Source: Alphaproteobacteria bacterium (GTDB taxonomy: Bacteria > Pseudomonadota > Alphaproteobacteria > Bin95). Taken from it: a stretch of 64,000 bases of DNA. This document shows positions 1 through 64,000 of this stretch, one piece after another. The stretch covers positions 5,860-69,859 of the forward strand of contig JAWLBX010000015.1 of assembly GCA_041687435.1 (NCBI GenBank). Direction: 5' to 3'. The notes below the pieces were generated by a model. It was not told where the DNA came from. It made no database searches and saw only the letters and a list, made by a program, of their open reading frames with translations. How positions within the stretch are numbered: position 1 is the first letter of the stretch; each line of letters begins with the position of its first letter. The position numbers and the translations under genes are program-made.

Positions 1-15
1 GAGGGAGCGACCATC

Positions 16-912
16 ATGCATCCAGAATTGGAATTCGCGATTGCCCTGGTGGCCGAAGGTGTTTTGACCGGCCTGATGTATTCGCTGATCGCGGTCGGTT
101 TCGTGCTGATCTACAAATCCACCGATGCAATCAACTTCGCCCAGGGCGAGTTCGTGATGATCGCCGCCATTGTAGTCGCCGGCAGTCTCGATTGGTTCGG
201 GCTGCCCTTGTGGCTTTCGGTGCTGATCGGGTTTGCGTTCATGATCGCCTTCGGCATGGGGCTGGAGCGGTTCGTACTGCGGCCGATGATCGGCATGCCC
301 ATCGTGGCCATCATCATGGCAACGATCGGCCTGGCGTTCTTCCTGCGCGGGTTCGGCCCGCTGGTATTCGGTTCCGCGCCGACAACGATCAATCTGCCCA
401 TACCGGACAGCCCGATTTTCTGGGGGCCGCTGTACCTCAAGCCCATCGCGTTGGTAGGAGCCGGTATCAGCATAGCCTTCCTGGCCGCATTCGGCTGGTT
501 CTTCCTCAAATCGCGCACCGGCGTGGCGATGCGGGCGGTTGCTGACAGCCATCAGGTTTCCATGGCGATGGGCATCAATGTCGAGCGCTTCTTTGCCATC
601 GCCTGGATCACGGCCGGCATCGTCGCGCTGCTGGGCGGCCTGGTCTGGGGCAACATGATCGGCGTCGACATCCAGTTGGCATTGATCGGCCTGAAGGTGT
701 TTCCGGTGGTGATCCTTGGCGGTCTCGACTCGATCATCGGCGTTGTTGTCGGCGGCATTATCGTCGGCGTAGTGGAGGCCCTGACCTCCGGATTCATCGA
801 CCCCATTGTTGGCGGCGGCATGAAGGATTTCGCCCCCTACGTACTCATGGTGATCATGCTGATGATCCGCCCCTACGGCATTTTCGGCCGCCGCCTGATC
901 GAGAGGATCTGA
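16..912 (+). CDS. livH: branched-chain amino acid ABC transporter permease (LivH family)
   Basis: 298-aa polytopic membrane protein. Its N-terminus and the 'AINFAQGEFVMIAA' region are typical of LivH/HAAT permeases. It is the first gene of a liv-type operon and has a GAGGGA RBS 6 nt upstream. Confidence 0.85.
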   Translation: MHPELEFAIALVAEGVLTGLMYSLIAVGFVLIYKSTDAINFAQGEFVMIAAIVVAGSLDWFGLPLWLSVLIGFAFMIAFGMGLERFVLRPMIGMPIVAIIMATIGLAFFLRGFGPLVFGSAPTTINLPIPDSPIFWGPLYLKPIALVGAGISIAFLAAFGWFFLKSRTGVAMRAVADSHQVSMAMGINVERFFAIAWITAGIVALLGGLVWGNMIGVDIQLALIGLKVFPVVILGGLDSIIGVVVGGIIVGVVEALTSGFIDPIVGGGMKDFAPYVLMVIMLMIRPYGIFGRRLIERI

Positions 913-917
913 GAGCG

Positions 918-1985
918 ATGTTCCACCGTGAATGCGGCTACTACAAAACCAGCTACGAGGCGGATCAGGCGGTTCTGCCGTTGCCCATCGCGAAACTGGC
1001 CATCCTGGGCTTTGCCTTGCTGTTTCTGGTTTTCGTTCCCCTGTTCGCCAGCGACTACTACCTGTCGAACCTGAGCCTGGTCGGCATCACCGTCGTCGGC
1101 GCCCTCGGGTTAAACATCCTTCTCGGCTATACTGGTCAGATTTCCATCGGCCACGCTGCGTTCATGTCCGTCGGTGCCTATACCGCGGCCAATCTGGCGG
1201 TGAAGCTTGGGCTGCCATTTTACATCACCCTGCCGCTCGGCGGCACAATGGCCGCCCTGATCGGTATTCTGGTCGGCATTCCGTCGCTGCGGGTCAAGGG
1301 GCTCTATCTGGCGATTGCCACGCTGGCGGCACAGTTTATCATCGAGTGGATCATCAACCATACCCCGGCCATTTCCGGCGGCGTCGCGGCAGCAATCGAG
1401 GTGGAGCGGCCAATTCTGTTCGGCTGGCACCTGGATAGCGCGACCGAGCTCTACTACTTCGTGATCTTTTTCGCGGTTCTGGCGATCATCGCGACGATCA
1501 ATCTGGTCCGCAGCCGCGTCGGCCGGGCGCTGATCGCCATCCGCGACCAGGATATTGCTGCCGAAATCATCGGCATCAACGTGTTCCGCTATAAACTCTA
1601 TGCCTTCGCGATTTCGTCCTTTTTCGCTGGTGTGACGGGCGTGCTCTACACCTACTACCTGGGCATCGCGACCTATGAACAGTTCCAGATCGTGGTGTCT
1701 ATCGACTTCCTGGCCATGTGCATCATCGGCGGGCTGGGCTCCGTCATCGGGTCGATCCTGGGCGCTTTCTTCATCACCTTGCTGCCGATGGTCATCCGCA
1801 TCGTGATGGAGAATTTCGGCCCACTGTTCATGGACCCGAACGATTTGCCAACAATCATCGGCCAGTTGCGTCTGATGTTTTTCGGCGGGCTGATCATGAT
1901 GTTCCTGATCCTGGAACCGGAAGGGTTGAACCGGCTTTGGCTCAACATCCGCAACTATTTCCGGGTTTGGCCATTCTCCTACTAG
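918..1985 (+). CDS. livM: branched-chain amino acid ABC transporter permease (LivM family)
   Basis: 355-aa membrane protein with the 'GYTGQISIGHAAFMSVGAY' motif characteristic of LivM. It starts 6 nt after the livH stop. Confidence 0.85.
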   Translation: MFHRECGYYKTSYEADQAVLPLPIAKLAILGFALLFLVFVPLFASDYYLSNLSLVGITVVGALGLNILLGYTGQISIGHAAFMSVGAYTAANLAVKLGLPFYITLPLGGTMAALIGILVGIPSLRVKGLYLAIATLAAQFIIEWIINHTPAISGGVAAAIEVERPILFGWHLDSATELYYFVIFFAVLAIIATINLVRSRVGRALIAIRDQDIAAEIIGINVFRYKLYAFAISSFFAGVTGVLYTYYLGIATYEQFQIVVSIDFLAMCIIGGLGSVIGSILGAFFITLLPMVIRIVMENFGPLFMDPNDLPTIIGQLRLMFFGGLIMMFLILEPEGLNRLWLNIRNYFRVWPFSY

Positions 1986-2034
1986 GGACCGTTTCAACTC
2001 CCGGCAGGAGACTAAACAGAGAGGAGAAACGTCT

Positions 2035-3273
2035 ATGACTTTCCTGCGCACACTGGGCCTGGCGGCAGCAGTGACAGCCACCTTCGCGGCGGGCGCCACG
2101 GCTCAGGCCAAAGACATTGTCATCGGGATGATGTGCGACCGCACCGGCCCGACCGCAGTAACCGGCACGGTGCTCTGCCCCGGCTATCACGATTATATCG
2201 CCCTGGTGAACTCCAAGGGCGGCATCATGGGCAACACGGTCATCGCAGACGAGGTCGACATCGAATACAAGGTGCCGCCAGCGGTCGAAGCCTATCAGCG
2301 GTACAAGGCGAAAGGCGCCGTACTCGTCTCCCCGTTCGGCACACCGATGGTTGCCGCCCTCGTCAAAACGATGCAGGAGGACAAGATTCCGGCCACATCC
2401 GCCGGCTTCGGCACGGCGGCAGCGGCGAACGGTGAAAAATACCCGTACATGTTCCCCATCGCCGCCAGTTACTGGTCGCAGACCGCGGCAGCCGTGCAGT
2501 TCGCCAAGGATACGTTCGACGGCGATCTGAAAGGCAAGCGCATTGCATATGTGTTCTATGACAACCCGGCCGGCCGCGAGGGTATCCCGGTCATGGAAGA
2601 GCTGGCCAAGCAGGAGGGTTACGAACTCCGCACCTTCGGCATTCCGGCCCCGGGCATCGAAGCCGGCGCGCAGGTGCTGGATATCACCCGCCGTTTCCGG
2701 GCCGACTTCGTCATCGCCCACGTCTTCGGCCGCGCCCCGGCGGTGCTGTTGAAAGAGCTGAAACGGGCTGGCTATCCGATTGACAAGGTCATTGGCTTGG
2801 TCTGGGCGGTGAGCGAGGGCGATATTGCGGCCGCCGGCGGTTGGGATGTGGCCGAAGGCTACAACACCATCCAGTTTGCCGGCGTGGGCAGCGACTACCC
2901 CGTGCTGCAGGAAATCCGCGATATGTACAAGGCCCAAGGCAAGGAGCCGCCGTCGGAGATGGCCTACACCGTCTATTACAACCGTGGCGTTTTCCAGGCG
3001 GCCATGCATGTAAAAGCCATCGAGGACGCGATCAAGGCCAAGGGCTCGGCGGATATCACCGGCACGGATGTACGCGACGCCATGCGCAACATCAACGATT
3101 TCACCTTGGACGGCTTGGTGCCGCCGCTGCAAATGTCAGCCAAGGACCATGAGGGCGGAGGCTATATCCGTGTCTTCCAGGTCCAAGGTGGCAAGTTCGT
3201 GCCGGTCACAGACTGGTATCGGGCCTACCGCGATACGGTGCTGCGTCTGCTCGAGGAAGAGCACAAGGGCTGA
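2035..3273 (+). CDS. ABC transporter periplasmic substrate-binding protein, Leu/Ile/Val-binding (LivK/LivJ) family
   Basis: 412 aa with an N-terminal signal peptide (MTFLRTLGLAAAVTATFAAGATAQA) and a type-I periplasmic binding fold. It lies inside the liv operon, with AGGAGA RBS upstream. Confidence 0.8.
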   Translation: MTFLRTLGLAAAVTATFAAGATAQAKDIVIGMMCDRTGPTAVTGTVLCPGYHDYIALVNSKGGIMGNTVIADEVDIEYKVPPAVEAYQRYKAKGAVLVSPFGTPMVAALVKTMQEDKIPATSAGFGTAAAANGEKYPYMFPIAASYWSQTAAAVQFAKDTFDGDLKGKRIAYVFYDNPAGREGIPVMEELAKQEGYELRTFGIPAPGIEAGAQVLDITRRFRADFVIAHVFGRAPAVLLKELKRAGYPIDKVIGLVWAVSEGDIAAAGGWDVAEGYNTIQFAGVGSDYPVLQEIRDMYKAQGKEPPSEMAYTVYYNRGVFQAAMHVKAIEDAIKAKGSADITGTDVRDAMRNINDFTLDGLVPPLQMSAKDHEGGGYIRVFQVQGGKFVPVTDWYRAYRDTVLRLLEEEHKG

Positions 3274-3364
3274 ATTACCCGGCAACCAATGGGGAGCCTG
3301 CCTGCCCAGCATGCGGGTTCCCCCCTTGCTTCGATCCTTTCCGATAACGAATGCAGGCCGCGCC

Positions 3365-4159
3365 ATGCTCCAGCTGAACAATATCGAGGTGATGTACAAC
3401 AATGTGATCCTGGTGCTGAAAGGCGTCTCGATTCACATTGCCAAGGGCAAGATCACCACCATTCTGGGGGCCAACGGCGCCGGCAAGACGACGACACTGA
3501 AAGCGATTTCGGGCGTGCTTCGCTCCGAACGGGGCGAAATCACCCACGGCACTATCGAACTGGACGGCGAACGGATCGACCGCATGGCCGGCCACGATAT
3601 CGTGCGCAAGGGTGTGGTGCAGGTATTCGAGGGGCGCCGCGTGTTCGTCAATCTGACGGCAGAGGAAAACCTGATTGCCGGTGCGCATATCGAACCATCC
3701 ACCGCAGAAATGCGGCGGCGGATGGAGATGGTTTACGAATATTTCCCCCGCATCCGCGAACGCCGCCACGGCCGCAGCGGCTACCTCTCCGGCGGCGAGC
3801 AGCAGATGCTGGCGATTGGACGGGCGCTCATGAGCAACCCGAAGGTCATCCTGCTGGATGAGCCGTCGCTCGGCCTCGCCCCGCTGATTATCGAGGAAAT
3901 TTTCGGCATCATCGGCCGGCTTAACAAGGAACAGGGCGTCACCATCGGCCTGGTCGAGCAGAACGCCAATCTGGCGTTAAACATCGCCGATTACGGTTAT
4001 GTCATGGAAAACGGCTCCATCGTCATGGAAGGCCCTGCCAAGCAGTTGCGCGACAATGCCGATATCAAGGAGTTCTATCTGGGCATGTCGGAGCACGGTG
4101 AGCGCAAGAACTACCGCGACGTGAAGCACTACCGCCGGCGCAAGCGCTGGCTTTCCTGA
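3365..4159 (+). CDS. livF: branched-chain amino acid ABC transporter ATP-binding protein (LivF family)
   Basis: Walker A (GANGAGKTT), signature (LSGGEQQML) and Walker B (ILLDEPSLGL) are present. The ORF-finder frame begins at 3068, but the in-frame ATG at 3365 (MLQLNNIEVMYNN...) gives a canonical 264-aa LivF. Confidence 0.85.
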   Translation: MLQLNNIEVMYNNVILVLKGVSIHIAKGKITTILGANGAGKTTTLKAISGVLRSERGEITHGTIELDGERIDRMAGHDIVRKGVVQVFEGRRVFVNLTAEENLIAGAHIEPSTAEMRRRMEMVYEYFPRIRERRHGRSGYLSGGEQQMLAIGRALMSNPKVILLDEPSLGLAPLIIEEIFGIIGRLNKEQGVTIGLVEQNANLALNIADYGYVMENGSIVMEGPAKQLRDNADIKEFYLGMSEHGERKNYRDVKHYRRRKRWLS

Positions 4160-4177
4160 CAGCCCAGGGCTGGCCGC

Positions 4178-4555
4178 TCACACCTCCACCCGCTCCACAC
4201 GGGCAATCAACCCGTCGGTTATGGTCTTGAGCGGCCGCAGGTCGTCCTCGCAGGTCGCGAACACGTTGGACGGGCTGGCGAGCCGGATCTCGTCGCCGCG
4301 GCTGACGGGTGTCGGGCCGAAACCGATAGCCAATGCCTTCCCCGGCGGCCAGTAGGCGATATCGCCCGGCTGCATCACGTCGCGCGCATCGTCTTCCAGC
4401 GCCACCGCAACGGGCGCTGCGAAATACACCTCATCGCCCCAGGTGTTCACCGGCGCCTCGAACGGCGCAGCCTGCCAGACCGCGTCTGCAGTGGGCGTAT
4501 CTTTCAGGCTGAGTGTCAGCCGTATCCGGCCGATCGTGACGTGCAGGCGCCTCAT
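4178..4555 (-). CDS. cyclophilin-like fold protein (DUF3830 family), hypothetical
   Basis: About 125 aa starting at the internal ATG (MRRLHVTIGRIRLTL...). Weak recollection of the DUF3830 cyclophilin-like family. Confidence 0.45.
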   Translation of the reverse strand: MRRLHVTIGRIRLTLSLKDTPTADAVWQAAPFEAPVNTWGDEVYFAAPVAVALEDDARDVMQPGDIAYWPPGKALAIGFGPTPVSRGDEIRLASPSNVFATCEDDLRPLKTITDGLIARVERVEV

Positions 4556-4641
4556 GATCCCTCGCTTGCCGCTTGCCTTCGGGGCCAATGCCGCGGAAGG
4601 TAAACGCCCGCTGGTTTCCGTCAAGTCCGAGCGTCTTTTCC

Positions 4642-5877
4642 ATGCCGCGCACCCAAGAAGACAGTATCGAGCAGCCGTTCGGCTGGGTCATCGTCGCCGC
4701 CTCGCTGGCCATCATCACCATGGCGGTCGCCACAAACTATTTGATCGTGGTGGGCATCAAGCCGATGGCGGAAAACATGGACTGGCCGCGCTGGGTGACA
4801 TCGTCCGCCTATTCCGCCCTCACCATCGGTTCCGGCGTTGGTGGCATCATGATTGGGCTGTGGACGGACAAACGCGGAATCGGCGGGCCGCTGGCGCTGG
4901 CGGCACTGTCCATCGGCTTCGGCGCCATGCTGATCAGCCAGCTGGACGACCCGGTATTGATGCTGGCTGCGTGCTTTGTATTCCTGGGCGTTTTTGGCAA
5001 TGGTGCCGTGTTCTCGCCTCTGATCGCCAACGCAACCCGCTGGTTCGACCGGCGGCGGGGCATTGCCGTGGCCATTGTCATGGGCGGCCAGAACCTGGCC
5101 GGCGCGGTCTGGGCGCCGGTGTTCCGGCACGGGATCGAAACGGTGGGCTGGCGCGAGACTTGGTTCTGGTATGGCGTTCTGGCGATGGCGGCGATTTTCC
5201 CGCTGTCCTTCCTGTTGCGCCGCCGCCCGCCTGCCGTGCCATTCGGAACGCCCGCACCGGCAGAGCGGCACGCGATCGAAACCACGCTCAACCCGTTGCT
5301 GCGGCAGGGCTTGTTGTGTGCGGCCATCATCGGCTGTTGCGTCGCCATGGCCATGCCGCTGGTGCATGTCGTCGCCTATTGCAGCGATCTGGGGTATGGC
5401 CTGGACCAGGGTGCGCAAGTGCTCTCGCTGTTGCTGGCATGCGGATTCGTCAGCCGGCTGGGATTTGGCTGGCTGTCCGACCGGATCGGCGGGCTCAAAA
5501 CCATTTTCCTTGGCGCAGCCTTGCAGGCGGTGGCTCTGTCGCTATTCACGTTCATCGATTCGCTGACGGGCATTTATCTGGCAGCCGCGCTGTTCGGGCT
5601 GGTGTTCGGCGGCATCGTGCCGAGCTATGCGCTGGCGACCCGGCAACTGTTCCCCGCCAGCCAGGCCGCGGCCCGCATCGGCATTATTTTCATGGCCGGC
5701 TATATCGGCATGGGCGGCGGCGGTGCCCTCGGCGGTGTAATTTTCGACCTGACGCTGGATTACAAGATCGCCTTCACGGTCGGCGTGATCTTCAATGTGA
5801 TCAACCTGCTGTGCCTTTCGCTGATCCTGGCAAAACGCAAGCCCGAGCAGCCGCTGGCGACGCAACCGGCGGAATAG
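4642..5877 (+). CDS. MFS transporter
   Basis: Polytopic hydrophobic protein (~12 TM) with an MFS-like repeat organisation. Start chosen at the internal ATG (MPRTQEDSIEQPFGWVIVAAS...). Confidence 0.75.
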   Translation: MPRTQEDSIEQPFGWVIVAASLAIITMAVATNYLIVVGIKPMAENMDWPRWVTSSAYSALTIGSGVGGIMIGLWTDKRGIGGPLALAALSIGFGAMLISQLDDPVLMLAACFVFLGVFGNGAVFSPLIANATRWFDRRRGIAVAIVMGGQNLAGAVWAPVFRHGIETVGWRETWFWYGVLAMAAIFPLSFLLRRRPPAVPFGTPAPAERHAIETTLNPLLRQGLLCAAIIGCCVAMAMPLVHVVAYCSDLGYGLDQGAQVLSLLLACGFVSRLGFGWLSDRIGGLKTIFLGAALQAVALSLFTFIDSLTGIYLAAALFGLVFGGIVPSYALATRQLFPASQAAARIGIIFMAGYIGMGGGGALGGVIFDLTLDYKIAFTVGVIFNVINLLCLSLILAKRKPEQPLATQPAE

Positions 5878-5964
5878 GAATAAAGCCGCGGCAACTTGCA
5901 CTTCCGCCGCAGGCGCGGGATGATGGCTGCCTGTACCTGCCCTTCTGCCGGAATATGCCTTGTC

Positions 5965-6801
5965 ATGACCAAAACCCTCGCCGACCTCGTCTCCTATCGC
6001 TATGGCATCGAGACTGACCTGGGCGCTGACCGACCGGCGGAGGGCCTGCTGGCGCAGATCCTCGACCGGCGTTCGCACCGGCGCTGGAAGGAAGACCCGG
6101 TGCCGGACGATCTGCTCAACCTGCTGTTCGCCTGCGCTTTTTCTGCCAGCGCCAAATCCGACCTGCAGCAATCTGGCGTCGTGCGGGTACGCGACAAAGC
6201 CAAGCAGCAGGCGATCACCGACATGATTCCGGCGATGCCCTGGATCGCGTCGGCTCCGGTTTTCATGATCTGGATCGGCGACAACCGCCGCATCCGCCGC
6301 ATCTGCGAGATGCGGGGCAAGCCGTTCGGCAACGACCACCTGGACAGCTTCCTGAACGCCGCGACCGACTGCGCGCTGGCGATGCAGACCTTCATCCTGG
6401 CGGCGGAGAGCGAGGGGCTGGGCTGCTGCCCGATTTCGAACGTGCGCAACCATGCGGCCAGGATCGCGGACCTGCTGGAACTGCCCAAGTATACCTTCCC
6501 CTATGCCGGCCTTTGCGTCGGCTATCCGGCACGCGAGGGCTTTTCCTCCATGCGGCTGCCGATTTCTTGCTTCGTGCACGAGGACAAATACGACGACAGC
6601 GATTTGGAAGCCGACATCGACGGCTATGATCGCCGCCGTGCCGCACGGCATGCGCCGCCGAAGGAAAGCTGGCGGGACGTCGAGAAATGGGGCGAGCCAG
6701 ACTTCTACGGCTGGTCGGAGGACAAGGCCCGCCAGGTCGCCGTGACCGAGCGGGATAACCTGGGGCCGTTCGTCCGCGCGCAAGGGATCAAGACCGACTA
6801 G
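5965..6801 (+). CDS. nitroreductase family protein
   Basis: Nitroreductase-fold motifs ('RRSHRRWKEDPVPDDLL', 'GLGCCPIS') are present. Start at the internal ATG (MTKTLADLVSYRYGI). Confidence 0.7.
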   Translation: MTKTLADLVSYRYGIETDLGADRPAEGLLAQILDRRSHRRWKEDPVPDDLLNLLFACAFSASAKSDLQQSGVVRVRDKAKQQAITDMIPAMPWIASAPVFMIWIGDNRRIRRICEMRGKPFGNDHLDSFLNAATDCALAMQTFILAAESEGLGCCPISNVRNHAARIADLLELPKYTFPYAGLCVGYPAREGFSSMRLPISCFVHEDKYDDSDLEADIDGYDRRRAARHAPPKESWRDVEKWGEPDFYGWSEDKARQVAVTERDNLGPFVRAQGIKTD

Positions 6802-6820
6802 CCGCGGCGGGCAGCGGCGC

Positions 6821-8098
6821 ATGGCCAGCCTTTCCTCTTATGGTGCGATCCGGGTTTTCCGCAACCACGCCTACCGCATCTATACCGAAGGCAACTTCGT
6901 CTCCCTGATTGGCACGTGGGTACAGCGGGTCGCGACCGGCTGGCTCGCCTGGGATCTGACCCATTCGGGCGCGTGGCTCGGCGCCATCGCCGCGGCGGAG
7001 CTGCTGCCCTCGATCATACTGGGGCCGTTCGGCGGCGCGGCGGCGGACCGGATGGACCGCTTCCGGCTGATCGTCTGGGCACAATCGCTCATGGCGGTGC
7101 AGGCCTTCTTGCTTGGCTGGGTGACGCTTTCCGGTTGGGTCGATATCTGGATACTGTTCGGGCTGACGCTGGCGCACGGTTGCCTGCAATCCTTCAACCA
7201 AGCGTCCCGCCTGTCGCTGGTGCGGAGCTTGGTGCAGCGGGAGGATCTGCCCGCGGCGATTGCGGTCAATTCCGTGCTCTGGAACGGCGCGCGCTTCGTC
7301 GGGCCGGTCTGTGCCGGCGTGCTGATCGTCGCCGTCGATATCGGCTGGTCGTTCGTTGCCAACGGCCTCAGCTTTCTGGCGTTCGTCTGGGTGATGTATC
7401 TGCTGCGGCACGAGATACCACGCGGCGGCGTTACCCAGGGCGGCCCGATCCTGGAACAGATTGCGGAGGGCATCGCCTATGTGGTGCGCCATCAGGGCCT
7501 CGGCCCGCTGATGGCGTTGCTGTTTATCGGTGCCGTTTTCTCCCGCCCGTTCGCAGAACTGTTGCCGGGGTTCGCCGACGCCGTGTTCGCCCGGGGGCCG
7601 GAAGGGCTGGCGCTGCTGACATCTGCCACCGGCATTGGCGCGGTCATCGGCGGCATCTGGCTGAGCCAGGCGGCAAAATTCGGACGCCTGACCGGACTGG
7701 CGCTGCATTCGAATACGTTGATGGCACTGGCGCTGCTGGCGCTGGCCGCGACGGACTCGTTCTGGGTTGGCCTCGCGGCCACGGCCGCGGCCGGGCTGTT
7801 CATGACCGTCAACGGCGTCGCCAACCAGAGCATCATCCAATACGCCTGCGCTCCGGAAATGCTGGGCCGGGTGCTCAGCATTTACGGCCTAAGCTTCCGC
7901 GCCGGGCCAGCATTGGGCGCGCTGATGATGGGAACCGCGAGCGAGTGGTTCGGCCTGCAAATTCCCGTCGCGGTCGGCGCGGTCGTCTGCATTATCGCCT
8001 GGCTCTGGCTTTTGCGGCGGCAGGGGAGGATTGCAGCCGCTATGGGGGAAGGGCATGATCCCTTAAAGCCCGATGCAAAGGAAACCGCCCCGCCATGA
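6821..8098 (+). CDS. MFS transporter
   Basis: 425-aa 12-TM protein with the MFS '[16 protein letters not shown]' loop motif between TM2 and TM3. Its stop overlaps the next start (ATGA). Confidence 0.8.
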
Positions 8099-8904
8099 CC
8101 GACCCTTATGCCGCATTCGAAACGCTTGCCTTCGACCGTCCGCACCCGCGGGTGTTGCGCGTGACCATGAACCGGCCGGACCGGCTGAACGCAGCCAACG
8201 CCACCATGCACCGGGAATTGGCAGAGATCTGGCGGGTGATTGACGGCGATCATACGGTCAACTGCGCCATCCTGACAGGCGCCGGCAAGGCGTTCAGCGC
8301 GGGCGGCGATTTCGAAATGATCGAAAAGATCATGGACGACTACGAAACCCGCGTGACGGTTTGGAAGGAAGCGCGCGACATCGTCTATAATGTCATCAAC
8401 TGCTCCAAGCCCATAGTCTCCGCCATGCGCGGGCCGGCTGTCGGTGCGGGTTTGGTAGCGGGCATTCTGTCGGACGTATCCATTGCTGCCGAAAACGCGC
8501 GCATTATCGACGGCCACACCCGCCTGGGCGTCGCCGCGGGCGATCATGCCTGCATCGTCTGGCCGCTGCTCTGTGGCATGGCGAAGGCCAAATACTACCT
8601 GCTGCTCTGCGATGCAGTGAGCGGCGCGGAGGCCGAGCGGATCGGCCTGGTATCGCTGGCCGTGCCGGATGAGGAGTTGGACGCCAAAGCGGTGGAGGTT
8701 GCCACCCGGCTGGCAGAGGGGGCGCCTAGCGCCATCCGCTTTACCAAATATGCACTGAACAACTGGTACCGCATGGCCGGCCCCAGCTTCGACGCATCGC
8801 TGGCCCTGGAGTTTCTCGGCTTTACCAGCCCCGAGGCGAAGGAAGGCCTGGACTCGCACAAGGAAAAACGACGGCCGCAGTTCAACCCTGACGTGCCGCT
8901 TTAG
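8095..8904 (+). CDS. enoyl-CoA hydratase/isomerase (crotonase) family protein
   Basis: Crotonase-fold signature '[15 protein letters not shown]' and the downstream oxyanion-hole region are present. 269 aa. Confidence 0.85.
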
Positions 8905-8942
8905 GGCACCTTGCAAACGCAAGCGCCGGGGGGCATCCAGAC

Positions 8943-9437
8943 GTGGCAAAGCATGATCCAGCCGAAGAATCCGATTTCATAGCGGAACACTGGTCGTTCC
9001 TGATCGTCGATGACAACCCGTCCGCGCTGGCGACGCTCCGCACCTTGATGATGGTTTTGGGCCTGGAGCCGCCGCTGGAGGCAGCGGGCGGGGCGGAGGC
9101 GCAGGATTTGGTGCGACGGCACGACCTGGACTGCATCATCACCGACCTGCGCATGGAGCCGATAAACGGCGTGGAATTCGTCCGCTGGCTGCGCCGCAGC
9201 AACGAAGCCGGCAACCCGACCGCCCGCATTCTGGCAATCTCTGCCTATCGGGATGCGGGGGAGATCGCTGCGGTGGCGAGCGAGGGCGCGGACGCGTTTC
9301 TCGCCAAGCCGCTGTCGCTGGCCAACCTGCGCGCCGCCCTCGATGTGCTGGGCCGACAGCCGGGCGGGTTCACGGAAATCGTTCAAACGCCAAGCGGAAC
9401 CGTGACCCTCGTGCCGAGGCCCATCACAAAAACCTAG
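8943..9437 (+). CDS. response regulator, single receiver (CheY-like) domain
   Basis: Receiver-domain acidic pocket and phospho-acceptor context ('LIVDDN', 'CIITDLRMEPINGVEF'). 164 aa with no output domain. Confidence 0.7.
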   Translation: MAKHDPAEESDFIAEHWSFLIVDDNPSALATLRTLMMVLGLEPPLEAAGGAEAQDLVRRHDLDCIITDLRMEPINGVEFVRWLRRSNEAGNPTARILAISAYRDAGEIAAVASEGADAFLAKPLSLANLRAALDVLGRQPGGFTEIVQTPSGTVTLVPRPITKT

Positions 9438-9518
9438 CGAAGCCTCGGGCGGCGGTATAAGCCAGCGCATCGTATCCGCAAGGCTTCCCGCCAGCCCGGC
9501 GACCCATGAAGAGGCTCC

Positions 9519-10277
9519 ATGTTCGAGGGAATCGATCTGCTGGTCGTCGCTGTTGTTGCGGTGGCCTTTTTTCTGGGCGGCGTGCTGAAGGGCGTCATCG
9601 GCCTGGGCCTGCCGCTGGTTGCGATTCCGATCATTGCGATCGTCATGCCTGTTGCCAAAGCCATCCCGCTGATGCTGGCCCCCGGGTACATCATGAACGT
9701 CATCCAGATGCGGCAGACTTGGCATGCCCGCATGCCGTTGCTGCGCTGGTGGCCGTTGTTTGTGGGCATGGGCGCCGGCGTCGCTCTCGGCGTGCAATTC
9801 GCCACCAATGCGCCGGAGCACCTGATGCGCGGCGTTCTGGGCGCAACCATCATTCTGTTTGTAGGTTTGAGTTTCGCCCGCATCCAAATTCCGAAGCGCG
9901 CGGTGGAAAATCCGGCGGCGGGGCTGACCATGGGCGGCATCACCGGCCTGTTCGGCGGCCTCACTGGCGTGTTCGGCCCAACGCTGGCCATGTACTTCCT
10001 GGCGCGGCGCCTGGAAAAGGATCGGTTCGTCTGGATCATGGCAGTGGTCATGCTGACCGGCGTCGTGTTTCTCGGCAGCGCGTTGACGGCGGCCGGTGGC
10101 CTCACCCAGGATCAGTTGCTGGGCACGGTCGCGGTTCTGGTGCCAAGCTGGTTGGGGCTTTCGGCCGGCGCCCTGGTGCGCAAGCGCGTCAGCCAAGACG
10201 TGTTCCGGAATGTGGCCCTGGCCGTTCTGGCCGTGATGGGCATCAGCCTGCTGGGCGCCTCCCTGGGCCTGTCCTGA
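9519..10277 (+). CDS. sulfite exporter TauE/SafE family (DUF81) membrane protein
   Basis: 252-aa membrane protein with two internal repeats of 4 TM each and Gly-rich motifs typical of TauE/SafE (DUF81). Confidence 0.65.
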   Translation: MFEGIDLLVVAVVAVAFFLGGVLKGVIGLGLPLVAIPIIAIVMPVAKAIPLMLAPGYIMNVIQMRQTWHARMPLLRWWPLFVGMGAGVALGVQFATNAPEHLMRGVLGATIILFVGLSFARIQIPKRAVENPAAGLTMGGITGLFGGLTGVFGPTLAMYFLARRLEKDRFVWIMAVVMLTGVVFLGSALTAAGGLTQDQLLGTVAVLVPSWLGLSAGALVRKRVSQDVFRNVALAVLAVMGISLLGASLGLS

Positions 10278-10406
10278 ATGGGTCAGGAACCCGCCGCCAT
10301 TGCTTCGCCGCGTATAAATGTGTAGGAACCCCGCATATGGGGAACGTCAAGGTCTGGTATCAGACGTTAGCCCTTTCTCATTCCGTTTTTGGAGGTTTTA
10401 CCTTTC

Positions 10407-11561
10407 ATGCGAATTCTCGCTTCCACGGTTGCCGCTGCCATCCTGGCTTCGGGCGCGGCCATTGCCGAAGAACCGAAACTGCCCCGCACGATGGTTTGGA
10501 GCGCTTACGACCTGGGTTCCTCCGGCTATGCCGAAGCGACCGGTATCGCCAACGCGCTGAAAGACAAGTACGGCACCCGCATTCGCATTGTGCCGGCTGG
10601 CACCTCGATCGGCCGGATGCTGCCGATGGTGACGGGCAAGGTCACCTACGGCTTCCTGGCGAACGAGGCGTTTTTTGCCGCTGAAGGCACCTATGATTTT
10701 GCGACCGAGCAGTGGGGCCCGCAGAACATCCGCATCGTCATGGGCCGCTTGGCCTCTAACGGCATTGCCACGGCCGGCGATATCGGTGTCAACAGCATTG
10801 CCGACCTCAAAGGCAAGCGGCTTGGCTTCGTCAAGGGCAACCCGTCCGTTAATGTCAAAAACGACGCCTATCTGGCCTTCGGCGGCCTGACCCGCGACGA
10901 CGTCGAGATGGTCTGGTTCGGCTCCTACAATGCCATGAAGACCGCCGTGCTCGCCAACCAGCTCGACGCCTTCGGCAGTGTCACCACATCGGCCAACATG
11001 CGTGAGATTGAGGCGAGCCCGCGCGGCATCACCTGGCCACCCTTCCCGCCGGAGGACAAGGAAGGCTGGGAACGGATGAGCAAGGTCGTCAGCTTCCTCT
11101 CCCCCTACCACGAGACTCGTGGTGGCGGCATTTCCGAGGAAAACCCGGTGGACCTGGTCGGCTACCGCTATCCGATGATCACGGTGTACGAGAACGCAGC
11201 ATCCGCGGACGAAGTCTATAACCTGGTCAAGGCGATCGACCTGTCCTACGAAGACTTCAAGAACACCACGTCGAGCTCGTTCAACTGGAAGCTGGAAGTC
11301 GCAGCGCGCCCGCCTTACGACGCGCCCGCACATGAAGGCACCGTCCGCTACCTGAAGGAAAAAGACCTGTGGCGTGACGAAGATCAGGCTTGGCAGGAAG
11401 CCCGCCTCGACCGCCTGAACAAGGTGCTGGAAGCCTGGGACGAGGCGCAGGCCGAGTTCACCGACTGGCGGATTGCTGAACAGGAAAAAGGCAACAAGGT
11501 GGACCCCAAGGAAGCCTGGCCGGAATACTGGGAGAAAGCCCGCATGGAAAAGCTGAACTAG
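10407..11561 (+). CDS. TAXI-family TRAP transporter solute-binding protein (paralog 1 of 4)
   Basis: Signal peptide (MRILASTVAAAILASGAAIA) and TAXI-family hallmarks ('MVWSAYDLGSSGYAEATGIA', 'RIVPAGTSIGR', 'GNPSVNVKNDAYLAFGGL'). GGAGG RBS upstream. Confidence 0.85.
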   Translation: MRILASTVAAAILASGAAIAEEPKLPRTMVWSAYDLGSSGYAEATGIANALKDKYGTRIRIVPAGTSIGRMLPMVTGKVTYGFLANEAFFAAEGTYDFATEQWGPQNIRIVMGRLASNGIATAGDIGVNSIADLKGKRLGFVKGNPSVNVKNDAYLAFGGLTRDDVEMVWFGSYNAMKTAVLANQLDAFGSVTTSANMREIEASPRGITWPPFPPEDKEGWERMSKVVSFLSPYHETRGGGISEENPVDLVGYRYPMITVYENAASADEVYNLVKAIDLSYEDFKNTTSSSFNWKLEVAARPPYDAPAHEGTVRYLKEKDLWRDEDQAWQEARLDRLNKVLEAWDEAQAEFTDWRIAEQEKGNKVDPKEAWPEYWEKARMEKLN

Positions 11562-11590
11562 GCTGATTCCATCGCGAATTGCGATCCCAA

Positions 11591-11620
11591 GCCGCCGGCA
11601 GTACTGCCGGCGGCTTTTTT
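11591..11620 (+). terminator. rho-independent terminator after TAXI paralog 1
   Basis: GC hairpin gccgccggcagtactgccggcggc followed by TTTTTT. Confidence 0.6.
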
Positions 11621-11739
11621 CATAACAGTGTCAGTAACCTCATTTAATTTGACAAAACCGGCGGATGATCGTCCCATCTCCCCCAGCCAAAGCAGGGATC
11701 AACCTGCCTGGAGCGGAGACAGAGGAAGGAAAACGCCTG

Positions 11740-12894
11740 ATGTTACGAACAACCGCTACTGCAATCATCGCGGCATGCCTCAGCACGGCAGCATTCGCCG
11801 ACGATCCCAAATTACCCAAGTCGATGGTGTGGAGCGCCTACGACCTGGGCTCCTCCGGCTATGCCGAGGCGACCGGCATCGCCAACGCGCTGCGGAAAAA
11901 CCACGGCACTCGCATCCGCATTGTACCCGCCGGCACCTCCATCGGGCGTTTGCTGCCGATGGTGACAGGCAAGGTGACTTATGGGTTCCTTGCCAACGAA
12001 GTGTTCTTTGCGACCGAAGGCACCTTTGATTTCGCGACACAGCAATGGGGCCCGCAAAATCTCCGGATCGTTTCAGGCCGTGTGGCATCCGTTGGGTTTT
12101 CGGTTGCAGGCGACGTCGGCGTCAAAGAAGTCAAGGATCTGAAAGGCAAGCGCATTGGCTATGTCCGGGGCAACCCCTCGGTCAATGTGAAGAACGATGC
12201 CTATCTGGCCTTCGGCGGGCTGACCCGAGGCGACATCGAACCTGTCTGGTTCGGTTCCTACAGCGCCATGAAAACCGCGCTGCTCGCCAACCAGATCGAT
12301 GCCTTCGGCAGCGTGCCCACCGCAGCCAACGTTCGCGAGATCGAAGCCAGTCCGCGCGGGCTGGTCTGGCCGCAATTCCCACCGGACGACAAGGAGGCAT
12401 GGGAAAACGTCACCAAAGTCGTCAGCTTTGCAGCACCCTACCGCGAAACCATGGGTGCCGGCATCTCTGAGGAAAACCCGCATTGGCTGGTCGGTTACCG
12501 CTACCCCATGATCTCGGTCTATCAGGACGCCGCGTCTGCGGACGAGGTCTATAACCTGATCAAAGCGATCGACCTGTCCTATGAGGACTTCAAGAACACC
12601 ACGTCGAGTTCGTCCAACTGGGCGCTGGAGAAGGCGGGGCCGCCGCCCTATGACGCGCCGACCCATGAAGGCACCATCCGCTATCTGAAGGAAAAAGGCC
12701 TGTGGACCGACGAGCATCAGGCCTGGCAGGAAAACCGCCTGGACCGCCTCAACAAGGTGCTCGCCGCCTGGGACGAGGCTCAGGCCGAGTTCACCGACTG
12801 GCGGATTGCCGAGCAGGAAAAAGGCAACAAGATCGATGCTGACGAAGCCTGGCCGGAATACTGGGAAAAAGCCCGCATGGAAAAGCTGAACTAA
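11740..12894 (+). CDS. TAXI-family TRAP transporter solute-binding protein (paralog 2 of 4)
   Basis: Very close paralog of the preceding gene; long stretches are identical, including the C-terminal 'AQAEFTDWRIAEQEKGNK' and 'EAWPEYWEKARMEKLN'. Signal peptide present. AGGAAGGA RBS upstream. Confidence 0.85.
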   Translation: MLRTTATAIIAACLSTAAFADDPKLPKSMVWSAYDLGSSGYAEATGIANALRKNHGTRIRIVPAGTSIGRLLPMVTGKVTYGFLANEVFFATEGTFDFATQQWGPQNLRIVSGRVASVGFSVAGDVGVKEVKDLKGKRIGYVRGNPSVNVKNDAYLAFGGLTRGDIEPVWFGSYSAMKTALLANQIDAFGSVPTAANVREIEASPRGLVWPQFPPDDKEAWENVTKVVSFAAPYRETMGAGISEENPHWLVGYRYPMISVYQDAASADEVYNLIKAIDLSYEDFKNTTSSSSNWALEKAGPPPYDAPTHEGTIRYLKEKGLWTDEHQAWQENRLDRLNKVLAAWDEAQAEFTDWRIAEQEKGNKIDADEAWPEYWEKARMEKLN

Positions 12895-12920
12895 GCCAGA
12901 CCGGCAAAACGCCCCCCAAA

Positions 12921-12950
12921 GCCGCCGGCGAGATCGCCGGCGGCTTTTTG
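12921..12950 (+). terminator. rho-independent terminator after TAXI paralog 2
   Basis: Hairpin gccgccggcgagatcgccggcggc followed by TTTTT. Confidence 0.6.
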
Positions 12951-13068
12951 TGTTATCACGAGTATCTATCGTACATTTGTGTTTGACAAAATTTTTCCAG
13001 GGGCGTTGCTTTTTCGTCCCCCAAAGCCGGATCAACCGGTGGGATGAAACAAACGGGAAGGAAAACGC

Positions 13069-14223
13069 TTGATGATACGCACAATCGCAACAGCAGTTAT
13101 GGTCGCCGGGCTTGGCTCCGCAGCCCTGGCCGCGGAGCCTGCCATACCGAAAACGATGGTCTGGACCGCCTATGACCTGGGCTCGACCGGCTATGCCGAA
13201 GCCACCGGCATCAGCAATGCCTTCAAAAAGAATTACGGCACGCGCGTCCGAATCATCCCGGCAGGCACATCTATCGGCCGGATTTTGCCGCTGGTGACTG
13301 GCAAGGCCACTTACGGCTATCTGGCCAATGAGGCCTATTTCGCCGCCGAAGGCACCTATGACTTCGCCACCCAGCAGTGGGGGCCGCAGGATATCCGCAT
13401 CATCGCCGGGCGTGTCGCCTCGGTCGGGATGGCGGTTGCGGGCGATATCGGCGTCAAAACCATTGCCGACCTCAAGGGCAAGCGTATCGGCTTCGTCAAG
13501 GGCAACCCGTCCGTCAACGTCAAGAACGAGGCTTATTTGGCCTTTGGCGGCCTGACCCTCGACGATATCCAGCCTGTCTGGTTCGGCTCCTACAGCGCCC
13601 TAAAGACAGCCGTACTCGCCACTCAGCTCGATGCCTATGGCAGCGCCACCGGCTCCGCCAATAGGCGGGAAATTGAGGCGAGCCCGCGCGGGCTGGTCTG
13701 GCCGGAATTCCGGCCGGAGAATACGGAGGGCTGGAAGGCGATGCAGGATATCCTCAGCTTCACCGCCCCTTATAAGGAAACCGTTGGCGCCGCATTGTCG
13801 GAAGAAAACCCGTCATGGCTTGTGGGCTTCCGCTACCCGATGGTGACGGTCTATCCACGATCCGTTGGTGCTGACGAGGCCTACGCCTTCGCCAAGGCCA
13901 TGCACGAAAGCTATGATGACTACAAAAATACCAACGCCCTCTCCCCGAATTGGGAAATGAGCAAGGCTGGCCCGCCGCCCTACGACGCACCGGCCCATGA
14001 AGGCAGCATCCGCTACCTGAAGGAGCAAGGGTTCTGGACCGCGGAACACCAGGATTGGCAGGACAAGCGCCTCGACCGCCTGAATGCGGTGCTGGAAGCG
14101 TGGGACAACGCGCAGGCGGAATTCCATGATTGGCGCGAGGCCGAGAAGGCCAAGGGCAACACGATCGACGCCGAGGCGGCCTGGGCTGAACATTGGGCCA
14201 AATACCGCGCCAGGCACCTGTGA
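13069..14223 (+). CDS. TAXI-family TRAP transporter solute-binding protein (paralog 3 of 4)
   Basis: Same family motifs (MVWTAYDLGSTGYAEATGIS, RIIPAGTSIGR, GNPSVNVKNEAYLAFGGL) and a signal peptide. More diverged from copies 1 and 2. Confidence 0.85.
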   Translation: MMIRTIATAVMVAGLGSAALAAEPAIPKTMVWTAYDLGSTGYAEATGISNAFKKNYGTRVRIIPAGTSIGRILPLVTGKATYGYLANEAYFAAEGTYDFATQQWGPQDIRIIAGRVASVGMAVAGDIGVKTIADLKGKRIGFVKGNPSVNVKNEAYLAFGGLTLDDIQPVWFGSYSALKTAVLATQLDAYGSATGSANRREIEASPRGLVWPEFRPENTEGWKAMQDILSFTAPYKETVGAALSEENPSWLVGFRYPMVTVYPRSVGADEAYAFAKAMHESYDDYKNTNALSPNWEMSKAGPPPYDAPAHEGSIRYLKEQGFWTAEHQDWQDKRLDRLNAVLEAWDNAQAEFHDWREAEKAKGNTIDAEAAWAEHWAKYRARHL

Positions 14224-14393
14224 TCCCCGGCACGGACCCAACCCGATGTGAGAAACCACCGGTCCTTTAAGGGGCCGGTGGTGCATCTAATGGTATGCAA
14301 ATTTGAAATTGACAGACTGCCCGCAAACGGTTCGGATAGAGCCGCTTGCCGGTCGGTTTGATGGCAACAACAGACAGAATGGAGAAAACGTCT

Positions 14394-15542
14394 ATGATTC
14401 GAACCCTTTTGACGCTGGCCATGGCCGGCGCAACCTCGGCGGCGCTCGCGGCAGAGCCGCAGCTGCCGAAAACTATGGTCTGGACCGCTTACGACTTAGG
14501 TTCGTCCGGTTATGCCGAAGCCACCGGCATGGCCAATGCTTTCAAAAAACGGTTCGGAACACGCGTCCGCATCATTCCTGCCGGCACCTCTATCGGCCGC
14601 ATGCTGCCATTGGTGACGGGCAAGGCAAGCTATGGCTTCCTGGCCAACGAAGCGTATTTCGCAGCCGAAGGCACCTATGATTTCGCTGACGAGCAATGGG
14701 GGCCGCAGGATATCCGCATCGTTCTCGGCAAGCCGACCTCCAACGCCATTGCGGTCGCAGCCGACACCGGTGTCAAAACAGTCTATGATTTGAAGGGCTT
14801 GCGGCTTGGCTATGTGAAAGGCAACCCTTCCGTCAATGTCAAGCACGATGCCTATCTGGCATTCGCCGGGCTGACGCGCGACGATATCGAAGTGATCTGG
14901 TTTGGTTCTTACAGCGCACTGAAAACCGCAGTGCTGGCCAACCAGATCGACGGCTATTCAAGCGTGACCACGTCGGCCAACATGCGTGAGATTGAGGCGA
15001 GCCCGCGCGGCCTGTGGTATGCGCAGGTACCGCCGGAGGACAAGGAAGGCTGGAAGAAGCTGACGGACGTCGTCGACTTTGTGAAGCCGATGGTTGAAAC
15101 GCAGGGTGCTGCGCTCAGCAAGGAAAAGCCGGCAAACCTGACGCAGATGCGCTATCCGATGGTCACCGTCTATCCGAAGGATGTGGGTGCCGACGAAGCG
15201 TACAATTTTGTGATGGCTGCCGATATCGCGTTCGATGACTACAAGGATGCAACGGCGACTGGCGAGTTCTGGGCTGTCGATCAAGCAGGCCCGCCACCTT
15301 ACGACGCGCCGGCTCACGAAGGCACCATCCGCTACCTGAAGGAAAAAGGCATCTGGACGGACGAGCATCAAGCCTGGCAGGACAACCGCCTGGCACGGTT
15401 GAACAAATACCTCGACCAATGGGGCGAGGCGCAGGCCGAATTTCACGAATGGCGTGAGGCCGAAGGGGCGAAAGGCAACAAGATCGACCCGAAAGAGGCT
15501 TGGCCGGGATATTGGGAGAAATACCGGATGGGCCAGAAGTAA
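14394..15542 (+). CDS. TAXI-family TRAP transporter solute-binding protein (paralog 4 of 4)
   Basis: Same family motifs and a signal peptide. Start at the internal ATG with a GGAGAAAA RBS. Confidence 0.85.
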   Translation: MIRTLLTLAMAGATSAALAAEPQLPKTMVWTAYDLGSSGYAEATGMANAFKKRFGTRVRIIPAGTSIGRMLPLVTGKASYGFLANEAYFAAEGTYDFADEQWGPQDIRIVLGKPTSNAIAVAADTGVKTVYDLKGLRLGYVKGNPSVNVKHDAYLAFAGLTRDDIEVIWFGSYSALKTAVLANQIDGYSSVTTSANMREIEASPRGLWYAQVPPEDKEGWKKLTDVVDFVKPMVETQGAALSKEKPANLTQMRYPMVTVYPKDVGADEAYNFVMAADIAFDDYKDATATGEFWAVDQAGPPPYDAPAHEGTIRYLKEKGIWTDEHQAWQDNRLARLNKYLDQWGEAQAEFHEWREAEGAKGNKIDPKEAWPGYWEKYRMGQK

Positions 15543-15559
15543 ACCATCCGGTGCCACTG

Positions 15560-15600
15560 GCGGGCCGCAAGCATCACTGCTTGCGGCCCGTTTTCGTTTC
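15560..15600. terminator. bidirectional rho-independent terminator
   Basis: Hairpin gcgggccgcaagc-atcact-gcttgcggcccg followed by TTTTCGTTTC. It sits between the convergent TAXI paralog 4 and a small minus-strand ORF. Confidence 0.6.
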
Positions 15601-15611
15601 TGCCGGCGACC

Positions 15612-15872
15612 TCAGTCGATCAGCAGATGCCTGACGATGGCTGCGTCCCGGCGTTGACAGGCGAGGATCGCCTGCTCCATCCGGTCGTTTGCATTCGTTT
15701 CCGGATGCAGCATCCAGTTAGCCAGCCAGTTGATGGCGCGGCGCACCATGGCTGCGTCCTTCTGCTGGGAGGTGAGGATCGCACGCTCCAGCTTGTCGTC
15801 GATCGGAGCTGGGCCGCTATGCTGCGACGCACCATTACCGAAGAAATTGGACGGGTAAGAGATAACACCCAC
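15612..15872 (-). CDS. hypothetical small protein with an internal tandem repeat
   Basis: 86-aa ORF containing a duplicated ~25-aa unit (LERAILTSQQKDAAMVRRAI / MEQAILACQRRDAAIVRHLL), mirrored by a ~55-bp DNA repeat at period ~103 bp. Whether it is coding is uncertain. Confidence 0.3.
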   Translation of the reverse strand: MGVISYPSNFFGNGASQHSGPAPIDDKLERAILTSQQKDAAMVRRAINWLANWMLHPETNANDRMEQAILACQRRDAAIVRHLLID

Positions 15873-16181
15873 GGTTCATACTCCGCGTAAACCTAAGCGA
15901 CCTCGCCGTTCGAGATCGCCTGTCTGATATCGTCTGCGACGGGGTATTCCACCAGACGTTGTTTTGCAACGCAGCAATGCAAGGCACGCATGGCCTGTTC
16001 CCCCGCCTCGCATCCGGCGCATTCATTCTGCCATTCTGCGCGGCGTATCGCGGCCAGTTGCCAGACACCCAACAAATCTGATGCGATCCACAGCGAGGCT
16101 ATGGCATTGCTGTTGCCAGGGCGACCGCAGATCGCCAAATCTGTTTGCATAGGCCGCCCTTCGCGGCCAGAGGATGCTGTT

Positions 16182-18209
16182 ATGCCCGCTTTCTTGCTGT
16201 CCGCTCCGGCCAAGGCTCGGCTCGCCGACGCCCTGGCCGCATGTGCCAACGCTGTTGCCTTGCCCGATGCATTGACTTTGCTCGATGGCTTGAATGGCGC
16301 GCCCGCCAGCGGTCTGGCTGCCGATGCAGACCTGTGGACACGCCTCTTCGCGCCCGTCCCTTCGCCGGAATTGATCGACGCACTGGCCGCCGCGAAAGCC
16401 GCCATGGCCGAACCGCGCCCCCCTGCCCTGCCCCTTGTCAGGCGTTTGCCGGCATTGCGGGAGGAGTTGGCACGGCTTGGGCTCGATGGCTTCATCATCC
16501 CCCATGGCGACGAGCATCAGAGCGAATTCATCCCGGCAGCCAGCGCAAGGCTCGCATGGCTGACAGGGTTCACGGGTTCAGCCGGCACTGCTGTGGTCCT
16601 GCGGGATAAAGCGGCGATTTTCGTGGATGGTCGATACACCCTGCAGGTGCGCGACCAAGTCAATACGGATCTGCTCGAGACTCTGCACGTGACCGACAAC
16701 CCGCCGGCCGGCTGGATCGCAGCAAACCTGCCAGCCGATGGAACGCTAGGGCTCGATCCTTGGCTGCATGGGGCCGATGCGGTGGAGCGTTACGAGGAAG
16801 CCGCGACGAAAGCCGGCGGACGGCTCGAATTGGTCGATAGCAACCCTGTCGATACGATCTGGACGGACCGGCCGGCAAAACCACTGGCGCCGGTAATCCC
16901 ACACCCGGACCGTCATGCCGGCGAGACCAGCGATTCGAAACGGCAGCGTCTCGCCGAAAGGCTGGCGGAAGATGGCATAGCCGCAGCAGTATTGAGCCAA
17001 CCGGATTCGATTGCCTGGCTGTTGAATGTGCGCGGCGGCGATGTCGCCCACACGCCCCTGGCACTCAGCTTTGCCCTGCTGCATAGCGATGGTCGGGTTG
17101 ACTGGTTCTGCGACTGGCGCAAGATTCTGCCGGAAACGCGCTCCCATGTTGGCAACTGCGTGCACATCGAACCGCCGGAGGTGCTGGGCCGAGCCCTGGA
17201 CCAGCTTGGAAAAACGAACGCCAATGTGCAGGTGGACCGACAGGCAACGCCGGCCTGGGTGCAGCGACGGCTGACAGCGGCCGGGGCTGTTCTAAAAAAT
17301 GGCACCGACCCCTGCGTCGCGCCGCGCGCCGCCAAGAACGCGGTGGAATTGGATGGCGCGCGCCAGGCCCATCGGCGCGACGCGGTCGCAATGGCCCGCT
17401 TTCTTGCCTGGGTCGATGCCAACGGCCCCAATGGAACGGTTGGCGAGGTTCAGGCAGCGGATCAATTGCTGGCCTTCCGCCAGCAGGTCGAGGGTTTCCG
17501 CGACCAAAGCTTCCCCACCATTTCCGGTTATGGCCCGAACGGCGCAATCGTCCATTACCGGGCAACGGCCGCAACCGAACGCCGCCTGGAGCCGGACTCG
17601 CTCTACCTGGTCGACTCCGGTGGCCAGTATAACGATGGCACAACCGACATCACCCGCACGGTTTGCATCGGCGAGCCAACACCCGTGATGCGCCGCGCCT
17701 TCACACGCGTGCTGCAAGGCCATATCGGCCTCGCAACGGCCCGTTTCCCCGCAGGTACTATCGGCACACAACTGGATGTGCTGGCACGGGCGCCATTATG
17801 GGCAGAAGGGTGTGATTTTGACCACGGCACCGGCCATGGCGTCGGCTCGTACCTGGGCGTGCATGAAGGGCCGCAGCGGATTGCCAAAACCGGAACGACG
17901 GCGCTGGTGTCCGGCATGATCGTTTCAAACGAGCCCGGCTATTACCGGGCCGGCGCCTTCGGGATTCGCACTGAAAACCTTCTGGTGGTGCGGGAGGCCG
18001 AGGGGGCGGGCCGGGACGGCCGCAAGTTTCTGGAATTCGAGACCATTACGCTGGTGCCGATCGACCGCCGCCTAATCGACAAGACCCTGCTCACCCCGGT
18101 AGAGCGGGCCTGGCTGAACGCTTATCACGCCCGGGTTCTGACCGAAATCGGGCCGGCGCTCGACGCAGAAACCCGGGCCTGGCTGGCAGAGGCAACGGCG
18201 CCGCTATAA
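16182..18209 (+). CDS. Xaa-Pro aminopeptidase (aminopeptidase P, M24B family)
   Basis: C-terminal M24 pita-bread metal-ligand motifs (VDSGGQYNDGTTDITRT, HGTGHGVGSYLGVHE, SNEPGYY, GIRTEN) and an N-terminal creatinase-like domain. The start is uncertain; ATG 16404 would give a more typical ~600-aa protein. Confidence 0.8.
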   Translation: MPAFLLSAPAKARLADALAACANAVALPDALTLLDGLNGAPASGLAADADLWTRLFAPVPSPELIDALAAAKAAMAEPRPPALPLVRRLPALREELARLGLDGFIIPHGDEHQSEFIPAASARLAWLTGFTGSAGTAVVLRDKAAIFVDGRYTLQVRDQVNTDLLETLHVTDNPPAGWIAANLPADGTLGLDPWLHGADAVERYEEAATKAGGRLELVDSNPVDTIWTDRPAKPLAPVIPHPDRHAGETSDSKRQRLAERLAEDGIAAAVLSQPDSIAWLLNVRGGDVAHTPLALSFALLHSDGRVDWFCDWRKILPETRSHVGNCVHIEPPEVLGRALDQLGKTNANVQVDRQATPAWVQRRLTAAGAVLKNGTDPCVAPRAAKNAVELDGARQAHRRDAVAMARFLAWVDANGPNGTVGEVQAADQLLAFRQQVEGFRDQSFPTISGYGPNGAIVHYRATAATERRLEPDSLYLVDSGGQYNDGTTDITRTVCIGEPTPVMRRAFTRVLQGHIGLATARFPAGTIGTQLDVLARAPLWAEGCDFDHGTGHGVGSYLGVHEGPQRIAKTGTTALVSGMIVSNEPGYYRAGAFGIRTENLLVVREAEGAGRDGRKFLEFETITLVPIDRRLIDKTLLTPVERAWLNAYHARVLTEIGPALDAETRAWLAEATAPL

Positions 18210-18253
18210 AACCCGCCGCGGCCCCACTGCCATGTGCCGGCGGAAGCGCTGGC

Positions 18254-19333
18254 TCAGACAAGGCCGGCGATGCGGTCGAGTTCTGCGCCCGGCAGGTTGA
18301 AGCGTTCGGCGCCGATTCTGATTTGGCTCCAGGTCTCCGGATCCACGTCGATGCCCTCGCGGCCGCGCTGATCGCGATAGGCCCGCTCCGGGTCGCCGGG
18401 AACCAGCACCGGCTCCGCCGGGTTCGCGGGTGGTGAGGCTTTCACGTGGGCAATGGTCGCGTCAGTCTCGCTGTTGAAAAAGGCGCGGTCGACCAAGCGG
18501 CCCGGGTCGATCACCACGGACAGCATGCAGTTGATTGTCGCCGACGGCTCCCGGTTGGTTTCCGGCCGGTTAGTCCCGCCGCCGGACAGCACGCCCGCGA
18601 ACAGCTCGTTGATCAGCGCCATGCCATAACCCTTGTGCCCGCCGAAGGAGGTAAGTGCCCCTTTCGGCTCTTCATACAGCACGTTCGGGTCGCGGGTCGG
18701 CTGCCCCTTATGGTCGATCAGCGCGCCTTCCGGTGCCTCCACGCCCTTGTTGCGGGCGACACGGATCTTGCCGGCAGCAACGAAGCTGGTGGCAAAGTCC
18801 AGCAGGGTCACCGGGTTACTCTCCGTCGCCGGCATCGCTGCGGTGTAAGGATTGGTGACGTAGCGCGCATCGGAGCCACGATAGGGCGCCACCAGTGCGC
18901 CATGGCCGATGACGTTGGTGTGATGGGTGGAGACCATGCCCGCCGCCGCGCACTGCTCCGCCCAGGCGCCGATGCGGCACAGGTGGAAACTGTTGCGGAC
19001 CGCCATGACACAGACGCCGTTCTGCCTGGCGCGGTCGATGGCGATATCGAAGGCCTCCTTGCCGATGACCTGGCCGAAGCCGGCATGACCGTCCACGGTG
19101 ATCACGGCTCCCTCGTCCCGCACCACCTCGGCATGTTGGTTCACGCGGAGCGAGCCGGCCTGGGCGCATTCGAAATACCAAGGCAGCATGCCAACGCCAT
19201 GCGAATCATGGCCGGACAGGTTGGCCATGACCAGATTGTCGGCAACCAGTTCGGCCTCGTAATCGGTGGAACCCGCCGCCTTGCACATGGCACGAACGAC
19301 GGCGCGGAGGGGATCGGCGGCGATGATGGGCAT
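18254..19333 (-). CDS. Ldh family oxidoreductase (malate/L-lactate dehydrogenase family 2)
   Basis: 359 aa with Ldh_2-type motifs (SGHDSHGVGMLPWY, GGHKGYGMALINELFAGVLSGG). Confidence 0.8.
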   Translation of the reverse strand: MPIIAADPLRAVVRAMCKAAGSTDYEAELVADNLVMANLSGHDSHGVGMLPWYFECAQAGSLRVNQHAEVVRDEGAVITVDGHAGFGQVIGKEAFDIAIDRARQNGVCVMAVRNSFHLCRIGAWAEQCAAAGMVSTHHTNVIGHGALVAPYRGSDARYVTNPYTAAMPATESNPVTLLDFATSFVAAGKIRVARNKGVEAPEGALIDHKGQPTRDPNVLYEEPKGALTSFGGHKGYGMALINELFAGVLSGGGTNRPETNREPSATINCMLSVVIDPGRLVDRAFFNSETDATIAHVKASPPANPAEPVLVPGDPERAYRDQRGREGIDVDPETWSQIRIGAERFNLPGAELDRIAGLV

Positions 19334-19444
19334 TCTCTATGGCTCTGTACTGCGGAAGAGGAGGTGACAGCGCCCGCATTCGGGCGTTGAATGGACAAAA
19401 GAGCATAGCAAGCTCTGCCCGCCTTAGGAAAGCGCCGTTCAACC

Positions 19445-20680
19445 GTGTCCACATCCACCCGCATCGACCCGTGGTCGCTGCTGCACGAGCCCCAATTTTG
19501 CCGAATCTGGGCGGCCGGTGCCATGGTCGGCATCATGCGCTGGCTCGATGTGCTGGCAATCGGTGTCTATACCCATCAGGTCACCGGCGACCCGCTGATC
19601 GTCGCGACCATGCTGTTCCTGCGCATGCTGCCGATGCTGTTGTTCGGCGCGCTGATTGGCGCCTGGGCGGAGCGGGTGAATCGCAAATACCTGCTGATGG
19701 CCGGTGTTTTGATCATCGCTGCGCTTTATGCCCTCCTCGGCGGGCTGGCCTATACTGGCCATATCACCCTGGTTCATGTCGGCATCGGCGCTGCGATTTC
19801 TGGCGTGTTCTGGGCGATGGAGATGCCGGTGCGCCGCACGATGGCGGGCGAAGTCGCCGGAACCGAGCGGATCGGCGCCGCCATGGGGCTCGAGTCCTCC
19901 ACCAATAATTTCACCCGCATGCTGGGGCCGAGCGTCGGCGGCATGTTGCTGGAGTTCATCGGGCTGCACGGCGCCTTTTTTCTGGGCGCAATCCTTTATG
20001 GCATCGGTGCAATCCTGCTGGCCGGCATTTCCGCCGGAACGGAGATCACCGGCCGCGGCACATCCATTATCAGCGTCATTCGCGACGGAATGGCGACCAT
20101 CCGCACGACAAGGCTGGTGCAGGCTGCGCTGCTCGTGACGGTCATCGTCAATTTCTGGGGCTTTTCCTATGTTTCCATGGTGCCAGTGATCGGCAAGGTC
20201 GAATTGGGACTGTCCCCCTTCCCCATCGGCATTCTCATGTCGGCGGAAGGAGCCGGCGCTTTCATCGGCGCGCTGCTGATCGCCTTCAACGCATCACCGG
20301 CCATGTTCGGGCGGATTTTCTGGGTCGGCTCGCTGATCTATCTGGCCATGATCCTGGCCTTCTCGATCTCCAGCACCTTCTGGATTGCGCTGCCCGCACT
20401 GTTTATCGGCGGATTCGGCATTGCCGGGTTTGCAACCATGCAAAGCGCTCTGATTCTGGCCAACACCCCGCCGCAGCGCCGCAACCGGGTGATGGGGGTT
20501 TTGGCGATGTGCATCGGCTTCGGCCCGCTCGGCATCCTGCATGTCGGCTTTCTGGCGCATCAGTTCAGTGCCGCCGTGGCTGTCACCGTGATCGCAGCCG
20601 AAGGCATCCTGGCGCTGTGTGCCGCCGGATATTTCTGGCCGGAACTTCGACGGCTTGCCAGACCGCAGATAGAAGCGTAA
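19445..20680 (+). CDS. MFS transporter
   Basis: 411-aa 12-TM protein with an MFS fold; 'GALIGAWAERVNRKYLL' loop between TM2 and TM3. Confidence 0.8.
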   Translation: MSTSTRIDPWSLLHEPQFCRIWAAGAMVGIMRWLDVLAIGVYTHQVTGDPLIVATMLFLRMLPMLLFGALIGAWAERVNRKYLLMAGVLIIAALYALLGGLAYTGHITLVHVGIGAAISGVFWAMEMPVRRTMAGEVAGTERIGAAMGLESSTNNFTRMLGPSVGGMLLEFIGLHGAFFLGAILYGIGAILLAGISAGTEITGRGTSIISVIRDGMATIRTTRLVQAALLVTVIVNFWGFSYVSMVPVIGKVELGLSPFPIGILMSAEGAGAFIGALLIAFNASPAMFGRIFWVGSLIYLAMILAFSISSTFWIALPALFIGGFGIAGFATMQSALILANTPPQRRNRVMGVLAMCIGFGPLGILHVGFLAHQFSAAVAVTVIAAEGILALCAAGYFWPELRRLARPQIEA

Positions 20681-20699
20681 ATGGGTCGTCGATCAATGA

Positions 20700-20776
20700 C
20701 GGGGTGTAGCGCAGTCTGGTAGCGCGCTAGTTTTGGGAACTAGAGGCCCCCGGTTCGAATCCGGGCTCCCCGACCA
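20700..20776 (+). tRNA. tRNA-Pro (anticodon TGG)
   Basis: 77-nt cloverleaf folded by hand. Acceptor stem cggggtg/ctccccg (one mismatch), D arm gcgc-agtctggta-gcgc, anticodon stem ctagt/actag with loop tttggga (anticodon TGG), T arm cccgg-ttcgaat-ccggg, 3' CCA encoded. Confidence 0.9.
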
Positions 20777-20841
20777 TTACATGGTCCATCGCTACGGCCA
20801 GCCCTGCAAAGTCGGCTTCGCCTGCACGCTGCGCCTAATGC

Positions 20842-21285
20842 TCAACCAAAACCGCCGAACGCCCTTGGCCCATAGAACCAAGCGCACCGTCCGGTACAGA
20901 CATCACCGACATGCAGTACAGTGCCGAGCGTGTGGACTGCCGTAACCAAGATCACGGCCAGGATCGACCATTTCGAAACCTGCCATGCCCGCTGATAGCT
21001 TTTTGTCCGATGCTGGCGCAGGTCATTAAGTTGGTCTGCCGTTTCCTCACCACTCGACCATTTCAGCGGAATGACTCGCAATATCAAGTAGCATGACAGC
21101 AACAATGCAATGAAAACCATGTCCAGAATCAAATGCATCACATTGAGAACCAAACTCTCAATCCAGATTGCGAGCGTCGCAAGGAAGATTGCGTTAAAGG
21201 TCAACAGGGCCGCAGCCTTGCCATCCAAAATACTCAGCAAAGCGTATTGATTCTTAACATCACTTGAGTTGAGTTCGGATACCAT
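20842..21285 (-). CDS. hypothetical small membrane protein (3 predicted TM), atypical AT-rich codon usage
   Basis: Start at the internal ATG (MVSELNSSDVKNQYALLSILDGK...), with a GGATAGG RBS 5 nt upstream that lies inside the 3' end of the deaminase gene. About 48% GC against a ~65% background. The C-terminal ~25 aa read into GC-rich host-like sequence. Confidence 0.45.
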   Translation of the reverse strand: MVSELNSSDVKNQYALLSILDGKAAALLTFNAIFLATLAIWIESLVLNVMHLILDMVFIALLLSCYLILRVIPLKWSSGEETADQLNDLRQHRTKSYQRAWQVSKWSILAVILVTAVHTLGTVLHVGDVCTGRCAWFYGPRAFGGFG

Positions 21286-21289
21286 CTGC

Positions 21290-21745
21290 CTATCCCGATT
21301 TGCTGATATCCTCATTCCAGATATCGGCGTGTTCCTGGATAAAACGGCGCATCATGGCAACGCAGCGCTGATCTTCGCGAACGATCACCTCAACGCCATG
21401 CCGCCGAAGGAAATCCTCGTTGCCGCCGAAATTCTGCGTATCGGCGATCACAACGGTTCCGACCCCGAACTGCACGATGGTTCCAGAGCACATCATGCAA
21501 GGGGACAGGGTCGTGAACAGCACCAAGTCGCCGTAATCGTTTCGCCGCCCCGCGTTCTCGAAGCACGCCATCTCGCCGTGCAGGATTTGGCTGTCGCGCT
21601 GGACGCGCAAGTTGCGGCCTCGCGCGACGATTTCCGGACCGCGCATCAGCACCGCGCCGATGGGAATGCCACCTTCGGCCAGGCCTGCTGTGGCCTCCGC
21701 AAAGGCGGCATCGATCCCGGTGTTCAAGATCGCATCTGGCAGCAA
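21290..21745 (-). CDS. cytosine deaminase, yeast FCY1-type (CDA-fold nucleoside/cytosine deaminase)
   Basis: 151 aa with zinc-ligand motifs HGEMACFEN (H-x-E) and SPCMMCSG (PC-x-x-C). Remembered alignment to FCY1 along the whole length (…GGIPIGAVLM…, …TTLSPC.MC.G.I…, C-terminal …RC..MM..FI.E….W.EDI). Confidence 0.8.
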   Translation of the reverse strand: MLPDAILNTGIDAAFAEATAGLAEGGIPIGAVLMRGPEIVARGRNLRVQRDSQILHGEMACFENAGRRNDYGDLVLFTTLSPCMMCSGTIVQFGVGTVVIADTQNFGGNEDFLRRHGVEVIVREDQRCVAMMRRFIQEHADIWNEDISKSG

Positions 21746-21789
21746 GCGTCTCCTCCGTCACTGGCCGGTCTAAAGGCGGCTCACTCCCC

Positions 21790-22674
21790 CTAGGCCGTCA
21801 CCTGTTCCGCGGTCAAGCCGTCGCCGGCCAGCGTGGTGCGCCGCATGTCGCGCGGTTCTTCCGACGGGAACGGACGAGCCCGGTGCATGGTGCGCCGGTT
21901 GTCCCAGATGACCAAGTCGTTCAGCCGCCATTGGTGAGCATAGACGAACTCGCGCTGGGTCGCATGCTCCGTCAGGTCGCGCAGCAGCAGCAGCGCCTCC
22001 GGCGTCGGCCAGCCCAGAATCTCACCGGCATGCGAGGACAGGAACAGCGACTTGCGACCTGTCGCCGGATGGCTGCGCACCAGTGACTGCCGCACCGGCT
22101 TCAATCTCGCCATTTCCTCTGGCGTGAAATCGGTAAAGCCAATCTGGCGGCGGGAATACATCTGCGAATGCTCACAAATCAGATCATCAATCTGCGCCTT
22201 GGTCTCATCGGCGAGCGCGTCATAGGCGGCGCGCATGTCAGCAAACTGCGTCTCCCCACCCCTGGACGGAATCGAGCGGGCGTGCAGCAGCGAGTATTTC
22301 GCCGGCACCGGCTTGAAGGAACTGTCCGAATGCCAAAGCCGGTTGCCAATGCCGAACAGCCGCCGCCGGTCTTCGCGGGCGAACGGCCTGTTGTCCTTGT
22401 CCAGGTTGGAAACATCGGCAAAGGTTTTGGCGATCCGCAACTCGTTATCGCTGCGCAGATTGGTGGTCACCGGCGCTTCGATCGGACCGAGGCTGAGGGT
22501 GAAGGCCATCTGCGTCTCGTCGTCAAGCGGTACCTCGCGGAAGACGAGGACTGCATGTTCATTCATGGCGGCGTGAATCTCGTCCGCCTGCTCCGGCGTG
22601 ATCGGCTGCGTGATGTCGATGCCGCTGGCTTCAGCAGCGAAACACGGGCCGATCTGGCGAGTGGTCAAGGGCAT
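21790..22674 (-). CDS. TauD/TfdA-family Fe(II)/2-oxoglutarate-dependent dioxygenase
   Basis: 294 aa from the internal ATG (MPLTTRQIGPCFAAEASGIDI...). The 2-His-1-carboxylate context 'WHSDSSF' and the C-terminal 'DNRRTMHRA' motif are present. The ORF-finder's upstream 241 aa are a GC-frame artefact. Confidence 0.8.
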   Translation of the reverse strand: MPLTTRQIGPCFAAEASGIDITQPITPEQADEIHAAMNEHAVLVFREVPLDDETQMAFTLSLGPIEAPVTTNLRSDNELRIAKTFADVSNLDKDNRPFAREDRRRLFGIGNRLWHSDSSFKPVPAKYSLLHARSIPSRGGETQFADMRAAYDALADETKAQIDDLICEHSQMYSRRQIGFTDFTPEEMARLKPVRQSLVRSHPATGRKSLFLSSHAGEILGWPTPEALLLLRDLTEHATQREFVYAHQWRLNDLVIWDNRRTMHRARPFPSEEPRDMRRTTLAGDGLTAEQVTA

Positions 22675-22842
22675 GGGCGCATCCTTTCCGGCCATTTCAG
22701 GGCTCTTGCCGTCCATGCTAGGCGGTCTCGCCGCGCGCGGGTAGCCCATTCGCACGCGCTTTACCGAAACAGCAGCCTTCCGGCATGCACGCTGCGGGGA
22801 TAGAGTTCCGCTCATCTCACCAAAGCAACAGAGGACACGCAA

Positions 22843-23619
22843 ATGGGTCAGGTTTCGGGAAAAGTGGCGCTGGTCACGGGCGGCGCTTCGGGTATCGGCA
22901 AGGCCACGGCGCTGACGCTGGGGCGCGAGGGCGCTGCGGTGATGGTCACGGACCTGAACCAGGCCGGTGCGGAGGCGGTTGCCGCGGAAATCGTAGGCGC
23001 AGGTGGCAAGGCCCAGGCGATGCCGCAGGATACGACGGACGAGGACCGGTGGCAGGCTGTGATCGCCGCAACCGAGGCCGCATTCGGTAAGCTGGACGTG
23101 CTGGTGAACAACGCGGGCATCGCCATCGCCGGCCCGATCGAGACCTACAGCCTGGCCGACTGGCGGAAGCAGCAAGCGGTCAACGTCGATGGCGTGTTTC
23201 TGGGTGTGAAGCATGCCTTCCCGGCCATGCGGCGCGCCGGCGGCGGCTCCATCATCAACCTGTCCTCGATTGCCGGCCTGCGCGGCAATCGCTCCGGCCT
23301 CGGCGCCTACAGCGCCACCAAGGGCGCCGTGCGGCTGTTCACGAAGACGGCGGCGCTGGAGGGCGCCAAGGACAAAATCCGGGTGAACTCCGTCCATCCC
23401 GGCATCATCGAAACGCCGATCTGGGATGCGATCCTGCCGGGCGGCGAGGCCGGGCGCAATGCGGGCGACCTCAACGTACGGGCACGGGCGTCAGTGCCGA
23501 CCGGCGTGCTGGGACAGCCGCAGGACATCGCGAACGGTATCCTGTTCCTGGCCAGCGACCAGTCAAGCTATATGAGCGGCTCCGAACTGGTGATCGACGC
23601 CGGCGTGACCGCCGGCTAG
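22843..23619 (+). CDS. SDR family oxidoreductase (short-chain dehydrogenase/reductase)
   Basis: Cofactor-binding motif TGGASGIGKA, NNAG, and the catalytic S…Y-x3-K (YSATKGAV). Confidence 0.85.
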   Translation: MGQVSGKVALVTGGASGIGKATALTLGREGAAVMVTDLNQAGAEAVAAEIVGAGGKAQAMPQDTTDEDRWQAVIAATEAAFGKLDVLVNNAGIAIAGPIETYSLADWRKQQAVNVDGVFLGVKHAFPAMRRAGGGSIINLSSIAGLRGNRSGLGAYSATKGAVRLFTKTAALEGAKDKIRVNSVHPGIIETPIWDAILPGGEAGRNAGDLNVRARASVPTGVLGQPQDIANGILFLASDQSSYMSGSELVIDAGVTAG

Positions 23620-23641
23620 GGCTTGGCCTGACCCGCGTGGG

Positions 23642-24940
23642 TCAGAACCGAGTCAATTGCCAGGCAAGCAGGTCGGTCGCGACCATGAAATCCTCGATCT
23701 GCATCGCCTCGTCCGGATTGTGGGAGCCATGGTCGTTCCGGATGAAGATCATGGCGGTGGGCACGCCCGCCGCCGCGAACGCCGCCGAATCGTGGGCCGC
23801 GCCGCTGGCGATCTCGATGGCATTCATGCCCTTCTCCCGCACGCCCTGCCACAGGCTGTTGCGCAGGATCGTATCCATCCGCCCCGGCGCGGCGCGGGTT
23901 ATCTGCCCCAGTTCGAACCGCACGCCACGGCGCGCGGCAATGCTGCGCGCGATCTCCTCCAGCCGGCCTTCCATGACCTGCAGGAAGGCCGGGTCGAGGC
24001 TGCGGAGATCCAGACTGAACCGCACCTCGCCATTGACGATGGTCATGGCGTGACGGGCCGGATCGGTAAAAAACTTGCCGACCGTATAGGCGAAATCGCC
24101 GCCGCCCGCCTCCGTCTCCGTCCAGATGGCATCAAGCGCCAGCACGAATTCGGAAACGGCAATCACCGCATCTTGCCGGTTCCAGCGCGGCTCCCCGCCG
24201 CAATGGGCATATTGGCCGAGGCAGCGCGCATGCGGCAGGCGGCGGTTGCCGCGAATGCCCGTGACAATGCCGATGGGCGTCTCGCGCTCCTCCAGCACCG
24301 GCCCCTGTTCGATATGCGGCTCCAGAAACGCACGGATCAGGCTGGTATCAAGAATCGCCGGGCCGCCTTGCAAGGATTCCGGATTGCCGCCGCATTCCGC
24401 GATATGATCCGCCAGACTGCGGCCATTGTCCGAGCGTTTCGCGTCGAGCGCGCCTTTCGGCAATAGGCCAAGCGCGGCACGGCTGCCCAGGTACGAAACG
24501 CCGAACCACGCGCTTTCCTCTGCCCGAATGCCCATGACGGTTACATCGCTGGCAGGCGTGATCCCTGCATCCTTCAGTGCGGCCAGCGCCGTCAGGCCGC
24601 TGACGACACCAGCCGCACCGTCGAAGTTGCCGCCCTGCGGGACGGAATCCAAATGGCTGCCGATCAGCACAGCCGGCGCGCGCCGGTTCTGACCGGGCAG
24701 GGTGAAATAGCTGTTGCAGGCGGGATCCTGGGCCACCCCCAGGCCGAGCGACTTGGCCGCCTCGGCCATGAGCGCATGCGCCTTCTGCTCACCCTCGCCA
24801 TAGGAGGCGCGGGTAATGCCCACACCGTCGTGACTCGTTTTCTCCAACTGATCGAACAGGTCGGCGGCAAACTGCGTCCGGTTGATAACGGCACGGGCAA
24901 GGTGTTCCACGAGGCGGGCTCCGGCGAGAAAAGTGGGCAA
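23642..24940 (-). CDS. Zn-dependent M20-family amidohydrolase (N-carbamoyl-L-amino acid / allantoate amidohydrolase family)
   Basis: 432 aa with the hallmark 'GSHLDSVPQGGNFDGAAGV' and an M20 dimerisation-domain architecture. Confidence 0.75.
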   Translation of the reverse strand: MPTFLAGARLVEHLARAVINRTQFAADLFDQLEKTSHDGVGITRASYGEGEQKAHALMAEAAKSLGLGVAQDPACNSYFTLPGQNRRAPAVLIGSHLDSVPQGGNFDGAAGVVSGLTALAALKDAGITPASDVTVMGIRAEESAWFGVSYLGSRAALGLLPKGALDAKRSDNGRSLADHIAECGGNPESLQGGPAILDTSLIRAFLEPHIEQGPVLEERETPIGIVTGIRGNRRLPHARCLGQYAHCGGEPRWNRQDAVIAVSEFVLALDAIWTETEAGGGDFAYTVGKFFTDPARHAMTIVNGEVRFSLDLRSLDPAFLQVMEGRLEEIARSIAARRGVRFELGQITRAAPGRMDTILRNSLWQGVREKGMNAIEIASGAAHDSAAFAAAGVPTAMIFIRNDHGSHNPDEAMQIEDFMVATDLLAWQLTRF

Positions 24941-24958
24941 TCGTTCAAATGGTGCAGT

Positions 24959-25714
24959 CTAGGCCGCTGTCCAACCGCCGTCGACCAGCAGCGTATGGCC
25001 GGTCGTCCAACTGGCCTCGTCGCTCATCAGGTAGAGCATGCCGCTGGCGATTTCGTGCGGACGGCCAAAGCGTTTCATCGCATGGCGGTTGCGGGAGTTC
25101 TCGCGCGCTGCCGGGTTGGGATTGCGTGCCATGCCAGCCTCGAACAGCGGCGTTTCCGTCGCGCCGGGCGCAATCGCATTCACGCGGATATTGTCCGGGG
25201 CCAACTCCAGCGCGGCGGTCTTGGTCAGGCTGACAATGGCGCCCTTGCTGGCGATATACGCGGCATTCATCGCGCCGCCGCCAAACGCCAATTGCGAGGC
25301 GACGGTGACCACGGCCCCGCCACCATTCCGGCGGAAGGCCGGGATCGCGGTTTTGAGATAGAGCCAGGTGGCCTTGACGTTGATGCCGTAAATGGCATCC
25401 CAGTCCTCGCCCGTGATGGCGTCGATGGCGATACCGCTGCGGGAAATTCCGGCAGCCGTCGCCAATCCGTCCAATTTGCCGGTGCGCTCCTCGGCCAGGG
25501 CCACGGCTTTGGCCGCCAGGTCCGCGTCCCGCACGTCGCCGGCAAGGCAATGGAGCCGGGCCTGTTGCATCGTCTCGTCGATGATGGAAAGCCTCGCGGC
25601 ACTCTGATCGACGGCCACGACGGACGCGCCTTCTTCCAGGCAGCGGCGGGCAAAAGCCAGCCCTATGCCGGAAGCCGCGCCGGTAACCAGGATGGTTTTG
25701 CCCTCAAGCCGCAT
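24959..25714 (-). CDS. SDR family oxidoreductase
   Basis: TGAASGIG cofactor motif and catalytic YIASKGAI. It overlaps the upstream CoA-transferase gene by 11 nt (operonic). Confidence 0.85.
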   Translation of the reverse strand: MRLEGKTILVTGAASGIGLAFARRCLEEGASVVAVDQSAARLSIIDETMQQARLHCLAGDVRDADLAAKAVALAEERTGKLDGLATAAGISRSGIAIDAITGEDWDAIYGINVKATWLYLKTAIPAFRRNGGGAVVTVASQLAFGGGAMNAAYIASKGAIVSLTKTAALELAPDNIRVNAIAPGATETPLFEAGMARNPNPAARENSRNRHAMKRFGRPHEIASGMLYLMSDEASWTTGHTLLVDGGWTAA

Positions 25715-26915
25715 CTGCCAGCACTCCCTCGGCGATCAAGCGATTGATCGTATCGGCATCATAGCCGGCCCGCTCTGCCATGACCGTGCGGGTGTCGGCG
25801 CCGATGGCCCGGCCCGGCCAGTGGATCTCTCCAGGCGAGGCGGAAAGACGCGGCGCCGGGGCGGACATCGCCAGCAGGCCCAGGGCCGGATGGGGCACAC
25901 GGGCCAGCGTTTCGCGCGCTGCGTAGTGCGGGTCCGCGAACACGTCTGCCATGGTGAAAATGCGGGTGGCCGGCACGTCGTTTTCGATCAGCGCCGCTTC
26001 CAACGGCGCCAAATCTTGCGTCCCGACCCAATCCTGAATCATGCGTTCCAGCAATTCCTGGTTCTGGCCCCGGGCGCGGGCGGTGGCGAACCGCTCGTCA
26101 GTCGTCCAGTCTTCGCGCCCCATCACCTGGCAGAGACGGCGGAACACCGGGTTGGCGGAGGCCGCGATCTGAATATCCCGCCCGTCGCGCGTGCGGAACA
26201 GGCCATTGGGGGAAACCCCCGGCAGGCGCGAGCCGGCACGGTTGGCGACATGGCCCAGCTGGTCATAGGCCGGGATGTGCGGCTCCATGAAGCTGAAGGC
26301 ACTCTCCATCAGGTTGGCATCCACCACCTGCCCTTCCCCCGTGCGGTCACGGTGGATCAGGGCCATAGCGATGCCGAACGCGGCATAGAGGCCGGTGATA
26401 TAATCCGTCAGAGACACGGCCACGCGCGCCGGCGGACGGTCCGGGTCGCCGGTGATGTGGCGCAGGCCGCTCACCGCCTCGCCAATGATGCCGAAGCCCG
26501 GGCGGGGGGAGTACGGGCCGGACTGGCCGAAGCCGGAAATGCGCGCCATGATCAGGTCGGGCTTCACCGCTTTCAGGTCCTCATAGCCGAGGCCCCATTT
26601 CTCCAGGCCGCCGGGACGGAAATTCTCGATCACCACGTCACTGTTGCGCGCCAAATCCCGGATCGCCTGCTGGCCTGCCGGCATGCGCATGTCGATGGCG
26701 ACGAGTTGCTTGTTCCGCAGGATGCTGGCGGCATAGAGCGATACATCCTCGCCATTCTCCGCCTGCTTGTGCTTGCCCATGGAGCGGACCGGATCGCCCG
26801 CCGGTGGCTCAACCTTGACCACTTCGGCGCCGAAGTCGGCCAGCAGCCGGCCGCAGAATGGCCCGGCAATGGTCGATCCAAGTTCGAGCACCCGGGCGTG
26901 GACGAGCGGTCCCAT
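25704..26915 (-). CDS. CoA transferase, family III (CaiB/BaiF)
   Basis: 403 aa from the internal ATG (MGPLVHARVLELGSTIAGPFCG...). Family III signatures around 'RVLELGS.IAGP' and 'GFGQSGPY'. Confidence 0.85.
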   Translation of the reverse strand: MGPLVHARVLELGSTIAGPFCGRLLADFGAEVVKVEPPAGDPVRSMGKHKQAENGEDVSLYAASILRNKQLVAIDMRMPAGQQAIRDLARNSDVVIENFRPGGLEKWGLGYEDLKAVKPDLIMARISGFGQSGPYSPRPGFGIIGEAVSGLRHITGDPDRPPARVAVSLTDYITGLYAAFGIAMALIHRDRTGEGQVVDANLMESAFSFMEPHIPAYDQLGHVANRAGSRLPGVSPNGLFRTRDGRDIQIAASANPVFRRLCQVMGREDWTTDERFATARARGQNQELLERMIQDWVGTQDLAPLEAALIENDVPATRIFTMADVFADPHYAARETLARVPHPALGLLAMSAPAPRLSASPGEIHWPGRAIGADTRTVMAERAGYDADTINRLIAEGVLADAA

Positions 26916-27906
26916 GGCATGGCGATCCTTGCGGAAAGGAAAACGGATGCCCGCACTATAGCAAGCTTCCAACCGGGGGAAACCGGTTCAACCCGCCCAG
27001 CGCTCCGCATCGTTTTTCTCACCCGCAACCGGATTGAGCGGCACGCCTCGCAGTCATCCATCTCAATAAAACACTATGAAATTTTCAGTAATTATAATCA
27101 TTTTCAATATATTCGCAGAGGCTACACTGCCTATCGGCCGAACACCTCAGAATGTATGCATAAGGGAATTTTCTCACCATACATTAATCCCTCACGATCC
27201 GGCCCTTCCGTCACGTCAACTTCCCAGCATAACTGGCATCGGGATAGGCTGGCGACCCAGCGGAGCATAATTTGGATATGTGCAGGAGAGAAAATACGCA
27301 ATATCGAACGCGGAAAAATATGACATCTATTATTTTCCCACCTTCCATTAAATTATCGAAACCAGTGCCTAAATATTGATTGCACGCATAAATTGCTGCA
27401 CCGGTATTGAATTATTCAATCACGCTTAATAAGACTGAAAACCTGAAAAATCTGGATAATATCATGGAATGTTTTATCACAAACATATCGACATAATGAA
27501 TTACTACGACATAGTATCAGGATTTTTTCAGCGCCATTTCCGCATTATCACCTCCATATACTTAACAAGTAAATCCGCCTTTCCCAAAACAATATGCAAT
27601 ATTCAGCGATACATTTATACATATGTATGAATTTGCACCGTAAATTCTCCATGATCTTTTGGATTATAACCCGGATTGATATCAGTCGCGACTTTACATT
27701 CTTTGTGATTTGTCCACATTTATTTCTGCATACGATGGACAATAGGACACCCTGAGGGTTACCCGAAGATGGTTCTTGGTTTGTATGGTAACAAGCTGCT
27801 TCTATTACAGACCGTTTGGAACGACGCCCGCCAGGGTTGTAATGCAGTCCATCTATGGATGTACGATAAATATTCCAAGTTCTCAACCGAGTGAAAGGAC
27901 AAATCT

Positions 27907-28689
27907 ATGCTTGAGCGCACCCCACAGGCTTTTATCAACGCCTGCTTCTCTTTGATGTGGAACTCCGGTTATTCAGCTACTATCGATACTGATTTGCGTG
28001 GCTGGGTGGATTTTCTAACCAACGCGTATCCGGATTCGCCCGTCAATGCAGCCTTCAACCCCGAATTCCATCGCCTGGAACCCGACAATTCGTTCTGGCT
28101 ATCCATTCGCCGGCGCAGCGATGGCAAGGTGATCGCTTGTATTTGCGACCGGTTGATCGAGTCAGACGATTTCCTGGAAGACCAGCGGCTCATGAAAATC
28201 TGGTATGGCGATCCGGCGACAAGCGGGGCGGCCCCCATGCAGATCGCGCAGCCGCGCTCCGCCTATCCTGATGTGCGCGGTAAGATCGGCCATCACGGCG
28301 GTCTCTGGGTCGACCGTAGCGAGCGACATAATGGGTTGGCATGGCTGCTGTGCCGCATCATCCGCGCCATGTCTCTGCAGCGCTGGCCGGATGTCGACTG
28401 GCACTGCGGCACCTCACTCGAGGGCGTGGCGGTACGGGATCTGCCAACAAATACCTACGGCTATACCCGTGTCGACCTCTTGCTCGACGGTTGGTTCCAA
28501 CCCAGTCAGCAGCACCATAAAGTGTTCATGACCTCGATCAGCGCCAATGAAATGAGCCTGCAAATTGCAGAGGATCTGTCACTGATCGAAATGAACACCG
28601 ACAAGCAAATGCGTGACGTTGTTTTTGCCGCTAGAGAGCGGAAGAGCAACACGCCGGTACTCCCGGCTGTGCAAGCCCTTGCCGGTTAA
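27907..28689 (+). CDS. hypothetical protein
   Basis: 260-aa ORF immediately downstream of an ~880-bp AT-rich non-coding stretch. Lower GC than its surroundings and no recognisable domain. Confidence 0.4.
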   Translation: MLERTPQAFINACFSLMWNSGYSATIDTDLRGWVDFLTNAYPDSPVNAAFNPEFHRLEPDNSFWLSIRRRSDGKVIACICDRLIESDDFLEDQRLMKIWYGDPATSGAAPMQIAQPRSAYPDVRGKIGHHGGLWVDRSERHNGLAWLLCRIIRAMSLQRWPDVDWHCGTSLEGVAVRDLPTNTYGYTRVDLLLDGWFQPSQQHHKVFMTSISANEMSLQIAEDLSLIEMNTDKQMRDVVFAARERKSNTPVLPAVQALAG

Positions 28690-29082
28690 TTGGGCACTCA
28701 CTCCTTGGAATAAAGGAAACTTATTCGCCTTCGCTATGACGAGATCACGCTCCAAGGCCCGCTGAAGGGCTTTGGAGCTGATGTCGGAAACGCGTATGCC
28801 GGAATAGCCACCCATGCCCCGCAGCGCGAACACGTCATAGCTAAAATTGCCGGGGTTTTCATCGTGCACATCGATGACATGGAACCAGCCCAGAACGCCC
28901 AGACGGGTCAATTCCATCAGCCCAACATCATCGATATCCGGCAAGATCCCGTGACGCCGGGGCAAGGAAAACCAGAAACGGACAAGCCGCGCCAACGGCG
29001 CGTCCTTGCCTTCATCCAGTTCGGTCAATGCGCACACACGCCGTTCTACGACATCGCCGCTTCCGGCTTCGCGTTCGATCAT
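28579..29082 (-). CDS. hypothetical protein (possible PAS-like sensory fold)
   Basis: 167-aa ORF whose 3' end overlaps the preceding convergent ORF by ~110 nt, so one of the two calls may be wrong. Weak resemblance to PAS-like folds only. Confidence 0.35.
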   Translation of the reverse strand: MIEREAGSGDVVERRVCALTELDEGKDAPLARLVRFWFSLPRRHGILPDIDDVGLMELTRLGVLGWFHVIDVHDENPGNFSYDVFALRGMGGYSGIRVSDISSKALQRALERDLVIAKANKFPLFQGVSAQLTGKGLHSREYRRVALPLSSGKNNVTHLLVGVHFDQ

Positions 29083-29109
29083 TTCGCACCTCGCGGCAAC
29101 AGCACGAAT

Positions 29110-29703
29110 TTATTGAAGATGGTCATTGCTGTACAACCAGTCGCCAGAGACCGATTCTCCATGCACAAGGACATATTCGAACGCCCCTGCATCGCGCAGA
29201 GGGAAAATCAGTTGGTCTATGCTATTACTCGCGTTCAGGTCCCGTCGGGAAAACCGTCTAGCAGCAGCGCGACGATAACGGACCGCATCCAGATATTCCA
29301 GGGCGAAAAGTTGCAATAACCGCGCATCATTTACGTGCCGTATGATCGCCGAGCCGAACTGCTGCCCTGCTTCCATCACAACCGCATCACCCGCCCAAAT
29401 CACCGGCCAATCGTCCGGGTCGCGCCCCACCACGCCGACGATATACGCCTGCTCGTCCAGCATGTTCAGCGATTGCATCACATCAGATACCATCCCGGTG
29501 AACTGGTAATATCCTGCAATTCCACATAAATCGACCCAGCGCAGCAGGGCTCGCTGCAACTCCTCCGTCGCCGAGAGAATAGGAATGTCGCTCGCTTCCA
29601 CGATCGCCGCAAGCTCCTTCTCAGGACCGATTCCGCCTTGAATGATCTTTCCCGAAGTCGACACGTTAACGTCCTTGTGTTTATAGACAAAGGATTTGAT
29701 CAT
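29110..29703 (-). CDS. hypothetical protein
   Basis: 197-aa ORF with no confident domain. Loosely similar in pattern to the preceding ORF. Confidence 0.4.
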   Translation of the reverse strand: MIKSFVYKHKDVNVSTSGKIIQGGIGPEKELAAIVEASDIPILSATEELQRALLRWVDLCGIAGYYQFTGMVSDVMQSLNMLDEQAYIVGVVGRDPDDWPVIWAGDAVVMEAGQQFGSAIIRHVNDARLLQLFALEYLDAVRYRRAAARRFSRRDLNASNSIDQLIFPLRDAGAFEYVLVHGESVSGDWLYSNDHLQ

Positions 29704-29754
29704 ACTTTATTCAGACAACTCTAACGTCATGACCCGCGTGACGCAATATTTGCT

Positions 29755-30561
29755 TCAACGATCACAGCTTCCCTTATGGCCATATTTCATGGCCGAAACC
29801 GATAAAATCATGCCGCTTTCCAACCAGAGCCGCAACAATGCCGCAGCGTGCGATCCGGCAGTATCCGCGCCGACACAGCCAGCCAGCGCCTCGCAAATCG
29901 CAGCGAACGGCTCGCCAGCCGCCAGTTGAGCCAGCGCCGCGTCCTCCGCTTCATCCAGCACCCGATAGCGGACGGTGTACCCGTCGCGCCAGACTAAAGT
30001 ATGATGCAGCGGCACCGGCTCCAGCGGGCCGGGCCCATCGCCTGCCGCCAACGCCTGATAGATTGCGGCGGCCGGTGTCGCAGCCGGCACCCGGCGCACG
30101 GCCAGATGAAGGGCGAAGCGCAGTTCCGGCCATTCCTGCGGGTGAAACGCCGCCATCGCTTCCACGCCGCACGCTGGCGCATCCGGCGCATCGAATGCGG
30201 CAGCAATGGCCCAATCCAGCGCGGCGACATCCGCCACCGCCGGTGTTCCGCTATGGTGGCTGGCCAGAAACCCCGCAAAGCCGTCGCCATACCATCGCGC
30301 ATTCCGCACTGCCGATGGCGCAGACGCGATATAGGCACGCGCAGCAGCATCGAAACCGTCATCGCCCAGCAAGGCCCAGGTCTTGTCGAAATTGGCCTGC
30401 AATACCTCCACCAGGCGGGCCGCATAGGCGTGGCGGTAGATGCCGAACAGGGTGGCCGCGCTTTCCCGCGGGCCGGCGTTGATGCCATCCGGTACGGTGT
30501 CGTTCCCGGTATGCAAAATTGCTGCCTGAAATTCGGCCTGAAGCGTAGCCAGATCGGTCAC
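29755..30561 (-). CDS. DUF2063 protein (MNIO partner subunit, BufC/MbnC/TglI-like) of RiPP operon 2
   Basis: 268 aa with a DUF2063-like N-terminal region ('[10 protein letters not shown]…[18 protein letters not shown]'). Its start overlaps the stop of the upstream DUF692 gene by 4 nt. Confidence 0.75.
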
Positions 30562-31412
30562 GACTTCCTGGCCTCTGCTTCCACCCGCGCAGCGATGGCA
30601 CGGGCATGGTCCAGTTCCGCGAGCAAATCGGCAAGCGGCGGAATGTTGTCGTCCCGTTCGATCATGGTCGAGACCCGGCCGAAGTGGTGGCAGGCAGCTT
30701 CATAAAGCGCCCAGACATCGTCGATCACCGGCGCATCGTGGGTGTCGATAATATGCGTGCCGTTGTTGCTGTGACCGGCGAGATGGAACTGGACCACCCG
30801 GTCACGCGGGACGCCTTCGATAAAGGTCTGGGCATCGAAATCGTGATTGAAGCCGCTGACATAGATATTGTTAACGTCGAACAGCAACCAACAATCGGCT
30901 GCCTCCGCCACCGCGCTCACGAACTCCCACTCGCTCATCATCGAATGGGCATAGGTGACGTAAGAGGACACGTTCTCAATGGCGATCCGCCGCCCCAGAT
31001 AATCCTGCACCTGGCGGATGCGCCCGGCCACATGGGCGACGGCTTCCTCCGTGTACGGCAGCGGCAGCAGGTCGTGCAGATTCAGGCCATCGACACCGGT
31101 CCAGCAGAGATGGTCGCTAATCCACTGGGGCTGGACCCGGTCGGCCAGCGCCTTCAGGTCGCGCAGATAATCCGGGTCCAGCCGGTCTGTGCCGCCGACC
31201 GACAGCGATACGCCATGCATGACAATGGGATAGTCGGCCCGCACCCGGTCGAGAATCGCCAACGGCTGACCGCCGGGGATCATGTAATTCTCGGAGATGA
31301 TCTCGAACCAATCGACCGGCGGCTTTTGCTCCAACACGTCAGCATAGTGCTGGGTACGCAGCCCCAGGCCAAACCCCAGATAGGGCGGGCGCTCCGCTAT
31401 GGAATCGGTCAT
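30558..31412 (-). CDS. DUF692 multinuclear non-heme iron oxidase (MNIO; MbnB/TglH/BufB-like) of RiPP operon 2
   Basis: 284 aa from the internal ATG ([19 protein letters not shown]...). DUF692 TIM-barrel motifs: 'WFEIISENY', 'HGVSLSVGG', 'WISDHLCW', 'LPLPYTEE', 'IENVSSY', 'FDVNNIYVS', 'FHLAGH'. Confidence 0.85.
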
Positions 31413-31514
31413 CGGCGGCGCTTCCTCATCCGGCAGGTCCAGAATCACCAACGGCCGAGCACACGTAGGCGCCCGGCCGAAGCGGCACAAGTGCCGGAGA
31501 TGACAGGGGGCGGA

Positions 31515-31775
31515 TCAGCCGACCTTGCCACCCATCTTCGTGCACTCTTCCGCGGTCTTGGTGTTGATCCAGCCCTGACCCTTGCAGGCATTCTGGCCCT
31601 TGCAGGAGCTGGTGGCGGTCTGACAGGCGCTGTGGCCCTTGCAGGAGTTGGCCCCCATGCACTTCACGCCATCGGCGGCGAACACGGCGGTCGGCGCCAC
31701 CATCGCGCCGGTGGAAAACATTGCGGCAGCAGCAGCGGCGAGCACGACGCCAGAGGTCTTTTTCATCACGGACAT
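31515..31775 (-). CDS. RiPP precursor peptide, 6-Cys bufferin-2-like, with Sec signal peptide
   Basis: 86 aa: MSVMKKTSGVVLAAAAAAMFSTGAMVAPTAVFA | ADGVKCMGANSCKGHSACQTATSSCKGQNACKGQGWINTKTAEECTKMGGKVG. AGGAG RBS 7 nt upstream of the ATG. It lies directly upstream of a DUF692/DUF2063 pair. Confidence 0.7.
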   Translation of the reverse strand: MSVMKKTSGVVLAAAAAAMFSTGAMVAPTAVFAADGVKCMGANSCKGHSACQTATSSCKGQNACKGQGWINTKTAEECTKMGGKVG

Positions 31776-31946
31776 GCAATATCTCCTAGAGGTTGGTCGC
31801 GCCGGACAATCCGGCGCGGTTTCGAACACTCCCGCACAAAGCCCTTGGCCGGGCCAATGTGCTGGTCGCATTCTGCGCTTTTGGCCCGGCAGCGCCACCA
31901 AACAGACGCACACAGACATTCACTGTTGTGTGAGACTGCATCGGTG

Positions 31947-32456
31947 TCACCGCCCTGCCAGGGCCCGGCCGAGCCAATGCTCGACCGAGATGATGCCGGG
32001 CCCCCGCGCCATGATCAACAGCAACGCGGATGCCCAGAGCAGATGCACATCCCATGCACCCGGCAACACAAATATCTGGATAACAAGCGTCATCCCGAAC
32101 AGGCCGAGCGCGGCCAGGCGGGTGAACACGCCGATGAACAGAAACAGCGGCAGCCAGCTTTCCATATAGGTCGCCATCCATCCTGCAAATCCGGGCGACA
32201 GCAGCGGCACGCCATATTCCTCGAACAGATATGGCAGGCTGGGGCTGAGTTCCAGGCTGAACGTCAGGGCGCCCAACAGATTCCAATCCACGGCTTTGGT
32301 CTGGGCCGAAACCAGGAATACCATGCCTATACCGACCCGCGCCGCAAACAGGATCAGGCTCATCGGGATCATTTCCAGGACGGCAATCCCGGCATTCACG
32401 GCTTCCATGGCGCTGTTGCTGGCGGGCCGCGGGTTGTAGCCTACCCTGTCATTCAT
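31947..32456 (-). CDS. DoxX family membrane protein (BufD-like) of RiPP operon 1
   Basis: 169-aa 4-TM DoxX-like protein. Its start overlaps the stop of the upstream DUF2063 gene (ATGA). Confidence 0.7.
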   Translation of the reverse strand: MNDRVGYNPRPASNSAMEAVNAGIAVLEMIPMSLILFAARVGIGMVFLVSAQTKAVDWNLLGALTFSLELSPSLPYLFEEYGVPLLSPGFAGWMATYMESWLPLFLFIGVFTRLAALGLFGMTLVIQIFVLPGAWDVHLLWASALLLIMARGPGIISVEHWLGRALAGR

Positions 32457-33274
32457 CGCGTGGTTTCCTTATTTTTCAATTCCTGTGGAGCCTCCAGCGC
32501 AGCAAAAGTGCCCCGCTGCAAGTTGGTCGACAAAGCATCTGCAAGGTCAAAAGCCGGATCGGCGGCGGTGGCTGCAGCGGCCGCCCCGGCCATGTCCTGG
32601 CCCGCAGCAAAGGCAGCGAGCCAATGCCATTCCCCGGCCGGCACATGCCACATGCGAACATCGTATCCCTGCCGCAGCAGCAGGATCGCAGCGCCGCCCG
32701 CAGCCACCAGGTCGATCCGCTCGAGCGCACCGCTCTCCGGCGCCCGCGTGGCGTGCCAGAGCGCATCCACCGGCCAGTCGCTCGCAACGAGGCCGGCATC
32801 GGCGCGGGGGCGCAGCACCAGATCGGCCAGCGCATCGGCCGGCACTGCCCCCAGTGCGCCAGCCGTCAGAGCCGACTCATCGGCAGCATGAAAACTTCGG
32901 TGCATGGCCCATTCCAGCCGCGCAAGGTCGGGCAGATAAGGCAGACTGGCGGCGGACGGAAACGCGGCGAGGAAGTCGGCAAAACCGTCGCCATAGGCAT
33001 AGAGCACCGGATCGCATGGCGGCCCTTCCGCGATGAAGCCGTGCGCGGCAGCGCGGAAAAATTGGATGCCCACCATGGCCTCAACGGCGCTGTAAATCCC
33101 GGCGAGCGCGTCGGTCAAGGTGATCCGGATGTGATTGTGATGCACTTGCAGACGGCTGGCCGGGGCGATGCCATCTCCGAGGATATGGCCGACCGCCCCG
33201 CCCCCATCCGCAGGCGGCACCGGTGCGAACAGTTGCGCCCGCATGGCGTCCTGAAGCTCAAGCAGCGTCGGCAT
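32453..33274 (-). CDS. DUF2063 protein (MNIO partner subunit) of RiPP operon 1
   Basis: 273 aa with a DUF2063-like N-terminus ('LQDAMRAQLF…'). It overlaps the upstream DUF692 gene by 17 nt. Confidence 0.75.
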   Translation of the reverse strand: MPTLLELQDAMRAQLFAPVPPADGGGAVGHILGDGIAPASRLQVHHNHIRITLTDALAGIYSAVEAMVGIQFFRAAAHGFIAEGPPCDPVLYAYGDGFADFLAAFPSAASLPYLPDLARLEWAMHRSFHAADESALTAGALGAVPADALADLVLRPRADAGLVASDWPVDALWHATRAPESGALERIDLVAAGGAAILLLRQGYDVRMWHVPAGEWHWLAAFAAGQDMAGAAAAATAADPAFDLADALSTNLQRGTFAALEAPQELKNKETTR

Positions 33275-34145
33275 GGCGCAAAGCCTGGTCTAGATGGCAC
33301 TGGGCCGCGGCAGCCTCTGCCAGCAGCACCTCCAGCGGTGGCATGGCGGTATCCCACTCGATCAGGGTTGGCATCGGCCCCAACAGGGCGAGCGCACGCT
33401 CATATAAGGACCAAACGGCCGGCGCCACGCGGCTGCCGTGGTCGTCGATGCGGACGATCCGCTCTCCCACCCGATTCTCGGCATGGCCGGCCAGATGGAT
33501 TTCCGCCACCGGTGCGCTACTCATGGTTTCCAGATAGACCGCTGCATCCCAGCCATGATTCTCGCAACTGACGTAAACATTGTTGACGTCCAGCAGAATG
33601 CCGCAGCCGGTCTGCTCCGCCACAGCCCGCATGAAATCGGGTTCGGCGATGGTCGAATGTTTGAATTGCAGATAGGTGGACGCGTTTTCTACCAAAATCC
33701 GCCGCCCAAAGGCCTCCTGCGCCTGGTCGATATTGCGGCAGACAACCGCCACGCTCTCCTCTGTATAGGGCAGCGGCAGCAGGTCATTGAAATAGGTGCC
33801 GCGGTGCATGCTCCAGGAGAGATGCTCCGACACCAGCCCCGGCTCGATGCGCCGGGCGAACGTCACCAGGCGGGCGAGGTGGGCAGGGTCCAGCCCGTCG
33901 GCCGAGCCGAGCGACAGGCCAACGCCATGCATGGACACCGGGTAATGTGCCCGCGCAGCCTCCAGGTAGGCGAGCGGCGCACCACCGCCCAGATAGTTTT
34001 CCGGATGGATTTCCAGCCAGCCGACGGCAGGCAAGGTTTGCGTCACCGCCTCAAAATGGGCGGCGCGAAGGCCGATCCCCGCCGCGACCGGAATGGTGGC
34101 CGCGTCGGGGAGTGGGCCAGACGGATATTGAGGCATGGCCTGCAT
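33258..34145 (-). CDS. DUF692 multinuclear non-heme iron oxidase (MNIO) of RiPP operon 1
   Basis: The same DUF692 motifs as paralog 2 are present ('WLEIHPENY', 'HGVGLSLGS', 'VSEHLSW', 'LPLPYTEE', 'VENASTY', 'LDVNNVYVS', 'IHLAGH'). Start at an internal ATG (MQAMPQYPSG… or the MPQYPSG ATG 9 nt downstream). Confidence 0.85.
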   Translation of the reverse strand: MQAMPQYPSGPLPDAATIPVAAGIGLRAAHFEAVTQTLPAVGWLEIHPENYLGGGAPLAYLEAARAHYPVSMHGVGLSLGSADGLDPAHLARLVTFARRIEPGLVSEHLSWSMHRGTYFNDLLPLPYTEESVAVVCRNIDQAQEAFGRRILVENASTYLQFKHSTIAEPDFMRAVAEQTGCGILLDVNNVYVSCENHGWDAAVYLETMSSAPVAEIHLAGHAENRVGERIVRIDDHGSRVAPAVWSLYERALALLGPMPTLIEWDTAMPPLEVLLAEAAAAQCHLDQALRHADAA

Positions 34146-34179
34146 TGGACCGAACCTTAGACTTCCGCCCCGCGAACCA

Positions 34180-34434
34180 TCAGCCGGCGGTCTTCGAACC
34201 GCCGACCAACCGGTCGCACAGGCCGGCCGGAACCAAAACCCAGGCGTCTTTCTGGCCATCCACCTTGGATGTACCGGCACAGGAACTGTTTGCCGTGTTG
34301 CAGTCGTTGGCGCCAGCCTTCACCACACCATAGCATTTTTCCATCTTTTGATCGGCAGCCGCGGCCGGGCTGGCGGATACCGTCGCGCCGACGGCAGCGG
34401 CTACGGCGGTGGCGAGCAGGGCAGTCTTGTTCAT
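34180..34434 (-). CDS. RiPP precursor peptide, DUF2282-type (bufferin-1-like), with Sec signal peptide
   Basis: 84 aa: MNKTALLATAVAAAVGATVSASPAAA | ADQKMEKCYGVVKAGANDCNTANSSCAGTSKVDGQKDAWVLVPAGLCDRLVGGSKTAG. Four Cys, in the arrangement typical of DUF2282. It is the first gene of the minus-strand operon. Confidence 0.75.
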   Translation of the reverse strand: MNKTALLATAVAAAVGATVSASPAAAADQKMEKCYGVVKAGANDCNTANSSCAGTSKVDGQKDAWVLVPAGLCDRLVGGSKTAG

Positions 34435-35100
34435 CTGTCAGATCCTTTCGGTTTCGCCTTCCGGCGACAGGCTTGTCCATCGCCTGCTGTCCATACAAGT
34501 TGCATTTCCGACCGATACGCCAGTCACTACCCCGTGATCTCACAGCCATGTTATGTAAGGTTTCCAAACAGTTCACGGCATATCACAGGGCAGCGCAACT
34601 GGACTCACAATTGTGTTATTCGGCAGAATGCCATCATCGCCATGGAATCTGAACGCACCCGATCCTGCCCGGTTGCCAGATCGGACCGCGCGCCGCGCGC
34701 GGCCCTGACCGAATGCTATTACATGACACCATCGAAATTAAGAGCCGGCACAATTGTGGCAACAACTTGGCATGGCGCAAATGGCGAGCACCTGCGTAGC
34801 GCGCGCCCTTATAAATTCGCAGCATCCGGCACTACGATATTCACATGACAGTACGGCGGTATCCAGCCGTCATCGCCGGCTGCAGCGACGTCAATGTCGG
34901 CAAACTCCCTGGCCAGTGCGCCTTTTTGGTAAGAGCGAAACACTTAACGGGCTTTTCATTTGCAGTAATTTGGAGTAGACAAGAGTTATTCAATTCGCGT
35001 GCCTACCGCCGAGGGGTGGGAATCAGGCGGAGATCGAATTGTTTGGTGGGCCAGACCCGCCTGACGCGGAACCCATAGTGCTAGGAGGATGGGCGACCCC

Positions 35101-35916
35101 ATGCTGTCAAACTTGAAAACACCAATTCTTGTCGCCGTGTTAGGCTTAAGCCTCAGCGCATGCGCAAATCTTTACAACACCGCCAAGGAAGCCACGCCAA
35201 CCGGCGACAGCTATTCGCAGGCCCTGTTCAAGAACTACATGATGCTGGCGGACAGCGAGCGTCGTGAGGAAGATTGGACCGACGCCAACTTCTTCAGCGG
35301 CAAAGCTCTGGCGGCCGCCGACGGCATGCCAGCCGGCCCGCAGGAATTGGGCGAGCGCATGCTGGCCGAAAATTTCCTGGCGGAACTCGCCCCGGCGCGT
35401 GATTCGCTGGTCGCTGCCCTGAATGGCGGCGGCGCTGCCCGCAACCCGGAAGCCGCGGCAATGGCCGTTGCCGGTTTCGATTGCTGGATGCAGGAAGCCG
35501 AAGAGGGCCACCAGCCCGACGATATCGCCGCCTGCAAGAAGATGTTCATGGACGGCATGGACGGCATGGAGCCAGGCATGGCGATGGGGCCATGGACCGT
35601 ATACTTCGACTTCGACAAGGCCATGGTGAAATCCGACCAGCAGGCTGCGCTTGACGAAGCGGCCCAGGCTGCTGCTTCCATGTCCGGCGCGCCGGTGATC
35701 GTCAGCGGCCACACTGACACCAGCGGTCCGGCCGATTACAACCTGGGCCTGTCCGCGAGCCGTGCTCAGGCCGTTGTGGATGCGCTGAGCGCGCTCGGCA
35801 TCGACAGCAGCCGCGTGAACGTGAGCGCCACCGGTGAGGAAGACCTTGCGGTCCCGACTGCCGACGGTGTCCGCGAACCGCAGAACCGCCGTGTTGAAAT
35901 CCGCGTCGTGAATTAA
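35101..35916 (+). CDS. OmpA-family lipoprotein (C-terminal OmpA/peptidoglycan-binding domain)
   Basis: Lipobox LSLSAC. C-terminal OmpA domain motifs ('VYFDFDKAMV', 'GHTDTSGPADYNLGLSASRA', 'NRRVEIRV'). Confidence 0.8.
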   Translation: MLSNLKTPILVAVLGLSLSACANLYNTAKEATPTGDSYSQALFKNYMMLADSERREEDWTDANFFSGKALAAADGMPAGPQELGERMLAENFLAELAPARDSLVAALNGGGAARNPEAAAMAVAGFDCWMQEAEEGHQPDDIAACKKMFMDGMDGMEPGMAMGPWTVYFDFDKAMVKSDQQAALDEAAQAAASMSGAPVIVSGHTDTSGPADYNLGLSASRAQAVVDALSALGIDSSRVNVSATGEEDLAVPTADGVREPQNRRVEIRVVN

Positions 35917-35950
35917 ACCGCACGCGGCAGAGCCTCACGAGGCTCGGCAC

Positions 35951-35993
35951 AAAAAAGGGCGCGCCCTCCAGCTTTGGAGGGCGCGCTTTTTTT
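35951..35993. terminator. bidirectional rho-independent terminator
   Basis: A-tract, then hairpin gggcgcgccctcca-gcttt-ggagggcgcgc, then TTTTTTT. It sits between convergent genes. Confidence 0.65.
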
Positions 35994-36017
35994 GCGGCCG
36001 TGGCAGAGAAGTTTCGT

Positions 36018-36884
36018 TCAATCGCCTTTTTCAACCGTGCGCTTTTCAACCCCGATCAGCTTGGGCAGGTCGATAGCCGTGTGCATTTCATGTTCGAGAG
36101 CGCGCCAATCGCCATGCGGGCGTGAGGTCAGTTTAAATTCGCCTGCCAGCTCCGCATAAAGATTGCGCCACGTCTCATAGGCCGCGAATAGGCCGGTGCC
36201 GGGATCGGCTAGGATTTTCCAACCCATGTCCGCCATTTCCTGCTTCGTCAGCCCGATCGCGGCCAGACCGCCCGGCGAGCAGAGGTACATCAGCGGCGCG
36301 GGCAGCCGTTCGCCCAAAAACCGCGCTTCCTCCGCGTTGCGCGGGCTGGCCAGCAGCACATCGGCCCCCGCCTTTTTGTAAAGCTCCAGCCGCTTGATCG
36401 CATCCTCTACCCCGGTGTTCCGTACCGCATTGGTGCGCGCGATGATGACGAATTCGTCGGACCGGCGGGCGGCGCATGCCTCCTCCACCTTGGCGGCCAT
36501 CAGTTCCGGCTCGATCATCCGCTCGACGCCGATGTGATGGTGGGCACGCTTCGGGATCAGTTGGTCCTCGATCTCGATAGCGGCAAATCCGGCGGTCTCT
36601 ACCATGGGGATGGTGCGGTGCATGTGCATCGGGTCGCCGAAGCCGGTGGCGCCGTCCAGAATCAGCGGCTTGGTCGTCACCGCCGCGATTTCCGTTCCCG
36701 CCATGCACATTTCGGTGACGTTCAGGTTGGCCTCCAACAGCGCCTTGGCATAGCCGGTGGCGCCGCCGCCCAAATAGAGGGCATCGAATCCGGCCTTTTC
36801 GGCCATCATCGCCATCATCGGGTTGAGCACCAGCGGCGCACAGATCGGCCGGCCGGTGGCCAACAACGGGCGAAGGCTGGACAT
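36018..36884 (-). CDS. isocitrate lyase/PEP mutase family protein (e.g. methylisocitrate lyase / carboxyvinyl-carboxyphosphonate phosphorylmutase-like)
   Basis: 288-aa ICL/PEPM TIM-barrel motifs ('LILDGATGFGD', 'IEIEDQ'). Confidence 0.7.
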   Translation of the reverse strand: MSSLRPLLATGRPICAPLVLNPMMAMMAEKAGFDALYLGGGATGYAKALLEANLNVTEMCMAGTEIAAVTTKPLILDGATGFGDPMHMHRTIPMVETAGFAAIEIEDQLIPKRAHHHIGVERMIEPELMAAKVEEACAARRSDEFVIIARTNAVRNTGVEDAIKRLELYKKAGADVLLASPRNAEEARFLGERLPAPLMYLCSPGGLAAIGLTKQEMADMGWKILADPGTGLFAAYETWRNLYAELAGEFKLTSRPHGDWRALEHEMHTAIDLPKLIGVEKRTVEKGD

Positions 36885-36990
36885 GGGGCAAAACTCCTTT
36901 TTCCGGGGAAGCGCTTTTCCAGGCGCGAAGGGTAAGCTAAGAGCCTATCCCATCCGAATTTGGTCCGCCCAGACAGAAAAGAGGCTTTCC

Positions 36991-38106
36991 ATGGCCAGCG
37001 CCCTGTTCCAACCGATCGAACTACGCAGCGTCACGCTGCCGAACCGCATCGTCATAGCGCCGATGTGCATGTATTCCGCCAAGGATGGCTCTGCCACCGA
37101 CTGGCATACCATCCATCTCGGCAATCTCGCCCTGTCAGGTGCCGGCTTGCTGATCATCGAGGCGACGGGCGTCGAAGCACGCGGCCGCATCTCACCCGGT
37201 TGCGTCGGCCTCTATTCCGACGCGAACGAGGCGGCACTGAAGCGGGTTGTCGACATCGTGCGTCAGTACTCAACCATTCCGATTGGCATCCAGCTGGGCC
37301 ATGCCGGGCGCAAGGCCTCTACCAATCCCCCGCAGCAGGGCGGCGCGCCGCTGAAGCCGGCGGAAGGTGCGTGGCAGACCATCGCCCCCTCCGCCGTGCC
37401 ATTTGGCGAGGGCTGGCATACGCCGGTTGCCATGGACCGCACGCTGATGGACGAGGTCATCGCCGCTGCGGTCAAGGCCACCGAGCGCGCGGCCCGTATC
37501 GGCCTGGACGTGGTCGAGTTGCATGGTGCGCACGGCTATCTGGTCAGCGAATTCCTCTCGCCCATAGCCAACAAACGCAACGACGCCTACGGCGGCGCCA
37601 TCGAGAACCGCATCAAATTTCCGATGGAACTGTTCCAGGCGATGCGCGCGGTCTGGCCGGACGACAAGCCGCTGGGCGTGCGCCTGAACGGCACCGACTG
37701 GGATGACGAGGGCCTGCATGTCGAGGACGCCATCGTCTTTGCCAAGGCGCTGGCGTCCGAAGGCTGCGATTTCCTGGATATTTCCGGCGGCGGTAACAGC
37801 CTGGTACGCCCGCCGCTGGCGCCCGGCTATCAGGCTGGCTATGCGGCGCAGATCAAGGCAGCTAGTGGTCTGCCGACCATGGCTGTCGGCATGATCCGCG
37901 ACCCCAAACTGGCGGAAAATCTGGTGGCCAGCGGTGACGTGGACATGATCGCCATGGCGCGAGGCATCCTCTACGAGCCGCGCTGGCCCTGGCGCGCTGC
38001 GTTCGAGCTGGGCGCGGACGCTCCCTACGCACCGCAATACGGCCGCGCGAACCCGAACACCTGGATCCAGGCGTTTCCGGAAACACAGGCCAACGCCGCG
38101 GAGTAA
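36991..38106 (+). CDS. NADH:flavin oxidoreductase, Old Yellow Enzyme family
   Basis: 371 aa from the internal ATG with an AAGAGG RBS. OYE motifs ('RIVIAPMCMYSA', 'IQLGHAGRKAS', 'VELHGAHGYLVSEFLSP'). Confidence 0.85.
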   Translation: MASALFQPIELRSVTLPNRIVIAPMCMYSAKDGSATDWHTIHLGNLALSGAGLLIIEATGVEARGRISPGCVGLYSDANEAALKRVVDIVRQYSTIPIGIQLGHAGRKASTNPPQQGGAPLKPAEGAWQTIAPSAVPFGEGWHTPVAMDRTLMDEVIAAAVKATERAARIGLDVVELHGAHGYLVSEFLSPIANKRNDAYGGAIENRIKFPMELFQAMRAVWPDDKPLGVRLNGTDWDDEGLHVEDAIVFAKALASEGCDFLDISGGGNSLVRPPLAPGYQAGYAAQIKAASGLPTMAVGMIRDPKLAENLVASGDVDMIAMARGILYEPRWPWRAAFELGADAPYAPQYGRANPNTWIQAFPETQANAAE

Positions 38107-38193
38107 CCGCGCGGCAAACGCACTTGACGGCACCCTGCCCCCGTGCGACGCGAGAGGCCTGAAGCGTCTCTCGCGTCCATGGAGGATAGCTGC

Positions 38194-38829
38194 ATGAGCC
38201 TTACCTTGTATGGCTTGGCCATGAGCCGGGCCGGCCGTTGCCTCTGGGCTCTGGAAGAACTCGGCGTTGCCTATGAGCACGTGCCGACCAACTTCATGGG
38301 CGAAAACAAGGCGCCGGAATTCCTGGCAATCAATCCGAACGGGCGTCTGCCGGCGCTGACGCACGACGACCTGTGCCTGTTCGAGTCCATGGCAATCAAT
38401 CTCTACCTCGCCCGCACCTTTGGGCAGGACACGTTGCAGCCGGATACCGAAGCGGACGCTGCCCACGCGGTCCAGTGGTCATTCTGGGTCATGACAGAGT
38501 GCGAAGAGCCGCTGCTGCACGGCCTGCTGCACACCCTTGGCCTGATGGGGTTTGAAAAAAGCCGGAAGAGGGTCGCGGAACAGCGCGATGCGTTGGACCG
38601 GCCACTGACCGTCCTGAACGGCGTCCTTGCCGGGCGGGACTATCTGGTGGGCAACCGGTTCACCGTCGCCGACCTGAACGTGGCTTCCGTCTATCTCTGG
38701 GCGGCCATGGCAAAAATAGACCTGGCGCCGCACAACCATGTGCGGGACTGGCTGACCCGATGCCTCAGCCGGCCGGCCTGCAGGGCCGTCGGGGAGATCG
38801 CGAAGGCAGAAATGGCGAAAATGGGATGA
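38194..38829 (+). CDS. glutathione S-transferase
   Basis: 211 aa from the internal ATG (GGAGGA RBS). GST N-terminal thioredoxin-like region ('LTLYGL…') and a C-terminal helical domain. Confidence 0.75.
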   Translation: MSLTLYGLAMSRAGRCLWALEELGVAYEHVPTNFMGENKAPEFLAINPNGRLPALTHDDLCLFESMAINLYLARTFGQDTLQPDTEADAAHAVQWSFWVMTECEEPLLHGLLHTLGLMGFEKSRKRVAEQRDALDRPLTVLNGVLAGRDYLVGNRFTVADLNVASVYLWAAMAKIDLAPHNHVRDWLTRCLSRPACRAVGEIAKAEMAKMG

Positions 38830-39959
38830 GCACCCCTGCGGATATTCTGATTGTCGGCGGCGGCATGGCCGGCGCATCGGCCGGCTATTTCCTGGCCGAG
38901 CGCGGCCGCCGGGTGATCCTGCTGGAGCGGGAGGAGCGTTGCGGCTATCACACGACCGGCCGCTCTGCCGCGCTCTACAGCCAAGCCTATGGCAACACCG
39001 CCATCGTCGCGCTCACCATCGGAGGCGAGGATTTCTATGTAAACCCGCCTCAGGGCTTCGCCGATCATCCCTTGCTCTCCCCCCGTGGCGCGCTGTTTTT
39101 CGGCCGCGGCGACCAAGTGGCTGCCGTCAAAGCCGCGGTGGAGGAAGGCCAGGCGTTGGTCCCAAGCGTCCGCCTGCTGGATGCGGGAGAGGCCCGGCGC
39201 CTGTGCCCGGCCCTGCGCCCGGAATACGTGGCTTGCGCCGGCTTCGAGCCGAACGCCCGCGATATCGACGTCGATGCGCTGCACCAGGGCTTCCTGCGCG
39301 GGCTGCGGGCGAAGGGCGGCCAGGTCATCGTCAATGCCGCGGTGCAAGCACTGGAGCACAGTGCTGGTCAGTGGCAGGTGCGGACCGGTGCCGGTGACTT
39401 TGCGGCACCCGTGGTGGTCAATGCCGCCGGTGCGTGGGCCGATACGATTGGGCAAATGGCCGGCTGCCGCCCAGTGGGCTGCGTTCCGAAGCGCCGCACC
39501 GCCTTTCTGTTCCAACCGCCCGAAGGCATGGATACCCATGCCTGGCCGATGGTGGTGGATGTTGAGGAGCAGTTCTACATCAAGCCGGACGCCGGCCTGC
39601 TGCTGGGCTCGCCCGCCGACGAAACACCGGTGGAGCCGCATGATGCCTTTCCCGAGGAAATGGACATCGCCATCGGCGCCGACCGCATCCAGACGGCAAC
39701 CACGCTGGAAATCCGCTCCATCAAACACAGTTGGGCGGGCTTGCGCAGCTTCGTTGCGGACAAGACGCCGGTGGCCGGCTACGACCGCCAGCAGAAAGGC
39801 TTTTTCTGGCTTTGCGGCCAGGGCGGTTATGGCATCCAGACCGCCCCCGGCCTGGGTGCCAGCGCTGCGGCCCTGATCGAGGGTGAGGATTTGCCGGAAC
39901 AGGTGCGCAACCTGGGCCTAACCGCTGCCGCGCTCGCGCCGGAGCGGTTGCGCCCCTAA
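38826..39959 (+). CDS. FAD-dependent oxidoreductase (DAO/glycine oxidase-like family)
   Basis: N-terminal dinucleotide-binding motif 'ILIVGGGMAGASAGYFLAERGRRVILLE'. Start at the internal ATG, overlapping the GST stop (ATGA). Confidence 0.8.
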   Translation: MSTPADILIVGGGMAGASAGYFLAERGRRVILLEREERCGYHTTGRSAALYSQAYGNTAIVALTIGGEDFYVNPPQGFADHPLLSPRGALFFGRGDQVAAVKAAVEEGQALVPSVRLLDAGEARRLCPALRPEYVACAGFEPNARDIDVDALHQGFLRGLRAKGGQVIVNAAVQALEHSAGQWQVRTGAGDFAAPVVVNAAGAWADTIGQMAGCRPVGCVPKRRTAFLFQPPEGMDTHAWPMVVDVEEQFYIKPDAGLLLGSPADETPVEPHDAFPEEMDIAIGADRIQTATTLEIRSIKHSWAGLRSFVADKTPVAGYDRQQKGFFWLCGQGGYGIQTAPGLGASAAALIEGEDLPEQVRNLGLTAAALAPERLRP

Positions 39960-40894
39960 AGCTTCGGCACGATATCGCTGGCAAAACGCTCCATCTGCTC
40001 CATCTGGGCGGCGGCGCTGTCGCCGCGATAACGCACGACGATCTTTTGGAAACCGGCGTCCAGAATGGATTTCAGGTCATCGATGATCTGGTCTTGCGAG
40101 CCACTGCCCATATCGCGGCTGCCGAACGGCCCCTGTTTCGGCTCGCCCGGTGCGATGAATATCTTGTAGGCCAGTTGCAGGTCGTCGAACCGCCGCCCCT
40201 GTTCGTCGCAGATGCGCTTCAGCGCGGCGAGCCGCTCCGGCATCTGCTCCCGGCCCAGGGCAACCGCCAGCCAACCGTCGTTGCGGGCGACCCGGCGCAG
40301 CGCCGGATTGGACACGCCCCCGATCAGCACCGGCGGGTGCGGCTGTTGCACCGAGCCCGGCACTGAATGCACCGGGCGGAAGCTGTAGGTCTCGCCTTCA
40401 TAGCCGACCCTGCCGCCGCCCGAGAGGGCCTTGAAAATCTCCAGATACTCGTCCGTTGCCTTGCCGCGCAGCGCGAAGTCCGCTGTATCCAGCACCTCGA
40501 ACTCCTCACGCAGCCAGCCAACACCGGCGCCCAGCACGACGCGCCCGCCGGAAAACTGGTCGATGGTGATCAGCATGCGCGCCAGCAAAACCGGGTTGCG
40601 GTAGGGAATGATCAGGACCGCCGTTCCCAGTTTCACCCGACTGGTCGCGCCCGCCAGCACGCCCATGGCCGCGATCGGCTCCAGCAACGGGTCGGTGGTC
40701 GGGGCCGGAAAGCTGCCGTCGGCGCTGAATGGATACTGCGAGTCGAACGCCGCCGGAAACACTACATGGTCCGCCAGCCAAACCGAATCGAATCCCGCGC
40801 GCTCGGCAAATTGCGCCAGCGCGACGATGGTTTCCGGCTGGGCAAGCGGCCCGTAAATGCCGACGTCGAGGCCGAATTGGTCCATGCTGGCCAT
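39956..40894 (-). CDS. LLM-class flavin-dependent oxidoreductase (luciferase-like monooxygenase family)
   Basis: 312-aa luciferase-like TIM barrel ('FDSVWLADHVVFP', 'GTAVLIIPYRNPVLLA'). Confidence 0.8.
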   Translation of the reverse strand: MASMDQFGLDVGIYGPLAQPETIVALAQFAERAGFDSVWLADHVVFPAAFDSQYPFSADGSFPAPTTDPLLEPIAAMGVLAGATSRVKLGTAVLIIPYRNPVLLARMLITIDQFSGGRVVLGAGVGWLREEFEVLDTADFALRGKATDEYLEIFKALSGGGRVGYEGETYSFRPVHSVPGSVQQPHPPVLIGGVSNPALRRVARNDGWLAVALGREQMPERLAALKRICDEQGRRFDDLQLAYKIFIAPGEPKQGPFGSRDMGSGSQDQIIDDLKSILDAGFQKIVVRYRGDSAAAQMEQMERFASDIVPKL

Positions 40895-41165
40895 TCTATG
40901 TTCTATCCTCTTTAGGATATCATTTTAGTAATTTTATCAAAATGTTAACTTAAAGTCTGCGTATTTTCATAAACTCAGGCAAAGATTTAGGGTTTACCCT
41001 TAACCGCTTTCGCTCTTGTTCCATTCTTATCCCATCATCTATTAAATAAAGCAAGCTCTCTCCATCTGCCACAGTGACGATTTCAGAAAATGCAGTTTCA
41101 GACTGTAATAATTCACCCGATATTTTATTTAATACATCACAGATATTATTAATTGATTCATCGAC

Positions 41166-41636
41166 TTATTTTCTGTTTATACCTGTCAAATTTTTTGCAT
41201 ATCCATTAATTGCAAAATTTAAATCAGTATGTGAAATTTTTTTATTGCGCCACTCTCTAGCAAACTCAGCATTCGTCAATGTATGACCGACCAATAATTT
41301 TACATCTTTTTCTAAATCATTCCCTTTCATTATGGCTGGCAATCTTCTAATGCTAAGATTATCATGCCCTGCTGTTTTTTCTGAATCTGTTAATTTTGCT
41401 ATGTGCAAAATAATATATTCCCACATTATATCTTGTGTCATTTTAAAAAAATTACCAGTTTCCATGTTTAATAAATCCACTCTTTCTTTGCTGTGGCCGA
41501 AAAGTGTTTTGTATTCTTTCCATCTATAACAAAGAATTATCGTTTCTTGCCGAATAGCTGTATAGAGAGAACCTAGTTCCTCACCCATAACTTCAATATT
41601 ACGAAGGCGAGCTTCTTCGGCGGTAATGTGTCCCAT
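41166..41636 (-). CDS. hypothetical protein, AT-rich foreign gene; possible HEPN-like (R-x5-H) domain
   Basis: 156-aa ORF at ~35% GC inside a ~750-bp AT-rich islet. A C-terminal 'EWRNKKISHTDLNF' segment fits the HEPN Rx4-6H consensus. No other recognisable domain. Confidence 0.4.
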   Translation of the reverse strand: MGHITAEEARLRNIEVMGEELGSLYTAIRQETIILCYRWKEYKTLFGHSKERVDLLNMETGNFFKMTQDIMWEYIILHIAKLTDSEKTAGHDNLSIRRLPAIMKGNDLEKDVKLLVGHTLTNAEFAREWRNKKISHTDLNFAINGYAKNLTGINRK

Positions 41637-41705
41637 GCTTGCTCCAGAAATTCGTCAAATAGGCCCAAGGCGACTTTTGTCGAAGCACCATATCAAGCGG
41701 ATGCT

Positions 41706-42317
41706 CTACACCGAATAGTCAATCATCCTGACCTCCCCTTCCGCCAAATCCAGCACCGCACACGACAACTGCCGGCCGTTGCGTTGGTCGCGGGCGTCGC
41801 CGGCGGAGCCGGGGTTGACCACCAGCACATCGCCGACGCGCTCCGCCACCTGCTGGTGGGTGTGGCCGTACAGCACGATATCGGCATCCGCCTCGCCAAA
41901 GCGCTGCAAATCCTTGGAGCCGGGCAGGATATAGGCGCCCTGCGGCTCCCACGGGGTGGAGTGCACCATCAGGATGCGCTGGCCATGGCGTTCCAACTCC
42001 AGGCGATAGGGTTGCGCCTCCAGCCAGGCGACCAGTTCCTGGTCCACCCAGCTTGCCGCGCGCGCCCTGGCGCCCTGGGGGCCGAGAAAGCCCCATTCGT
42101 GATTGCCGAGGATGGTCGGGATGCCATTGTCGCGCAGCCAGCCGACGACCTCGTTCGAGAAGCGGTAGTCGTAAATCGTGTCACCGAGGCAGAGCAATTC
42201 GTCCACCGCGCCCATCAGTTCGACCGCCTTCAGCAACCCGGCCATGTTGCCGTGAATGTCGGAAACAATGCCGATTCTCACCCGGCCGTCTCCCGGGCGG
42301 CGATATCGCGGCGGCAA
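41706..42317 (-). CDS. metallophosphoesterase (YfcE-like calcineurin-fold phosphodiesterase)
   Basis: Metallophosphatase motifs 'GIVSDIHGN', 'LGDTIYD', 'GNHE', 'GHTH'. An in-frame GTG (VRIGIVSD) at 42281 would overlap the purD stop as GTGA and may be the real start. Confidence 0.75.
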   Translation of the reverse strand: MPPRYRRPGDGRVRIGIVSDIHGNMAGLLKAVELMGAVDELLCLGDTIYDYRFSNEVVGWLRDNGIPTILGNHEWGFLGPQGARARAASWVDQELVAWLEAQPYRLELERHGQRILMVHSTPWEPQGAYILPGSKDLQRFGEADADIVLYGHTHQQVAERVGDVLVVNPGSAGDARDQRNGRQLSCAVLDLAEGEVRMIDYSV

Positions 42318-43552
42318 AACCCTTCCGGCCAGTCGATCCGGTCCACGGCCTCATAGGCGCGAACTGCGGCTTCCTTGATAGTGTCGCCAAGGCCGGTAAT
42401 GCCCAACACCCGGCCGCCATTTGCCAGCACCCCGTCACCATCGGCCACAGTGCCCGCGTGAAATGGGATCACATCCAGCAGGCCTGCCAGACTGTCCAGC
42501 CCCCTGATCTCCGTCCCCTTGGCATAGGAGCCGGGATAGCCGTTGGCGGCCATGACAACGCATACCGCTGCCTCGTCGTACCAACGCAAATCGAACTGAT
42601 CCAGCACGCCGTCGCGGGCGGCAAACATGGCTGGAATCAGGTCCGATTGCAGGCGCGGCAGCAACACCTGCGCTTCCGGGTCGCCCAGGCGGCAATTGAA
42701 TTCGATCACCTTGGGCCCGTCTGCTGTCAGCATCAGGCCGGCATACAGCACGCCTTTGTAGGGCGCGCCTTCCACGGCCATGCCCTGCACCACCGGGTCG
42801 ATGATTTCGCGCATGACGCGCTCGCTCATCGCATCGTCCACCGCGGGCGCGGGCGAATAGGCGCCCATGCCGCCGGTATTGGGGCCGGTGTCGCCATCGC
42901 CGACGCGCTTGTGATCGCGGGCAGTGCCGAAGGGCAGCGCGGTCTTGCCATCCACCAGGGCGAAAAAGCTGGCTTCCTCGCCCTCCATGAACTCCTCTAC
43001 AACGATTTCCTGTCCGGCCGTGCCGAATTCGCCCTTGATCATGGCAAGGTCAATGGCGGCCAGCGCCTCGGCCCGTGTTTCCGGCAGCAGAACGCCTTTG
43101 CCGCCCGCCAGCCCATCCGCTTTTACCACGACCCGGCCCGGTTGCTGCGCCACGTAAGCCTTGGCCATGACCGGATCGCGGAAACGGCGATACCTGGCCG
43201 TCGGCACGCCGTATTTTGCGCACAGGTCTTTCATGAAGCCCTTGGACCCTTCAATCTGCGCCGCGGCGGCGCTGGGCCCAAATGCCTTGATGCCGGCCGC
43301 CTCCAGCCGGTCCACCAGACCCGCGCAGAGCGGCGCTTCCGGTCCGACTACGACCAGATCGACAGCATGCTCTTTCGCAAACGCCAGAATGCCGTCCAGG
43401 TCATCCGCCGCCAGGTCGGGCACACACGTTGCCTCTCGCGCAATGCCGGCATTGCCCGGGGCGCACCAGATCGCGTCGCACAGCGGCGATGCGGCAATGG
43501 CCCAACACAGGGCGTGCTCGCGGCCGCCGCTGCCGATAACGAGAAATTTCAC
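42278..43552 (-). CDS. purD: phosphoribosylamine--glycine ligase
   Basis: 424 aa with PurD ATP-grasp motifs throughout ('MKFLVIGSGGREHAL', 'GPNTGGMGAYSPAP', 'VLYAGLMLT..GPKVIEFNCRLGDPE'). Confidence 0.95.
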   Translation of the reverse strand: MKFLVIGSGGREHALCWAIAASPLCDAIWCAPGNAGIAREATCVPDLAADDLDGILAFAKEHAVDLVVVGPEAPLCAGLVDRLEAAGIKAFGPSAAAAQIEGSKGFMKDLCAKYGVPTARYRRFRDPVMAKAYVAQQPGRVVVKADGLAGGKGVLLPETRAEALAAIDLAMIKGEFGTAGQEIVVEEFMEGEEASFFALVDGKTALPFGTARDHKRVGDGDTGPNTGGMGAYSPAPAVDDAMSERVMREIIDPVVQGMAVEGAPYKGVLYAGLMLTADGPKVIEFNCRLGDPEAQVLLPRLQSDLIPAMFAARDGVLDQFDLRWYDEAAVCVVMAANGYPGSYAKGTEIRGLDSLAGLLDVIPFHAGTVADGDGVLANGGRVLGITGLGDTIKEAAVRAYEAVDRIDWPEGFCRRDIAARETAG

Positions 43553-43612
43553 GCCGAAACGCTCCGCTTAACATCTGTCACAATCGACGCCGATCTTGTA
43601 GCATCCGGCGCG

Positions 43613-45157
43613 ATGAGTACCAACCATGCACCACCGCACGCCGAACCGGGCCTTGACCTTGCGCCGCCGGACCCCGCGGCCACCAACCAGCCCGAATTCT
43701 CCGTCAGCGAACTGGCCCGCGCCATTCGCGGCTTGTTGGAGGGGGAATTCGGCCGCGTGCGCGTGCGGGGCGAGATCACCGGCTTCAAGCGCGCCGGCTC
43801 CGGACATCTGTATTTCCGGCTGAAGGATCAGGACGCAGTGCTGGATGCGGTCTGCTGGCGCGGCGCCGCCGGCCGGCTCAATGTGGCGCCACAGGATGGG
43901 CTGGAGGTCATCGCCACCGGCAAGATCACCGGCTACCCCGGCCGCTCCACCTATCAGATCGTGATAGAGCAGATGGAGATGGCCGGCGAAGGGGCCCTGC
44001 TCAAGCTGCTGGAGGACCGGCGCAAGGCGCTGGCGGCCGAAGGCCTGTTCGCGGCCGAGCGCAAACGCCCCCTGCCCTTTCTTCCGGCCGTGATCGGCGT
44101 TGTTACCTCGCCCACCGGCGCGGTGATTCGGGATATCCTGCACAGGCTGCGCGACCGTTTTCCCCGCCGCGTGCTGGTGTGGCCCGTGGCAGTCCAGGGG
44201 GACGCCGCGGCACCACAGGTCGCCGCCGCAATCCGCGGCTTCAATGCGTTAAAGCCCGGTGATCCGGCCCTGCCACGCCCGGACGTGCTGATCGTGGCGC
44301 GCGGCGGCGGCAGCCTGGAGGATCTCTGGGCCTTCAACGAGGAAATCGTCGTCCGCGCCGCTGCCGAATCGGAAATCCCCCTGATTTCGGCGGTTGGCCA
44401 TGAGACCGACACCACTTTGATCGACCATGCGGCCGACCGGCGCGCCCCAACGCCGACCGCCGCCGCCGAACTGGCCGTGCCGGTGGTCAGCGAATTGCTG
44501 ATGCGCATCGCCGACCTGGATCGCCGCCTGCTTGGTGGCGCGGTGCGCGGGCTGGAAGAGCGGCACTTGCGCCTGCAAGGCGCCGCCCGCGGCCTGCCGG
44601 CACCGGCCGACTTGGTGGAGCAGGCCGCCCAGCGCGTCGATGACCAGGCCGAGCGGCTGGCCCTCACCCTGCGCGGCTATCTCGTCAACGCGGCACAGAA
44701 TGTGCGGGCCAGCGCCGCCCGCCTGCGCCACCCGCGGGAAATTCTGGCGCTGCACGGCCAGTCACTCACGGCGCAAAGCCGGGCGCTGGACCGGGCGGCG
44801 GACCAGGCCTGGCGGGGGGCAGACCATGCCCTCGCCCGCGTCGATGCCGCCCGCCGTCTGCCTCTGGCGGCCGCCCGCGCTATTGACGACGCCGAACGGC
44901 GGCTGGAGCATACCGGCGCGCTCCTGCAATCCTATTCCTACGAGCGGGTGCTGGACCGGGGTTTCGTGCTGGTGCGCGGCCCGGATGGGCCGGTCACCGA
45001 CGCCGCCGATGCCACGCCAGGGCTGGCCGTCACCTTGCAATTCCGGGACAATCAGACCCGTGATGCCATCATTCAGGGCGAGGCCGAGCCCAAAACACCC
45101 GCCCGCAAGAAACACGCGGCCAAATCCCGCGATGGCCGGCAAGGCAGCCTGCTGTAG
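43613..45157 (+). CDS. xseA: exodeoxyribonuclease VII large subunit
   Basis: 514 aa from the internal ATG (MSTNHAPP…). N-terminal OB-fold region 'SVSELARAIRGLLE…VRVRGEITGFKRAGSGHLYFRLKD', the catalytic core 'VIGVVTSPTGAVIRD…GGGSLEDLWAFNEE…SAVGHETDTTL', and a long C-terminal coiled coil. The 5' 1.5 kb of the ORF-finder frame is antisense to purD and spurious. Confidence 0.9.
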   Translation: MSTNHAPPHAEPGLDLAPPDPAATNQPEFSVSELARAIRGLLEGEFGRVRVRGEITGFKRAGSGHLYFRLKDQDAVLDAVCWRGAAGRLNVAPQDGLEVIATGKITGYPGRSTYQIVIEQMEMAGEGALLKLLEDRRKALAAEGLFAAERKRPLPFLPAVIGVVTSPTGAVIRDILHRLRDRFPRRVLVWPVAVQGDAAAPQVAAAIRGFNALKPGDPALPRPDVLIVARGGGSLEDLWAFNEEIVVRAAAESEIPLISAVGHETDTTLIDHAADRRAPTPTAAAELAVPVVSELLMRIADLDRRLLGGAVRGLEERHLRLQGAARGLPAPADLVEQAAQRVDDQAERLALTLRGYLVNAAQNVRASAARLRHPREILALHGQSLTAQSRALDRAADQAWRGADHALARVDAARRLPLAAARAIDDAERRLEHTGALLQSYSYERVLDRGFVLVRGPDGPVTDAADATPGLAVTLQFRDNQTRDAIIQGEAEPKTPARKKHAAKSRDGRQGSLL

Positions 45158-45160
45158 GCC

Positions 45161-45652
45161 TCAGGCGGGCACCCGTTGCATGAAGTAGCGCCTTGGCTTG
45201 ATCCCGTCGGGCAATGGCAGGCTTTCCCAGCCCTCGCCATTGATCGGCTGATCGGAGACAATAACGGCGCCGGGCGCGGTCAACTGGGATAGCGTATCCG
45301 CCAGGAATTGCGCCATCGCTGCGATGCTGGCGGCGTCACCCTGGCCAAAATCCGCATGCACCAGGGCAGCCTGGGCACCGATTCGCTCCGCCGCCGTGGG
45401 CAAGGTCTCGCGGAAATCTCCGAGGAACAAATCCTCGTTCGGCGGGGTGCAACTCGGGTGCGCCTGAACCAAGCGTTCGAACACATAAATCCGCCGGTCC
45501 GGCAGCCGCTCCCGCAGGTGGTCGTAGGTGCGGCCGTTGCCAAGCCCCAACTCCAGCACGGGCCCCGGCACATCGCCGATCATCTCTGCCGCACGGTCCA
45601 GGCAGGCGCGCTGGGCCTGCATGCGGCGGATAAAGCTGTCGAGCCGGCTCAT
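45161..45652 (-). CDS. putative class I SAM-dependent methyltransferase-fold protein
   Basis: 163 aa with a possible motif I 'VLELGLGNG'; the assignment is weak. Its start overlaps the stop of the upstream cNMP-binding gene by 4 nt. Confidence 0.45.
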   Translation of the reverse strand: MSRLDSFIRRMQAQRACLDRAAEMIGDVPGPVLELGLGNGRTYDHLRERLPDRRIYVFERLVQAHPSCTPPNEDLFLGDFRETLPTAAERIGAQAALVHADFGQGDAASIAAMAQFLADTLSQLTAPGAVIVSDQPINGEGWESLPLPDGIKPRRYFMQRVPA

Positions 45653-46101
45653 GCTGCATCCGCCCGCGCTTCGCGCAGGTCGGCCGTGGTTTTTTCCAGC
45701 CTTCGGGCCAGTTCCTTCATGATCTCTATTCCCATCTCCGGCACTTCGGTCACAAGCCGGAAAAAGTGATCCTTGGCAATCCTCAAGGTCGTCAGTTCGG
45801 TGGATGCCCGCACGGTTGCGGTGCGGGGGATGTCGATCAGAATGGCAATCTCGCCGACAATGTCATTGCATCCGAGTGTCGCCACTTTCAACTCCCCTGT
45901 CGGCGTTGCGACGATCACATCGGCATTGCCTTCCAGGATGATATAGGCGGCATCGCCCAAGTCGCCCTGGCGCACCACGTCTTCACCCGGCTGGAACACC
46001 ATGCGTTCGCTGGTAAACGCCAGAAGCTTGAGACGCCTGGCCTCTATCCGCTGGAACAGAGGCAGTCGGCGCAGGGCATCCACTTCCTGTGTTAGCGACA
46101 T
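45649..46101 (-). CDS. cyclic nucleotide-binding domain protein (stand-alone cNMP-binding, no HTH)
   Basis: 150 aa with the cNMP-binding β-roll region 'GDLGDAAYIILEGNADV…' and the phosphate-binding cassette 'GEIAIL…PRTATVRA'. Confidence 0.75.
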   Translation of the reverse strand: MSLTQEVDALRRLPLFQRIEARRLKLLAFTSERMVFQPGEDVVRQGDLGDAAYIILEGNADVIVATPTGELKVATLGCNDIVGEIAILIDIPRTATVRASTELTTLRIAKDHFFRLVTEVPEMGIEIMKELARRLEKTTADLREARADAA

Positions 46102-46121
46102 CGGTTTCTCCCGTTTTCCGG

Positions 46122-48746
46122 CTATTCCGCGGCCCTTGGCGGCGCCGCGTCGCCGATCATTTCAGCTTCGACACGGCCATTCTCGATGGTGAAGGTGCGA
46201 TGCATGGCCTGCGCCTGGCCCGGCTGGTCCAGGATCGCGACGATCCCTCTGGGGGCCTGCGCAGCGACAACGCTTTCGAACAGGGCCTCGCGCACCGACT
46301 CATCGAACACTGATAATGCCTGGTTGACCACCAAAAGGTCCGGCTGTTTCACCAGCGCCCGTGCGAATGCCAGCTTCTGCCGCTGCACCGCGGACAACCG
46401 CCCGCCGCCGACACCCACATGATAGTCCAACCCAACATTGAGGATGGCTTCGCGCAGGTCCAATTCGCTCAGCACCTCGCGGACAAGCGTGCGCACGCGC
46501 ACCACACCCTGCGGCTGCCCGAAAGCGACCTTGCCGAACAGGATATTGTCCTGAATGGAACTGGCGGAATTGTAGTGCTCCGGGTCAAAGAAGGCGACAC
46601 TGCCCTCCAATTCCGCCGGCAAATGCTCCGCAAACGACCGGCGCGCTTCCAGCAAACGGTCCCGCAAGGCATCGTCGATCAGGCCAAGACGATGGCGGGC
46701 GGGAATCAGGCGGAACGGAAGCGACAGCAGTCTGCGCCGGTCTTCGGCAGTCAACCCTTCCAGCCCCTGACCGCCGCGATCAATCCTGCCCAGAAGCGCC
46801 TGGAATTCCGGCAGGTCTTCGGCTGCGATGAAGCTGAACTGCTCCATCAGTTCTTGCCCCGGCTCGATATCGGCGAACAGTTCCACCATGGTTTCTGCCA
46901 CCTGACGGCCGATGCGGACAAAATCGTCGGTCAGTCCGACGCGGTCCAGCGTCTGCTGCACATAGTCATGCTCGCCCAGGTGTTCTAGGTCGAACGTGTC
47001 GCCAACCGGGGTGCCGAACAGCAAGTTCTCGGCTACGCTGGCGTTGTTGTTGTACAGGTTCAGATCGAATGGTTCGATCAGGCTGGTCGTACCAGCCTCC
47101 TCCACCCGCTCCCGCAGTGTCGCGCGCGCGACAAGCAATTGCTCCGTAAGGTCCGGGTGGGCGTCGGCATTGATTCGGCCACGCAGTCCGAATTCGTAGA
47201 TGTCGTCGGACAGCAAGGCATGGTCGATCGTCTCCAGCAGGCGATGCTGCAGGGATGCCGGGTCGGCATCCAGGCCCGCACCGTCATAATCGATCCAGTC
47301 GCCCTCCAGGTCATAGACACTGTTGCCTGCCGTTTCCGCCTCGGCAATCCAGGCGCGGCGGCTCTCATCGACATCAGCGGGCGGATGATTGCGCAGGGCC
47401 AGCATCACATTCTCGCGGATGGTGGCGGAAAACAGGTATGGCTGGGCTGCAACATAACCGATGCGCCGCCCAAGCCGTGCTTCCGGAATCGCCGCCAGAT
47501 CCTCGTCACCGTATTGCACCCGGCCCGAGGTCGGCACAGCCAGACGCACCAGCAATGGGCCGATCTCCTCCTTGCCGCCGCCACCGGGGCCGATGATGCC
47601 GATTCGCTCGTTCATGGCGAATGTGGCGGAGATATTGTGCAGATAAACAGTCCCATCGTCATCGGCCAGACTGACATTCCGGAAGGCGACCCGGGTATCG
47701 GGCGGAAACGGCGCCGGCGGCGTGTCGTCGGTCGCGTGGAGCTCCGGCGCCAGCATTCCGGGCGGGTCGAATTGTTGAATTACTGTTTCGTACTTGATCC
47801 TGGCGTCCTCCAACTGCTGATAATACGCCAACAGTTCCTTCCACGGCGCATTCATATCCTTGTGGGCGCTGATCACGGCAATCAGAGCGCCGACGCTCAG
47901 ATCGCCTTTGATCGCCAGATAACCACCCAGCGAATAGAACAAAAACGGCGTGAACTGTGCGAGAAAGTTATTGAAAAATTTTATGAAAAATTTGCGGCGA
48001 AAAATTTCGTACCGGATGTCGAAGATGATGCCCAGCCGGTGGGAGAACCGCGAAAGCTGATACTGGCTGCTGTCGTTGGTGTGAATTTCCGAAATACCGC
48101 TGATGCTCTCCCCCAGATGCTCAGACAGGATCCGCACATTCTGCACCCGGCGCTTTGCCAGCAGATTCACCTTTTTCTGCAAGCGCGGGATCACGACCGC
48201 CTGCAAGGGGAACAACGCGACCGCCGCAAGCCCCAGCAACGGATCCTGCATCAGGATGAACGCCAGCAGCGTGACCAGAATCCCGCCCTGATAAAGTGGC
48301 AGGGCGATCGCATCGCCGAAAAACCCGCCCAGCGGCTCCACTTCCTGCGTGACCATGGGGATCAATTCGCCCTGGCTGACGCGGCGGAAATGCGGCAGGG
48401 GAAAACGCAGAATGCGCTCATAGAGGATATAGCGCAGCCGGCGCAGCATCCGCTCGCCCAGCCGCCCCTTCATCACGTTCAGCATGTATTTGAACCCGCC
48501 ATTGATCAATACCAACGCCAGGAACACACCGCAGAGCGTGAACAGATACGGGACATGCTCCAATTCAAAGCCCAGAATCATAACGGGAAAATCGGCTGGA
48601 CGTCCTTGGATTGCGCCGTTGACGATCCGCTTCGGCAATTCTGCTTGCAAATAAATGAAAGGAAATGCAGCGAAAGTCAGCAAGACCAAAATAATCTGCT
48701 GGCGGGCGCTGAAAGCAAAAATGTAGCCAAACAGGGTTTGTTTCAT
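46122..48746 (-). CDS. ABC exporter-type fused permease/ATPase-like protein with degenerate, internally repeated nucleotide-binding domain
   Basis: 874 aa. The N-terminal ~330 aa are a 6-TM exporter domain. The NBD has a Walker A-like 'GPGGGGKEE' (no Ser/Thr), a Q-loop 'AAQ', then ~300 aa containing three partial repeats of the Q-loop-to-signature segment. The signature is 'LSAVQRQK' and the Walker B reads 'LLVVNQAL' (N-Q instead of D-E). Confidence 0.75.
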   Translation of the reverse strand: MKQTLFGYIFAFSARQQIILVLLTFAAFPFIYLQAELPKRIVNGAIQGRPADFPVMILGFELEHVPYLFTLCGVFLALVLINGGFKYMLNVMKGRLGERMLRRLRYILYERILRFPLPHFRRVSQGELIPMVTQEVEPLGGFFGDAIALPLYQGGILVTLLAFILMQDPLLGLAAVALFPLQAVVIPRLQKKVNLLAKRRVQNVRILSEHLGESISGISEIHTNDSSQYQLSRFSHRLGIIFDIRYEIFRRKFFIKFFNNFLAQFTPFLFYSLGGYLAIKGDLSVGALIAVISAHKDMNAPWKELLAYYQQLEDARIKYETVIQQFDPPGMLAPELHATDDTPPAPFPPDTRVAFRNVSLADDDGTVYLHNISATFAMNERIGIIGPGGGGKEEIGPLLVRLAVPTSGRVQYGDEDLAAIPEARLGRRIGYVAAQPYLFSATIRENVMLALRNHPPADVDESRRAWIAEAETAGNSVYDLEGDWIDYDGAGLDADPASLQHRLLETIDHALLSDDIYEFGLRGRINADAHPDLTEQLLVARATLRERVEEAGTTSLIEPFDLNLYNNNASVAENLLFGTPVGDTFDLEHLGEHDYVQQTLDRVGLTDDFVRIGRQVAETMVELFADIEPGQELMEQFSFIAAEDLPEFQALLGRIDRGGQGLEGLTAEDRRRLLSLPFRLIPARHRLGLIDDALRDRLLEARRSFAEHLPAELEGSVAFFDPEHYNSASSIQDNILFGKVAFGQPQGVVRVRTLVREVLSELDLREAILNVGLDYHVGVGGGRLSAVQRQKLAFARALVKQPDLLVVNQALSVFDESVREALFESVVAAQAPRGIVAILDQPGQAQAMHRTFTIENGRVEAEMIGDAAPPRAAE

Positions 48747-48941
48747 TGTTTTCCCTTGGCGCTGAGGCCAGGCCAGAGCCGGAACAACAGGCTACCGGAA
48801 AAGCCAACGGCAAACAATCAGTTGGCGGATAACTGCCTTTGAGCGTATATGAAAGGCAGGATAACAGTGCCAGCCATTGGCGGAAACGTTTGCGATCAAA
48901 CACCAATGGAACCTCCGCCCGGCGGGAGCAAGGAGCAGCGT

Positions 48942-50177
48942 ATGCAGGACGCGCTGGCAAATGATGGAGGCAGCAAAAGGCTGCTGATATACAGTCATGA
49001 CAGTTTTGGACTTGGCCATTTGCGGCGGTGCCGGGAAATCGCCAACGCACTGGTGGATGCTTACGACAATCTATCGGTTCTGATTCTGTCCGGATCGCCG
49101 ATCATCGGCAGCTTTGACTTCCGCCCGCGTGTCGATTTTGTGCGTATTCCCGGCATGATCAAGCTGTCCAATGGCGAATACACCTCGCACGCGCTGGATA
49201 TCGCGCCGGAAAAAACTTTGGAGCTGCGCGCCGCGGTGATCAGCGAGACTGCACGGATCTTCGATCCCGACCTGTTCCTGGTCGACAAGGAGCCGCTGGG
49301 CCTGCGGGGTGAGGTGCGGGCAACCCTGGAATTGCTACGCCTGCGCGGCACTCGAATCGTGCTGGGACTGCGCGATGTGATGGACGATCCGGACGCGCTG
49401 CAACCGGAATGGAAGCGCAAGCGCGCCCAGCCGGCCCTGCGCGATCTGTATGACGACATTTGGGTCTACGGCCTGCCGCAGATCTGCGACCCGCTGGAGG
49501 GGATCGACCTGCCGGATTCCGTGCGGCGCAAGATGGTCTACACCGGCTATTTGCGCCGGCGGGTTAGCACCTCTCCCGATGCTGCGGCAGGGCTGGTCGG
49601 TACCGAGCCCTATATTCTGGTCACCCCAGGCGGCGGCGGCGATGGCGATGCCCTGGTCGATTGGGTAATCCGCGCTTACGAGACCGACCCCGCCCAGCCT
49701 TACCGCGCGCTGATCGTGTTCGGCCCATTCATGCAGGGCGAGCAGCAACAGGCGTTCCGCCAGCGGATCGAGGGTCTGCCGAATGTCGAAGCGATCACCT
49801 TTTACAATCAGATGGAAACACTGATTGCCGGGGCTACCGGCGTCATTGCCATGGGCGGTTACAATACGTTCTGCGAAATCCTGTCCTTTGACAAACCGGC
49901 CATCATCGTCCCGCGCACCCGGCCACGGATGGAGCAATCGATCCGCGCCGCCAGGGCTCAGGAACTGGGGCTTGTGCGGATGCTCGACCCGGATGACGGC
50001 CGCCCGGCCCGTGTCATGGCCACGGCCATCCGGCAGTTGCCGCAGCAGGGGCGCCCGTCGGACGTCGTGGTGCCGGGGCTGCTCGACGGCCTCGACAATG
50101 TCAAACGCCTCGTAGGCCGGGCCTTGGAGCAGGGCCGGATCCAGCCCTTGCGCTTTGCCGAGGCGGGCGGTGACTGA
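48942..50177 (+). CDS. glycosyltransferase, GT-B fold (GT1/GT28-like)
   Basis: 411 aa from the internal ATG (AGGAG RBS). N-terminal 'LIYSHDSFGLGHLRR' resembles the GxGH nucleotide-sugar motif of MurG/GT1 enzymes. Paralogous to 53171..54331. Confidence 0.65.
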   Translation: MQDALANDGGSKRLLIYSHDSFGLGHLRRCREIANALVDAYDNLSVLILSGSPIIGSFDFRPRVDFVRIPGMIKLSNGEYTSHALDIAPEKTLELRAAVISETARIFDPDLFLVDKEPLGLRGEVRATLELLRLRGTRIVLGLRDVMDDPDALQPEWKRKRAQPALRDLYDDIWVYGLPQICDPLEGIDLPDSVRRKMVYTGYLRRRVSTSPDAAAGLVGTEPYILVTPGGGGDGDALVDWVIRAYETDPAQPYRALIVFGPFMQGEQQQAFRQRIEGLPNVEAITFYNQMETLIAGATGVIAMGGYNTFCEILSFDKPAIIVPRTRPRMEQSIRAARAQELGLVRMLDPDDGRPARVMATAIRQLPQQGRPSDVVVPGLLDGLDNVKRLVGRALEQGRIQPLRFAEAGGD

Positions 50178-51450
50178 ACCGGCAACGGGCAGCAAACCCG
50201 GCGGCGTCGCCGTCGTCCTCAAAGGCTATCCGCGCCTTTCCGAAACCTTCATCGCGCAGGAGATCCTGGCACTGGAGCAGCGTGGACTGCGCCAGCACAT
50301 CATCTCGCTGCGCCATCCGACGGATCAGAAACATCACCCGATGCACGCGGCGATCCGCGCGCCGGTGCTCTATCTGCCCGAATACCTCTACAAGGAACCG
50401 CTGCGGGTGATGCACGCTTGGTGGCAGGTGCGGCGCCGGCCCGCCTTTCGGGCCGTGCGCAGGCAGTGGCTACACGATCTCTGGCGCGACCGCACGCCGA
50501 ATCGCGGCCGCCGCTTCGGCCAAGCGCTGGTGCTGGCGGCGGAACTGCCTGCGGACATTGGCCATTTGCATGCCCATTTCCTGCACACACCCGCCTCGGT
50601 CACCCGCTACGCCGCGGCGCTGTGCGGCCTGCCGTGGAGCGTCTCCGCCCACGCCAAGGACATCTGGACCTCGCCCGAATGGGAAAAACGCGAGAAGCTG
50701 GCGGATTGCGCCTGGGCCGTTACCTGCACCGCTTTCGGCGCGGCGCACCTGCAAGCCCTGGCGTCGGAGCCTGAGCGGGTAGAACTGCTGTATCATGGCC
50801 TCGACCTCGGCCGGTTTCCGCCGCCGCTGGCCGAACGGGGCGCGCGCGACGGCGGCGATGCCGGCGCGCCGGTCCGCATCCTGTCGGTCGGGCGCGCGGT
50901 GCCGAAAAAGGGGTATGATGACCTGCTGAACGCGCTGGCCCAGCTGCCGCCCGGCCTGGCCTGGCATTTCACCCATATCGGCGGCGGCAAGCTGGCCGCC
51001 CGCCTGAAACAACAGGCAGAGCGGCTTGGCATTGCGGACCGCATCACCTGGCAGGGCTCGCAGGCGCAGGAGGCTGTGGTCGCCGCCTACCGCGAGGCTG
51101 ACCTGTTCGTGCTGGCCAGCAAAGTCGCCAGCGATGGCGACCGCGACGGCCTGCCAAACGTGCTGATGGAGGCGCAAAGCCAAGGCCTCGCCTGCCTCGC
51201 CACCACGGCGGCCGGCATTCCCGAACTGATTCGCGACGATGAGACCGGGCGCCTCACGCCGCCGGGCGACCCCGCTGCCTTGGCCGACGCCCTGGCAGAC
51301 CTGATCCGCGCACCGCAGGAACGGGCTCGCCTTGGCACTGCAGGAGCGCAGGCGCTGAGCCGCCGTTTCTCGTTCGGGAACGGCATTGACCGGCTGGCCC
51401 GGCGCTTCGGTCTGACGGCTGGCGCACCGGCCGTCCGTGCCGCGGAATAG
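50155..51450 (+). CDS. glycosyltransferase family 4 (GT4, RfaB-like)
   Basis: C-terminal GT4 motifs ('ILSVGRAVPKKGYDDLL', 'EADLFVLAS…DGLPNVLMEAQSQGLACLAT', the E-x7-E region). Confidence 0.8.
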   Translation: MPRRAVTEPATGSKPGGVAVVLKGYPRLSETFIAQEILALEQRGLRQHIISLRHPTDQKHHPMHAAIRAPVLYLPEYLYKEPLRVMHAWWQVRRRPAFRAVRRQWLHDLWRDRTPNRGRRFGQALVLAAELPADIGHLHAHFLHTPASVTRYAAALCGLPWSVSAHAKDIWTSPEWEKREKLADCAWAVTCTAFGAAHLQALASEPERVELLYHGLDLGRFPPPLAERGARDGGDAGAPVRILSVGRAVPKKGYDDLLNALAQLPPGLAWHFTHIGGGKLAARLKQQAERLGIADRITWQGSQAQEAVVAAYREADLFVLASKVASDGDRDGLPNVLMEAQSQGLACLATTAAGIPELIRDDETGRLTPPGDPAALADALADLIRAPQERARLGTAGAQALSRRFSFGNGIDRLARRFGLTAGAPAVRAAE

Positions 51451-51465
51451 AGGCAGCAGTCCCGC

Positions 51466-52596
51466 ATGCGGATCGCCTTTTATGCTCCGCTGAAAGCGCC
51501 GGATCATCCAACCCCTTCCGGCGACCGCCGCATCGCGCGCCTGTTGCTCGACGCATTGCAGCGCGGCGGACACGAGGTGCATCTGGCAGCGCGCTTGCGC
51601 TCCCGCGACCCGGCGGGCGACCGACTGCGGCAGGCGCGCCTCGCCGATCTGGGGCAGCGGCTCGCGGCCCGCCTGCTGCGGCGCTATGCGGAGGCCAACA
51701 GGCCGCCGGATGTATGGATTACCTATCACCTTTACTACAAGGCTCCCGATTGGATCGGCCCGCATGTCGCCGCCGCCTTGGCCATCCCCTACATCGCCAT
51801 AGAGGCCAGCCACGCACCGAAACGTGCTGGCAGCCCCTGGCATCTGGGCCACCGGGCCGTCGAACATGCGGTGCGCCAGGCTGCCCGTGTTGTTTGCCTG
51901 AATCCGAATGACTACGCCTGCCTGGAGCCGCTCGCCGCGGGGCGGATTGCCATGCTGGCCCCGTTCCTCGACCCCACGCCCTATGCGCCACCTGCCGCCG
52001 ACACCCGCACGGCTCTGGCCGCGCGCTATGGCCTGCCCATGGCAGAGCCCTGGCTGCTGGCTGTCGGCATGATGCGGACCGGCGACAAACTCGCCTCCTA
52101 CCGGCAACTGGCGGAGGCGTTGCAGGGCTTGCAAGGGCGCCCCTGGCGCCTGATCGTCGTCGGCGACGGCCCGGCGGCGGCGGAGGTTCGAGCGGCCTTC
52201 GCCCCCTTCGCCGGCCGCATCGCCTGGCTTGGCACCCTGGACGAGGCCGCCCTCGCCTGCGCCTATCAAGCCGCCGACATGCTGGTCTGGCCAGCGGTGC
52301 GCGAGGCATTCGGCATGGCGCTGTTGGAGGCCCAGGCCGCTGGCCTGCCTGTCGTTGCCGGCAACACGGATGGCGTGCCCGCCGTGGTTGCGGATGGTGA
52401 GACCGGACTGCTGCCTGCGCCGGGCGACACACGCGCCTTTGCCGCTGCCGTCAACACCCTGCTGGACGATCCCGCCCGGCGTGAGGCGATGGGGCAGGCT
52501 GCGCGGGCGCGTGTTTTGCGGCATCATTCGCTCGACGCCGCAGCAAAACAGCTCGACCGTATTCTGTTGGAGGCCACATGCCGCTCCTCAGCCTGA
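51466..52596 (+). CDS. glycosyltransferase family 4 (GT4)
   Basis: GT4 C-terminal domain ('LLAVGMMRTGDKLASY', 'AADMLVWPAVREAFGMALLEAQAAGLPVVAG'). Confidence 0.8.
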   Translation: MRIAFYAPLKAPDHPTPSGDRRIARLLLDALQRGGHEVHLAARLRSRDPAGDRLRQARLADLGQRLAARLLRRYAEANRPPDVWITYHLYYKAPDWIGPHVAAALAIPYIAIEASHAPKRAGSPWHLGHRAVEHAVRQAARVVCLNPNDYACLEPLAAGRIAMLAPFLDPTPYAPPAADTRTALAARYGLPMAEPWLLAVGMMRTGDKLASYRQLAEALQGLQGRPWRLIVVGDGPAAAEVRAAFAPFAGRIAWLGTLDEAALACAYQAADMLVWPAVREAFGMALLEAQAAGLPVVAGNTDGVPAVVADGETGLLPAPGDTRAFAAAVNTLLDDPARREAMGQAARARVLRHHSLDAAAKQLDRILLEATCRSSA

Positions 52597-53174
52597 TCCG
52601 GCACGCACCGACCACCTGGAACGAGGCCGGCCTGATCCAAGGCCAGACCGATACGCCACTCAGCGAGACCGGCCGTGCCGCCCTGCTCACCTGGGAACCG
52701 CCGCCGCCCTTGCTCGCCGCGGAGTGGTGGACCAGCCCGTTGCAACGCTGCTGCGACACCGCACGGCATCTGGCAGGCCGTAACGTGCCCGTAGATGAGC
52801 GGCTACAGGAAACCCATTGGGGCGAATGGCAGGGCAAGCGCCTGGCCGACTTGCGCGAGAACCTGGGCGAGGCCATGACCGAGATGGAGGGCCGCGGCTG
52901 GGATTTTTGCCCGCCCGGCGGCGAAAGCCCCCGCGACGTCTCCATCCGGTTTCAGGCATTCATCCGCGATGTAGCGGCGCGCGACCGGCAAACGGTCGCG
53001 GTCACGCACCGCGGCGTGATCCGGGTTGCCATGGCGCTGGCCACCGGCTGGGATTTCCTTGGCAAGACACCGGTAAAACTGCAACGTCCCGCTGCCCATA
53101 TTTTCTGGGTGACGCCAGAGGGCATGCTGGAACTGCGCACCGCCAATGCGCCGCTGGGCGAAGTGGCGATATGA
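52578..53174 (+). CDS. histidine phosphatase family protein (phosphoglycerate mutase-like)
   Basis: N-terminal 'LIRHAPTTWN' RHG-type catalytic motif. 198 aa. Confidence 0.7.
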   Translation: MPLLSLIRHAPTTWNEAGLIQGQTDTPLSETGRAALLTWEPPPPLLAAEWWTSPLQRCCDTARHLAGRNVPVDERLQETHWGEWQGKRLADLRENLGEAMTEMEGRGWDFCPPGGESPRDVSIRFQAFIRDVAARDRQTVAVTHRGVIRVAMALATGWDFLGKTPVKLQRPAAHIFWVTPEGMLELRTANAPLGEVAI

Positions 53175-54331
53175 GCGGCAGGGCCGGCCCCGCCAGAATT
53201 CTGTTCTGGGTCCAGCATCTGCTGGGCATCGGCCACCTGAAGCGGACCTCCACCCTGGCCCGCGCCCTGGCCGATGCGGGATTTAACGTGACGGTGGTTT
53301 CCGGCGGTTTTCCCGTGCCAGGGCTGCGTCTGGGCCGCGCCAGCTTCGTGCAACTGCCGCCGGTACGTGCGGTCGACCTCTACTTCAAGGATTTGCGGAC
53401 CGAGGGCGGCAGACCGATAGACGATGCCTGGCGCGAAACCCGGCGCGCTGCGCTGATGGCTGCCGCCGACGCCATCCAACCCGATATCGTGCTGACCGAG
53501 TTGTTCCCCTTCGGCCGCCGGCAAATGGCCTTTGAACTGGAGCCCTTTCTGACTGAAATGCGCGCCCGCGGCGCCTATATCGCCTGTTCTGTCCGCGACA
53601 TACTGGTGGCGCCGCCAAAGCCCGAGCGGCTGCTGGAGATGCTGGAGCGCACCGAACGCCTGTTCGACCGGGTGTTGGTACATGGCGACCCCAACCTGGT
53701 ACCATTCGAGGAAACCTTTCCGCATAGGGAACGGCTCGGCGACCGCCTCGCCTATACCGGCTATGTGGTCGAGGAGCCGATCAAGGTCGCAGGCCGGGAT
53801 GGCGCGGGCGAAGTGATTGTTTCCGCCGGCGGCGGCGCGGTCAGCGAGCCGCTGCTGCGGGCTGCGCTCGCCGCGAAACCGCTCAGCCAGGCCCGCAGCC
53901 TGCCCTGGCGGCTGCTCTGCGGCGCCGGCATCGGCGAGGCCGCGATGCTGGACCTTCAGCATCTGGCCGACCCGGCCACGGTGGTTGAACCGGCCCGGCC
54001 GGATTTCCCCGGCCTGTTGGCCCGCGGCCGCCTGTCGGTCAGCCAAGCCGGCTACAACACCATTATGGATGTACTGGCCGCCGGCATTCCTGGCGTCGTC
54101 GTGCCCTATGCAGGAGGCCTTGAGAGCGAGCAGACCCTGCGTGCCCGCCGCCTGGCGGAGCGCGGTGTGCTGCATGTGGTCGACGAGGCCAGCCTGTCGC
54201 CCGAAACCCTGGCTGCGGCTATCGACCGGGCGCTGACGGTGCCGAGGCGCGCGCTCGGCAACCTCGCCACAGAAGGCGCGTCCGAAACCATACGCCTGTT
54301 GCGGACTGCGCTGGACAACTGCCGCACATGA
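53171..54331 (+). CDS. glycosyltransferase, GT-B fold (GT1/GT28-like), paralog of 48942..50177
   Basis: 386 aa from the internal ATG overlapping the previous stop (ATGA). 'ILFWVQHLLGIGHLKR' and the C-terminal 'GGYNT…' block parallel the first paralog. Confidence 0.65.
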   Translation: MSGRAGPARILFWVQHLLGIGHLKRTSTLARALADAGFNVTVVSGGFPVPGLRLGRASFVQLPPVRAVDLYFKDLRTEGGRPIDDAWRETRRAALMAAADAIQPDIVLTELFPFGRRQMAFELEPFLTEMRARGAYIACSVRDILVAPPKPERLLEMLERTERLFDRVLVHGDPNLVPFEETFPHRERLGDRLAYTGYVVEEPIKVAGRDGAGEVIVSAGGGAVSEPLLRAALAAKPLSQARSLPWRLLCGAGIGEAAMLDLQHLADPATVVEPARPDFPGLLARGRLSVSQAGYNTIMDVLAAGIPGVVVPYAGGLESEQTLRARRLAERGVLHVVDEASLSPETLAAAIDRALTVPRRALGNLATEGASETIRLLRTALDNCRT

Positions 54332-55095
54332 CGGTGTTCGAACCCCTGCTCGCCGAATTGGATGCCTGGGCCGCCGAAGGCAGGATGCTGAAATTCTGGT
54401 GGCGCGACGATGACGCAACCGAAACCTCGAACGCGCTGACGGCCATGCTGGCTGTCGCCCGGGCCGCGAACATCCCGTTGGCGCTGGCCGTCATCCCGAT
54501 GACCGCAACGGAAGGATTGGCAGCCGCCATCGCTCGCACTGAAGGCATCGCCATCTGGCAGCACGGCATCCGCCATGCCAACCGTGCCGAGCCACCGACC
54601 AAGAAGCAGGAACTCATCGCCGCCGATAGAGCGGTGCTGGACGGCCTGCGACAAGGTCAAGCAAGGCTGGCGCAACTGTTCGGGCAGCGGGCGCAAGCGG
54701 TGCTGGTGCCACCCTGGAACCGGATCGGTGCGGGCCTGCTGCCGCACCTGCCAAGGCTGGGCTTCCAAGGGCTATCCACCTTCAAGCCACGGGGCTCGCC
54801 AAGGCCAACGCCCGGTCTGGTGCAGATCAACACTCACGCCGACCTACTCGACTGGCGGGCGGGCGCGGCCTTTCGTGGCGCCGGCGCCTGCATCGGTGAT
54901 CTCGTCTCGCACGCGCAGGCAAAACGGCGGCGGTTTGATGATCCGCTGGAGCCGACAGGAATCCTGACCCACCATCTTGTCATGCAGGCAGATGCCTGGG
55001 ACTTTCTAACCGGCCTGTTCGCGGCTACAAAAGCGCATCCGGCATGCACCTGGATCTTGCCTGCTTTTTCCGTCTCAGAACCGGAGTTTGAATGA
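54328..55095 (+). CDS. polysaccharide deacetylase-like protein (CE4/DUF2334-like), tentative
   Basis: 255 aa; 'FWWRDDDA' is reminiscent of the NodB-type TFDDG motif. Translationally coupled to its neighbours. Confidence 0.45.
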   Translation: MTVFEPLLAELDAWAAEGRMLKFWWRDDDATETSNALTAMLAVARAANIPLALAVIPMTATEGLAAAIARTEGIAIWQHGIRHANRAEPPTKKQELIAADRAVLDGLRQGQARLAQLFGQRAQAVLVPPWNRIGAGLLPHLPRLGFQGLSTFKPRGSPRPTPGLVQINTHADLLDWRAGAAFRGAGACIGDLVSHAQAKRRRFDDPLEPTGILTHHLVMQADAWDFLTGLFAATKAHPACTWILPAFSVSEPEFE

Positions 55096-55604
55096 CCAAC
55101 GCAGAGGCGCGCTTTCATTATCCGCTAAAGAACCTGGTGCCAGACTATTTGCGCGCGGGCGCTGGCTTTGGCCTGACCATGGTGCCGATGCCGCATGCCA
55201 TCGGTGGCAGCCCGGTTGTTTTGGTCATCGTTCTGGGCCTCGCCGGGTTGTTCGGATCGTTCGGGCTGACGACCCTGGTGCGCCAGAAAAGCACCATCTG
55301 CGCCTCGGATGAAGGGCTGTGGATCGAGGGCCTGCGCCCCCGTGCCATGCGATGGGAGGAGGTCCGCGAAATCGACCTGCGCTATTTTTCAACCCGAAAA
55401 GACAGGGAGCAGGGCTGGTTTCAACTGAAAGTCATCGGCCCTAACGGTACGATCAAGGTGGATTCGAACCTGAACGATTTCGATGGGCTGCTGCACCGGA
55501 TCGTGACCGCGATCACTCGACACGACCTGTCGGTTACGCCTATTGGTCGGGAAAACCTGACATCGATGGGCCAAACCTTGCCCTACCGGGAGGACGATGC
55601 GTGA
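55092..55604 (+). CDS. hypothetical membrane-associated protein
   Basis: 170 aa with two hydrophobic helices near the N-terminus. 4-nt overlaps with both neighbouring genes. Confidence 0.4.
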   Translation: MTNAEARFHYPLKNLVPDYLRAGAGFGLTMVPMPHAIGGSPVVLVIVLGLAGLFGSFGLTTLVRQKSTICASDEGLWIEGLRPRAMRWEEVREIDLRYFSTRKDREQGWFQLKVIGPNGTIKVDSNLNDFDGLLHRIVTAITRHDLSVTPIGRENLTSMGQTLPYREDDA

Positions 55605-57463
55605 CGCCGCTGCTTGAGGTCGAAAATCTCTGCATCGACTTCAACCTGGCCAGCGGCCCGATGCGGGCTGTGGATGGCCTCAGCTTCCGCGTGCCTGCCT
55701 GCCGCACCGTCGCGCTGGTTGGCGAAAGCGGCTCCGGCAAGTCGGTCACGGCGCAGGCGATCATGGGCATTTTGCCGAGAGTCGCATCCATCACCAGCGG
55801 CGCCATCCGGTTCCGCGATCCCGACGGCGATGGAACGATGATCGACCTGGCCCAACTGGCGCCGAACAGCGCCGCCTTCCGCAATCTGCGCGGCGGCCGC
55901 ATCGCCATCATATTTCAGGAGCCGATGACCTCGCTCTCGCCGGTGCACACCATAGGCAACCAGATCGGCGAAGCCCTGGAACTGCACCGCGGCATCTCCA
56001 GCCGCGAGGCACGGGCCGAAACCGCCGAAATGCTGAGCCTTGTCGGCTTTCCCGACCCGAAACGCGCGGTTGACAGCTACCCTTTTGAACTGTCCGGTGG
56101 CCTGCGCCAGCGGGCCATGATCGCCATGGCGCTGGTCTGCCAGCCGGCCCTGCTGATCGCCGACGAACCGACCACGGCGCTGGACGTTACCATCCAGGCG
56201 CAAATCCTGAAGCTGCTGAAAGACCTGCAGGGCCGCTTCGAGATGGCTGTTCTGATCATCACCCACGATCTGGGCGTGGTCGCCAACGTCGCGGACGAGG
56301 TGGTGGTGCTCTACCATGGCAAGCTGATGGAATCCGGCCCGGTGGAGGAGATTTTCCGCAATCCCGGCCATCCCTACCTGAAAGCGCTGCTGCACGCCGT
56401 CCCTCGCTTTCACATGGAGCCCGGCGAACGGCTGGTGCCCCTGCGGGAGGTGGAGGCGTCAAGCGGCACGCTGTTGGCGCCCAGGCCGCCGCTGGCAGGG
56501 GCCGAGCCGATTCTTTCGGTCCGGAACCTTTCCAAATCGTTCGGCCAGCGCAAACGGGGCCTGTTCGGCGGCAGCGCAGCGGAGCGGGTGCAGGCAGTGC
56601 GCGACGTTTCCTTCACCATCGCGCCGGGGGAGTGCCTGGGGCTGGTGGGGGAAAGCGGCTGCGGCAAGTCTACCGCCTCCAAAATCATCATGCGGGCGGT
56701 CCAGCCGGATACGGGCAGCATCACGCTGCGCACGGAAGACGGCCCGCTCGACGTTCTGTCGGCGGAAGGCCGCGACCTGATGCGCCTGCGCAGCCGCTTG
56801 CAATATATTTTTCAGGATCCTTTCAGCGCCCTCAACCCCCGCATGACGGTGTTCGACATCGTCAGTGAGCCGTTGGTCATCCATGGCATCGGTACGCCGC
56901 AGGAACGGCGCGCTTTCGTCATTGAACTGATGCAGCGGGTCGGCCTCGATCCCCGCTACCTGAACCGGTATCCCCACAGCTTTTCCGGCGGGCAGCGCCA
57001 GCGCATCGGCATTGCCCGGGCGCTCGCCCTGCGTCCGCAGGTGCTGATCTGCGACGAGCCGGTTTCCGCCCTGGACGTATCGGTACAGGCGCAGATTCTG
57101 AACCTGCTGAAAGACCTGCAACGCGAGCTCGGTCTGACCTATCTCTTCATCTCCCACAATCTGGCGGTGGTGGACTATATGGCCGACCGCATCGCGGTAA
57201 TGTGCGCCGGACGTCTGGTGGAACTGGCGCCGCGCACCGCTCTGTTCCGCGCACCTATGCATCCCTACACCCAGGCGCTGCTGACGGCGGTGCCAGAGCC
57301 AAGCCTGGACCATCCGCTAGACTTCAACCGGGTGATGGACGAACGCAGCTCCGACCCGGCGGCATGGCCGGCCCCCTATGCCGATGCCGACGGCAGCGCC
57401 GTGCTGACCGAGGTCGAACCCGGCCATTTCGTCCGCCGCTCCGCAGTTGCGGCTGCGGCATAG
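55601..57463 (+). CDS. ABC transporter ATP-binding protein with duplicated ATPase domains (DppD/DppF-like fusion)
   Basis: Two complete NBDs (Walker A GESGSGKS and GESGCGKS, two LSGGxRQR signatures, two Walker B motifs) plus oligopeptide-type C-terminal extensions. Confidence 0.9.
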
Positions 57464-57479
57464 AAGGAGGCGTCAAGTG

Positions 57480-59357
57480 ATGCGCATCGTCCTTCTGCTG
57501 CTGGCTTGGCTCAGCCTTGGCGCCGCCACCTTCATCGACCCCCCCTATTTTGCGGACGCAGTCAAAGCCGGCGACCTGCCGCCCGTGGCGGAACGGCTGC
57601 CGCAGGAACCGATGACCGAGCCATTCGCCGAACCGTTTGCCCGGCCCGGCCGGCACGGCGGTTCGCTCAACATCCTGATGGCCAGCGCCAAGGATGTCCG
57701 CCAGATGGTGGTCTACGGCTATGCCCGCCTCATCGGCTACAACCACGAACTGAAGCTGAAGCCCAATGTTCTGGAGCGCTACGAGGTGGAGGACGGCCGC
57801 ATCTTCACCCTTTACCTGCGCAAGGGCCATAGCTGGTCGGATGGCGCGCCGTTCACCTCGGAAGATTTCCGCTATTGGTGGGAGGACATGGCCAACAATC
57901 CGGAGCTTTCCCCCTCCGGCCCGCCGATCGAAATGCTGGTGGATGGCCAGCCGCCCGTGGTGGAGTACCTGGACGACACCACCATCCGCTACACATGGCC
58001 GAGCCCGAACCCCGCATTCGTTCCGGCGCTGGCCGGCGCGCGGCCGTTGGATATCTATGCGCCCAAGCATTATCTGAAAAAATACCACCCGCGGCATGCC
58101 GATCCGCAGAAATTGCAGGAACGGGTCGAGAAATCGAAACGGCGGAACTGGGCGTCCCTGCACAACCGCAAGGACAATGCCTACAAGAACGACAACCCCG
58201 ACCTGCCGACGCTTCAGCCCTGGCGCAACACAACCTACTCACCGGCAGAGCGTTTCGTGTTTCAGCGCAACCCCTATTACCATCGCGTTGATGGCGAAGG
58301 CCGGCAGCTGCCCTATCTGGACGAGGTCATCATAACCATCGCCTCCGCCGGCCTCATTCCGGCCAAGGCGGGCAGCGGCGAAAGCGACCTGCAGGCCCGC
58401 TATCTGCGCTTTGCCAACGTCTCGTTCCTGAAGCAGAACGAGGAGCGGCACGGCTTCAACACCCTGCTTTGGCGTACCGGGAAGGGCGCGGAACTGGCGC
58501 TGTATCCGAACCTCAATCATGAAGACCCAGCCTGGCGCAAACTGTTCCGCGATGCCCGTTTCCGCCGGGCTTTGTCGCTGGCCGTGAACCGGCACGAAAT
58601 TAACCAAGTCATTTATTACGGCTTCGCGCTGGAAGCCGGCAACGGCCTTCTGCCATCCAGCCCGCTCTATGACAAGGAGCGCGAGGCGCGGTGGACCCAG
58701 TTCGACCTGAAGCGGGCGAACGCCCTGCTCGACGAGATCGGCCTGAAACGCGGATCGGGCGGTATCCGCCAATTGCCGGACGGCAGGCCGCTCGAAATCA
58801 TCATCGAAACCGCCGGAGAGAGCACCGAACAGACCGATGCGCTGGAACTGATCCGCGATTCCTGGCTGGAAGCCGGCATCAAGATCTACACCAAGCCGCT
58901 GCAGCGCGAGGTGCTGCGCAACCGTGTGTTTGCCGGCAAGACCCAGATGGCAATCTGGTTCGGGCTCGAAAACGGCTTGGCCACGGCAGACATGTCGCCG
59001 GCGGAATTGGCGCCGACCAGCCAGCAGCAATTGCAATGGCCGCGCTGGGGACAGTACCGGGAGACCAAGGGCCAGTCCGGCGAACCCGTCGATATGGAAT
59101 TGCCGCAATACCTCTTGGACCTGTACCAGCGCTGGCGCGGCGCGCGGGATCACGATACCCGCGTGGCCATCTGGGGCGAGATTCTGGATATCTGGACCGA
59201 CCAGGTTTTCACCATCGGCCTGGCGGCCGGCGTGTTGCAGCCTGTGGTCGCGTCGGATCGCCTGCAGAACATCCCCGCCGAGGGCTTTTACAACTGGGAC
59301 CCCGGCGCTCAATTCGGCTGTTACCGGCCGGACCGCTTTTGGCTGACGCCGCAATAA
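57480..59357 (+). CDS. ABC transporter substrate-binding protein, family 5 (peptide/nickel/opine type)
   Basis: Signal peptide (MRIVLLLLAWLSLGAA) and an SBP_bac_5-type architecture. AAGGAGG RBS upstream. Confidence 0.85.
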   Translation: MRIVLLLLAWLSLGAATFIDPPYFADAVKAGDLPPVAERLPQEPMTEPFAEPFARPGRHGGSLNILMASAKDVRQMVVYGYARLIGYNHELKLKPNVLERYEVEDGRIFTLYLRKGHSWSDGAPFTSEDFRYWWEDMANNPELSPSGPPIEMLVDGQPPVVEYLDDTTIRYTWPSPNPAFVPALAGARPLDIYAPKHYLKKYHPRHADPQKLQERVEKSKRRNWASLHNRKDNAYKNDNPDLPTLQPWRNTTYSPAERFVFQRNPYYHRVDGEGRQLPYLDEVIITIASAGLIPAKAGSGESDLQARYLRFANVSFLKQNEERHGFNTLLWRTGKGAELALYPNLNHEDPAWRKLFRDARFRRALSLAVNRHEINQVIYYGFALEAGNGLLPSSPLYDKEREARWTQFDLKRANALLDEIGLKRGSGGIRQLPDGRPLEIIIETAGESTEQTDALELIRDSWLEAGIKIYTKPLQREVLRNRVFAGKTQMAIWFGLENGLATADMSPAELAPTSQQQLQWPRWGQYRETKGQSGEPVDMELPQYLLDLYQRWRGARDHDTRVAIWGEILDIWTDQVFTIGLAAGVLQPVVASDRLQNIPAEGFYNWDPGAQFGCYRPDRFWLTPQ

Positions 59358-59400
59358 GGACAATGGCGATGCGCGCGACGACAGGCCGGCAGGCCCGCCA

Positions 59401-60399
59401 ATGCTGACCTACATGGCCCGCCGCATCCTGGTGATGATTCCGACGCTGCTGGCGATCAGCATGCTGGTGTTCATCATCATTCAACTGCCGCCTGGCGATT
59501 ATCTCACCACCTACATGGCTGAACTGGAGGCCCAGGGCGAGGCCGTCGATCCCGGCAAGATCGAATTCCTGCGCCAGCAATACGGCCTCGACAAACCCTA
59601 TTGGGAGCAATACCTGCTGTGGCTCGGCGGCATGCTGACCGGCGATTTCGGCTATTCCTTCGCCTATGACCTGCCGGTGAGCGATGTGGTGGGCGACCGG
59701 TTGTATCTCAGCTTCCTGCTGTCGTTCTCCACCATCATCTTCACATGGGTGGTGGCCTTCCCCATCGGCATTTATTCCGCCACCAATCAGTACAGTTGGG
59801 GCGACCATGGCCTGACATTCATCGGTTTTCTGGGGCTGGCAACGCCGAACTTCCTGCTGGCATTGGTGATGCTCTATTTTGGCAAGGTCTGGTTCGGCAC
59901 CTCCATCGGCGGACTGATGGACCCGGAATATCTCAACCAGCCGATGTCCTGGGCCAAATTCCTAAGCGTGCTGGAGCACCTGTGGGTGCCGGTGGTGGTG
60001 ATCGGCACGTCCGGAACCGCAGGAATGATCCGGCGCTTACGGGCCAACCTGCTGGACGAGTTGCAGAAACAGTATGTCGTGACGGCGCGGGCCAAGGGGC
60101 TTAGTCCGTTCAAGGTATTGACCAAATACCCGCTGCGCATGGCGCTGAACCCGTTCATTGCCGACATTGGCAACCTGCTGCCGCAGGTGGTTTCCGGCGC
60201 GGCGATCGTCTCGCTGGTGCTCTCCCTGCCGACAACCGGACCGATGCTGATCGAGGCGCTGAGGGCGCAGGATATGTACCTGGCCGGGTCGTTCCTCATG
60301 TTTTTGGCGGCGCTCACCGTCGTCGGCGTACTGATTTCCGACCTGGCACTGGCTGCGCTTGACCCGCGCATCCGCCTGGGCGGAGGGACGGAGCAATGA
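59401..60399 (+). CDS. ABC transporter permease (DppB/OppB-like)
   Basis: 332-aa 6-TM protein with the ABC-permease EAA loop (…AKGLSP…). Confidence 0.85.
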   Translation: MLTYMARRILVMIPTLLAISMLVFIIIQLPPGDYLTTYMAELEAQGEAVDPGKIEFLRQQYGLDKPYWEQYLLWLGGMLTGDFGYSFAYDLPVSDVVGDRLYLSFLLSFSTIIFTWVVAFPIGIYSATNQYSWGDHGLTFIGFLGLATPNFLLALVMLYFGKVWFGTSIGGLMDPEYLNQPMSWAKFLSVLEHLWVPVVVIGTSGTAGMIRRLRANLLDELQKQYVVTARAKGLSPFKVLTKYPLRMALNPFIADIGNLLPQVVSGAAIVSLVLSLPTTGPMLIEALRAQDMYLAGSFLMFLAALTVVGVLISDLALAALDPRIRLGGGTEQ

Positions 60400-61580
60400 C
60401 CCCTCCCCCCCGCAATTCCGAAGAGGAAAAACTGCCGCACACGGTCTCCGAAGCGCCATTCGACCCCTATTCGGTCGAGGCCGTGACGCCGGAACAGGAA
60501 CGCTATTATCTGGCCACCCAGTGGCAACTGATGTGGTGGAAGTTAAAGCGGCACAAGCTCGCGGTCTGGTCCGGCGTGTTCCTGATCGTCATGTACGCCA
60601 CCATCCTGATGAGCGAACTGCTTGCCCCCTATGCGCTGCAAACCCGCAACACCGACTTCCTGTATCACCCGCCGCAAGCGGTTCACTGGTTCCATGAGGG
60701 TGAATTCATCGGCCCCTTCGTCTACAGAAGCGTCGGCGAGTTCGACCTCAAGGACTTCCAATGGAAATACACGGAGGATGCGAGCCAGCCGCAGCCAATC
60801 CGGTTTTTCTGCCTGGGCGACAGCTATCGCTATTTCGGCATGATCGAGGGTCGGTTTCATCTGTTCTGTCCAGCCGAAGGCGGCGAACTGTTCCTGTTGG
60901 GTACGGATCGGCTGGGCCGCGACGTGCTCTCGCGCATGATCTATGGTGCCCGCATCTCCCTGACGGTTGGCCTGTTCGGTATCACCATTTCGTTCCTGAT
61001 CGGCATCATCGTCGGCGGTCTTGCCGGGTATTATGGCGGCTGGGTCGACAGCCTGACGCAACGGATGATCGAGGTGGTACGATCGTTTCCGGAATTACCC
61101 TTGTGGATGGCGCTGTCCGCCGCCCTCCCGGTGACCTGGAGCCCGATTGTCATCTATTTCGGCATCACCATCATTCTGGGCCTGCTCGATTGGACCGGCC
61201 TCGCCCGCGCCGTACGCTCCAAACTGCTGGCACTGCGGGAGGAAGATTTCACCACTGCCGCAGTGCTCTTAGGCGCACGGCCCACGCGGGTCATCGGCCG
61301 CCACCTGATTCCCAACTTCATGAGCCACCTGATCGCTTCCGCCACCCTGTCCATCCCCAGCATGATTCTGGGCGAAACGGCCCTCAGCTTCCTCGGGCTG
61401 GGACTGCGTCCGCCGATCACCAGTTGGGGCGTGCTTTTGGTGGAGGCGCAGAACATTAACGTGGTAGCGCTCTACCCGTGGCTGATGCTGCCGGTGGTGC
61501 CGGTGATTCTGACGATCCTTGCGTTCAACTTTCTGGGCGATGGGCTGCGGGATGCGGCAGACCCTTACAAAAACAGTTAA
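60396..61580 (+). CDS. ABC transporter permease (DppC/OppC-like)
   Basis: 394 aa with an N-terminal extension and the DppC-type region ('GTDRLGRDVLSRMIYGARISL'). 4-nt overlap with the preceding permease. Confidence 0.85.
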   Translation: MTPPPRNSEEEKLPHTVSEAPFDPYSVEAVTPEQERYYLATQWQLMWWKLKRHKLAVWSGVFLIVMYATILMSELLAPYALQTRNTDFLYHPPQAVHWFHEGEFIGPFVYRSVGEFDLKDFQWKYTEDASQPQPIRFFCLGDSYRYFGMIEGRFHLFCPAEGGELFLLGTDRLGRDVLSRMIYGARISLTVGLFGITISFLIGIIVGGLAGYYGGWVDSLTQRMIEVVRSFPELPLWMALSAALPVTWSPIVIYFGITIILGLLDWTGLARAVRSKLLALREEDFTTAAVLLGARPTRVIGRHLIPNFMSHLIASATLSIPSMILGETALSFLGLGLRPPITSWGVLLVEAQNINVVALYPWLMLPVVPVILTILAFNFLGDGLRDAADPYKNS

Positions 61581-61714
61581 CCCAGGCGGGTAAAGCCGCA
61601 TCGGCATTGCTCGCAATTGCGTTTTGACATGTGCCGGCGTAGCTTTGTGGCTGGCGAGCAATTCGGCTGTGCCACCCAACATTCACCCTGTCGCTGCGGC
61701 GGAGGAGATCATAA

Positions 61715-62218
61715 ATGCGGTTTTTAATGGCTCTGGCCTTGGGCCTTTTCGTTGCGGCATGCAGCACCAGCCAACAAGCCGGCACCGATGCCAGCGGCAC
61801 CGGAACCACCGGCACCGGCACCACCGGTCAGGTCACCGGCCCTGCCCCCGGCACCCAGGCTGAGTTGAACCAGACCATCGGCGATCGCGTGTTCTTCGAC
61901 TTCGACCGCTACAACATCCGCTCGGATATGCAGGGCACAGTCGCAGCTTGGGCGCAGTGGATGCGGAACAACCCCGGCGTTTCGATCCTGGTCGAAGGCC
62001 ATGCTGACGAGCGCGGCACCCGTGACTATAACTATGCGCTAGGAGCCCGCCGTTCGCATGAGGTGAAGGTGGCGCTGGTGGCAATGGGGATCGATGGCAG
62101 CCGCATCGAAACCACCACCTTTGGCAAGGATCGCCCGGCCGTAATGGGCTCGAACGAAGCCGCCTGGGCCAAAAACCGCCGCGCCGTCGTCGTGGTCACC
62201 CAGGGACCAAGTGCCTAA
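61715..62218 (+). CDS. pal: peptidoglycan-associated lipoprotein
   Basis: Lipobox LFVAAC. OmpA-domain motifs 'VFFDFDRYNIR' and 'EGHADERGTRDYNYALGARR'. Immediately followed by a TPR-like ORF and tilS, as at the end of alphaproteobacterial tol-pal clusters. Confidence 0.85.
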   Translation: MRFLMALALGLFVAACSTSQQAGTDASGTGTTGTGTTGQVTGPAPGTQAELNQTIGDRVFFDFDRYNIRSDMQGTVAAWAQWMRNNPGVSILVEGHADERGTRDYNYALGARRSHEVKVALVAMGIDGSRIETTTFGKDRPAVMGSNEAAWAKNRRAVVVVTQGPSA

Positions 62219-62221
62219 CCC

Positions 62222-62659
62222 ATGCAGTTACCTAAAGCCGCGCTCGCAGGCCTTCTGGCGATACTGATACCGGCTTCAGCCGGTGCGGTATCGGCAGAGG
62301 AATTGCGGGCGCCGCTTTTGCGTGGCGAATTCGACGAGGCCACGTTTGCGCCCGCCGGCGCCGGCCAACCCGCACCGCGGGATACGGCAGCGGGCAGTTA
62401 CTATCTTGGCCTCGCCGCCTTTGCCCGGCAGGACTATCCTGCCGCCATCTCTACTCTGGCGACAGTCGCCGAGCAGCACAGCGGCAAGCCCGTCGGTCTG
62501 CGGGCGGCAGTTGCCGCCACGCTAGCCCTCTCCCGCAATGGCGATAACGCCAACGCCTGCCAGTATGCCAGCGTCGTATTGCCGTTGACCGGCAGTCTCT
62601 CGCCGATCTGGCGTGTGTGGGTGGAAGAAGCGCAGCGCAGCAGCGGGTGCGCCGAATAG
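62222..62659 (+). CDS. signal-peptide-bearing TPR-like protein (short CpoB/YbgF-like?)
   Basis: 145 aa with a signal peptide and one TPR-like helix pair ('SYYLGLAAFARQDYPAAISTLATVAE'). Much shorter than canonical CpoB. Confidence 0.4.
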   Translation: MQLPKAALAGLLAILIPASAGAVSAEELRAPLLRGEFDEATFAPAGAGQPAPRDTAAGSYYLGLAAFARQDYPAAISTLATVAEQHSGKPVGLRAAVAATLALSRNGDNANACQYASVVLPLTGSLSPIWRVWVEEAQRSSGCAE

Positions 62660-63846
62660 CGGTGAGAGTTGCTGTTGCCGTCTCGGGCGGCGCTGACAGC
62701 ACCGCCCTTTTGCTCCTCGCCGCACGGACCTTCCGTCCCGAAACGATTGTCGCGCTGGCTGTCGATCACCAGACGCGCGAGGCAAGCGGCCAAGAGCGGG
62801 GCTATGCCGCCCTGCTGGCCGGTCGGCTAGGGGTGCATTTCCACGTTCTGCGCGCCTCGCCCCAAGGATACGGGCACGCCCACTGGCGCGCCGCCCGGCT
62901 CGCCGCCCTGACCGGATACTGCCGGGAGGCAGGGGTGCCCGTTCTCTGGCTTGGTCAGCATGCCGATGATGCCATTGAAACTGCAGCCATCCGCCTGCTC
63001 GCCCGCGGGCCATTGGAAAGCCTCGCCGGTATCACCGCGATACGGCAGGCCGATGGCGTCCGCATTGAACGGCCCCTGCTGGGCCGCTCGGCCCGACAAC
63101 TGCGCCGCGATCTGATGGCGGCCGGCACCGGCTGGACCGAAGACCCCTCCAACCGCAATCCCGCTTACAAACGTGCCGCGGTCCGTGCCGCTTTGACAGC
63201 CATGCCGGAACGCCGGCCCGCGAACGCCAAGCGGATCCGGCGAATTGCGGAATGGCGGATCAGGCAGGAACACGCCGCGGCCGCGGCCTGGGGCCTTGTG
63301 GCCCGGCAATCGCCGCTGGGCGCGGTGACGTTGAACGCCGCTGGCATTGCCGTGCTGCCCAGCGGATTGCGCGCCTACCTGCTACGCCGCGCAGCTCTGG
63401 CCGTCACCGGGAATCCGGACCGGCTGCGCAACGTGGATTTTGCCGCCATGGCACGCTTGAGCGGGCCAGCATCCCTCGGCGGCGCGCGCTTGATCCGCGA
63501 GGCCGGGCAATGGTGGATCTGCCGCACGGCCGACGCCATCGCGGCGCCGGTGCCGCTGCAGATGGCGATGGTTTGGGACAAGCGCTGCCGCATCACCGTC
63601 TCCGCACCCTTGCCACCCGGCGACTGGTCCATCGTGCCGGTCAAAGGCCAGCGTGTCGGCGCAATGGCCCGGCTGGCACCGGCGCCGGTGCTGGCGGCCT
63701 TGCCTGCGATAGTAGAGGCCGGCCGTATCGTCGCCATCCCGCATCTGAACATCTGGCGCGGCCGTTTCGGCCCGTTCTGGGCAGAGCATTTACACTGCAC
63801 CTGGACAGCGGCAGCCGAGCCGGCGATATTTCAGCTTGTGCCGTAG
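62644..63846 (+). CDS. tilS: tRNA(Ile)-lysidine synthetase
   Basis: PP-loop 'VAVAVSGGADS' near the N-terminus. The start codon is uncertain: GTG at 62644 or 62659 (the ORF-finder frame opens at 62617). It lies between pal and ftsH, as is typical. Confidence 0.75.
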   Translation, partial: RVRRIAVRVAVAVSGGADSTALLLLAARTFRPETIVALAVDHQTREASGQERGYAALLAGRLGVHFHVLRASPQGYGHAHWRAARLAALTGYCREAGVPVLWLGQHADDAIETAAIRLLARGPLESLAGITAIRQADGVRIERPLLGRSARQLRRDLMAAGTGWTEDPSNRNPAYKRAAVRAALTAMPERRPANAKRIRRIAEWRIRQEHAAAAAWGLVARQSPLGAVTLNAAGIAVLPSGLRAYLLRRAALAVTGNPDRLRNVDFAAMARLSGPASLGGARLIREAGQWWICRTADAIAAPVPLQMAMVWDKRCRITVSAPLPPGDWSIVPVKGQRVGAMARLAPAPVLAALPAIVEAGRIVAIPHLNIWRGRFGPFWAEHLHCTWTAAAEPAIFQLVP

Positions 63847-63937
63847 CGATGGCATCTTATCTGTTTCCTTGCTACACATGGGCGCTCGAATTGCGCAGTC
63901 CGTCCACCTGTAGGGGTGGACCTTTCTGGGATATCCG

Positions 63938-64000
63938 ATGCGAAATATCGTCGTTTGGCTAATTATCTTTGTCCTTCTGGTCGCACTCTTCAATGCGTTC
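63938..64000 (+). CDS. ftsH: ATP-dependent zinc metalloprotease FtsH (5' partial, continues beyond window)
   Basis: ATG followed by 'MRNIVVWLIIFVLLVALFNAF', the conserved FtsH N-terminal TM1. Truncated by the window end. Confidence 0.55.
   Translation, partial: MRNIVVWLIIFVLLVALFNAF

Follow-up and report, generated by a model that had tools for sequence, protein, structure and literature searches.

The minus strand of the 64-kb window (the whole stretch of DNA analysed, 64,000 nucleotides from an uncultured marine alphaproteobacterium) carries, as judged from its sequence, two adjoining bufferin (captophorin-class) biosynthetic gene clusters, both of them complete, with a buf1 set (bufA1-bufB1-bufC1-doxX) followed head-to-tail by a neighbouring buf2 set (bufA2-bufB2-bufC2). 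Two bufferin clusters with their own promoter regions, a palindrome in common and the copper-peptide chemistry inferred for such clusters is, with good confidence, our best overall explanation of the locus. Taken singly, the genes are typical of their families. There are thousands of bufferin clusters, and two-MNIO loci are already in the literature; the novelty lies in the pairing and in the palindrome that precedes both sets, a regulatory lead that suggests one common regulator. All seven open reading frames of the original prediction are present at the coordinates it gave, their lengths agree with those of the orthologues for every gene, and its assignment of one buf1 (DUF2282 plus DoxX) and one buf2 (6-Cys) cluster on one strand is borne out by Pfam and NCBIfam profiles, with DUF692 (twice), DUF2063 (twice), DUF2282, DoxX and BufA2 all scoring above their cut-offs. 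The enzyme genes are also coupled as had been proposed, with overlaps of 17 nt (bufB1/bufC1), 4 nt (bufC1/doxX, ATGA) and 4 nt (bufB2/bufC2, GTGA) read in the sequence, while spacers of 171 and 102 nt separate doxX from bufA2 and bufA2 from bufB2, respectively.

The bufA1 gene (34180..34434, minus strand) encodes an 84-aa Buf1-type (DUF2282) precursor matching Pfam PF10048 at 82.8 bits (cut-off 22.4), and bufA2 (31515..31775, minus strand) an 86-aa Buf2-type (BUF_6/12Cys) precursor matching NCBIfam Cu_RiPP_BufA2 at 87.1 bits (cut-off 60). The Cys counts first put forward, four and six, are correct: the BufA1 core has Cys at residues 34, 45, 52 and 73, all kept in four orthologues (dN/dS 0.06–0.21), and BufA2 has Cys at residues 39, 45, 51, 58, 64 and 78, with three C-K-G motifs and every Cys kept in four relatives (dN/dS 0.10–0.16). 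Simple hydropathy combined with the (−3,−1) rule likewise agrees with the signal peptides claimed for both precursors, in that a Lys-containing N-terminus leads into an Ala-rich hydrophobic stretch of 15–25 residues and a small-x-small site, AAA/AD in BufA1 and VFA/AD in BufA2, where the slash marks the likely cleavage point. Over 68 residues the two precursors are 35% identical.

The two MNIO (DUF692) maturases are encoded on the minus strand by bufB1 (33258..34145; 295 aa, Buf1-type) and bufB2 (30558..31412; 284 aa, Buf2 or Cys-Lys type), which score 369.6 and 386.2 bits with NCBIfam MNIO_BufB (cut-off 310) and 341 and 380 bits with Pfam MbnB_TglH_ChrH. A database protein of 295 aa with 100% identity backs the start of bufB1, and the closest solved structure to BufB1 is 3BWW (DUF692). 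Their DUF2063 partners are encoded on the same strand by bufC1 (32453..33274; 273 aa) and by bufC2 (29755..30561; 268 aa, GTG start), with Pfam PF09836 scores of 64.7 and 74.8 bits, and the only DoxX gene of the locus, bufD1/doxX (31947..32456, minus strand), encodes a 169-aa membrane protein with hydrophobic segments (Pfam PF07681, 42.5 bits); these DUF2063 and DoxX matches, too, exceed their Pfam cut-offs. Near the C-terminus, BufB1 reads E263-W-D-T and BufB2 E252-R-D-D, and the Asp that follows the conserved Asp in BufB2 matches the specificity determinant described for Cys-Lys MNIOs (PMC13097082). The genomic neighbours of related enzymes are of the corresponding types: among the BufB2-related loci found, the closest 80 include 73 with a BufA2-type gene upstream, and BufB1 relatives adjoin DUF2282 genes.

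It is very improbable that the clusters belong instead to another MNIO RiPP class (methanobactin, Hvf/oxazolin-type EGKCG peptides, chryseobasin or aminopyruvatide). The DUF692 fold is common to all of these, a DUF2063 partner to some, and weaker NCBIfam matches to HvfB, ApyH, MbnB and ChrH do occur, but among the NCBIfam matches of BufB1 and BufB2 MNIO_BufB alone passes its cut-off: the two enzymes reach 229 and 290 bits with HvfB (cut-off 360), 60 and 67 with MbnB (325), 73 and 88 with ApyH (400) and 26 and 48 with ChrH (600). Moreover, the precursors match DUF2282 and BufA2, with no EGKCG repeats and no MbnA-like peptide. The methanobactin system MbnABC resembles the bufferin clusters in that a copper chelator arises when an iron enzyme of the DUF692 family modifies Cys in a ribosomal peptide, but MbnB lies far below cut-off here and the locus holds neither MbnA nor MbnC. 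Methanobactin products are oxazolone/thioamide compounds and serve as secreted chalkophores for copper acquisition, whereas bufferins are periplasmic buffers. The EGKCG-type captophorins oxazolin/HvfABC, fontiphorin and gonophorin (PMC11252979, PMC13097082) have in common with bufferins an MNIO and a DUF2063 protein, Cys-derived thiooxazole and copper binding, often with a DoxX-like gene, but their precursors carry Lys-Cys EGKCG repeats, and the HvfB and HvfC models stay below cut-off here.

A close match in architecture is offered by Caulobacter vibrioides, whose buf1 (CCNA_03363-03366) and buf2 (CCNA_02999-03001) clusters (PMC11626156) have the same content and order as those found here: DUF2282 precursor, MNIO, DUF2063 and DoxX in buf1, and 6-Cys precursor, MNIO and DUF2063 without DoxX in buf2, with Sec-type signal peptides and the same Cys numbers in the precursors. 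The two C. vibrioides clusters occupy separate loci, whereas here they are joined. By analogy with C. vibrioides and the mechanism described for the family (PMC11626156, PMC13097082), each MNIO iron enzyme would, with its own DUF2063 partner, convert Cys residues of its cognate precursor oxidatively into 5-thiooxazoles in the cytoplasm, after which the modified precursors would leave via the Sec pathway, lose their signal peptides to signal peptidase and, as two small periplasmic proteins, chelate excess copper. Each modified Cys, giving one thiooxazole, shifts the mass by −4 Da according to the published value (PMC11626156), whereas the initial proposal assigned this shift to a modified Cys pair. 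The gig (gold-induced genes) operons of Cupriavidus metallidurans and Legionella pneumophila are also buf1-type, with the same four-gene architecture; in the text covered on gig genomes, buf1 directly followed by buf2 is not described.

On sequence divergence, the two enzyme pairs are old, specialized paralogues: BufB1 and BufB2 are 47% identical and thus not recent duplicates, and BufC1 and BufC2 are almost unalignable. Purifying selection is indicated for all seven genes, with dN/dS between 0.06 and 0.37 against four relatives at dS 0.5–2.8 (0.25–0.37 for bufC1, 0.13–0.27 for bufC2). One might suppose that one cluster is a redundant copy heading for decay, with a single bufferin being made, as buf1 and buf2 of C. 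vibrioides are both copper-responsive and overlap in their roles (PMC11626156). We regard this as highly unlikely given seven intact reading frames, the low dN/dS in both clusters, the retention of every Cys in either precursor and the distance between the enzymes.

The two clusters also travel together. The seven genes occur with identical flanks in the related loci L081, L082, L083-86, L095 and L098, and alone in L089/L090 and L092. Locus L093 has the same flanks, but neither buf genes nor buf remnants, so that the block is either there in full or not at all. In this small clade of uncultured marine Alphaproteobacteria, sampled by about eight independent contigs, the seven-gene block is inherited, and missing in one relative, as one unit. 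Both bufferin types are also found adjacent on one strand in tandems of Gammaproteobacteria MAGs (L058, OZ244909.1; L044; L069), each type with its own MNIO and DUF2063 and with DoxX ending buf1, but the order is reversed (buf2 first) and their BufB1 is only 43–45% identical to that of the window, so that they look like independent juxtapositions. In L044 and L058, the upstream regions examined contain neither the palindrome nor a SigF-type motif.

In C. vibrioides, SigF/NrsF, encoded beside buf1, controls both clusters through GTAACC-N16-CGAA promoters (PMC3511200). The window differs in having no nearby sigma or anti-sigma gene and no SigF-type motif (GTAAC-N16-18-CG(A/T)A, absent throughout the clade); what stands before both precursor genes is a palindrome. 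The original prediction had remarked that no ECF sigma/anti-sigma or copper regulator is adjacent, and a Pfam search of about 50 larger open reading frames across the 64-kb window indeed returned neither sigma nor anti-sigma factors, nor any other regulator that binds DNA. It had also called this unusual, which published counts contradict: among 13,976 surveyed MNIO loci Sigma70_r2 occurs in 23% and NrsF in 12%, against 39% for DUF2282, so that such adjacency is the minority state, and sigma and NrsF genes lie beside a minority of buf1 clusters and beside no buf2 clusters. Legionella pneumophila subsp. fraseri has as many as seven MNIO genes and lacks ECF sigma genes (PMC12452194).

The palindrome, with consensus T(C/A)AC-N6-GTGA and thus only eight specified bases, occurs at three sites before bufA1, two of them with one mismatch, and at one site before bufA2 (all unstranded). 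The distal bufA1 site (34605..34618; TAACACAATTGTGA; one mismatch to TCAC-N6-GTGA; centre −177.5 from the ATG) is found at the same position in L081 (one mismatch), L082 and L095 (both perfect). Proximal site 1 (34540..34553; TAACATGGCTGTGA) lies within an invariant CATAACAT block and recurs in 6/6 orthologous bufA1 upstream regions, constantly 16 bp from proximal site 2 (34524..34537; TCACGGGGTAGTGA; perfect; centre −96.5), in which no orthologue departs from TCAC or GTGA, whereas the spacer varies. The perfect site in the doxX–bufA2 spacer (31920..31933; TCACACAACAGTGA; centre −151.5 from the bufA2 ATG) is kept in L081, L082, L083 (one mismatch), L090, L092 and L095. The candidate sites are conserved while the surrounding sequence drifts, and the two perfect TCAC-N6-GTGA copies of the 64-kb window (0.45 expected) lie one upstream of each precursor gene. 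In other Alphaproteobacteria, too, the pattern precedes stand-alone bufA2 genes by 90–200 nt, with 7 occurrences among 73 distant loci (0.43 expected), in four cases 4–6 nt before a SigF-type promoter, and the solo buf1 operon L087 has two one-mismatch copies upstream. That these palindromes are no operators, being kept for another reason, such as an unrecognized promoter part, or present by chance, is in our view unlikely. In its favour, only eight bases are specified, the distant loci contain 21 copies overall in about 1.3 Mb, close to the number expected at random, and the distance to putative promoter elements varies in Bradyrhizobium loci. Against this, both perfect copies fall in the precursor upstream regions, invariant half-sites around variable 6-nt spacers are what one would expect of a site bound by protein, the pattern is enriched by position before distant bufA2 genes, and a 4-bp stem is too short for an RNA structure. 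With operators preferred, the presence of the palindrome in both upstream regions suggests that the two operons are probably under the joint control of a single dimeric DNA-binding protein whose gene lies elsewhere; no SigF/NrsF genes next to them would be involved.

The conserved non-coding sequence further suggests that each precursor gene retains its promoter region, with no assignable −35 and −10 elements. Since the palindrome is conserved in the doxX–bufA2 spacer and also precedes stand-alone buf2 operons, bufA2 has, in all likelihood, a regulated promoter of its own; this favours a pair of co-regulated promoters over one obligatory 4.7-kb transcript. A single obligatory operon, with one promoter before bufA1 and the spacer as a mere intercistronic linker, appears improbable. 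All genes share a strand, the doxX–bufA2 spacer showed no intrinsic terminator after doxX, and the conserved hairpin that precedes the ribosome-binding site of bufA2 could serve to process or stabilize a long RNA; yet the spacer holds a strictly conserved palindrome of the type found upstream of bufA1, which before stand-alone buf2 operons lies where a promoter-associated operator would be expected. The single transcript of about 4.7 kb originally suggested is therefore not the best reading, although read-through from buf1 into buf2 may occur because no terminator follows doxX.

The bufA2-leader hairpin (31798..31818, minus strand; CGCGCCGGA-TTG-TCCGGCGCG) lies 12 nt upstream of the AGGAG ribosome-binding site. 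Across seven orthologues 92% of cells are paired, with compensatory changes in 4/9 pairs and a covariation score above that of all 500 shuffles, whereas slid controls pair at 33–47%. Folding of the 102-nt bufA2–bufB2 spacer yields a GC-rich, terminator-like hairpin (31451..31480, minus strand) followed by a T-run that is clearer in relatives. This hairpin is a likely attenuator setting the precursor:enzyme ratio, and would probably lower bufB2C2 expression relative to that of the precursor; in six orthologues it forms a 12-bp stem, three pairs of which show compensatory changes, with TTT(T) after it.

The seven minus-strand open reading frames (ORFs) of the original prediction are all present at the positions claimed for them, and Pfam searches matched every family invoked (DUF692, DUF2063, DUF2282 and DoxX). 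In the buf1 operon, bufA1 (34180–34434) encodes a DUF2282/BufA1 protein (PF10048, 82.8 bits, cut-off 22.4) with four Cys kept in the orthologues, as in the four-Cys DUF2282 precursors of Buf1-type biosynthetic gene clusters (BGCs). It is followed by bufB1 (33258–34145), which belongs to the MbnB_TglH_ChrH family (Pfam, 341 bits) and, as in Buf1 clusters, passes the NCBIfam MNIO_BufB model NF050167 (369.6 bits, cut-off 310), by the adjoining DUF2063 gene bufC1 (32453–33274; PF09836, 64.7 bits), and by a DoxX gene, frequent in Buf1 clusters, doxX (31947–32456; PF07681, 42.5 bits). The buf2 operon comprises bufA2 (31515–31775), coding for a Cu_RiPP_BufA2 protein (NF050166, 87.1 bits, cut-off 60) with the six Cys of a BUF_6/12Cys precursor of Buf2-type BGCs, bufB2 (30558–31412; MbnB_TglH_ChrH, 380 bits; NF050167, 386.2 bits against the same cut-off of 310) and bufC2 (29755–30561; PF09836, 74.8 bits). 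The stretch from bufA2 to bufC2 is free of DoxX genes, in keeping with the Buf2 pattern of a BufB MNIO and a DUF2063 protein, usually without DoxX. The predicted gene overlaps are real, and amount to 17 nt between bufB1 and bufC1 and then to 4 nt and 4 nt. Judged by hydropathy and the (−3,−1) rule, the N-termini of BufA1 and BufA2 both have a Lys-containing n-region, an Ala-rich hydrophobic stretch and a small-x-small site, with AAA/AD (BufA1) and VFA/AD (BufA2) as candidate signal-peptide cleavage sites. Within bufA2, short direct repeats at 31575–31651 (families D4 and D5) coincide with repeated S-C-K-G-x-x-A-C core modules, and this match suggests that the six-Cys core of BufA2 arose by internal duplication.

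Other MNIO classes fit the locus poorly. The two MNIOs score 59.8 and 67.3 bits against the methanobactin MbnB model TIGR04159 (cut-off 325), with neither an MbnA nor an MbnC gene at the locus. The HvfB equivalog (228.9 and 289.7 bits, cut-off 360) and the HvfC equivalog (22.9 and 17 bits, cut-off 142) are not reached, the EGKCG repeats of the HvfABC/oxazolin type are absent from both precursors, and both MNIOs fall far under the cut-offs of the ApyH and ChrH NCBIfam models. The assignment to the bufferin family is right and robust. In Caulobacter, BufB and BufC together turn Cys into 5-thiooxazole with a loss of 4 Da per Cys, export is directed by the Sec signal peptide, which the modification does not require, DoxX is likewise dispensable for it, and the mature small bufferin proteins bind copper in the periplasm (PMC11626156). 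By analogy, the two BufB/BufC pairs encoded here would oxidise precursor Cys to 5-thiooxazole, export would follow the Sec signal peptide, and the mature products would bind periplasmic copper. The locus brings no new enzymology.

On sequence comparison, buf1 and buf2 are two specialised sets rather than the outcome of a duplication. BufB1 and BufB2 share 47% identity, BufA1 and BufA2 share 35% over 68 residues, and BufC1 and BufC2 can hardly be aligned. A bufA2-type gene lies just upstream of the MNIO gene in 73 of the 80 closest BufB2-related loci (the best 80 listed, from species-representative genomes), and the relatives of BufB1 are neighbours of DUF2282 genes; the nearest solved relative of BufB1 is 3BWW, a DUF692 protein. 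The MNIO site reported to discriminate Cys-Lys substrates is the Asp following the conserved catalytic Asp (PMC13097082), and when mapped by motif position it reads E252-R-D-D in BufB2, with the Asp expected of a Buf2 enzyme, and E263-W-D-T in BufB1. All seven buf genes are under purifying selection, with dN/dS of 0.06–0.37 at dS 0.5–2.8 in comparison with four relatives, in which all Cys of BufA1 and BufA2 are kept.

The tandem arrangement, which the original prediction had put forward as worth a second look, is likewise real, is conserved across a small clade of uncultured marine Alphaproteobacteria, and acts as a single cassette. One NCBI protein, encoded on an 84-kb contig, matches BufB1 of the window exactly, and the order bufA1B1C1-doxX-bufA2B2C2 recurs in contigs with 72–83% BufB1 identity, including the Alphaproteobacteria MAG GCA_020638555.1 and TARA ocean assemblies. 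The longer of these contigs share both flanks with the window, namely genes for OmpA, PEP mutase, FMN oxidoreductase and GST on one side, and three ORFs without Pfam match, CoA-transferase and SDR genes on the other. Locus L093 carries the clade flanks without buf genes: the no-Pfam ORFs come immediately after OmpA, and a blastn comparison gave no match to the buf region; with its flanks intact, L093 indicates that the 4.7-kb block is present or absent as one piece. Neither flanking repeats nor a nearby tRNA, as signs of a mobile element, were found around the cassette. A relative with 69% identity, L087, has buf1 alone in another genomic context. Between bufA1 and the divergent OmpA-family gene (35089–35916) the window has a 650-bp gap without genes (34435–35088). 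At this position relatives have one or both of two genes, one for a creatininase and one for a protein of ~486 aa whose N-terminus is hydrophobic and resembles a signal peptide; tblastn detected no remnants of either gene anywhere in the window.

Among the best 80 BufB2-related loci listed, both bufferin types lie side by side in three Gammaproteobacteria MAGs (L044, L058 and L069), and 3/80 is on this base a rough figure. These have the order buf2 then buf1, whereas the window has buf1 then buf2, and their BufB1 proteins are only 43–45% identical to that of the window, so that they are probably independent juxtapositions. They also hint that keeping both types together is advantageous. We found no description of a buf1-then-buf2 fusion in the texts consulted. 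Both halves of the tandem are ordinary representatives of known families, and like juxtapositions exist elsewhere.

As a bacterial copper defence, bufferins are very widespread and have been recognised only recently; their regulation has been worked out mainly in Caulobacter, where the sigma/anti-sigma pair SigF/NrsF controls the clusters. Pfam searches of the ~50 larger ORFs of the window returned neither sigma factors nor NrsF nor any helix-turn-helix family, and the gene tables of the orthologous loci L081, L082, L083 and L095 list no regulator of these types. This absence had been called unusual but is the normal state: published counts give Sigma70_r2 in 23%, NrsF in 12% and DUF2282 in 39% of MNIO loci, with sigma and NrsF genes accompanying Buf1 and not Buf2 clusters. 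Nor are bufferin clusters defined by SigF/NrsF control. The Caulobacter SigF promoter motif, GTAACC-N16-CGAA (PMC3511200), precedes neither precursor gene, whether in the window or in five orthologous loci, which sets this clade apart from Caulobacter with its SigF promoter. A search of the window allowing up to two mismatches, followed by a relaxed version across all clade upstream regions, gave no match with conserved position. Of 73 distant buf2 loci, 17 have the motif, and L087 has a nearly perfect copy.

What the upstream regions of both operons do have in common, in alignments of orthologues, are sharply conserved blocks with the shared element TCAC-N6-GTGA. Perfect copies of this palindrome occur exactly twice in the 64-kb window (0.45 expected), upstream of bufA1 at 34524–34537 and upstream of bufA2 at 31920–31933. 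A second bufA1 site, TAACATGGCTGTGA, lies 16 bp from the perfect one, and a third is another ~65 bp upstream. All six orthologous regions have the two proximal sites; the distal one occurs in L081, L082 and L095. The half-sites are invariant among orthologues and the 6-nt spacers vary, a combination that fits a protein-binding site and does not fit an RNA helix. We infer from these sequences that a dimeric regulator encoded elsewhere probably acts on both operons. Upstream of bufA2 the window has one palindrome; L089 (3314–3346) and L090 (~2349–2381) have two adjacent ones, TCACACTTGTGTGG and TCACACAAGTGTGA.

The palindrome extends beyond the clade. In 7 of 73 distant alphaproteobacterial loci (0.43 expected) it stands 90–200 nt before a stand-alone bufA2 gene, and in four of the seven it precedes a SigF-type −35 element by 4–6 nt. 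In Bradyrhizobium-type loci a DoxX-like gene is followed by the palindrome, a 596-aa ORF, two tandem bufA2 genes and bufB2C2; this order is seen at 6398–9842 of L034 (Bradyrhizobium altum) and alike in L018, L023, L028, L045 and L053, and in L034, L018, L028 and L053 the first bufA2 is also preceded by a separate SigF-type motif. In L087 the SigF-like promoter is closely followed by two one-mismatch palindromes that lie 16 bp apart. No transcription-factor gene is shared by the surroundings of the seven distant palindrome-bearing loci, and a metagenome scan with the strict double-site pattern recovered just three additional orthologous buf1 promoters and no other member of the regulon. It is possible, if rather doubtful, that the palindrome is the operator of an unrecognised bufferin regulator, perhaps copper-responsive and shared across Alphaproteobacteria, which would act beside SigF-type promoters in other lineages and would have become the main control here after loss of the SigF motif; on this reading the 4.7-kb buf1+buf2 block would be a double cassette under joint regulation that is acquired or lost whole. 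Of the leads at this locus, only the conserved palindrome has some novelty. The locus offers a compact natural system with both bufferin types linked, conserved and apparently under one common cis-element, an element that other Alphaproteobacteria also have in front of bufferin operons, and it provides a handle on a second bufferin regulator.

Two co-regulated promoters are a likelier reading than the single transcript of ~4.7 kb that had been proposed for the locus. There is no terminator after doxX, so read-through from buf1 into buf2 is possible. A scan for sigma-70 and terminator consensus sequences found no more matches than shuffled sequence did, and near the precursor genes it yielded nothing of use. 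Assignment of −35/−10 elements by eye from the alignments was abandoned, since the doxX stop codon accounts for part of what looks conserved upstream of bufA2. Between bufA2 and bufB2, a GC-rich hairpin followed by Ts (31451–31480) is kept in six orthologues; a terminator-like hairpin after the precursor gene is the usual means by which RiPP operons produce precursor in excess of enzyme. The bufA1–bufB1 spacer is only 34 nt, with no hairpin seen by eye. A 9-bp hairpin in the bufA2 leader (31798–31818), 12 nt before the ribosome-binding site, has 92% of cells paired and compensatory changes in four of nine pairs across seven sequences, covariation that exceeds all 500 shuffles and lies far above slid controls. 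No Rfam family was found in 27000–36000.

Directly downstream of bufC2 lie the three ORFs without Pfam or NCBIfam match, 29110–29703 (−), 28579–29082 (−) and 27907–28689 (+), which give no Pfam match even at E=10 and are restricted to the clade. They occupy a lower-GC stretch and keep their synteny within the clade; relatives show translational coupling of the first two. Only 21 database clusters make up the orf167 family, whose AlphaFold model (pLDDT 86.5) has weak PAS/Cache-like fold matches only. The trio was weighed as part of the buf system or as the missing regulator, and was rejected as an obligatory part of the system; it persists in L093 without buf genes. Between it and the CoA-transferase gene is an AT-rich intergenic region of ~930 bp (26973–27906; GC 0.54 in the surrounding 2-kb bin, ~0.64 elsewhere) that contains the palindrome ATTTATACATATGTATGAAT at 27613–27632. 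Elsewhere in the window, four tandem ORFs of ~390–410 aa at 10389–15542, apparently paralogues, each contain one copy of a near-identical 26-nt motif (10608, 11941, 13273 and 14592); the first, which alone was scanned, matches NMT1-like periplasmic binding proteins. Finally, a 1034-aa ORF at 42053–45157 matches the exonuclease VII large subunit in residues 549–1001 only, its N-terminal half having no Pfam match, and is probably over-extended or a fusion.

Follow-up and report, generated by a model that had tools for sequence, protein, structure and literature searches.

The reading frame at positions 31515-31775 (minus strand, stop codon included) of the 64-kb stretch of DNA analysed here, which we call the window, is very probably bufA2, encoding the precursor of a type-2 bufferin that is expressed from its own transcription unit and carries the same cysteine chemistry as in Caulobacter. 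We put this reading as a whole at a probability of roughly 0.85. The translation, MSVMKKTSGVVLAAAAAAMFSTGAMVAPTAVFAADGVKCMGANSCKGHSACQTATSSCKGQNACKGQGWINTKTAEECTKMGGKVG, is an 86-aa peptide with six cysteines, at residues 39, 45, 51, 58, 64 and 78. It scores 87.1 bits on the curated equivalog model for BufA2 (NF050166; cutoff 60, E = 6.8e-25) and aligns to positions 2-78 of the model's 79. This bears out an earlier sequence-only reading, which had proposed a BufA2-type (6/12-Cys) precursor associated with an MNIO. Judged by its sequence, the product is an ordinary new member of a known RiPP family, BufA2 (bufferin 2). We rejected the idea of a new class or a novel peptide because the curated model already names the family; the NCBI annotation pipeline would likewise already name it BufA2, and the peptide by itself adds nothing conceptually.

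The position of the gene, its six cysteines, an AGGAG Shine-Dalgarno sequence 7 nt 5′ of the ATG (31783-31787, minus strand) and the 171-nt gap to the upstream DoxX gene had all been given exactly by the sequence-only reading. The Shine-Dalgarno sequence is invariant between the window and two related loci, L081 and L091. The ATG of the short frame is the true start: homologues begin at the position of MSVMKK, and the upstream extension contains 16-nt and 2-nt indels and, in relatives, in-frame stops. The longer 134-aa frame is an artefact, as had been suspected. Between bufA2 and its L081 relative (85% identical), differences are distributed 11/8/33 across the three codon positions, and the codon changes in the 86-aa frame comprise 30 synonymous and 13 non-synonymous substitutions. 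This third-position bias and the conservation of the frame, with 166 homologues found, rule out a non-coding region, an outcome that the earlier reading had allowed for. Relatives are encoded in 574 of 600 candidate stretches from GTDB species genomes.

Conservation was counted over 112 aligned homologues, 107 of which have six cysteines. Residues C39, G41, N43, C45, G47, C51, G60, N62, C64, K65 and G68 are invariant in all 112, and the cysteine spacing is 6,6,7,6,13 or 6,6,7,6,14 in every one of the 107, with the latter found here. These invariant columns and the spacing delimit a Cys-rich core from C39 to C78 (31542-31661, minus strand), in which two C-x-G-x-N-x-C-K-G modules (C39-G47 and C58-G66) lie around C51. 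The core had been described as three near-repeats, which holds for the short (S/A)CKG unit (C45, C58 and C64, the second, fourth and fifth cysteines) and fails for C-x-G-x-N-x-C-K-G, present as two full units only; the fourth (S/A)C candidate reads ACQT rather than CKG. C51 departs from the family norm in being followed by Gln, as in 4 homologues, where most have Lys and 22 have Ala.

Residues 1-33 (31677-31775, minus strand) form a predicted Sec signal peptide by hydropathy profile, with MSVMKK as the n-region, an Ala-rich h-region (9-residue Kyte-Doolittle mean of up to 2.6) and predicted cleavage between A33 and A34 within V-F-A/A-D. An A-x-A motif 4-6 residues before the first cysteine is kept in homologues, and the peptide contains no lipobox. 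Bufferins as a family are exported through Sec and induced by copper (PMC11626156).

Directly downstream lie bufB2 (30558-31412, minus strand), encoding a 284-aa MNIO maturase (NF050167, 386 bits, cutoff 310; PF05114) with its ATG at 31412 and GAGGAAG 8 nt upstream, and bufC2 (29755-30561, minus strand), encoding the DUF2063 partner protein (PF09836, 74.8 bits), whose GTG start overlaps the bufB2 stop (GTGA). About 60 related loci share this bufA2-bufB2-bufC2 order. BufB2 falls below the cutoffs of the HvfB model (289.7 bits, cutoff 360) and the MbnB model (67 bits, cutoff 325). Caulobacter vibrioides BufA2 (CCNA_03001; BUF_6/12Cys; NF050166) has the same six cysteines, Cys-Lys-Gly motifs and N-terminal Sec-type signal, and it too is followed directly by bufB2 and bufC2, with no DoxX of its own.

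Upstream, the DoxX gene bufD1 (31947-32456, minus strand; PF07681, 42.5 bits) is the last gene of a buf1 operon whose precursor, BufA1 (DUF2282, PF10048), is encoded at 34180-34434 and scores 82.8 bits. The array thus reads buf1ABCD-buf2ABC, head-to-tail on one strand, with each precursor beside its own MNIO; in Caulobacter, by contrast, buf2 is a separate locus with a sigma-F promoter. The two precursors had been called distinct classes, and PF10048 indeed gives no match to the BufA2 peptide at E ≤ 0.01, which has six cysteines rather than the four-Cys pattern. They are homologous (BLASTP E = 0.004; the BufA2 model gives BufA1 31 bits) and alike in fold topology, maturation by an MNIO and a DUF2063 protein, Sec export and a role in copper handling. 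BufA1 has four cysteines, two of them modified, whereas BufA2 has two extra CKG cysteines flanking the central pair; in the alignment, Cys II, III and IV of BufA1 correspond to C51, C58 and C78. Around the residue that is proposed to touch the substrate Lys, BufB2 reads ERDD (D255) and BufB1 of the same window EWDT. Asp occupies this position in 48 of 61 BufB2-type enzymes.

The gap between the DoxX stop and the bufA2 ATG (31776-31946) had been suggested as the possible seat of an internal promoter, and we found promoter- and operator-like elements within it. The first is a palindrome, TCACACAACAGTGA (TCAC-N6-GTGA), at 31920-31933 on the minus strand; a second copy, TCACGGGGTAGTGA, lies at 34524-34537 (minus strand), 103 nt upstream of the bufA1 ATG. 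These are the only two matches to TCAC-N6-GTGA in the 64 kb. Of the alphaproteobacterial loci, 18 of 28 have the palindrome before bufA2, versus 1 of 51 others; sites number 23 in 20.5 kb of bufA2-upstream DNA and 14 in 1,078 kb elsewhere (about 86-fold). Methylocella silvestris, Reyranella and an Azospirillaceae isolate are among the alphaproteobacteria that have it. Its arms are invariant across the three lineages represented by the window, L081 and L091, while the flanks diverge. Other tandem loci have comparable arrangements: L088 (Alphaproteobacteria) has TGACGGGCGCGTGA upstream of bufA1 and a promoter-type element in the DoxX-bufA2 gap as well, and L011 and L012 (Betaproteobacteria) have GTAAGG-N15-CGAT before both precursors, including in this gap.

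Downstream of the palindrome by 44 nt lies a candidate -10 hexamer, CAGAAT (31870-31875, minus strand), which would place the transcription start near 31863. A -10-like xAxxxT hexamer is found at exactly this distance in 11 of 28 sites, compared with 0-2 at most other offsets and 3-6 at a few. Offset +14 also yields 11 such hexamers, only 1 of them TATAAT-like, versus 9 of the 11 at 44 nt that match TATAAT in at least four of six positions; the relatives read CAAAAT, CAATAT, TACACT and TAGTAT. The candidate -35 in the gap is poor. Closer to the gene, a hairpin in the presumptive 5′-UTR, CGCGCCGGA-UUG-UCCGGCGCG (31798-31818, minus strand), has a minimum free energy of -19.2 kcal/mol and a z-score of -2.3; an 8-pair consensus stem with two compensatory pairs in three lineages is weak evidence for it. 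No Rfam family matched over the locus at E ≤ 1. Together, these elements would make the 171-nt gap a regulatory region with a candidate operator and promoter, and buf2 its own transcription unit within the tandem array. Because the same operator precedes bufA1, one dimeric regulator would co-control the buf1 and buf2 operons.

In Caulobacter, the sigma-F bufferin promoter is GTAACC-N16-CGAA upstream of the precursor gene (PMC3511200), and here the palindrome replaces that motif. With up to two mismatches, GTAACC-N16-CGAA has no match in 31776-31946, and its sole match near bufA1 overlaps the bufA1 start codon. Two candidate ECF elements, an AAC-N16-CGAT close to bufA1 and a CGAA conserved within the gap, were dropped because their -35 parts are mismatched or unconserved. 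A possible sigma-54 site in the gap, TGGCGC-N6-GC, has on reading the sequence the wrong spacing, GG-N9-GC. Pfam scans of 30 flanking ORFs returned no response regulator, ECF sigma factor, NrsF or copper-resistance gene, and the 64-kb window holds no sigF, nrsF, CopRS, cenR or cenK gene.

The operator would most likely be bound by an OmpR-family response regulator. The CenR site that was mutated experimentally at S. meliloti srlA has exactly this TCAC-N6-GTGA core, which is also among the ChIP-derived CenR sites of R. sphaeroides, and CenR-type sites (TCA/TGA-N8-TGA, AGTCAC-N6-GTGACT type) are present at both 31920-31933 and 34524-34537. In the srlA promoter and the R. sphaeroides CenKR regulon the core site, given as AGTCAC-N6-GTGACT and T(G/C)AC-N6-GTGA, is identical to that of the gap; it precedes the core promoter, as here, and exported envelope and redox proteins abound in the regulon. 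CenR is confined to Alphaproteobacteria, matching the distribution of the palindrome. CenR promoters differ from the gap in having AG before TCAC, where C/T is found here, and in a site centred at -42 rather than near -63 from the inferred transcription start, and no bufferin gene has been reported in CenR regulons. In the literature we found no link between CenR and DUF692, DUF2282 or bufferins, and the Brucella CenR paper mentions none. We tentatively propose, with more doubt than confidence, that in many Alphaproteobacteria the bufferin operons are controlled through TCAC-N6-GTGA by CenR, an essential envelope two-component regulator, or a close OmpR-family paralogue, and not by sigma-F/NrsF, with each operon of a tandem array having its own site.

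It is a serious possibility, at somewhat less than even odds, that TCAC-N6-GTGA is bound instead by a CopR/CusR-type or other regulator, or that it is a functionless sequence inherited within the lineage. The specified core is just 8 bp, and the E. coli CusR box, TGACAA-NN-TTGTCA, has the same geometry. CopS-like kinases accompany 8.4% of MNIO-PME1 clusters. Bufferins are induced by copper (PMC11626156). On the other side stand the exact identity of the core to the site mutated at S. meliloti srlA and to ChIP-derived sites of R. sphaeroides and, for a copper regulator in particular, the absence of CopRS genes from the window. That the sequence has no function is improbable, given that the arms and their distance to the -10 are constant even where the spacer and flanks have diverged.

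The same elements bear on whether the gap contains a promoter at all. If it did not, bufA2B2C2 would be expressed only by read-through from the bufA1 promoter, on a seven-gene mRNA, and the gap elements would be RNA processing or stability signals. Consistent with this, the seven genes lie on one strand and the hairpin sits just upstream of the ribosome-binding site; moreover, a generic sigma-70 promoter and terminator scan of 29.5-35.2 kb found nothing in the gap, after DoxX or after bufA2, with counts no higher than shuffle expectation, so that neither a canonical sigma-70 or sigma-F promoter nor a terminator-like site after DoxX is in evidence. However, the palindrome in the gap is the same as that upstream of bufA1, and it occupies the same position before bufA2BC operons that stand alone and must be served by promoters of their own. 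The -10-like hexamer lies at a fixed distance from it, and an RNA signal would hardly take the form of a 4+4-bp palindrome. We therefore consider expression by read-through alone improbable; read-through from buf1 may coexist with an internal promoter.

For the chemistry, the closest guide is C. vibrioides Buf2, in which only the four central cysteines carry a -4.03 Da change (5-thiooxazole) and Cys I and Cys VI are unmodified and probably disulfide-bonded (PMC11626156). The mass shift of -18 Da there corresponds to four changes of -4 Da and one S-S bond, becoming -16 Da once reduced, with Cys I and VI only alkylated (PMC11626156). By analogy, the thiooxazole sites of the peptide in the window would be C45, C51, C58 and C64, with a disulfide between C39 and C78. 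We are less confident of modification at C51, where Gln follows in place of the Lys of most homologues, than at the three CKG cysteines. A profile search of the PDB found no relative with a solved structure, and an AF2 model from the 112-sequence alignment (low confidence, pLDDT 58.8), used for secondary-structure order only, assigns C39 to a strand and C78 to a helix. As this model is poor, the proposed disulfide draws on homology and secondary-structure topology alone. The published core numbering (Cys I = 24, Cys VI = 50; PMC11626156) does not match the 38/39-residue span of the BufA2 family here.

The earlier suggestion that repeat spacing may dictate which cysteines are modified finds no support; what has been proposed as the substrate determinant is instead a local Cys-Lys motif read by an Asp of the MNIO, Asp251 in BufB2 (PMC13097082). 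As the spacing is constant throughout the family, it may nevertheless play some part. In the window, the Lys residues of the CKG motifs would be read by Asp255 (ERDD) of BufB2. Following the Caulobacter system, BufB2 and BufC2 would oxidise C45, C51, C58 and C64 to 5-thiooxazoles in the cytoplasm, the Sec pathway would export the peptide with a signal peptidase cut after A33, C39 and C78 would form a disulfide, and the 53-aa product would chelate excess copper in the periplasm. This predicted core, ADGVK...GKVG, has a calculated monoisotopic mass of 5321.37 Da.

It is highly improbable that modification yields oxazolone-thioamides, the groups of methanobactin and of the first proposal for oxazolin. 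Such groups are isomers of 5-thiooxazoles with the same mass shifts, and they were the first assignment for related MNIO products (PMC11252979), but oxazolin was later reassigned to 5-thiooxazole, a structure supported for bufferins too, with alkylation-assisted HMBC and 305-nm absorbance behind it (PMC13097082). Oxazolin (HvfA) belongs with fontiphorin (FonA) and gonophorin to the Lys-Cys captophorins, which resemble bufferin in having an MNIO with DUF2063/PME1, 5-thiooxazoles and copper binding, and differ in having EGKCG 5-mer repeats, Lys before Cys and Phe as the MNIO determinant, where BufB2 here has Asp. The peptide has no EGKCG repeat, and Lys precedes C39 only, the other five cysteines following S, A or E. 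Methanobactin (MbnA/MbnB/MbnC) is similar in that an MNIO turns Cys into a copper-binding heterocycle; unlike bufferin, it has a leader peptide, dedicated export, an oxazolone-thioamide and the MbnC partner, and it serves as a secreted chalkophore instead of a buffer in the periplasm. Scarcely credible is the earlier proposal that all six cysteines are MNIO substrates in three pairs set by repeat spacing: the six are spaced near-regularly and family-invariantly, and methanobactin-type products use paired heterocycle/thioamide ligands (PMC11626156), but it conflicts with the four modified inner cysteines that the reduced Buf2 mass and the alkylation of Cys I and VI indicate (PMC11626156), C39 and C78 lack a CKG context, and in the model they appear to lie in the strand and helix that a disulfide joins in BufA1.

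Between bufA2 and bufB2 lies a GC-rich 11-bp stem-loop (31452-31479, minus strand), a candidate leaky terminator or 3′ stabiliser. A 12-pair stem at this position is kept in 4 relatives, followed there by U-rich tails, and a hairpin with z < -2 is found there in 40 of 58 loci; a good U-run after the hairpin is absent in this window. The hairpin probably attenuates read-through into the enzyme genes, as a result of which precursor mRNA would outnumber enzyme mRNA. Its presence after the precursor gene across distant lineages suggests a general control of stoichiometry, with precursor in excess of enzymes.

The locus offers more than its peptide. The tandem array is a clean natural example of two bufferin systems side by side, and its two MNIOs, differing as ERDD and EWDT, form a ready pair for studying substrate selectivity. 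The bufferin literature leaves unexplained how Buf2 clusters that lack neighbouring sigma/anti-sigma genes are regulated, and the bufferin papers we consulted do not describe the arrangement of operator and promoter that is conserved, within a restricted lineage, before bufA2. Its resemblance to CenR sites yields a hypothesis that can be tested directly; if true, a copper-chelating RiPP would fall inside the CenKR cell-envelope stress regulon.

The six-cysteine ORF at 31515-31775 on the minus strand (86 aa; Cys at 39, 45, 51, 58, 64 and 78) is a genuine, conserved gene: database searching recovered 166 homologues (top identity 85%), and at least 574 relatives were confirmed among the 600 stretches listed when one genome was scanned for each GTDB species. 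Relative to the closest related locus, L081, nucleotide differences number 11/8/33 at codon positions 1/2/3; of the changed codons, 30 are synonymous and 13 non-synonymous. The MSVMKK start, with a Shine-Dalgarno AGGAG 7 nt 5′ of its ATG (31783-31787, minus strand), coincides with the N-termini of aligned homologues; the longer 134-aa frame is unconserved, relatives carrying 16-nt and 2-nt indels and in-frame stops 5′ of the ATG. The sequence-only reading had chosen this start, called the longer frame an artefact and placed a 171-nt gap before the ORF, and its observations hold as a whole: the DoxX ORF ends at 31947.

An NCBIfam equivalog model, NF050166 ('BufA2 family periplasmic bufferin-type metallophore', cutoff 60 bits), gives the peptide 87.1 bits. 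Directly 3′ lies a gene that matches NF050167, 'MNIO family bufferin maturase', at 386 bits (cutoff 310), and the next encodes DUF2063. A complete buf1 operon lies 5′ on the same strand: bufA1 (34180-34434; DUF2282, 82.8 bits), bufB1 (about 33258-34145; MNIO), bufC1 (32453-33274; DUF2063) and bufD1 (31947-32456; DoxX). The peptide is thus precursor 2 of a tandem buf1ABCD-buf2ABC array and, as had been guessed, of a class distinct from precursor 1, which is DUF2282/BufA1. The two are distantly homologous, with C51, C58 and C78 aligning with BufA1 Cys II, III and IV; compared with BufA1, BufA2 in effect gains one CKG Cys on either side of the central pair. On these profile matches, it is a new sequence in a RiPP family for which a curated model exists.

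According to PMC11626156, bufferin precursors have Sec signal peptides, BufB together with BufC is both necessary and sufficient for modification, and the product protects against copper. The BufA2 N-terminus is likewise a predicted signal peptide by hydropathy and alignment (KK n-region, Ala-rich core, VFA/AD), with no lipobox in this region. The mass shift of Buf2 (-18 Da, or -16 Da once reduced) is accounted for by four Cys each losing 4.03 Da as 5-thiooxazoles, together with a single disulfide joining Cys I to Cys VI, both unmodified (PMC11626156). By homology, C45, C51, C58 and C64 would be the modified set and C39-C78 the disulfide, contradicting the earlier proposal of three Cys pairs as substrates. 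We found no solved structure among relatives; a low-confidence AF2 model (pLDDT 58.8; strands 37-40 and 69-72, helix 75-80) has the same strand-to-helix disulfide topology as described for BufA1. In the PMC11626156 numbering, Cys I (Cys24) and Cys VI (Cys50) of the Buf2 core span 26 residues, versus 38 or 39 in all 107 six-Cys homologues among 112 aligned; the discrepancy reflects either a misprint in the numbering or a different Caulobacter peptide.

The peptide contains two full C-x-G-x-N-x-C-K-G modules (C39-G47, C58-G66); an (S/A)-C-K-G motif occurs three times, and Gln-Thr comes after the remaining inner Cys, C51. C39, G41, N43, C45, G47, C51, G60, N62, C64, K65 and G68 are invariant in the 112-sequence alignment, and Cys spacing is 6,6,7,6,13 or 6,6,7,6,14 in 107/107 six-Cys homologues. 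Repeat spacing had been suggested to dictate which Cys are modified. BufA2-like peptides, however, are classed as 'Cys-Lys' substrates, with an MNIO Asp (BufB2-Asp251) proposed to contact the substrate Lys (PMC13097082). The determinant position reads ERDD in the window's BufB2 and EWDT in its BufB1, and BufB2-type enzymes adjoining bufA2 in related loci have Asp in 48 and Ala in 13 cases. The published determinant is therefore local CKG context more than spacing. C51 lacks a following Lys (this position is K in 68 homologues, A in 22 and Q in 4), and its modification is the least certain among the four inner Cys.

Two minus-strand hairpins flank bufA2, and an Rfam search of the locus matched no family. 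A 9-bp hairpin (31798-31818), about 10 nt 5′ of the Shine-Dalgarno sequence, retains its stem in L081 and L091, two of the pairs being compensatory; its support is weak because only three sequences contribute. An 11-bp GC-rich hairpin (31452-31479) between bufA2 and bufB2 is shared with four close relatives, in which it is followed by U-rich tails, and 40 of 58 distant loci have a hairpin with z < -2 at this position, often with clear U-runs. This hairpin may be a leaky terminator or 3′ stabiliser, raising precursor mRNA relative to enzyme mRNA.

Elsewhere in the window, the region directly downstream of bufC2 (27000-29703) has lower GC, an AT-rich intergenic part (about 27000-27900) and ORFs without Pfam match at 27907-28689 (+), 28579-29082 (-) and 29110-29703 (-); the region may have been inserted from a foreign source. 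The exonuclease VII large subunit ORF (42053-45157, plus strand; 1034 aa) has Pfam domains only from residue 549, reflecting either an over-extended start in a GC-rich frame or an unusual N-terminal extension of ~540 aa. Three sizeable ORFs without Pfam match (685, 255 and 170 aa; 50470-52527 (-) and 54328-55604 (+)) are interleaved with GT28-family glycosyltransferase genes (48849-50177 and 52817-54331).

Across genomes, bufA2-bufB2-bufC2 alone is the usual order (~60 of 80 GTDB loci). The head-to-tail seven-gene tandem (window 29755-34434, minus strand) is also present in L081-L083, the nearest metagenomic relatives, in L088-L090, a lineage at 62% identity, and in two Betaproteobacteria (L011, L012); two alphaproteobacterial lineages besides the window's have the fusion. 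The tandem is thus a minor, recurrent variant. Separately, L021, L028, L051, L053 and L056 (Reyranella, Cocleimonas and others) place two or three tandem bufA2 paralogues before a single bufB2C2; two paralogues in L051 have lipoprotein-type signals (LLAGC).

Within the DoxX-bufA2 gap, we identified by pattern match a palindrome, TCAC-N6-GTGA (31920-31933, minus strand), that recurs 5′ of bufA2 across related loci. The only other copy in the window (TCACGGGGTAGTGA; 34524-34537, minus strand) lies 103 nt 5′ of bufA1; 0.45 copies are expected by chance, and 6/100 shuffles gave at least two. Over 82 loci, 23 sites fall in 20.5 kb of bufA2-upstream DNA versus 14 in 1,078 kb elsewhere, several of the latter before second or third bufA2 paralogues. 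Each Reyranella paralogue has its own site. The palindrome occurs at 18/28 alphaproteobacterial loci versus 1/51 others, and when the window, L081 and L091 are compared as a three-lineage footprint, its arms stay unchanged amid diverging flanks.

At 11/28 sites, the sequence exactly 44 nt past the palindrome is a -10-like hexamer, xAxxxT (CAGAAT here, 31870-31875, minus strand; CAAAAT, CAATAT, TACACT, TAGTAT and TAATAT in relatives). Other offsets mostly give 0-2 sites, with 3-6 at a few; offset +14 also gives 11, only one matching TATAAT at ≥4/6, versus 9/11 at offset 44. Because the spacers are unalignable between lineages, the constancy of this distance points to function and not to common descent. 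Other tandem loci also retain a promoter-type element in this gap: L088 has TCACAGAGATGTGA 5′ of bufA2 and TGACGGGCGCGTGA 5′ of bufA1, and L011 and L012 have GTAAGG-N15-CGAT 5′ of both precursors. From these comparisons we conclude that the gap probably holds an internal promoter/operator that derives from stand-alone bufA2BC operons, bearing out and sharpening the internal promoter first suggested for it, and we infer that one regulator may co-control buf1 and buf2.

The L011 element (about 5230-5270 and 7840-7880; same in L012), ATGTAAGGAA-N(about 14)-TCGATC, is an ECF-type promoter duplicated per operon; it resembles GTAACC-N16-CGAA, the sigma-F motif of Caulobacter (PMC3511200). That motif is absent from the window's gap, where a generic sigma-70 scan also found no match; an ECF-like AAC-N16-CGAT lies ~20 nt downstream of the 34524-34537 palindrome. 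Alphaproteobacterial promoters 5′ of bufA2 in L027, L049, L006, L048, L077, L008, L066 and L073 carry sigma-F-like GTAAC-N16/17-CG(A/T)A, in L027 and L049 with the palindrome immediately upstream. Two combinable regulatory modes therefore exist.

The window encodes no sigF, nrsF, response regulator or copper-resistance gene. A CopR/CusR-type copper regulator could bind the palindrome; such regulators use sites of similar geometry (the CusR box). A literature search on the motif led to the alphaproteobacterial CenK-CenR system. At the srlA promoter of Sinorhizobium meliloti, CenR binds AGTCAC-N6-GTGACT, and mutagenesis shows the TCA triplet to be essential (PMC9561847, PMC11328730). In R. sphaeroides, CenR sites obtained by ChIP, among them TCACCTCCTCGTGAG, TGACGCAGCTGTGAA and TGACGCGGGCGTGAA, lie just 5′ of -35 elements and belong to genes mostly encoding exported envelope/redox proteins (dsbC, surA, ccmF, msrA; PMC9275681). 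The bufA2 palindrome resembles these sites in geometry, core sequence and restriction to Alphaproteobacteria, a likeness in which only an 8-bp core is specified; the literature searched reports no link between CenR and bufferin genes. We tentatively propose CenR or a close paralogue as its regulator, at a probability of about 0.3. Of the findings here, only the operator and its possible link to CenR merit pursuit.

What the first reader, a model, noticed from the sequence alone, without database searches (positions are those of the whole stretch)
45161..48746. ABC exporter-like protein with catalytically dead, internally triplicated NBD, in an operon with a cNMP-binding protein
Seen in sequence: in the 874-aa protein the Walker A reads GPGGGGKEE (Glu where Ser/Thr coordinates Mg). 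The Walker B position reads LLVVNQALSVFD (N-Q in place of the catalytic D-E). The signature reads LSAVQRQK instead of LSGGQ. Between the Q-loop ('AAQPYLFSATIRENV') and the signature there are ~300 extra residues containing two further degenerate copies of the post-Q-loop helical-subdomain motif ('LYNNNASVAENLLFGTP…', 'HYNSASSIQDNILFGKV…'). Downstream in the same operon, with 4-nt overlaps, are a stand-alone cyclic-nucleotide-binding protein and a small methyltransferase-fold protein. The operon is divergent from a glycosyltransferase cluster. Inference: a homodimer of this protein could not hydrolyse ATP conventionally. It may be a regulatory or pseudo-ABC component, it may pair with another ATPase, or its gating may be controlled by the cNMP-binding partner. 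It may be linked to polysaccharide or glycolipid export from the adjacent GT cluster.
Basis: partly seen in the sequence, partly recalled or inferred. Interest (0 to 1): 0.55.

Follow-up and report, generated by a model that had tools for sequence, protein, structure and literature searches.

The report
Dead-ATPase ABC exporter with cNMP sensor
This gene encodes a membrane protein shaped like an ATP-driven ABC exporter that has lost the residues needed to burn ATP, carries a tripled piece of its ATPase domain, and always travels with a cyclic-nucleotide sensor and a sugar-transferase cluster; it belongs to a large, undescribed family in alphaproteobacteria, including model rhizobia.

Summary
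The 874-aa ORF (46122-48746, minus strand) has a six-helix type IV ABC-exporter membrane domain and one nucleotide-binding domain (NBD). Its motifs read GPGGGGKEE (Walker A), LLVVNQ (Walker B and catalytic base), LSAVQ (signature) and Asp at the H-loop His. No canonical motif lies elsewhere. About 290 residues inserted after the Q-loop hold two further copies of the Q-loop-strand and helical-subdomain unit (profile-profile E 1e-10 to 2e-5).

This is a conserved family, not decay:
- At least 594 species genomes encode it, including Azospirillum, Rhizobium and Sinorhizobium pSymB.
- dN/dS is 0.13.
- The catalytic positions are degenerate family-wide, while the membrane domain and repeat 2 are the most conserved parts.

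A cNMP-binding protein with an intact phosphate-binding cassette lies immediately downstream in 81 of 83 loci. It is fused to the C-terminus in all 16 long representatives. The glycosyltransferase, phosphatase and Yej-like importer operon is syntenic throughout. No second exporter gene lies nearby.

Best reading: an ATP-independent ABC-fold transporter or gate for the cluster's glycoconjugate, controlled by cyclic nucleotide. The anatomy is shown; the mechanism is inferred. I found no publication or curated family. I rate it a new variant of a known kind.

The parts
46122..48746 (-). 874-aa ABC-exporter-fold pseudo-ATPase (whole gene)
   Evidence: ORF. Pfam ABC_membrane E 3.7e-22 and partial ABC_tran E 5.6e-14. 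AF2 model mean pLDDT 85.9, pTM 0.80. Foldseek hits are type IV ABC exporters only. dN/dS 0.13 against an 80%-identical orthologue.
47757..48746 (-). Transmembrane domain, residues 1-330 (six long helices with coupling loops)
   Evidence: PF00664 match at residues 67-293. Helices in the AF2 model. Most constrained part of the protein: dN/dS 0.067, and 51 of 330 columns are at least 80% conserved across 67 aligned full-length sequences.
47565..47591 (-). Walker A-like P-loop GPGGGGKEE (Glu393 in place of Ser/Thr)
   Evidence: Alignment to P-glycoprotein. Coordinates verified. In 120 homologues, Glu or Asp occupies this position in 108 and the Lys is kept in 93. The Lys is absent in S. meliloti (GGTSGGGE) and R. 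leguminosarum (GPNGSGAE).
47442..47444 (-). Q-loop Gln435
   Evidence: Aligns to the P-glycoprotein Q-loop Gln. Only 20 of 120 homologues keep Gln here.
47079..47462 (-). Repeat 1 (residues 429-556): native Q-loop strand, the ENV helix and an expanded helical segment
   Evidence: hhalign against repeat 2 E 8.7e-6 and against repeat 3 E 2.4e-5. DSSP pattern.
46599..47078 (-). Repeat 2 (residues 557-716): VEPFD strand, YNxNASVAENLLFG, helical bundle; the most conserved part of the insertion
   Evidence: hhalign against repeat 3: probability 97%, E 1e-10. 22 of 160 columns are at least 80% conserved in the wide family. dN/dS 0.13.
46407..46598 (-). Repeat 3 (residues 717-780): VAFFD strand, YNxAxSIQDNILFG, and the helices that lead into the signature motif; this is the copy continuous with the canonical helical subdomain
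   Evidence: Residues from 740 on align to P-glycoprotein 'IAYG...'. hhalign.
46374..46397 (-). Degenerate signature motif LSAVQRQK
   Evidence: Aligned to LSGGQKQR. Positions 786 and 787 vary across the family, while QRQK is conserved.
46302..46337 (-). Walker B-like and D-loop segment LLVVNQALSVFD (Asn808 and Gln809 in place of Asp and Glu)
   Evidence: Alignment. Asn occupies the Asp position in 107 of 120 homologues, and the catalytic-base position varies (D, E, Q, N, G).
46227..46229 (-). H-loop position, Asp840 in place of His
   Evidence: Alignment. His is kept in 22 of 120 homologues.
45649..46101 (-). 150-aa stand-alone cyclic-nucleotide-binding protein, the partner or regulatory module
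   Evidence: PF00027 E 1.8e-18. Phosphate-binding cassette GEIAILIDIPRTATV aligns to PKG and PKA cassettes. The cassette's Arg is kept in all 81 syntenic orthologues and Gly-Glu/Asp in 80, with minor substitutions at other positions. Adjacent to the ABC-like gene in 81 of 83 loci. Fused to the C-terminus of the ABC-like protein in 16 of 16 long representatives and in P0108.
45161..45652 (-). 163-aa Methyltransf_17 (PF12692) SAM-methyltransferase-fold protein, with a 4-nt ATGA overlap onto the cNMP gene
   Evidence: Pfam E 6.5e-59. Matches PDB 3IHT at E 8.9e-43. Present in 60 of 83 loci. Junction sequence.
48849..50177 (+). GT28-like glycosyltransferase (first gene of the divergent operon)
   Evidence: PF04101. 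Syntenic in 72 of 83 loci.
50155..51450 (+). GT4 glycosyltransferase
   Evidence: PF00534 E 1e-32. Syntenic in 69 of 83 loci.
51466..52596 (+). GT4 glycosyltransferase (its best NCBIfam hits are the MshA and BshA models, all below their cutoffs)
   Evidence: Syntenic in 64 of 83 loci.
52578..53174 (+). Histidine phosphatase (His_Phos_1)
   Evidence: Syntenic in 60 of 83 loci.
53171..54331 (+). Second GT28-like glycosyltransferase
   Evidence: Syntenic in 71 of 83 loci.
54328..55604 (+). Two conserved unknown genes: a 255-aa protein that may be deacetylase-like (weak DUF2334 hit) and a 170-aa small membrane protein
   Evidence: Syntenic in 51 and 49 of 83 loci.
55601..61580 (+). Yej/Opp-type ABC importer in the same overlapping operon: fused double ATPase, SBP_bac_5 binding protein, two permeases
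   Evidence: The ATPase is syntenic in 55 and the binding protein in 43 of 83 loci, limited by locus ends. In L052 the importer lies directly downstream of ABC-cNMP on the same strand.

Best explanation
The gene encodes a member of a large, so far undescribed alphaproteobacterial family of type IV ABC-exporter-fold membrane proteins. Their nucleotide-binding domain has become a pseudo-ATPase, and its helical subdomain has been triplicated.

Shown:
- The fold is intact and under purifying selection.
- The ATP-binding and hydrolysis residues are lost or drifting family-wide.
- The insertion is a conserved triplication.
- A ligand-competent cNMP-binding domain is an obligate companion, either adjacent or fused.
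- The whole unit is embedded in a conserved cluster of four glycosyltransferases, a phosphatase, a possible deacetylase and a Yej-like importer.

Inferred mechanism:
- The protein works as a homodimer, without ATP hydrolysis, as the membrane translocation or gating module for the glycoconjugate made by the cluster.
- The pseudo-NBD with its enlarged helical subdomain serves as a cytoplasmic docking and switch platform.
- Binding of cAMP or cGMP to the partner domain, rather than ATP, controls association of the two pseudo-NBDs. Through the retained coupling helices, this controls the inward/outward state of the membrane domain.
- The driving force would be the substrate gradient or the proton-motive force. 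SbmA/BacA, whose membrane domain resembles type IV ABC transporters but is proton-driven, is a precedent (PMC12912959).
For: - Motif loss in this protein.
- Family-wide degeneracy: Walker A Ser/Thr is Glu or Asp in 108 of 120 homologues, Walker B Asp is Asn in 107 of 120, the Q-loop Gln is kept in 20 of 120 and the H-loop His in 22 of 120. Only 2 of 67 aligned full-length sequences combine GK[ST] with D-E. The rhizobial orthologues lack even the Walker A Lys.
- Not decay: dN/dS is 0.13 overall, 0.07 in the membrane domain and 0.12-0.24 in the NBD parts. The AF2 model has pLDDT 85.9. At least 594 species genomes encode it. The insertion alone finds 958 cluster representatives.
- Pattern of constraint: the membrane domain and repeat 2 are the most conserved parts and the RecA-like core the least.
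- Physical link to the cNMP partner: adjacent in 81 of 83 loci; fused in 16 of 16 long representatives and in P0108; the cassette's ligand-contacting residues are kept in essentially all of 81 orthologues (Arg in 81, Gly-Glu/Asp in 80).
- Source of the ligand: a class III adenylate/guanylate cyclase gene flanks the cluster in R. leguminosarum and S. meliloti.
- Link to the cluster: syntenic from 80% to about 39% identity. In L052 the gene sits between the glycosyltransferases and the importer on one strand (L076 shows the same order up to ABC-cNMP, where the contig ends).
- Homodimer: no second exporter-type gene lies within 10 kb in 83 loci or in the 64-kb window.
Against: - No experiment. 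ATP binding, cNMP binding, the partner interaction and the substrate are all untested.
- In the window protein and its close relatives the P-loop glycines and Lys are kept, and the replacement residues are themselves conserved (Glu/Asp after Lys; Asn at Walker B). Some non-canonical nucleotide or phosphate-ligand binding therefore cannot be excluded.
- A few family members keep nearly canonical motifs, for example P0237 with GSGKST and ILILDEA.
- Some fusions carry an additional degenerate GGDEF domain. That fits a signalling role at least as well as transport.
- No energy source is demonstrated, and I could not assess whether the membrane domain has a proton pathway.
- The tools return no model coordinates, so where the insertion and the cNMP domain sit is unknown.
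Confidence: 0.5

Rival explanations
1. The protein is a signalling or scaffold pseudo-transporter and moves nothing. It would be a membrane-anchored regulator, comparable in logic to SUR, or to FtsEX and BceAB, which transduce signals. It would use its exporter-fold membrane domain to sense a lipid or periplasmic ligand. Its enlarged pseudo-NBD would recruit and control the glycosyltransferases, the Yej-like importer or second-messenger enzymes, with the cNMP domain as a second input.
For: - The catalytic machinery is lost.
- The insertion is a conserved surface-rich helical elaboration with no structural counterpart in the PDB.
- It is fused to sensor-type domains, cNMP_binding and degenerate GGDEF.
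- It is strictly clustered with enzymes and an importer.
Against: - The membrane domain, including the coupling loops, is the most strongly constrained part (dN/dS 0.07). That is what one expects if conformational coupling and a translocation pathway still matter.
- The cytoplasmic glycosyltransferases need some route for their product, and no other exporter lies in the cluster.
Confidence: 0.25
2. The protein is still nucleotide-dependent. Either it binds ATP without hydrolysing it and uses binding as a switch, perhaps with the Walker A acidic residue compensating for the Walker B Asn, or it heterodimerises with an active ABC half-transporter encoded elsewhere.
For: - In the close relatives, GxxGxGK is kept in 93 of 120, and the substituted residues are themselves conserved: Glu/Asp in 108 of 120 and Asn in 107 of 120.
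- A few family members are near-canonical.
- Heterodimeric exporters with one degenerate site are well known (papers listed, e.g. PMC12038006).
Against: - Across the wider family the Walker A Lys, the Q-loop Gln, the H-loop His and the signature glycines all drift.
- In one and the same chain both the Walker side and the signature side are degenerate. Even in a heterodimer, both composite sites would therefore be impaired.
- No partner gene lies within 10 kb in 83 loci, whereas heterodimeric exporters are normally encoded as adjacent pairs (general knowledge).
- Each of the best 80 loci comes from a different contig.
Confidence: 0.14
3. The gene is a decaying pseudogene or an assembly or annotation artefact.
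For: There is no positive evidence. The only basis is the fact of motif loss.
Against: - The 874-codon ORF is intact.
- dN/dS is 0.13.
- Orthologues of constant length occur in hundreds of genomes, including complete genomes of cultured strains.
- The predicted fold is confident.
Confidence: 0.01

Closest known systems
Homodimeric type IV ABC exporters (MsbA, Sav1866, NdvA/ChvA, PglK, ABCB-type half transporters)
   Same: Both have a six-helix ABC_membrane domain followed by one NBD in a single chain. The best sequence and structure matches are P-glycoprotein, TmrAB, BmrA, Sav1866 and NdvA. The genomic association with glycan-synthesis genes recalls MsbA, PglK and NdvA.
   Different: Walker A Ser/Thr, Walker B Asp, the catalytic Glu, the signature glycines and the H-loop His are all replaced. 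A 290-residue triplication sits inside the helical subdomain. All NCBIfam equivalog scores are far below cutoff, e.g. MsbA 146 bits against 602.
Heterodimeric ABC exporters with one degenerate site (TM287/288, TmrAB, BmrCD, PatAB, Rv1273c/72c, CydDC)
   Same: Non-canonical residues at catalytic positions are tolerated and used for regulation (papers listed).
   Different: In those proteins only one composite site is degenerate, the other is active, and the two genes are adjacent. Here both halves of the site are degenerate in one chain, and no partner gene is nearby.
SbmA/BacA (SLiPT) secondary transporters
   Same: They set a precedent that a membrane domain resembling type IV ABC transporters can run without ATP, using the proton gradient (PMC12912959, read). 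They are also found in rhizobia, alongside YejABEF peptide uptake (PMC10128002, abstract).
   Different: SbmA/BacA have no NBD at all and carry a glutamate ladder. Here a full-size but dead NBD is kept and enlarged. Pfam returned no match other than ABC_membrane and ABC_tran, hence none to an SbmA/BacA model. A proton pathway was not assessed.
C-terminal regulatory domains of ABC importer ATPases (MalK, MetN, ModC) and the CFTR R domain and degenerate site
   Same: A ligand- or signal-sensing module attached to the NBD C-terminus controls NBD closure (general knowledge). The cNMP domain sits at exactly that position in the fused relatives.
   Different: Those systems still hydrolyse ATP. The sensor here is a cyclic-nucleotide-binding domain and the NBD is catalytically degenerate.
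Cyclic-nucleotide-gated bacterial channels (SthK, MloK1) and N-terminal cNMP-like domains of bacteriocin-type ABC exporters (TIGR03896 / TIGR03797, HetC)
   Same: A cNMP_binding domain is coupled to a membrane transport protein. SthK is among the sequence hits of the partner protein. TIGR03896 is a weak hit.
   Different: The membrane fold differs from the channels. In the bacteriocin exporters the domain is N-terminal and the NBD is active.

Membership tests
ABC transporter, type IV exporter fold (Pfam ABC_membrane + ABC_tran) | Six-helix ABC_membrane transmembrane domain | tested here: met
   PF00664 E 3.7e-22, residues 67-293. AF2 helices. Foldseek top hits are all type IV exporters.
ABC transporter, type IV exporter fold (Pfam ABC_membrane + ABC_tran) | NBD fold (RecA-like core plus helical subdomain) after TM6 | tested here: met
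   PF00005 matches residues 369-462, and the C-terminal half aligns at 740-860 to P-glycoprotein. pLDDT is above 90 over the core.
Catalytically competent ABC ATPase | Walker A GxxGxGK[ST] | tested here: not met
   The motif reads GPGGGGKEE, with Glu at the Ser/Thr position. Glu or Asp in 108 of 120 homologues.
Catalytically competent ABC ATPase | Walker B hhhhD followed by the catalytic Glu | tested here: not met
   The motif reads LLVVNQ. Asn in 107 of 120 homologues. No hhhhDE elsewhere in the protein.
Catalytically competent ABC ATPase | Signature LSGGQ | tested here: not met
   The motif reads LSAVQ. The two Gly positions vary across the family.
Catalytically competent ABC ATPase | H-loop His and Q-loop Gln | tested here: not met
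   Asp840 stands at the His position. Gln435 is present here, but Gln is kept in only 20 of 120 homologues.
Catalytically competent ABC ATPase | Measured ATP binding and hydrolysis | not testable with these tools
   Needs purified protein.
MsbA / NdvA / HepA / CydDC / HlyB equivalogs (NCBIfam) | Score at or above the curated cutoff | tested here: not met
   The best hit is MsbA TIGR02203 at 145.8 bits against a cutoff of 602. All 127 hits are below their cutoffs.
Heterodimeric ABC exporter with one degenerate site | Adjacent gene for a second half-transporter with complementary intact motifs | tested here: not met
   No second exporter-type membrane-domain hit within 10 kb in 83 loci or in the 64-kb window.
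SbmA/BacA (SLiPT) | Membrane domain only, with no NBD; match to an SbmA/BacA family model | tested here: not met
   An NBD is present. Pfam returned only ABC_membrane and ABC_tran at E <= 0.01.
Cyclic-nucleotide-binding domain proteins (partner, PF00027) | cNMP_binding fold with an intact phosphate-binding cassette (G-E ... R-[ST]-A) | tested here: met
   PF00027 scores 66.7 bits against a cutoff of 27.5. The cassette GEIAILIDIPRTATV aligns to PKG/PKA. Its Arg is kept in all 81 orthologues and Gly-Glu/Asp in 80; the residue after Arg is Thr/Ser in most and Asn/Val in about 9.
Cyclic-nucleotide-binding domain proteins (partner, PF00027) | Actual binding of cAMP or cGMP | not testable with these tools
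   Needs ITC or an equivalent assay.

The most novel reading that the evidence does not exclude
This would be a cyclic-nucleotide-gated, ATP-independent ABC-fold transporter or channel. In this family the cNMP-binding module has replaced ATP as the ligand that closes and opens the pseudo-NBD dimer. The second-messenger level would then directly gate translocation of a glycoconjugate across the inner membrane. The triplicated helical subdomain would be the new interface that makes this possible.
Probability: 0.25. Interest if true: 0.85.

Novelty: new variant of a known kind. Interest (0 to 1): 0.64.

Why it matters
ABC exporters are defined by ATP-driven NBD dimerisation. This family has a complete exporter fold in which both halves of the ATP site have degenerated, yet the protein stays under strong purifying selection. 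It shows that the fold can be re-used with a different switch and a different energy source.

The obligate pairing, and frequent fusion, with an intact cyclic-nucleotide sensor points to a direct second-messenger input into membrane translocation of a glycan or glycolipid. No route of that kind has been described for bacterial cAMP/cGMP signalling.

The family is present in genetically tractable organisms: S. meliloti pSymB, R. leguminosarum plasmids and Azospirillum. The question is therefore directly testable by deletion, suppressor, biochemical and cryo-EM experiments. The product of the conserved cluster (glycosyltransferases, phosphatase, possible deacetylase and importer) is itself unknown.

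Tried and rejected
- Canonical motifs elsewhere: a regex search for a second, canonical Walker A, Walker B or signature motif in the protein found none.
- Partner half-transporter: tblastn found none within 10 kb in 83 loci or in the window.
- Pseudogene idea: rejected by dN/dS and conservation.
- Charge swap between Walker A Glu/Asp and Walker B Asn: co-occurrence tables show no consistent coupling, and the wider family drifts at both positions.
- Sequence profile of the insertion against all PDB chains: only one chance-level hit (E 0.16).
- Foldseek of an insertion-only AF2 model (pLDDT 84.9) against the PDB: nothing better than E 1.1. The insertion as a whole has no solved counterpart.
- Literature: searches on degenerate or pseudo ABC exporters, cNMP plus ABC, PF12692, and rhizobial pSymB found no description of this family.
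- Two leads failed. The Clr regulon paper (PMC5498481) does not list this cluster. S. meliloti msbA2 is described in a different pSymB region, near stcD and phn; I did not compare its sequence or coordinates with the hit (PMC12239276).
- Promoter and terminator scan of 44900-49100: at chance level.
- Rfam and tRNA scans: only tRNA-Pro, far from the locus.
- S. meliloti 2011 pSymB: the record carried no annotation in the plasmid collection, so I could not recover 1021/2011 locus tags.

Full report
**1. What is there**

Three co-oriented ORFs lie on the minus strand:
- an 874-aa protein at 46122-48746;
- a 150-aa protein at 45649-46101;
- a 163-aa protein at 45161-45652.

Pfam assigns them ABC_membrane plus a partial ABC_tran, cNMP_binding, and Methyltransf_17 respectively. 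The ABC-like stop codon and the cNMP start codon are separated by 20 nt that contain GGGAGA. The cNMP and methyltransferase genes overlap by ATGA.

Upstream and divergent, a run of genes whose neighbouring ORFs mostly overlap by a few to about 20 nt starts at 48849. In order it encodes:
- a GT28-like glycosyltransferase;
- two GT4 glycosyltransferases;
- a His_Phos_1 phosphatase;
- a second GT28-like glycosyltransferase;
- two unknown proteins of 255 and 170 aa;
- a fused double ABC ATPase of the Yej/Opp type;
- an SBP_bac_5 binding protein;
- two permeases.

**2. The motif substitutions are real**

A phmmer alignment to human P-glycoprotein places each motif as follows.

| Motif | Sequence here | Canonical counterpart |
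|---|---|---|
| Walker A | GPGGGGKEE | GxxGxGKST |
| Q-loop | Gln435 | Gln |
| Signature | LSAVQRQK | LSGGQKQR |
| Walker B and D-loop | LLVVNQALSVFD | ILLLD(E/Q)ATSALD |
| H-loop | Asp840 | His |

The coordinates were verified by translation. Every NCBIfam exporter equivalog scores far below its cutoff; MsbA reaches 146 bits against 602.

**3. The insertion is a triplication**

The NBD alignment breaks after about residue 450 and resumes at 740. Both 'IRENVMLAL' at the break and 'VAFG' at 740 align to the same P-glycoprotein segment, 'AENIAYG'. I cut the family alignment into three segments and compared them profile against profile:

| Comparison | Result |
|---|---|
| 556-720 vs 716-800 | 97% probability, E 1e-10, 56 columns |
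| 428-560 vs 556-720 | E 8.7e-6 |
| 428-560 vs 716-800 | E 2.4e-5 |

The repeated unit is a strand (IGYV / IEPF / VAFF), then x-Y-N-x-x-A-S-h-x-[ED]-N-h-L-F-G, then a helix, then 'hGL.dd...G'. This corresponds to the Q-loop strand plus the first part of the helical subdomain.

The AlphaFold2 model built from 81 sequences has mean pLDDT 85.9 and pTM 0.80. It shows a closely similar order of elements in all three repeats: a strand, a short helix and a pair of helices; the second short strand after the short helix is present only in repeats 2 and 3. The insertion is mostly above pLDDT 88.

Taken alone, the insertion has no significant sequence hit and no significant Foldseek hit in the PDB. The full model matches only type IV exporters.

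**4. It is a family, not an accident**

The word-indexed search returned more than 100 full-length relatives of 868-938 aa at 50-84% identity. Across 120 of them:
- the Walker A Ser/Thr position is Glu or Asp in 108;
- the Walker A Lys is kept in 93;
- the Walker B Asp position is Asn in 107;
- the catalytic-base position is any of D, E, Q, N or G;
- the Q-loop Gln is kept in 20;
- the H-loop His is kept in 22.

An exhaustive phmmer search with the insertion alone found 958 representatives of 50%-identity clusters at E <= 1e-3, and 269 at E <= 1e-30. Among 66 full-length representatives the catalytic positions are even more scrambled. Only two of the 67 aligned sequences combine GK[ST] with D-E.

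A scan of one genome per species found at least 594 genomes with a relative. The best 80 are mostly labelled Alphaproteobacteria (a few MAG records carry other or generic labels): Thalassobaculum, Nisaea, Azospirillum, Stellaceae, Geminicoccaceae and Sneathiella. The plasmid collection adds Rhizobium (144 records), Sinorhizobium (80, on pSymB), Ensifer, Phyllobacterium and others, at about 37-39% identity over the full length. The S. meliloti and R. leguminosarum orthologues lack even the Walker A Lys: GGTSGGGE with FYVFNQ, and GPNGSGAE with YFIFNR.

Against an 80%-identical orthologue (L088), dN/dS by region is as follows.

| Region | dN/dS |
|---|---|
| Whole protein | 0.13 |
| Membrane domain | 0.07 |
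| Repeat 2 | 0.13 |
| Signature to C-terminus | 0.12 |
| N-terminal NBD core | 0.24 |
| Repeat 1 | 0.22 |

Across the wide family, the membrane domain and repeat 2 hold most of the columns that are at least 80% conserved. The RecA-like core holds very few. The protein is functional, but selection has moved away from the ATP site.

**5. The cNMP-binding protein is part of the machine**

- tblastn of the window's cluster proteins against 83 loci finds the cNMP gene directly downstream of the ABC-like gene in 81.
- In those 81 orthologues the cassette's ligand-contacting residues are kept: the Arg in all 81, Gly-Glu (or Gly-Asp) in 80, and Thr/Ser after the Arg in most, with Asn or Val in about nine. 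It aligns to the PKG and PKA cassettes.
- Sixteen of the 66 full-length distant representatives are 1010-1206 aa long. All 16 carry a C-terminal cNMP_binding domain, and two also carry a weak GGDEF match.
- One 51%-identical relative, P0108, is a single 1187-codon ORF with ABC-like, cNMP and degenerate GGDEF parts; 'QESEF' stands in place of GGDEF.
- In R. leguminosarum and S. meliloti, an adenylate/guanylate cyclase gene flanks the cluster.

By the domain-fusion argument, the two proteins interact physically.

**6. The cluster**

The following genes are syntenic with the ABC-like gene in the 83 loci. Counts are limited by contig ends.

| Gene | Loci out of 83 |
|---|---|
| GT28a | 72 |
| GT4a | 69 |
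| GT4b | 64 |
| His_Phos | 60 |
| GT28b | 71 |
| Unknown, 255 aa | 51 |
| Unknown, 170 aa | 49 |
| Yej-like ATPase | 55 |
| SBP (binding protein) | 43 |
| Methyltransf_17 | 60 |

In L052 everything lies on one strand in the order GT28a-GT4a-GT4b-HisP-GT28b-ABC-cNMP-YejF-SBP; L076 shows the same order up to ABC-cNMP, where the contig ends. The rhizobial versions keep the importer, three glycosyltransferases, the ABC-like gene and the cNMP gene.

The 255-aa protein has only a weak DUF2334 hit. Its 'WWRDDDA ... WQHGIRH' motifs suggest to me a deacetylase-type fold. S. meliloti has an annotated polysaccharide deacetylase nearby. The product of the cluster is unknown. The combination of GT4, phosphatase and possible deacetylase recalls, by logic only, the MshA/BshA-type routes that make GlcN-glycosides (weak NCBIfam hits).

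**7. How it most likely works**

Shown:
- an intact, selected exporter fold;
- loss of the ATP catalytic residues family-wide;
- a conserved triplicated helical subdomain;
- an obligate cNMP sensor;
- an obligate glycosyltransferase/importer context;
- no neighbouring partner half-transporter.

Inferred:
- The protein forms a homodimer whose membrane domain still switches or gates, because it is the most constrained part.
- The switch is no longer driven by ATP. It is controlled by cyclic-nucleotide binding to the partner domain, which sits at the NBD C-terminus, the position of the regulatory domains of MalK and MetN (general knowledge).
- Energy comes from the substrate gradient or the proton-motive force. 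SbmA/BacA is a precedent: its membrane domain resembles type IV ABC transporters but is proton-driven (PMC12912959).
- The substrate would be the glycoconjugate made by the cluster.

I put about 0.5 on this overall picture. The anatomy part is close to certain. The cNMP-gated, ATP-independent transport part stands at roughly 0.25-0.4.

**8. Rivals**

- (a) A non-transporting signalling or scaffold protein (0.25). The sensor-domain fusions and the novel surface-rich insertion favour it. The very strong constraint on the membrane domain and the lack of any other exporter in the cluster count against it.
- (b) Residual nucleotide dependence, or a distant active partner (0.14). Conservation of the P-loop glycines, the Lys and the replacement residues in the close relatives favours it. 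Drift of all motifs in the wider family, degeneracy of both halves of the site in one chain, and the absence of a partner gene disfavour it.
- (c) Pseudogene or artefact (0.01). Refuted.

**9. Comparison with the known, and novelty**

By fold, the protein is a member of the type IV ABC exporter class. It fails every sequence criterion of a competent ABC ATPase, and it fails the criteria for heterodimeric single-degenerate-site exporters and for SbmA/BacA (see the membership table).

No curated Pfam or NCBIfam model covers the insertion or the family. Source annotations are generic: 'ABC transporter transmembrane domain-containing protein', 'ABC transporter ATP-binding protein', 'multidrug transporter'. 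Seven full-text searches found no description.

I rate it a new variant of a known kind. It is widespread, present in model rhizobia, and experimentally accessible.

**10. Limits**

- The tools return no model coordinates, PAE or multimer predictions, so the position of the insertion and the docking site of the cNMP domain are unknown.
- dS of about 1 in the dN/dS comparison is near saturation.
- Taxonomic breadth beyond the best 80 genome loci was not inspected.
- The paper library covers open-access literature only.

Noticed in passing
window 41166-41636 (-): A 156-aa HEPN_AbiU2 (abortive-infection-type) gene (Pfam E 2.6e-21) sits in a low-GC stretch (GC 0.53 for 40001-42000), between the metallophosphoesterase and luciferase-like genes. 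In the syntenic close relative L088 those two genes are only about 180 bp apart with no such gene between them. It looks like a recent insertion of a defence gene.
   Followed up: partly
window 48849-61580 (+): Eleven genes whose neighbouring ORFs mostly overlap by a few to about 20 nt form one apparent operon. It joins four glycosyltransferases, a histidine phosphatase and two unknown proteins to a complete Yej/Opp-type ABC importer. This unusual pairing of biosynthesis with an importer is conserved in dozens of genomes. Its product and substrate are unknown.
   Followed up: partly
window 54328-55095 (+) and 55092-55604 (+): The 255-aa protein has no significant Pfam match (DUF2334 at E 0.05) but carries 'WWRDDDA' and 'WQHGIRH' motifs, which remind me of CE4/DUF2334-type deacetylases. 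The 170-aa protein appears to have one or two N-terminal membrane helices and no family match.
   Followed up: partly
L084 1-101; L086 1-648; L087 6685-8034: In R. leguminosarum WSM2304 plasmid pRLG202 and in S. meliloti pSymB, a class III adenylate/guanylate cyclase gene lies at the edge of the homologous cluster. It is a possible dedicated source of the cyclic nucleotide. No cyclase was noted among the cluster genes annotated in the window; the rest of the window was not screened.
   Followed up: partly
L003 1229-4792 (P0108); P0210, P0220: Some relatives are triple fusions: ABC-like, cNMP_binding and a degenerate GGDEF domain ('QESEF' in place of GGDEF in P0108). This gives a second pseudo-enzyme domain in the same polypeptide.
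   Followed up: partly
P0237, P0196, P0127 (representative proteins): A few family members that carry the insertion keep near-canonical motifs; P0237 has GTPGSGKST and ILILDEA. They may be evolutionary intermediates in which the insertion arose before catalysis was lost.
   Followed up: no
window 26001-30000: A second stretch of lower GC (0.54-0.57) with strongly negative GC skew stands out against a background of about 0.60-0.69. Not examined.
   Followed up: no
window 20700-20776 (+): A single tRNA-Pro (anticodon TGG) is the only RNA gene that ARAGORN or Rfam detects in the window.
   Followed up: no
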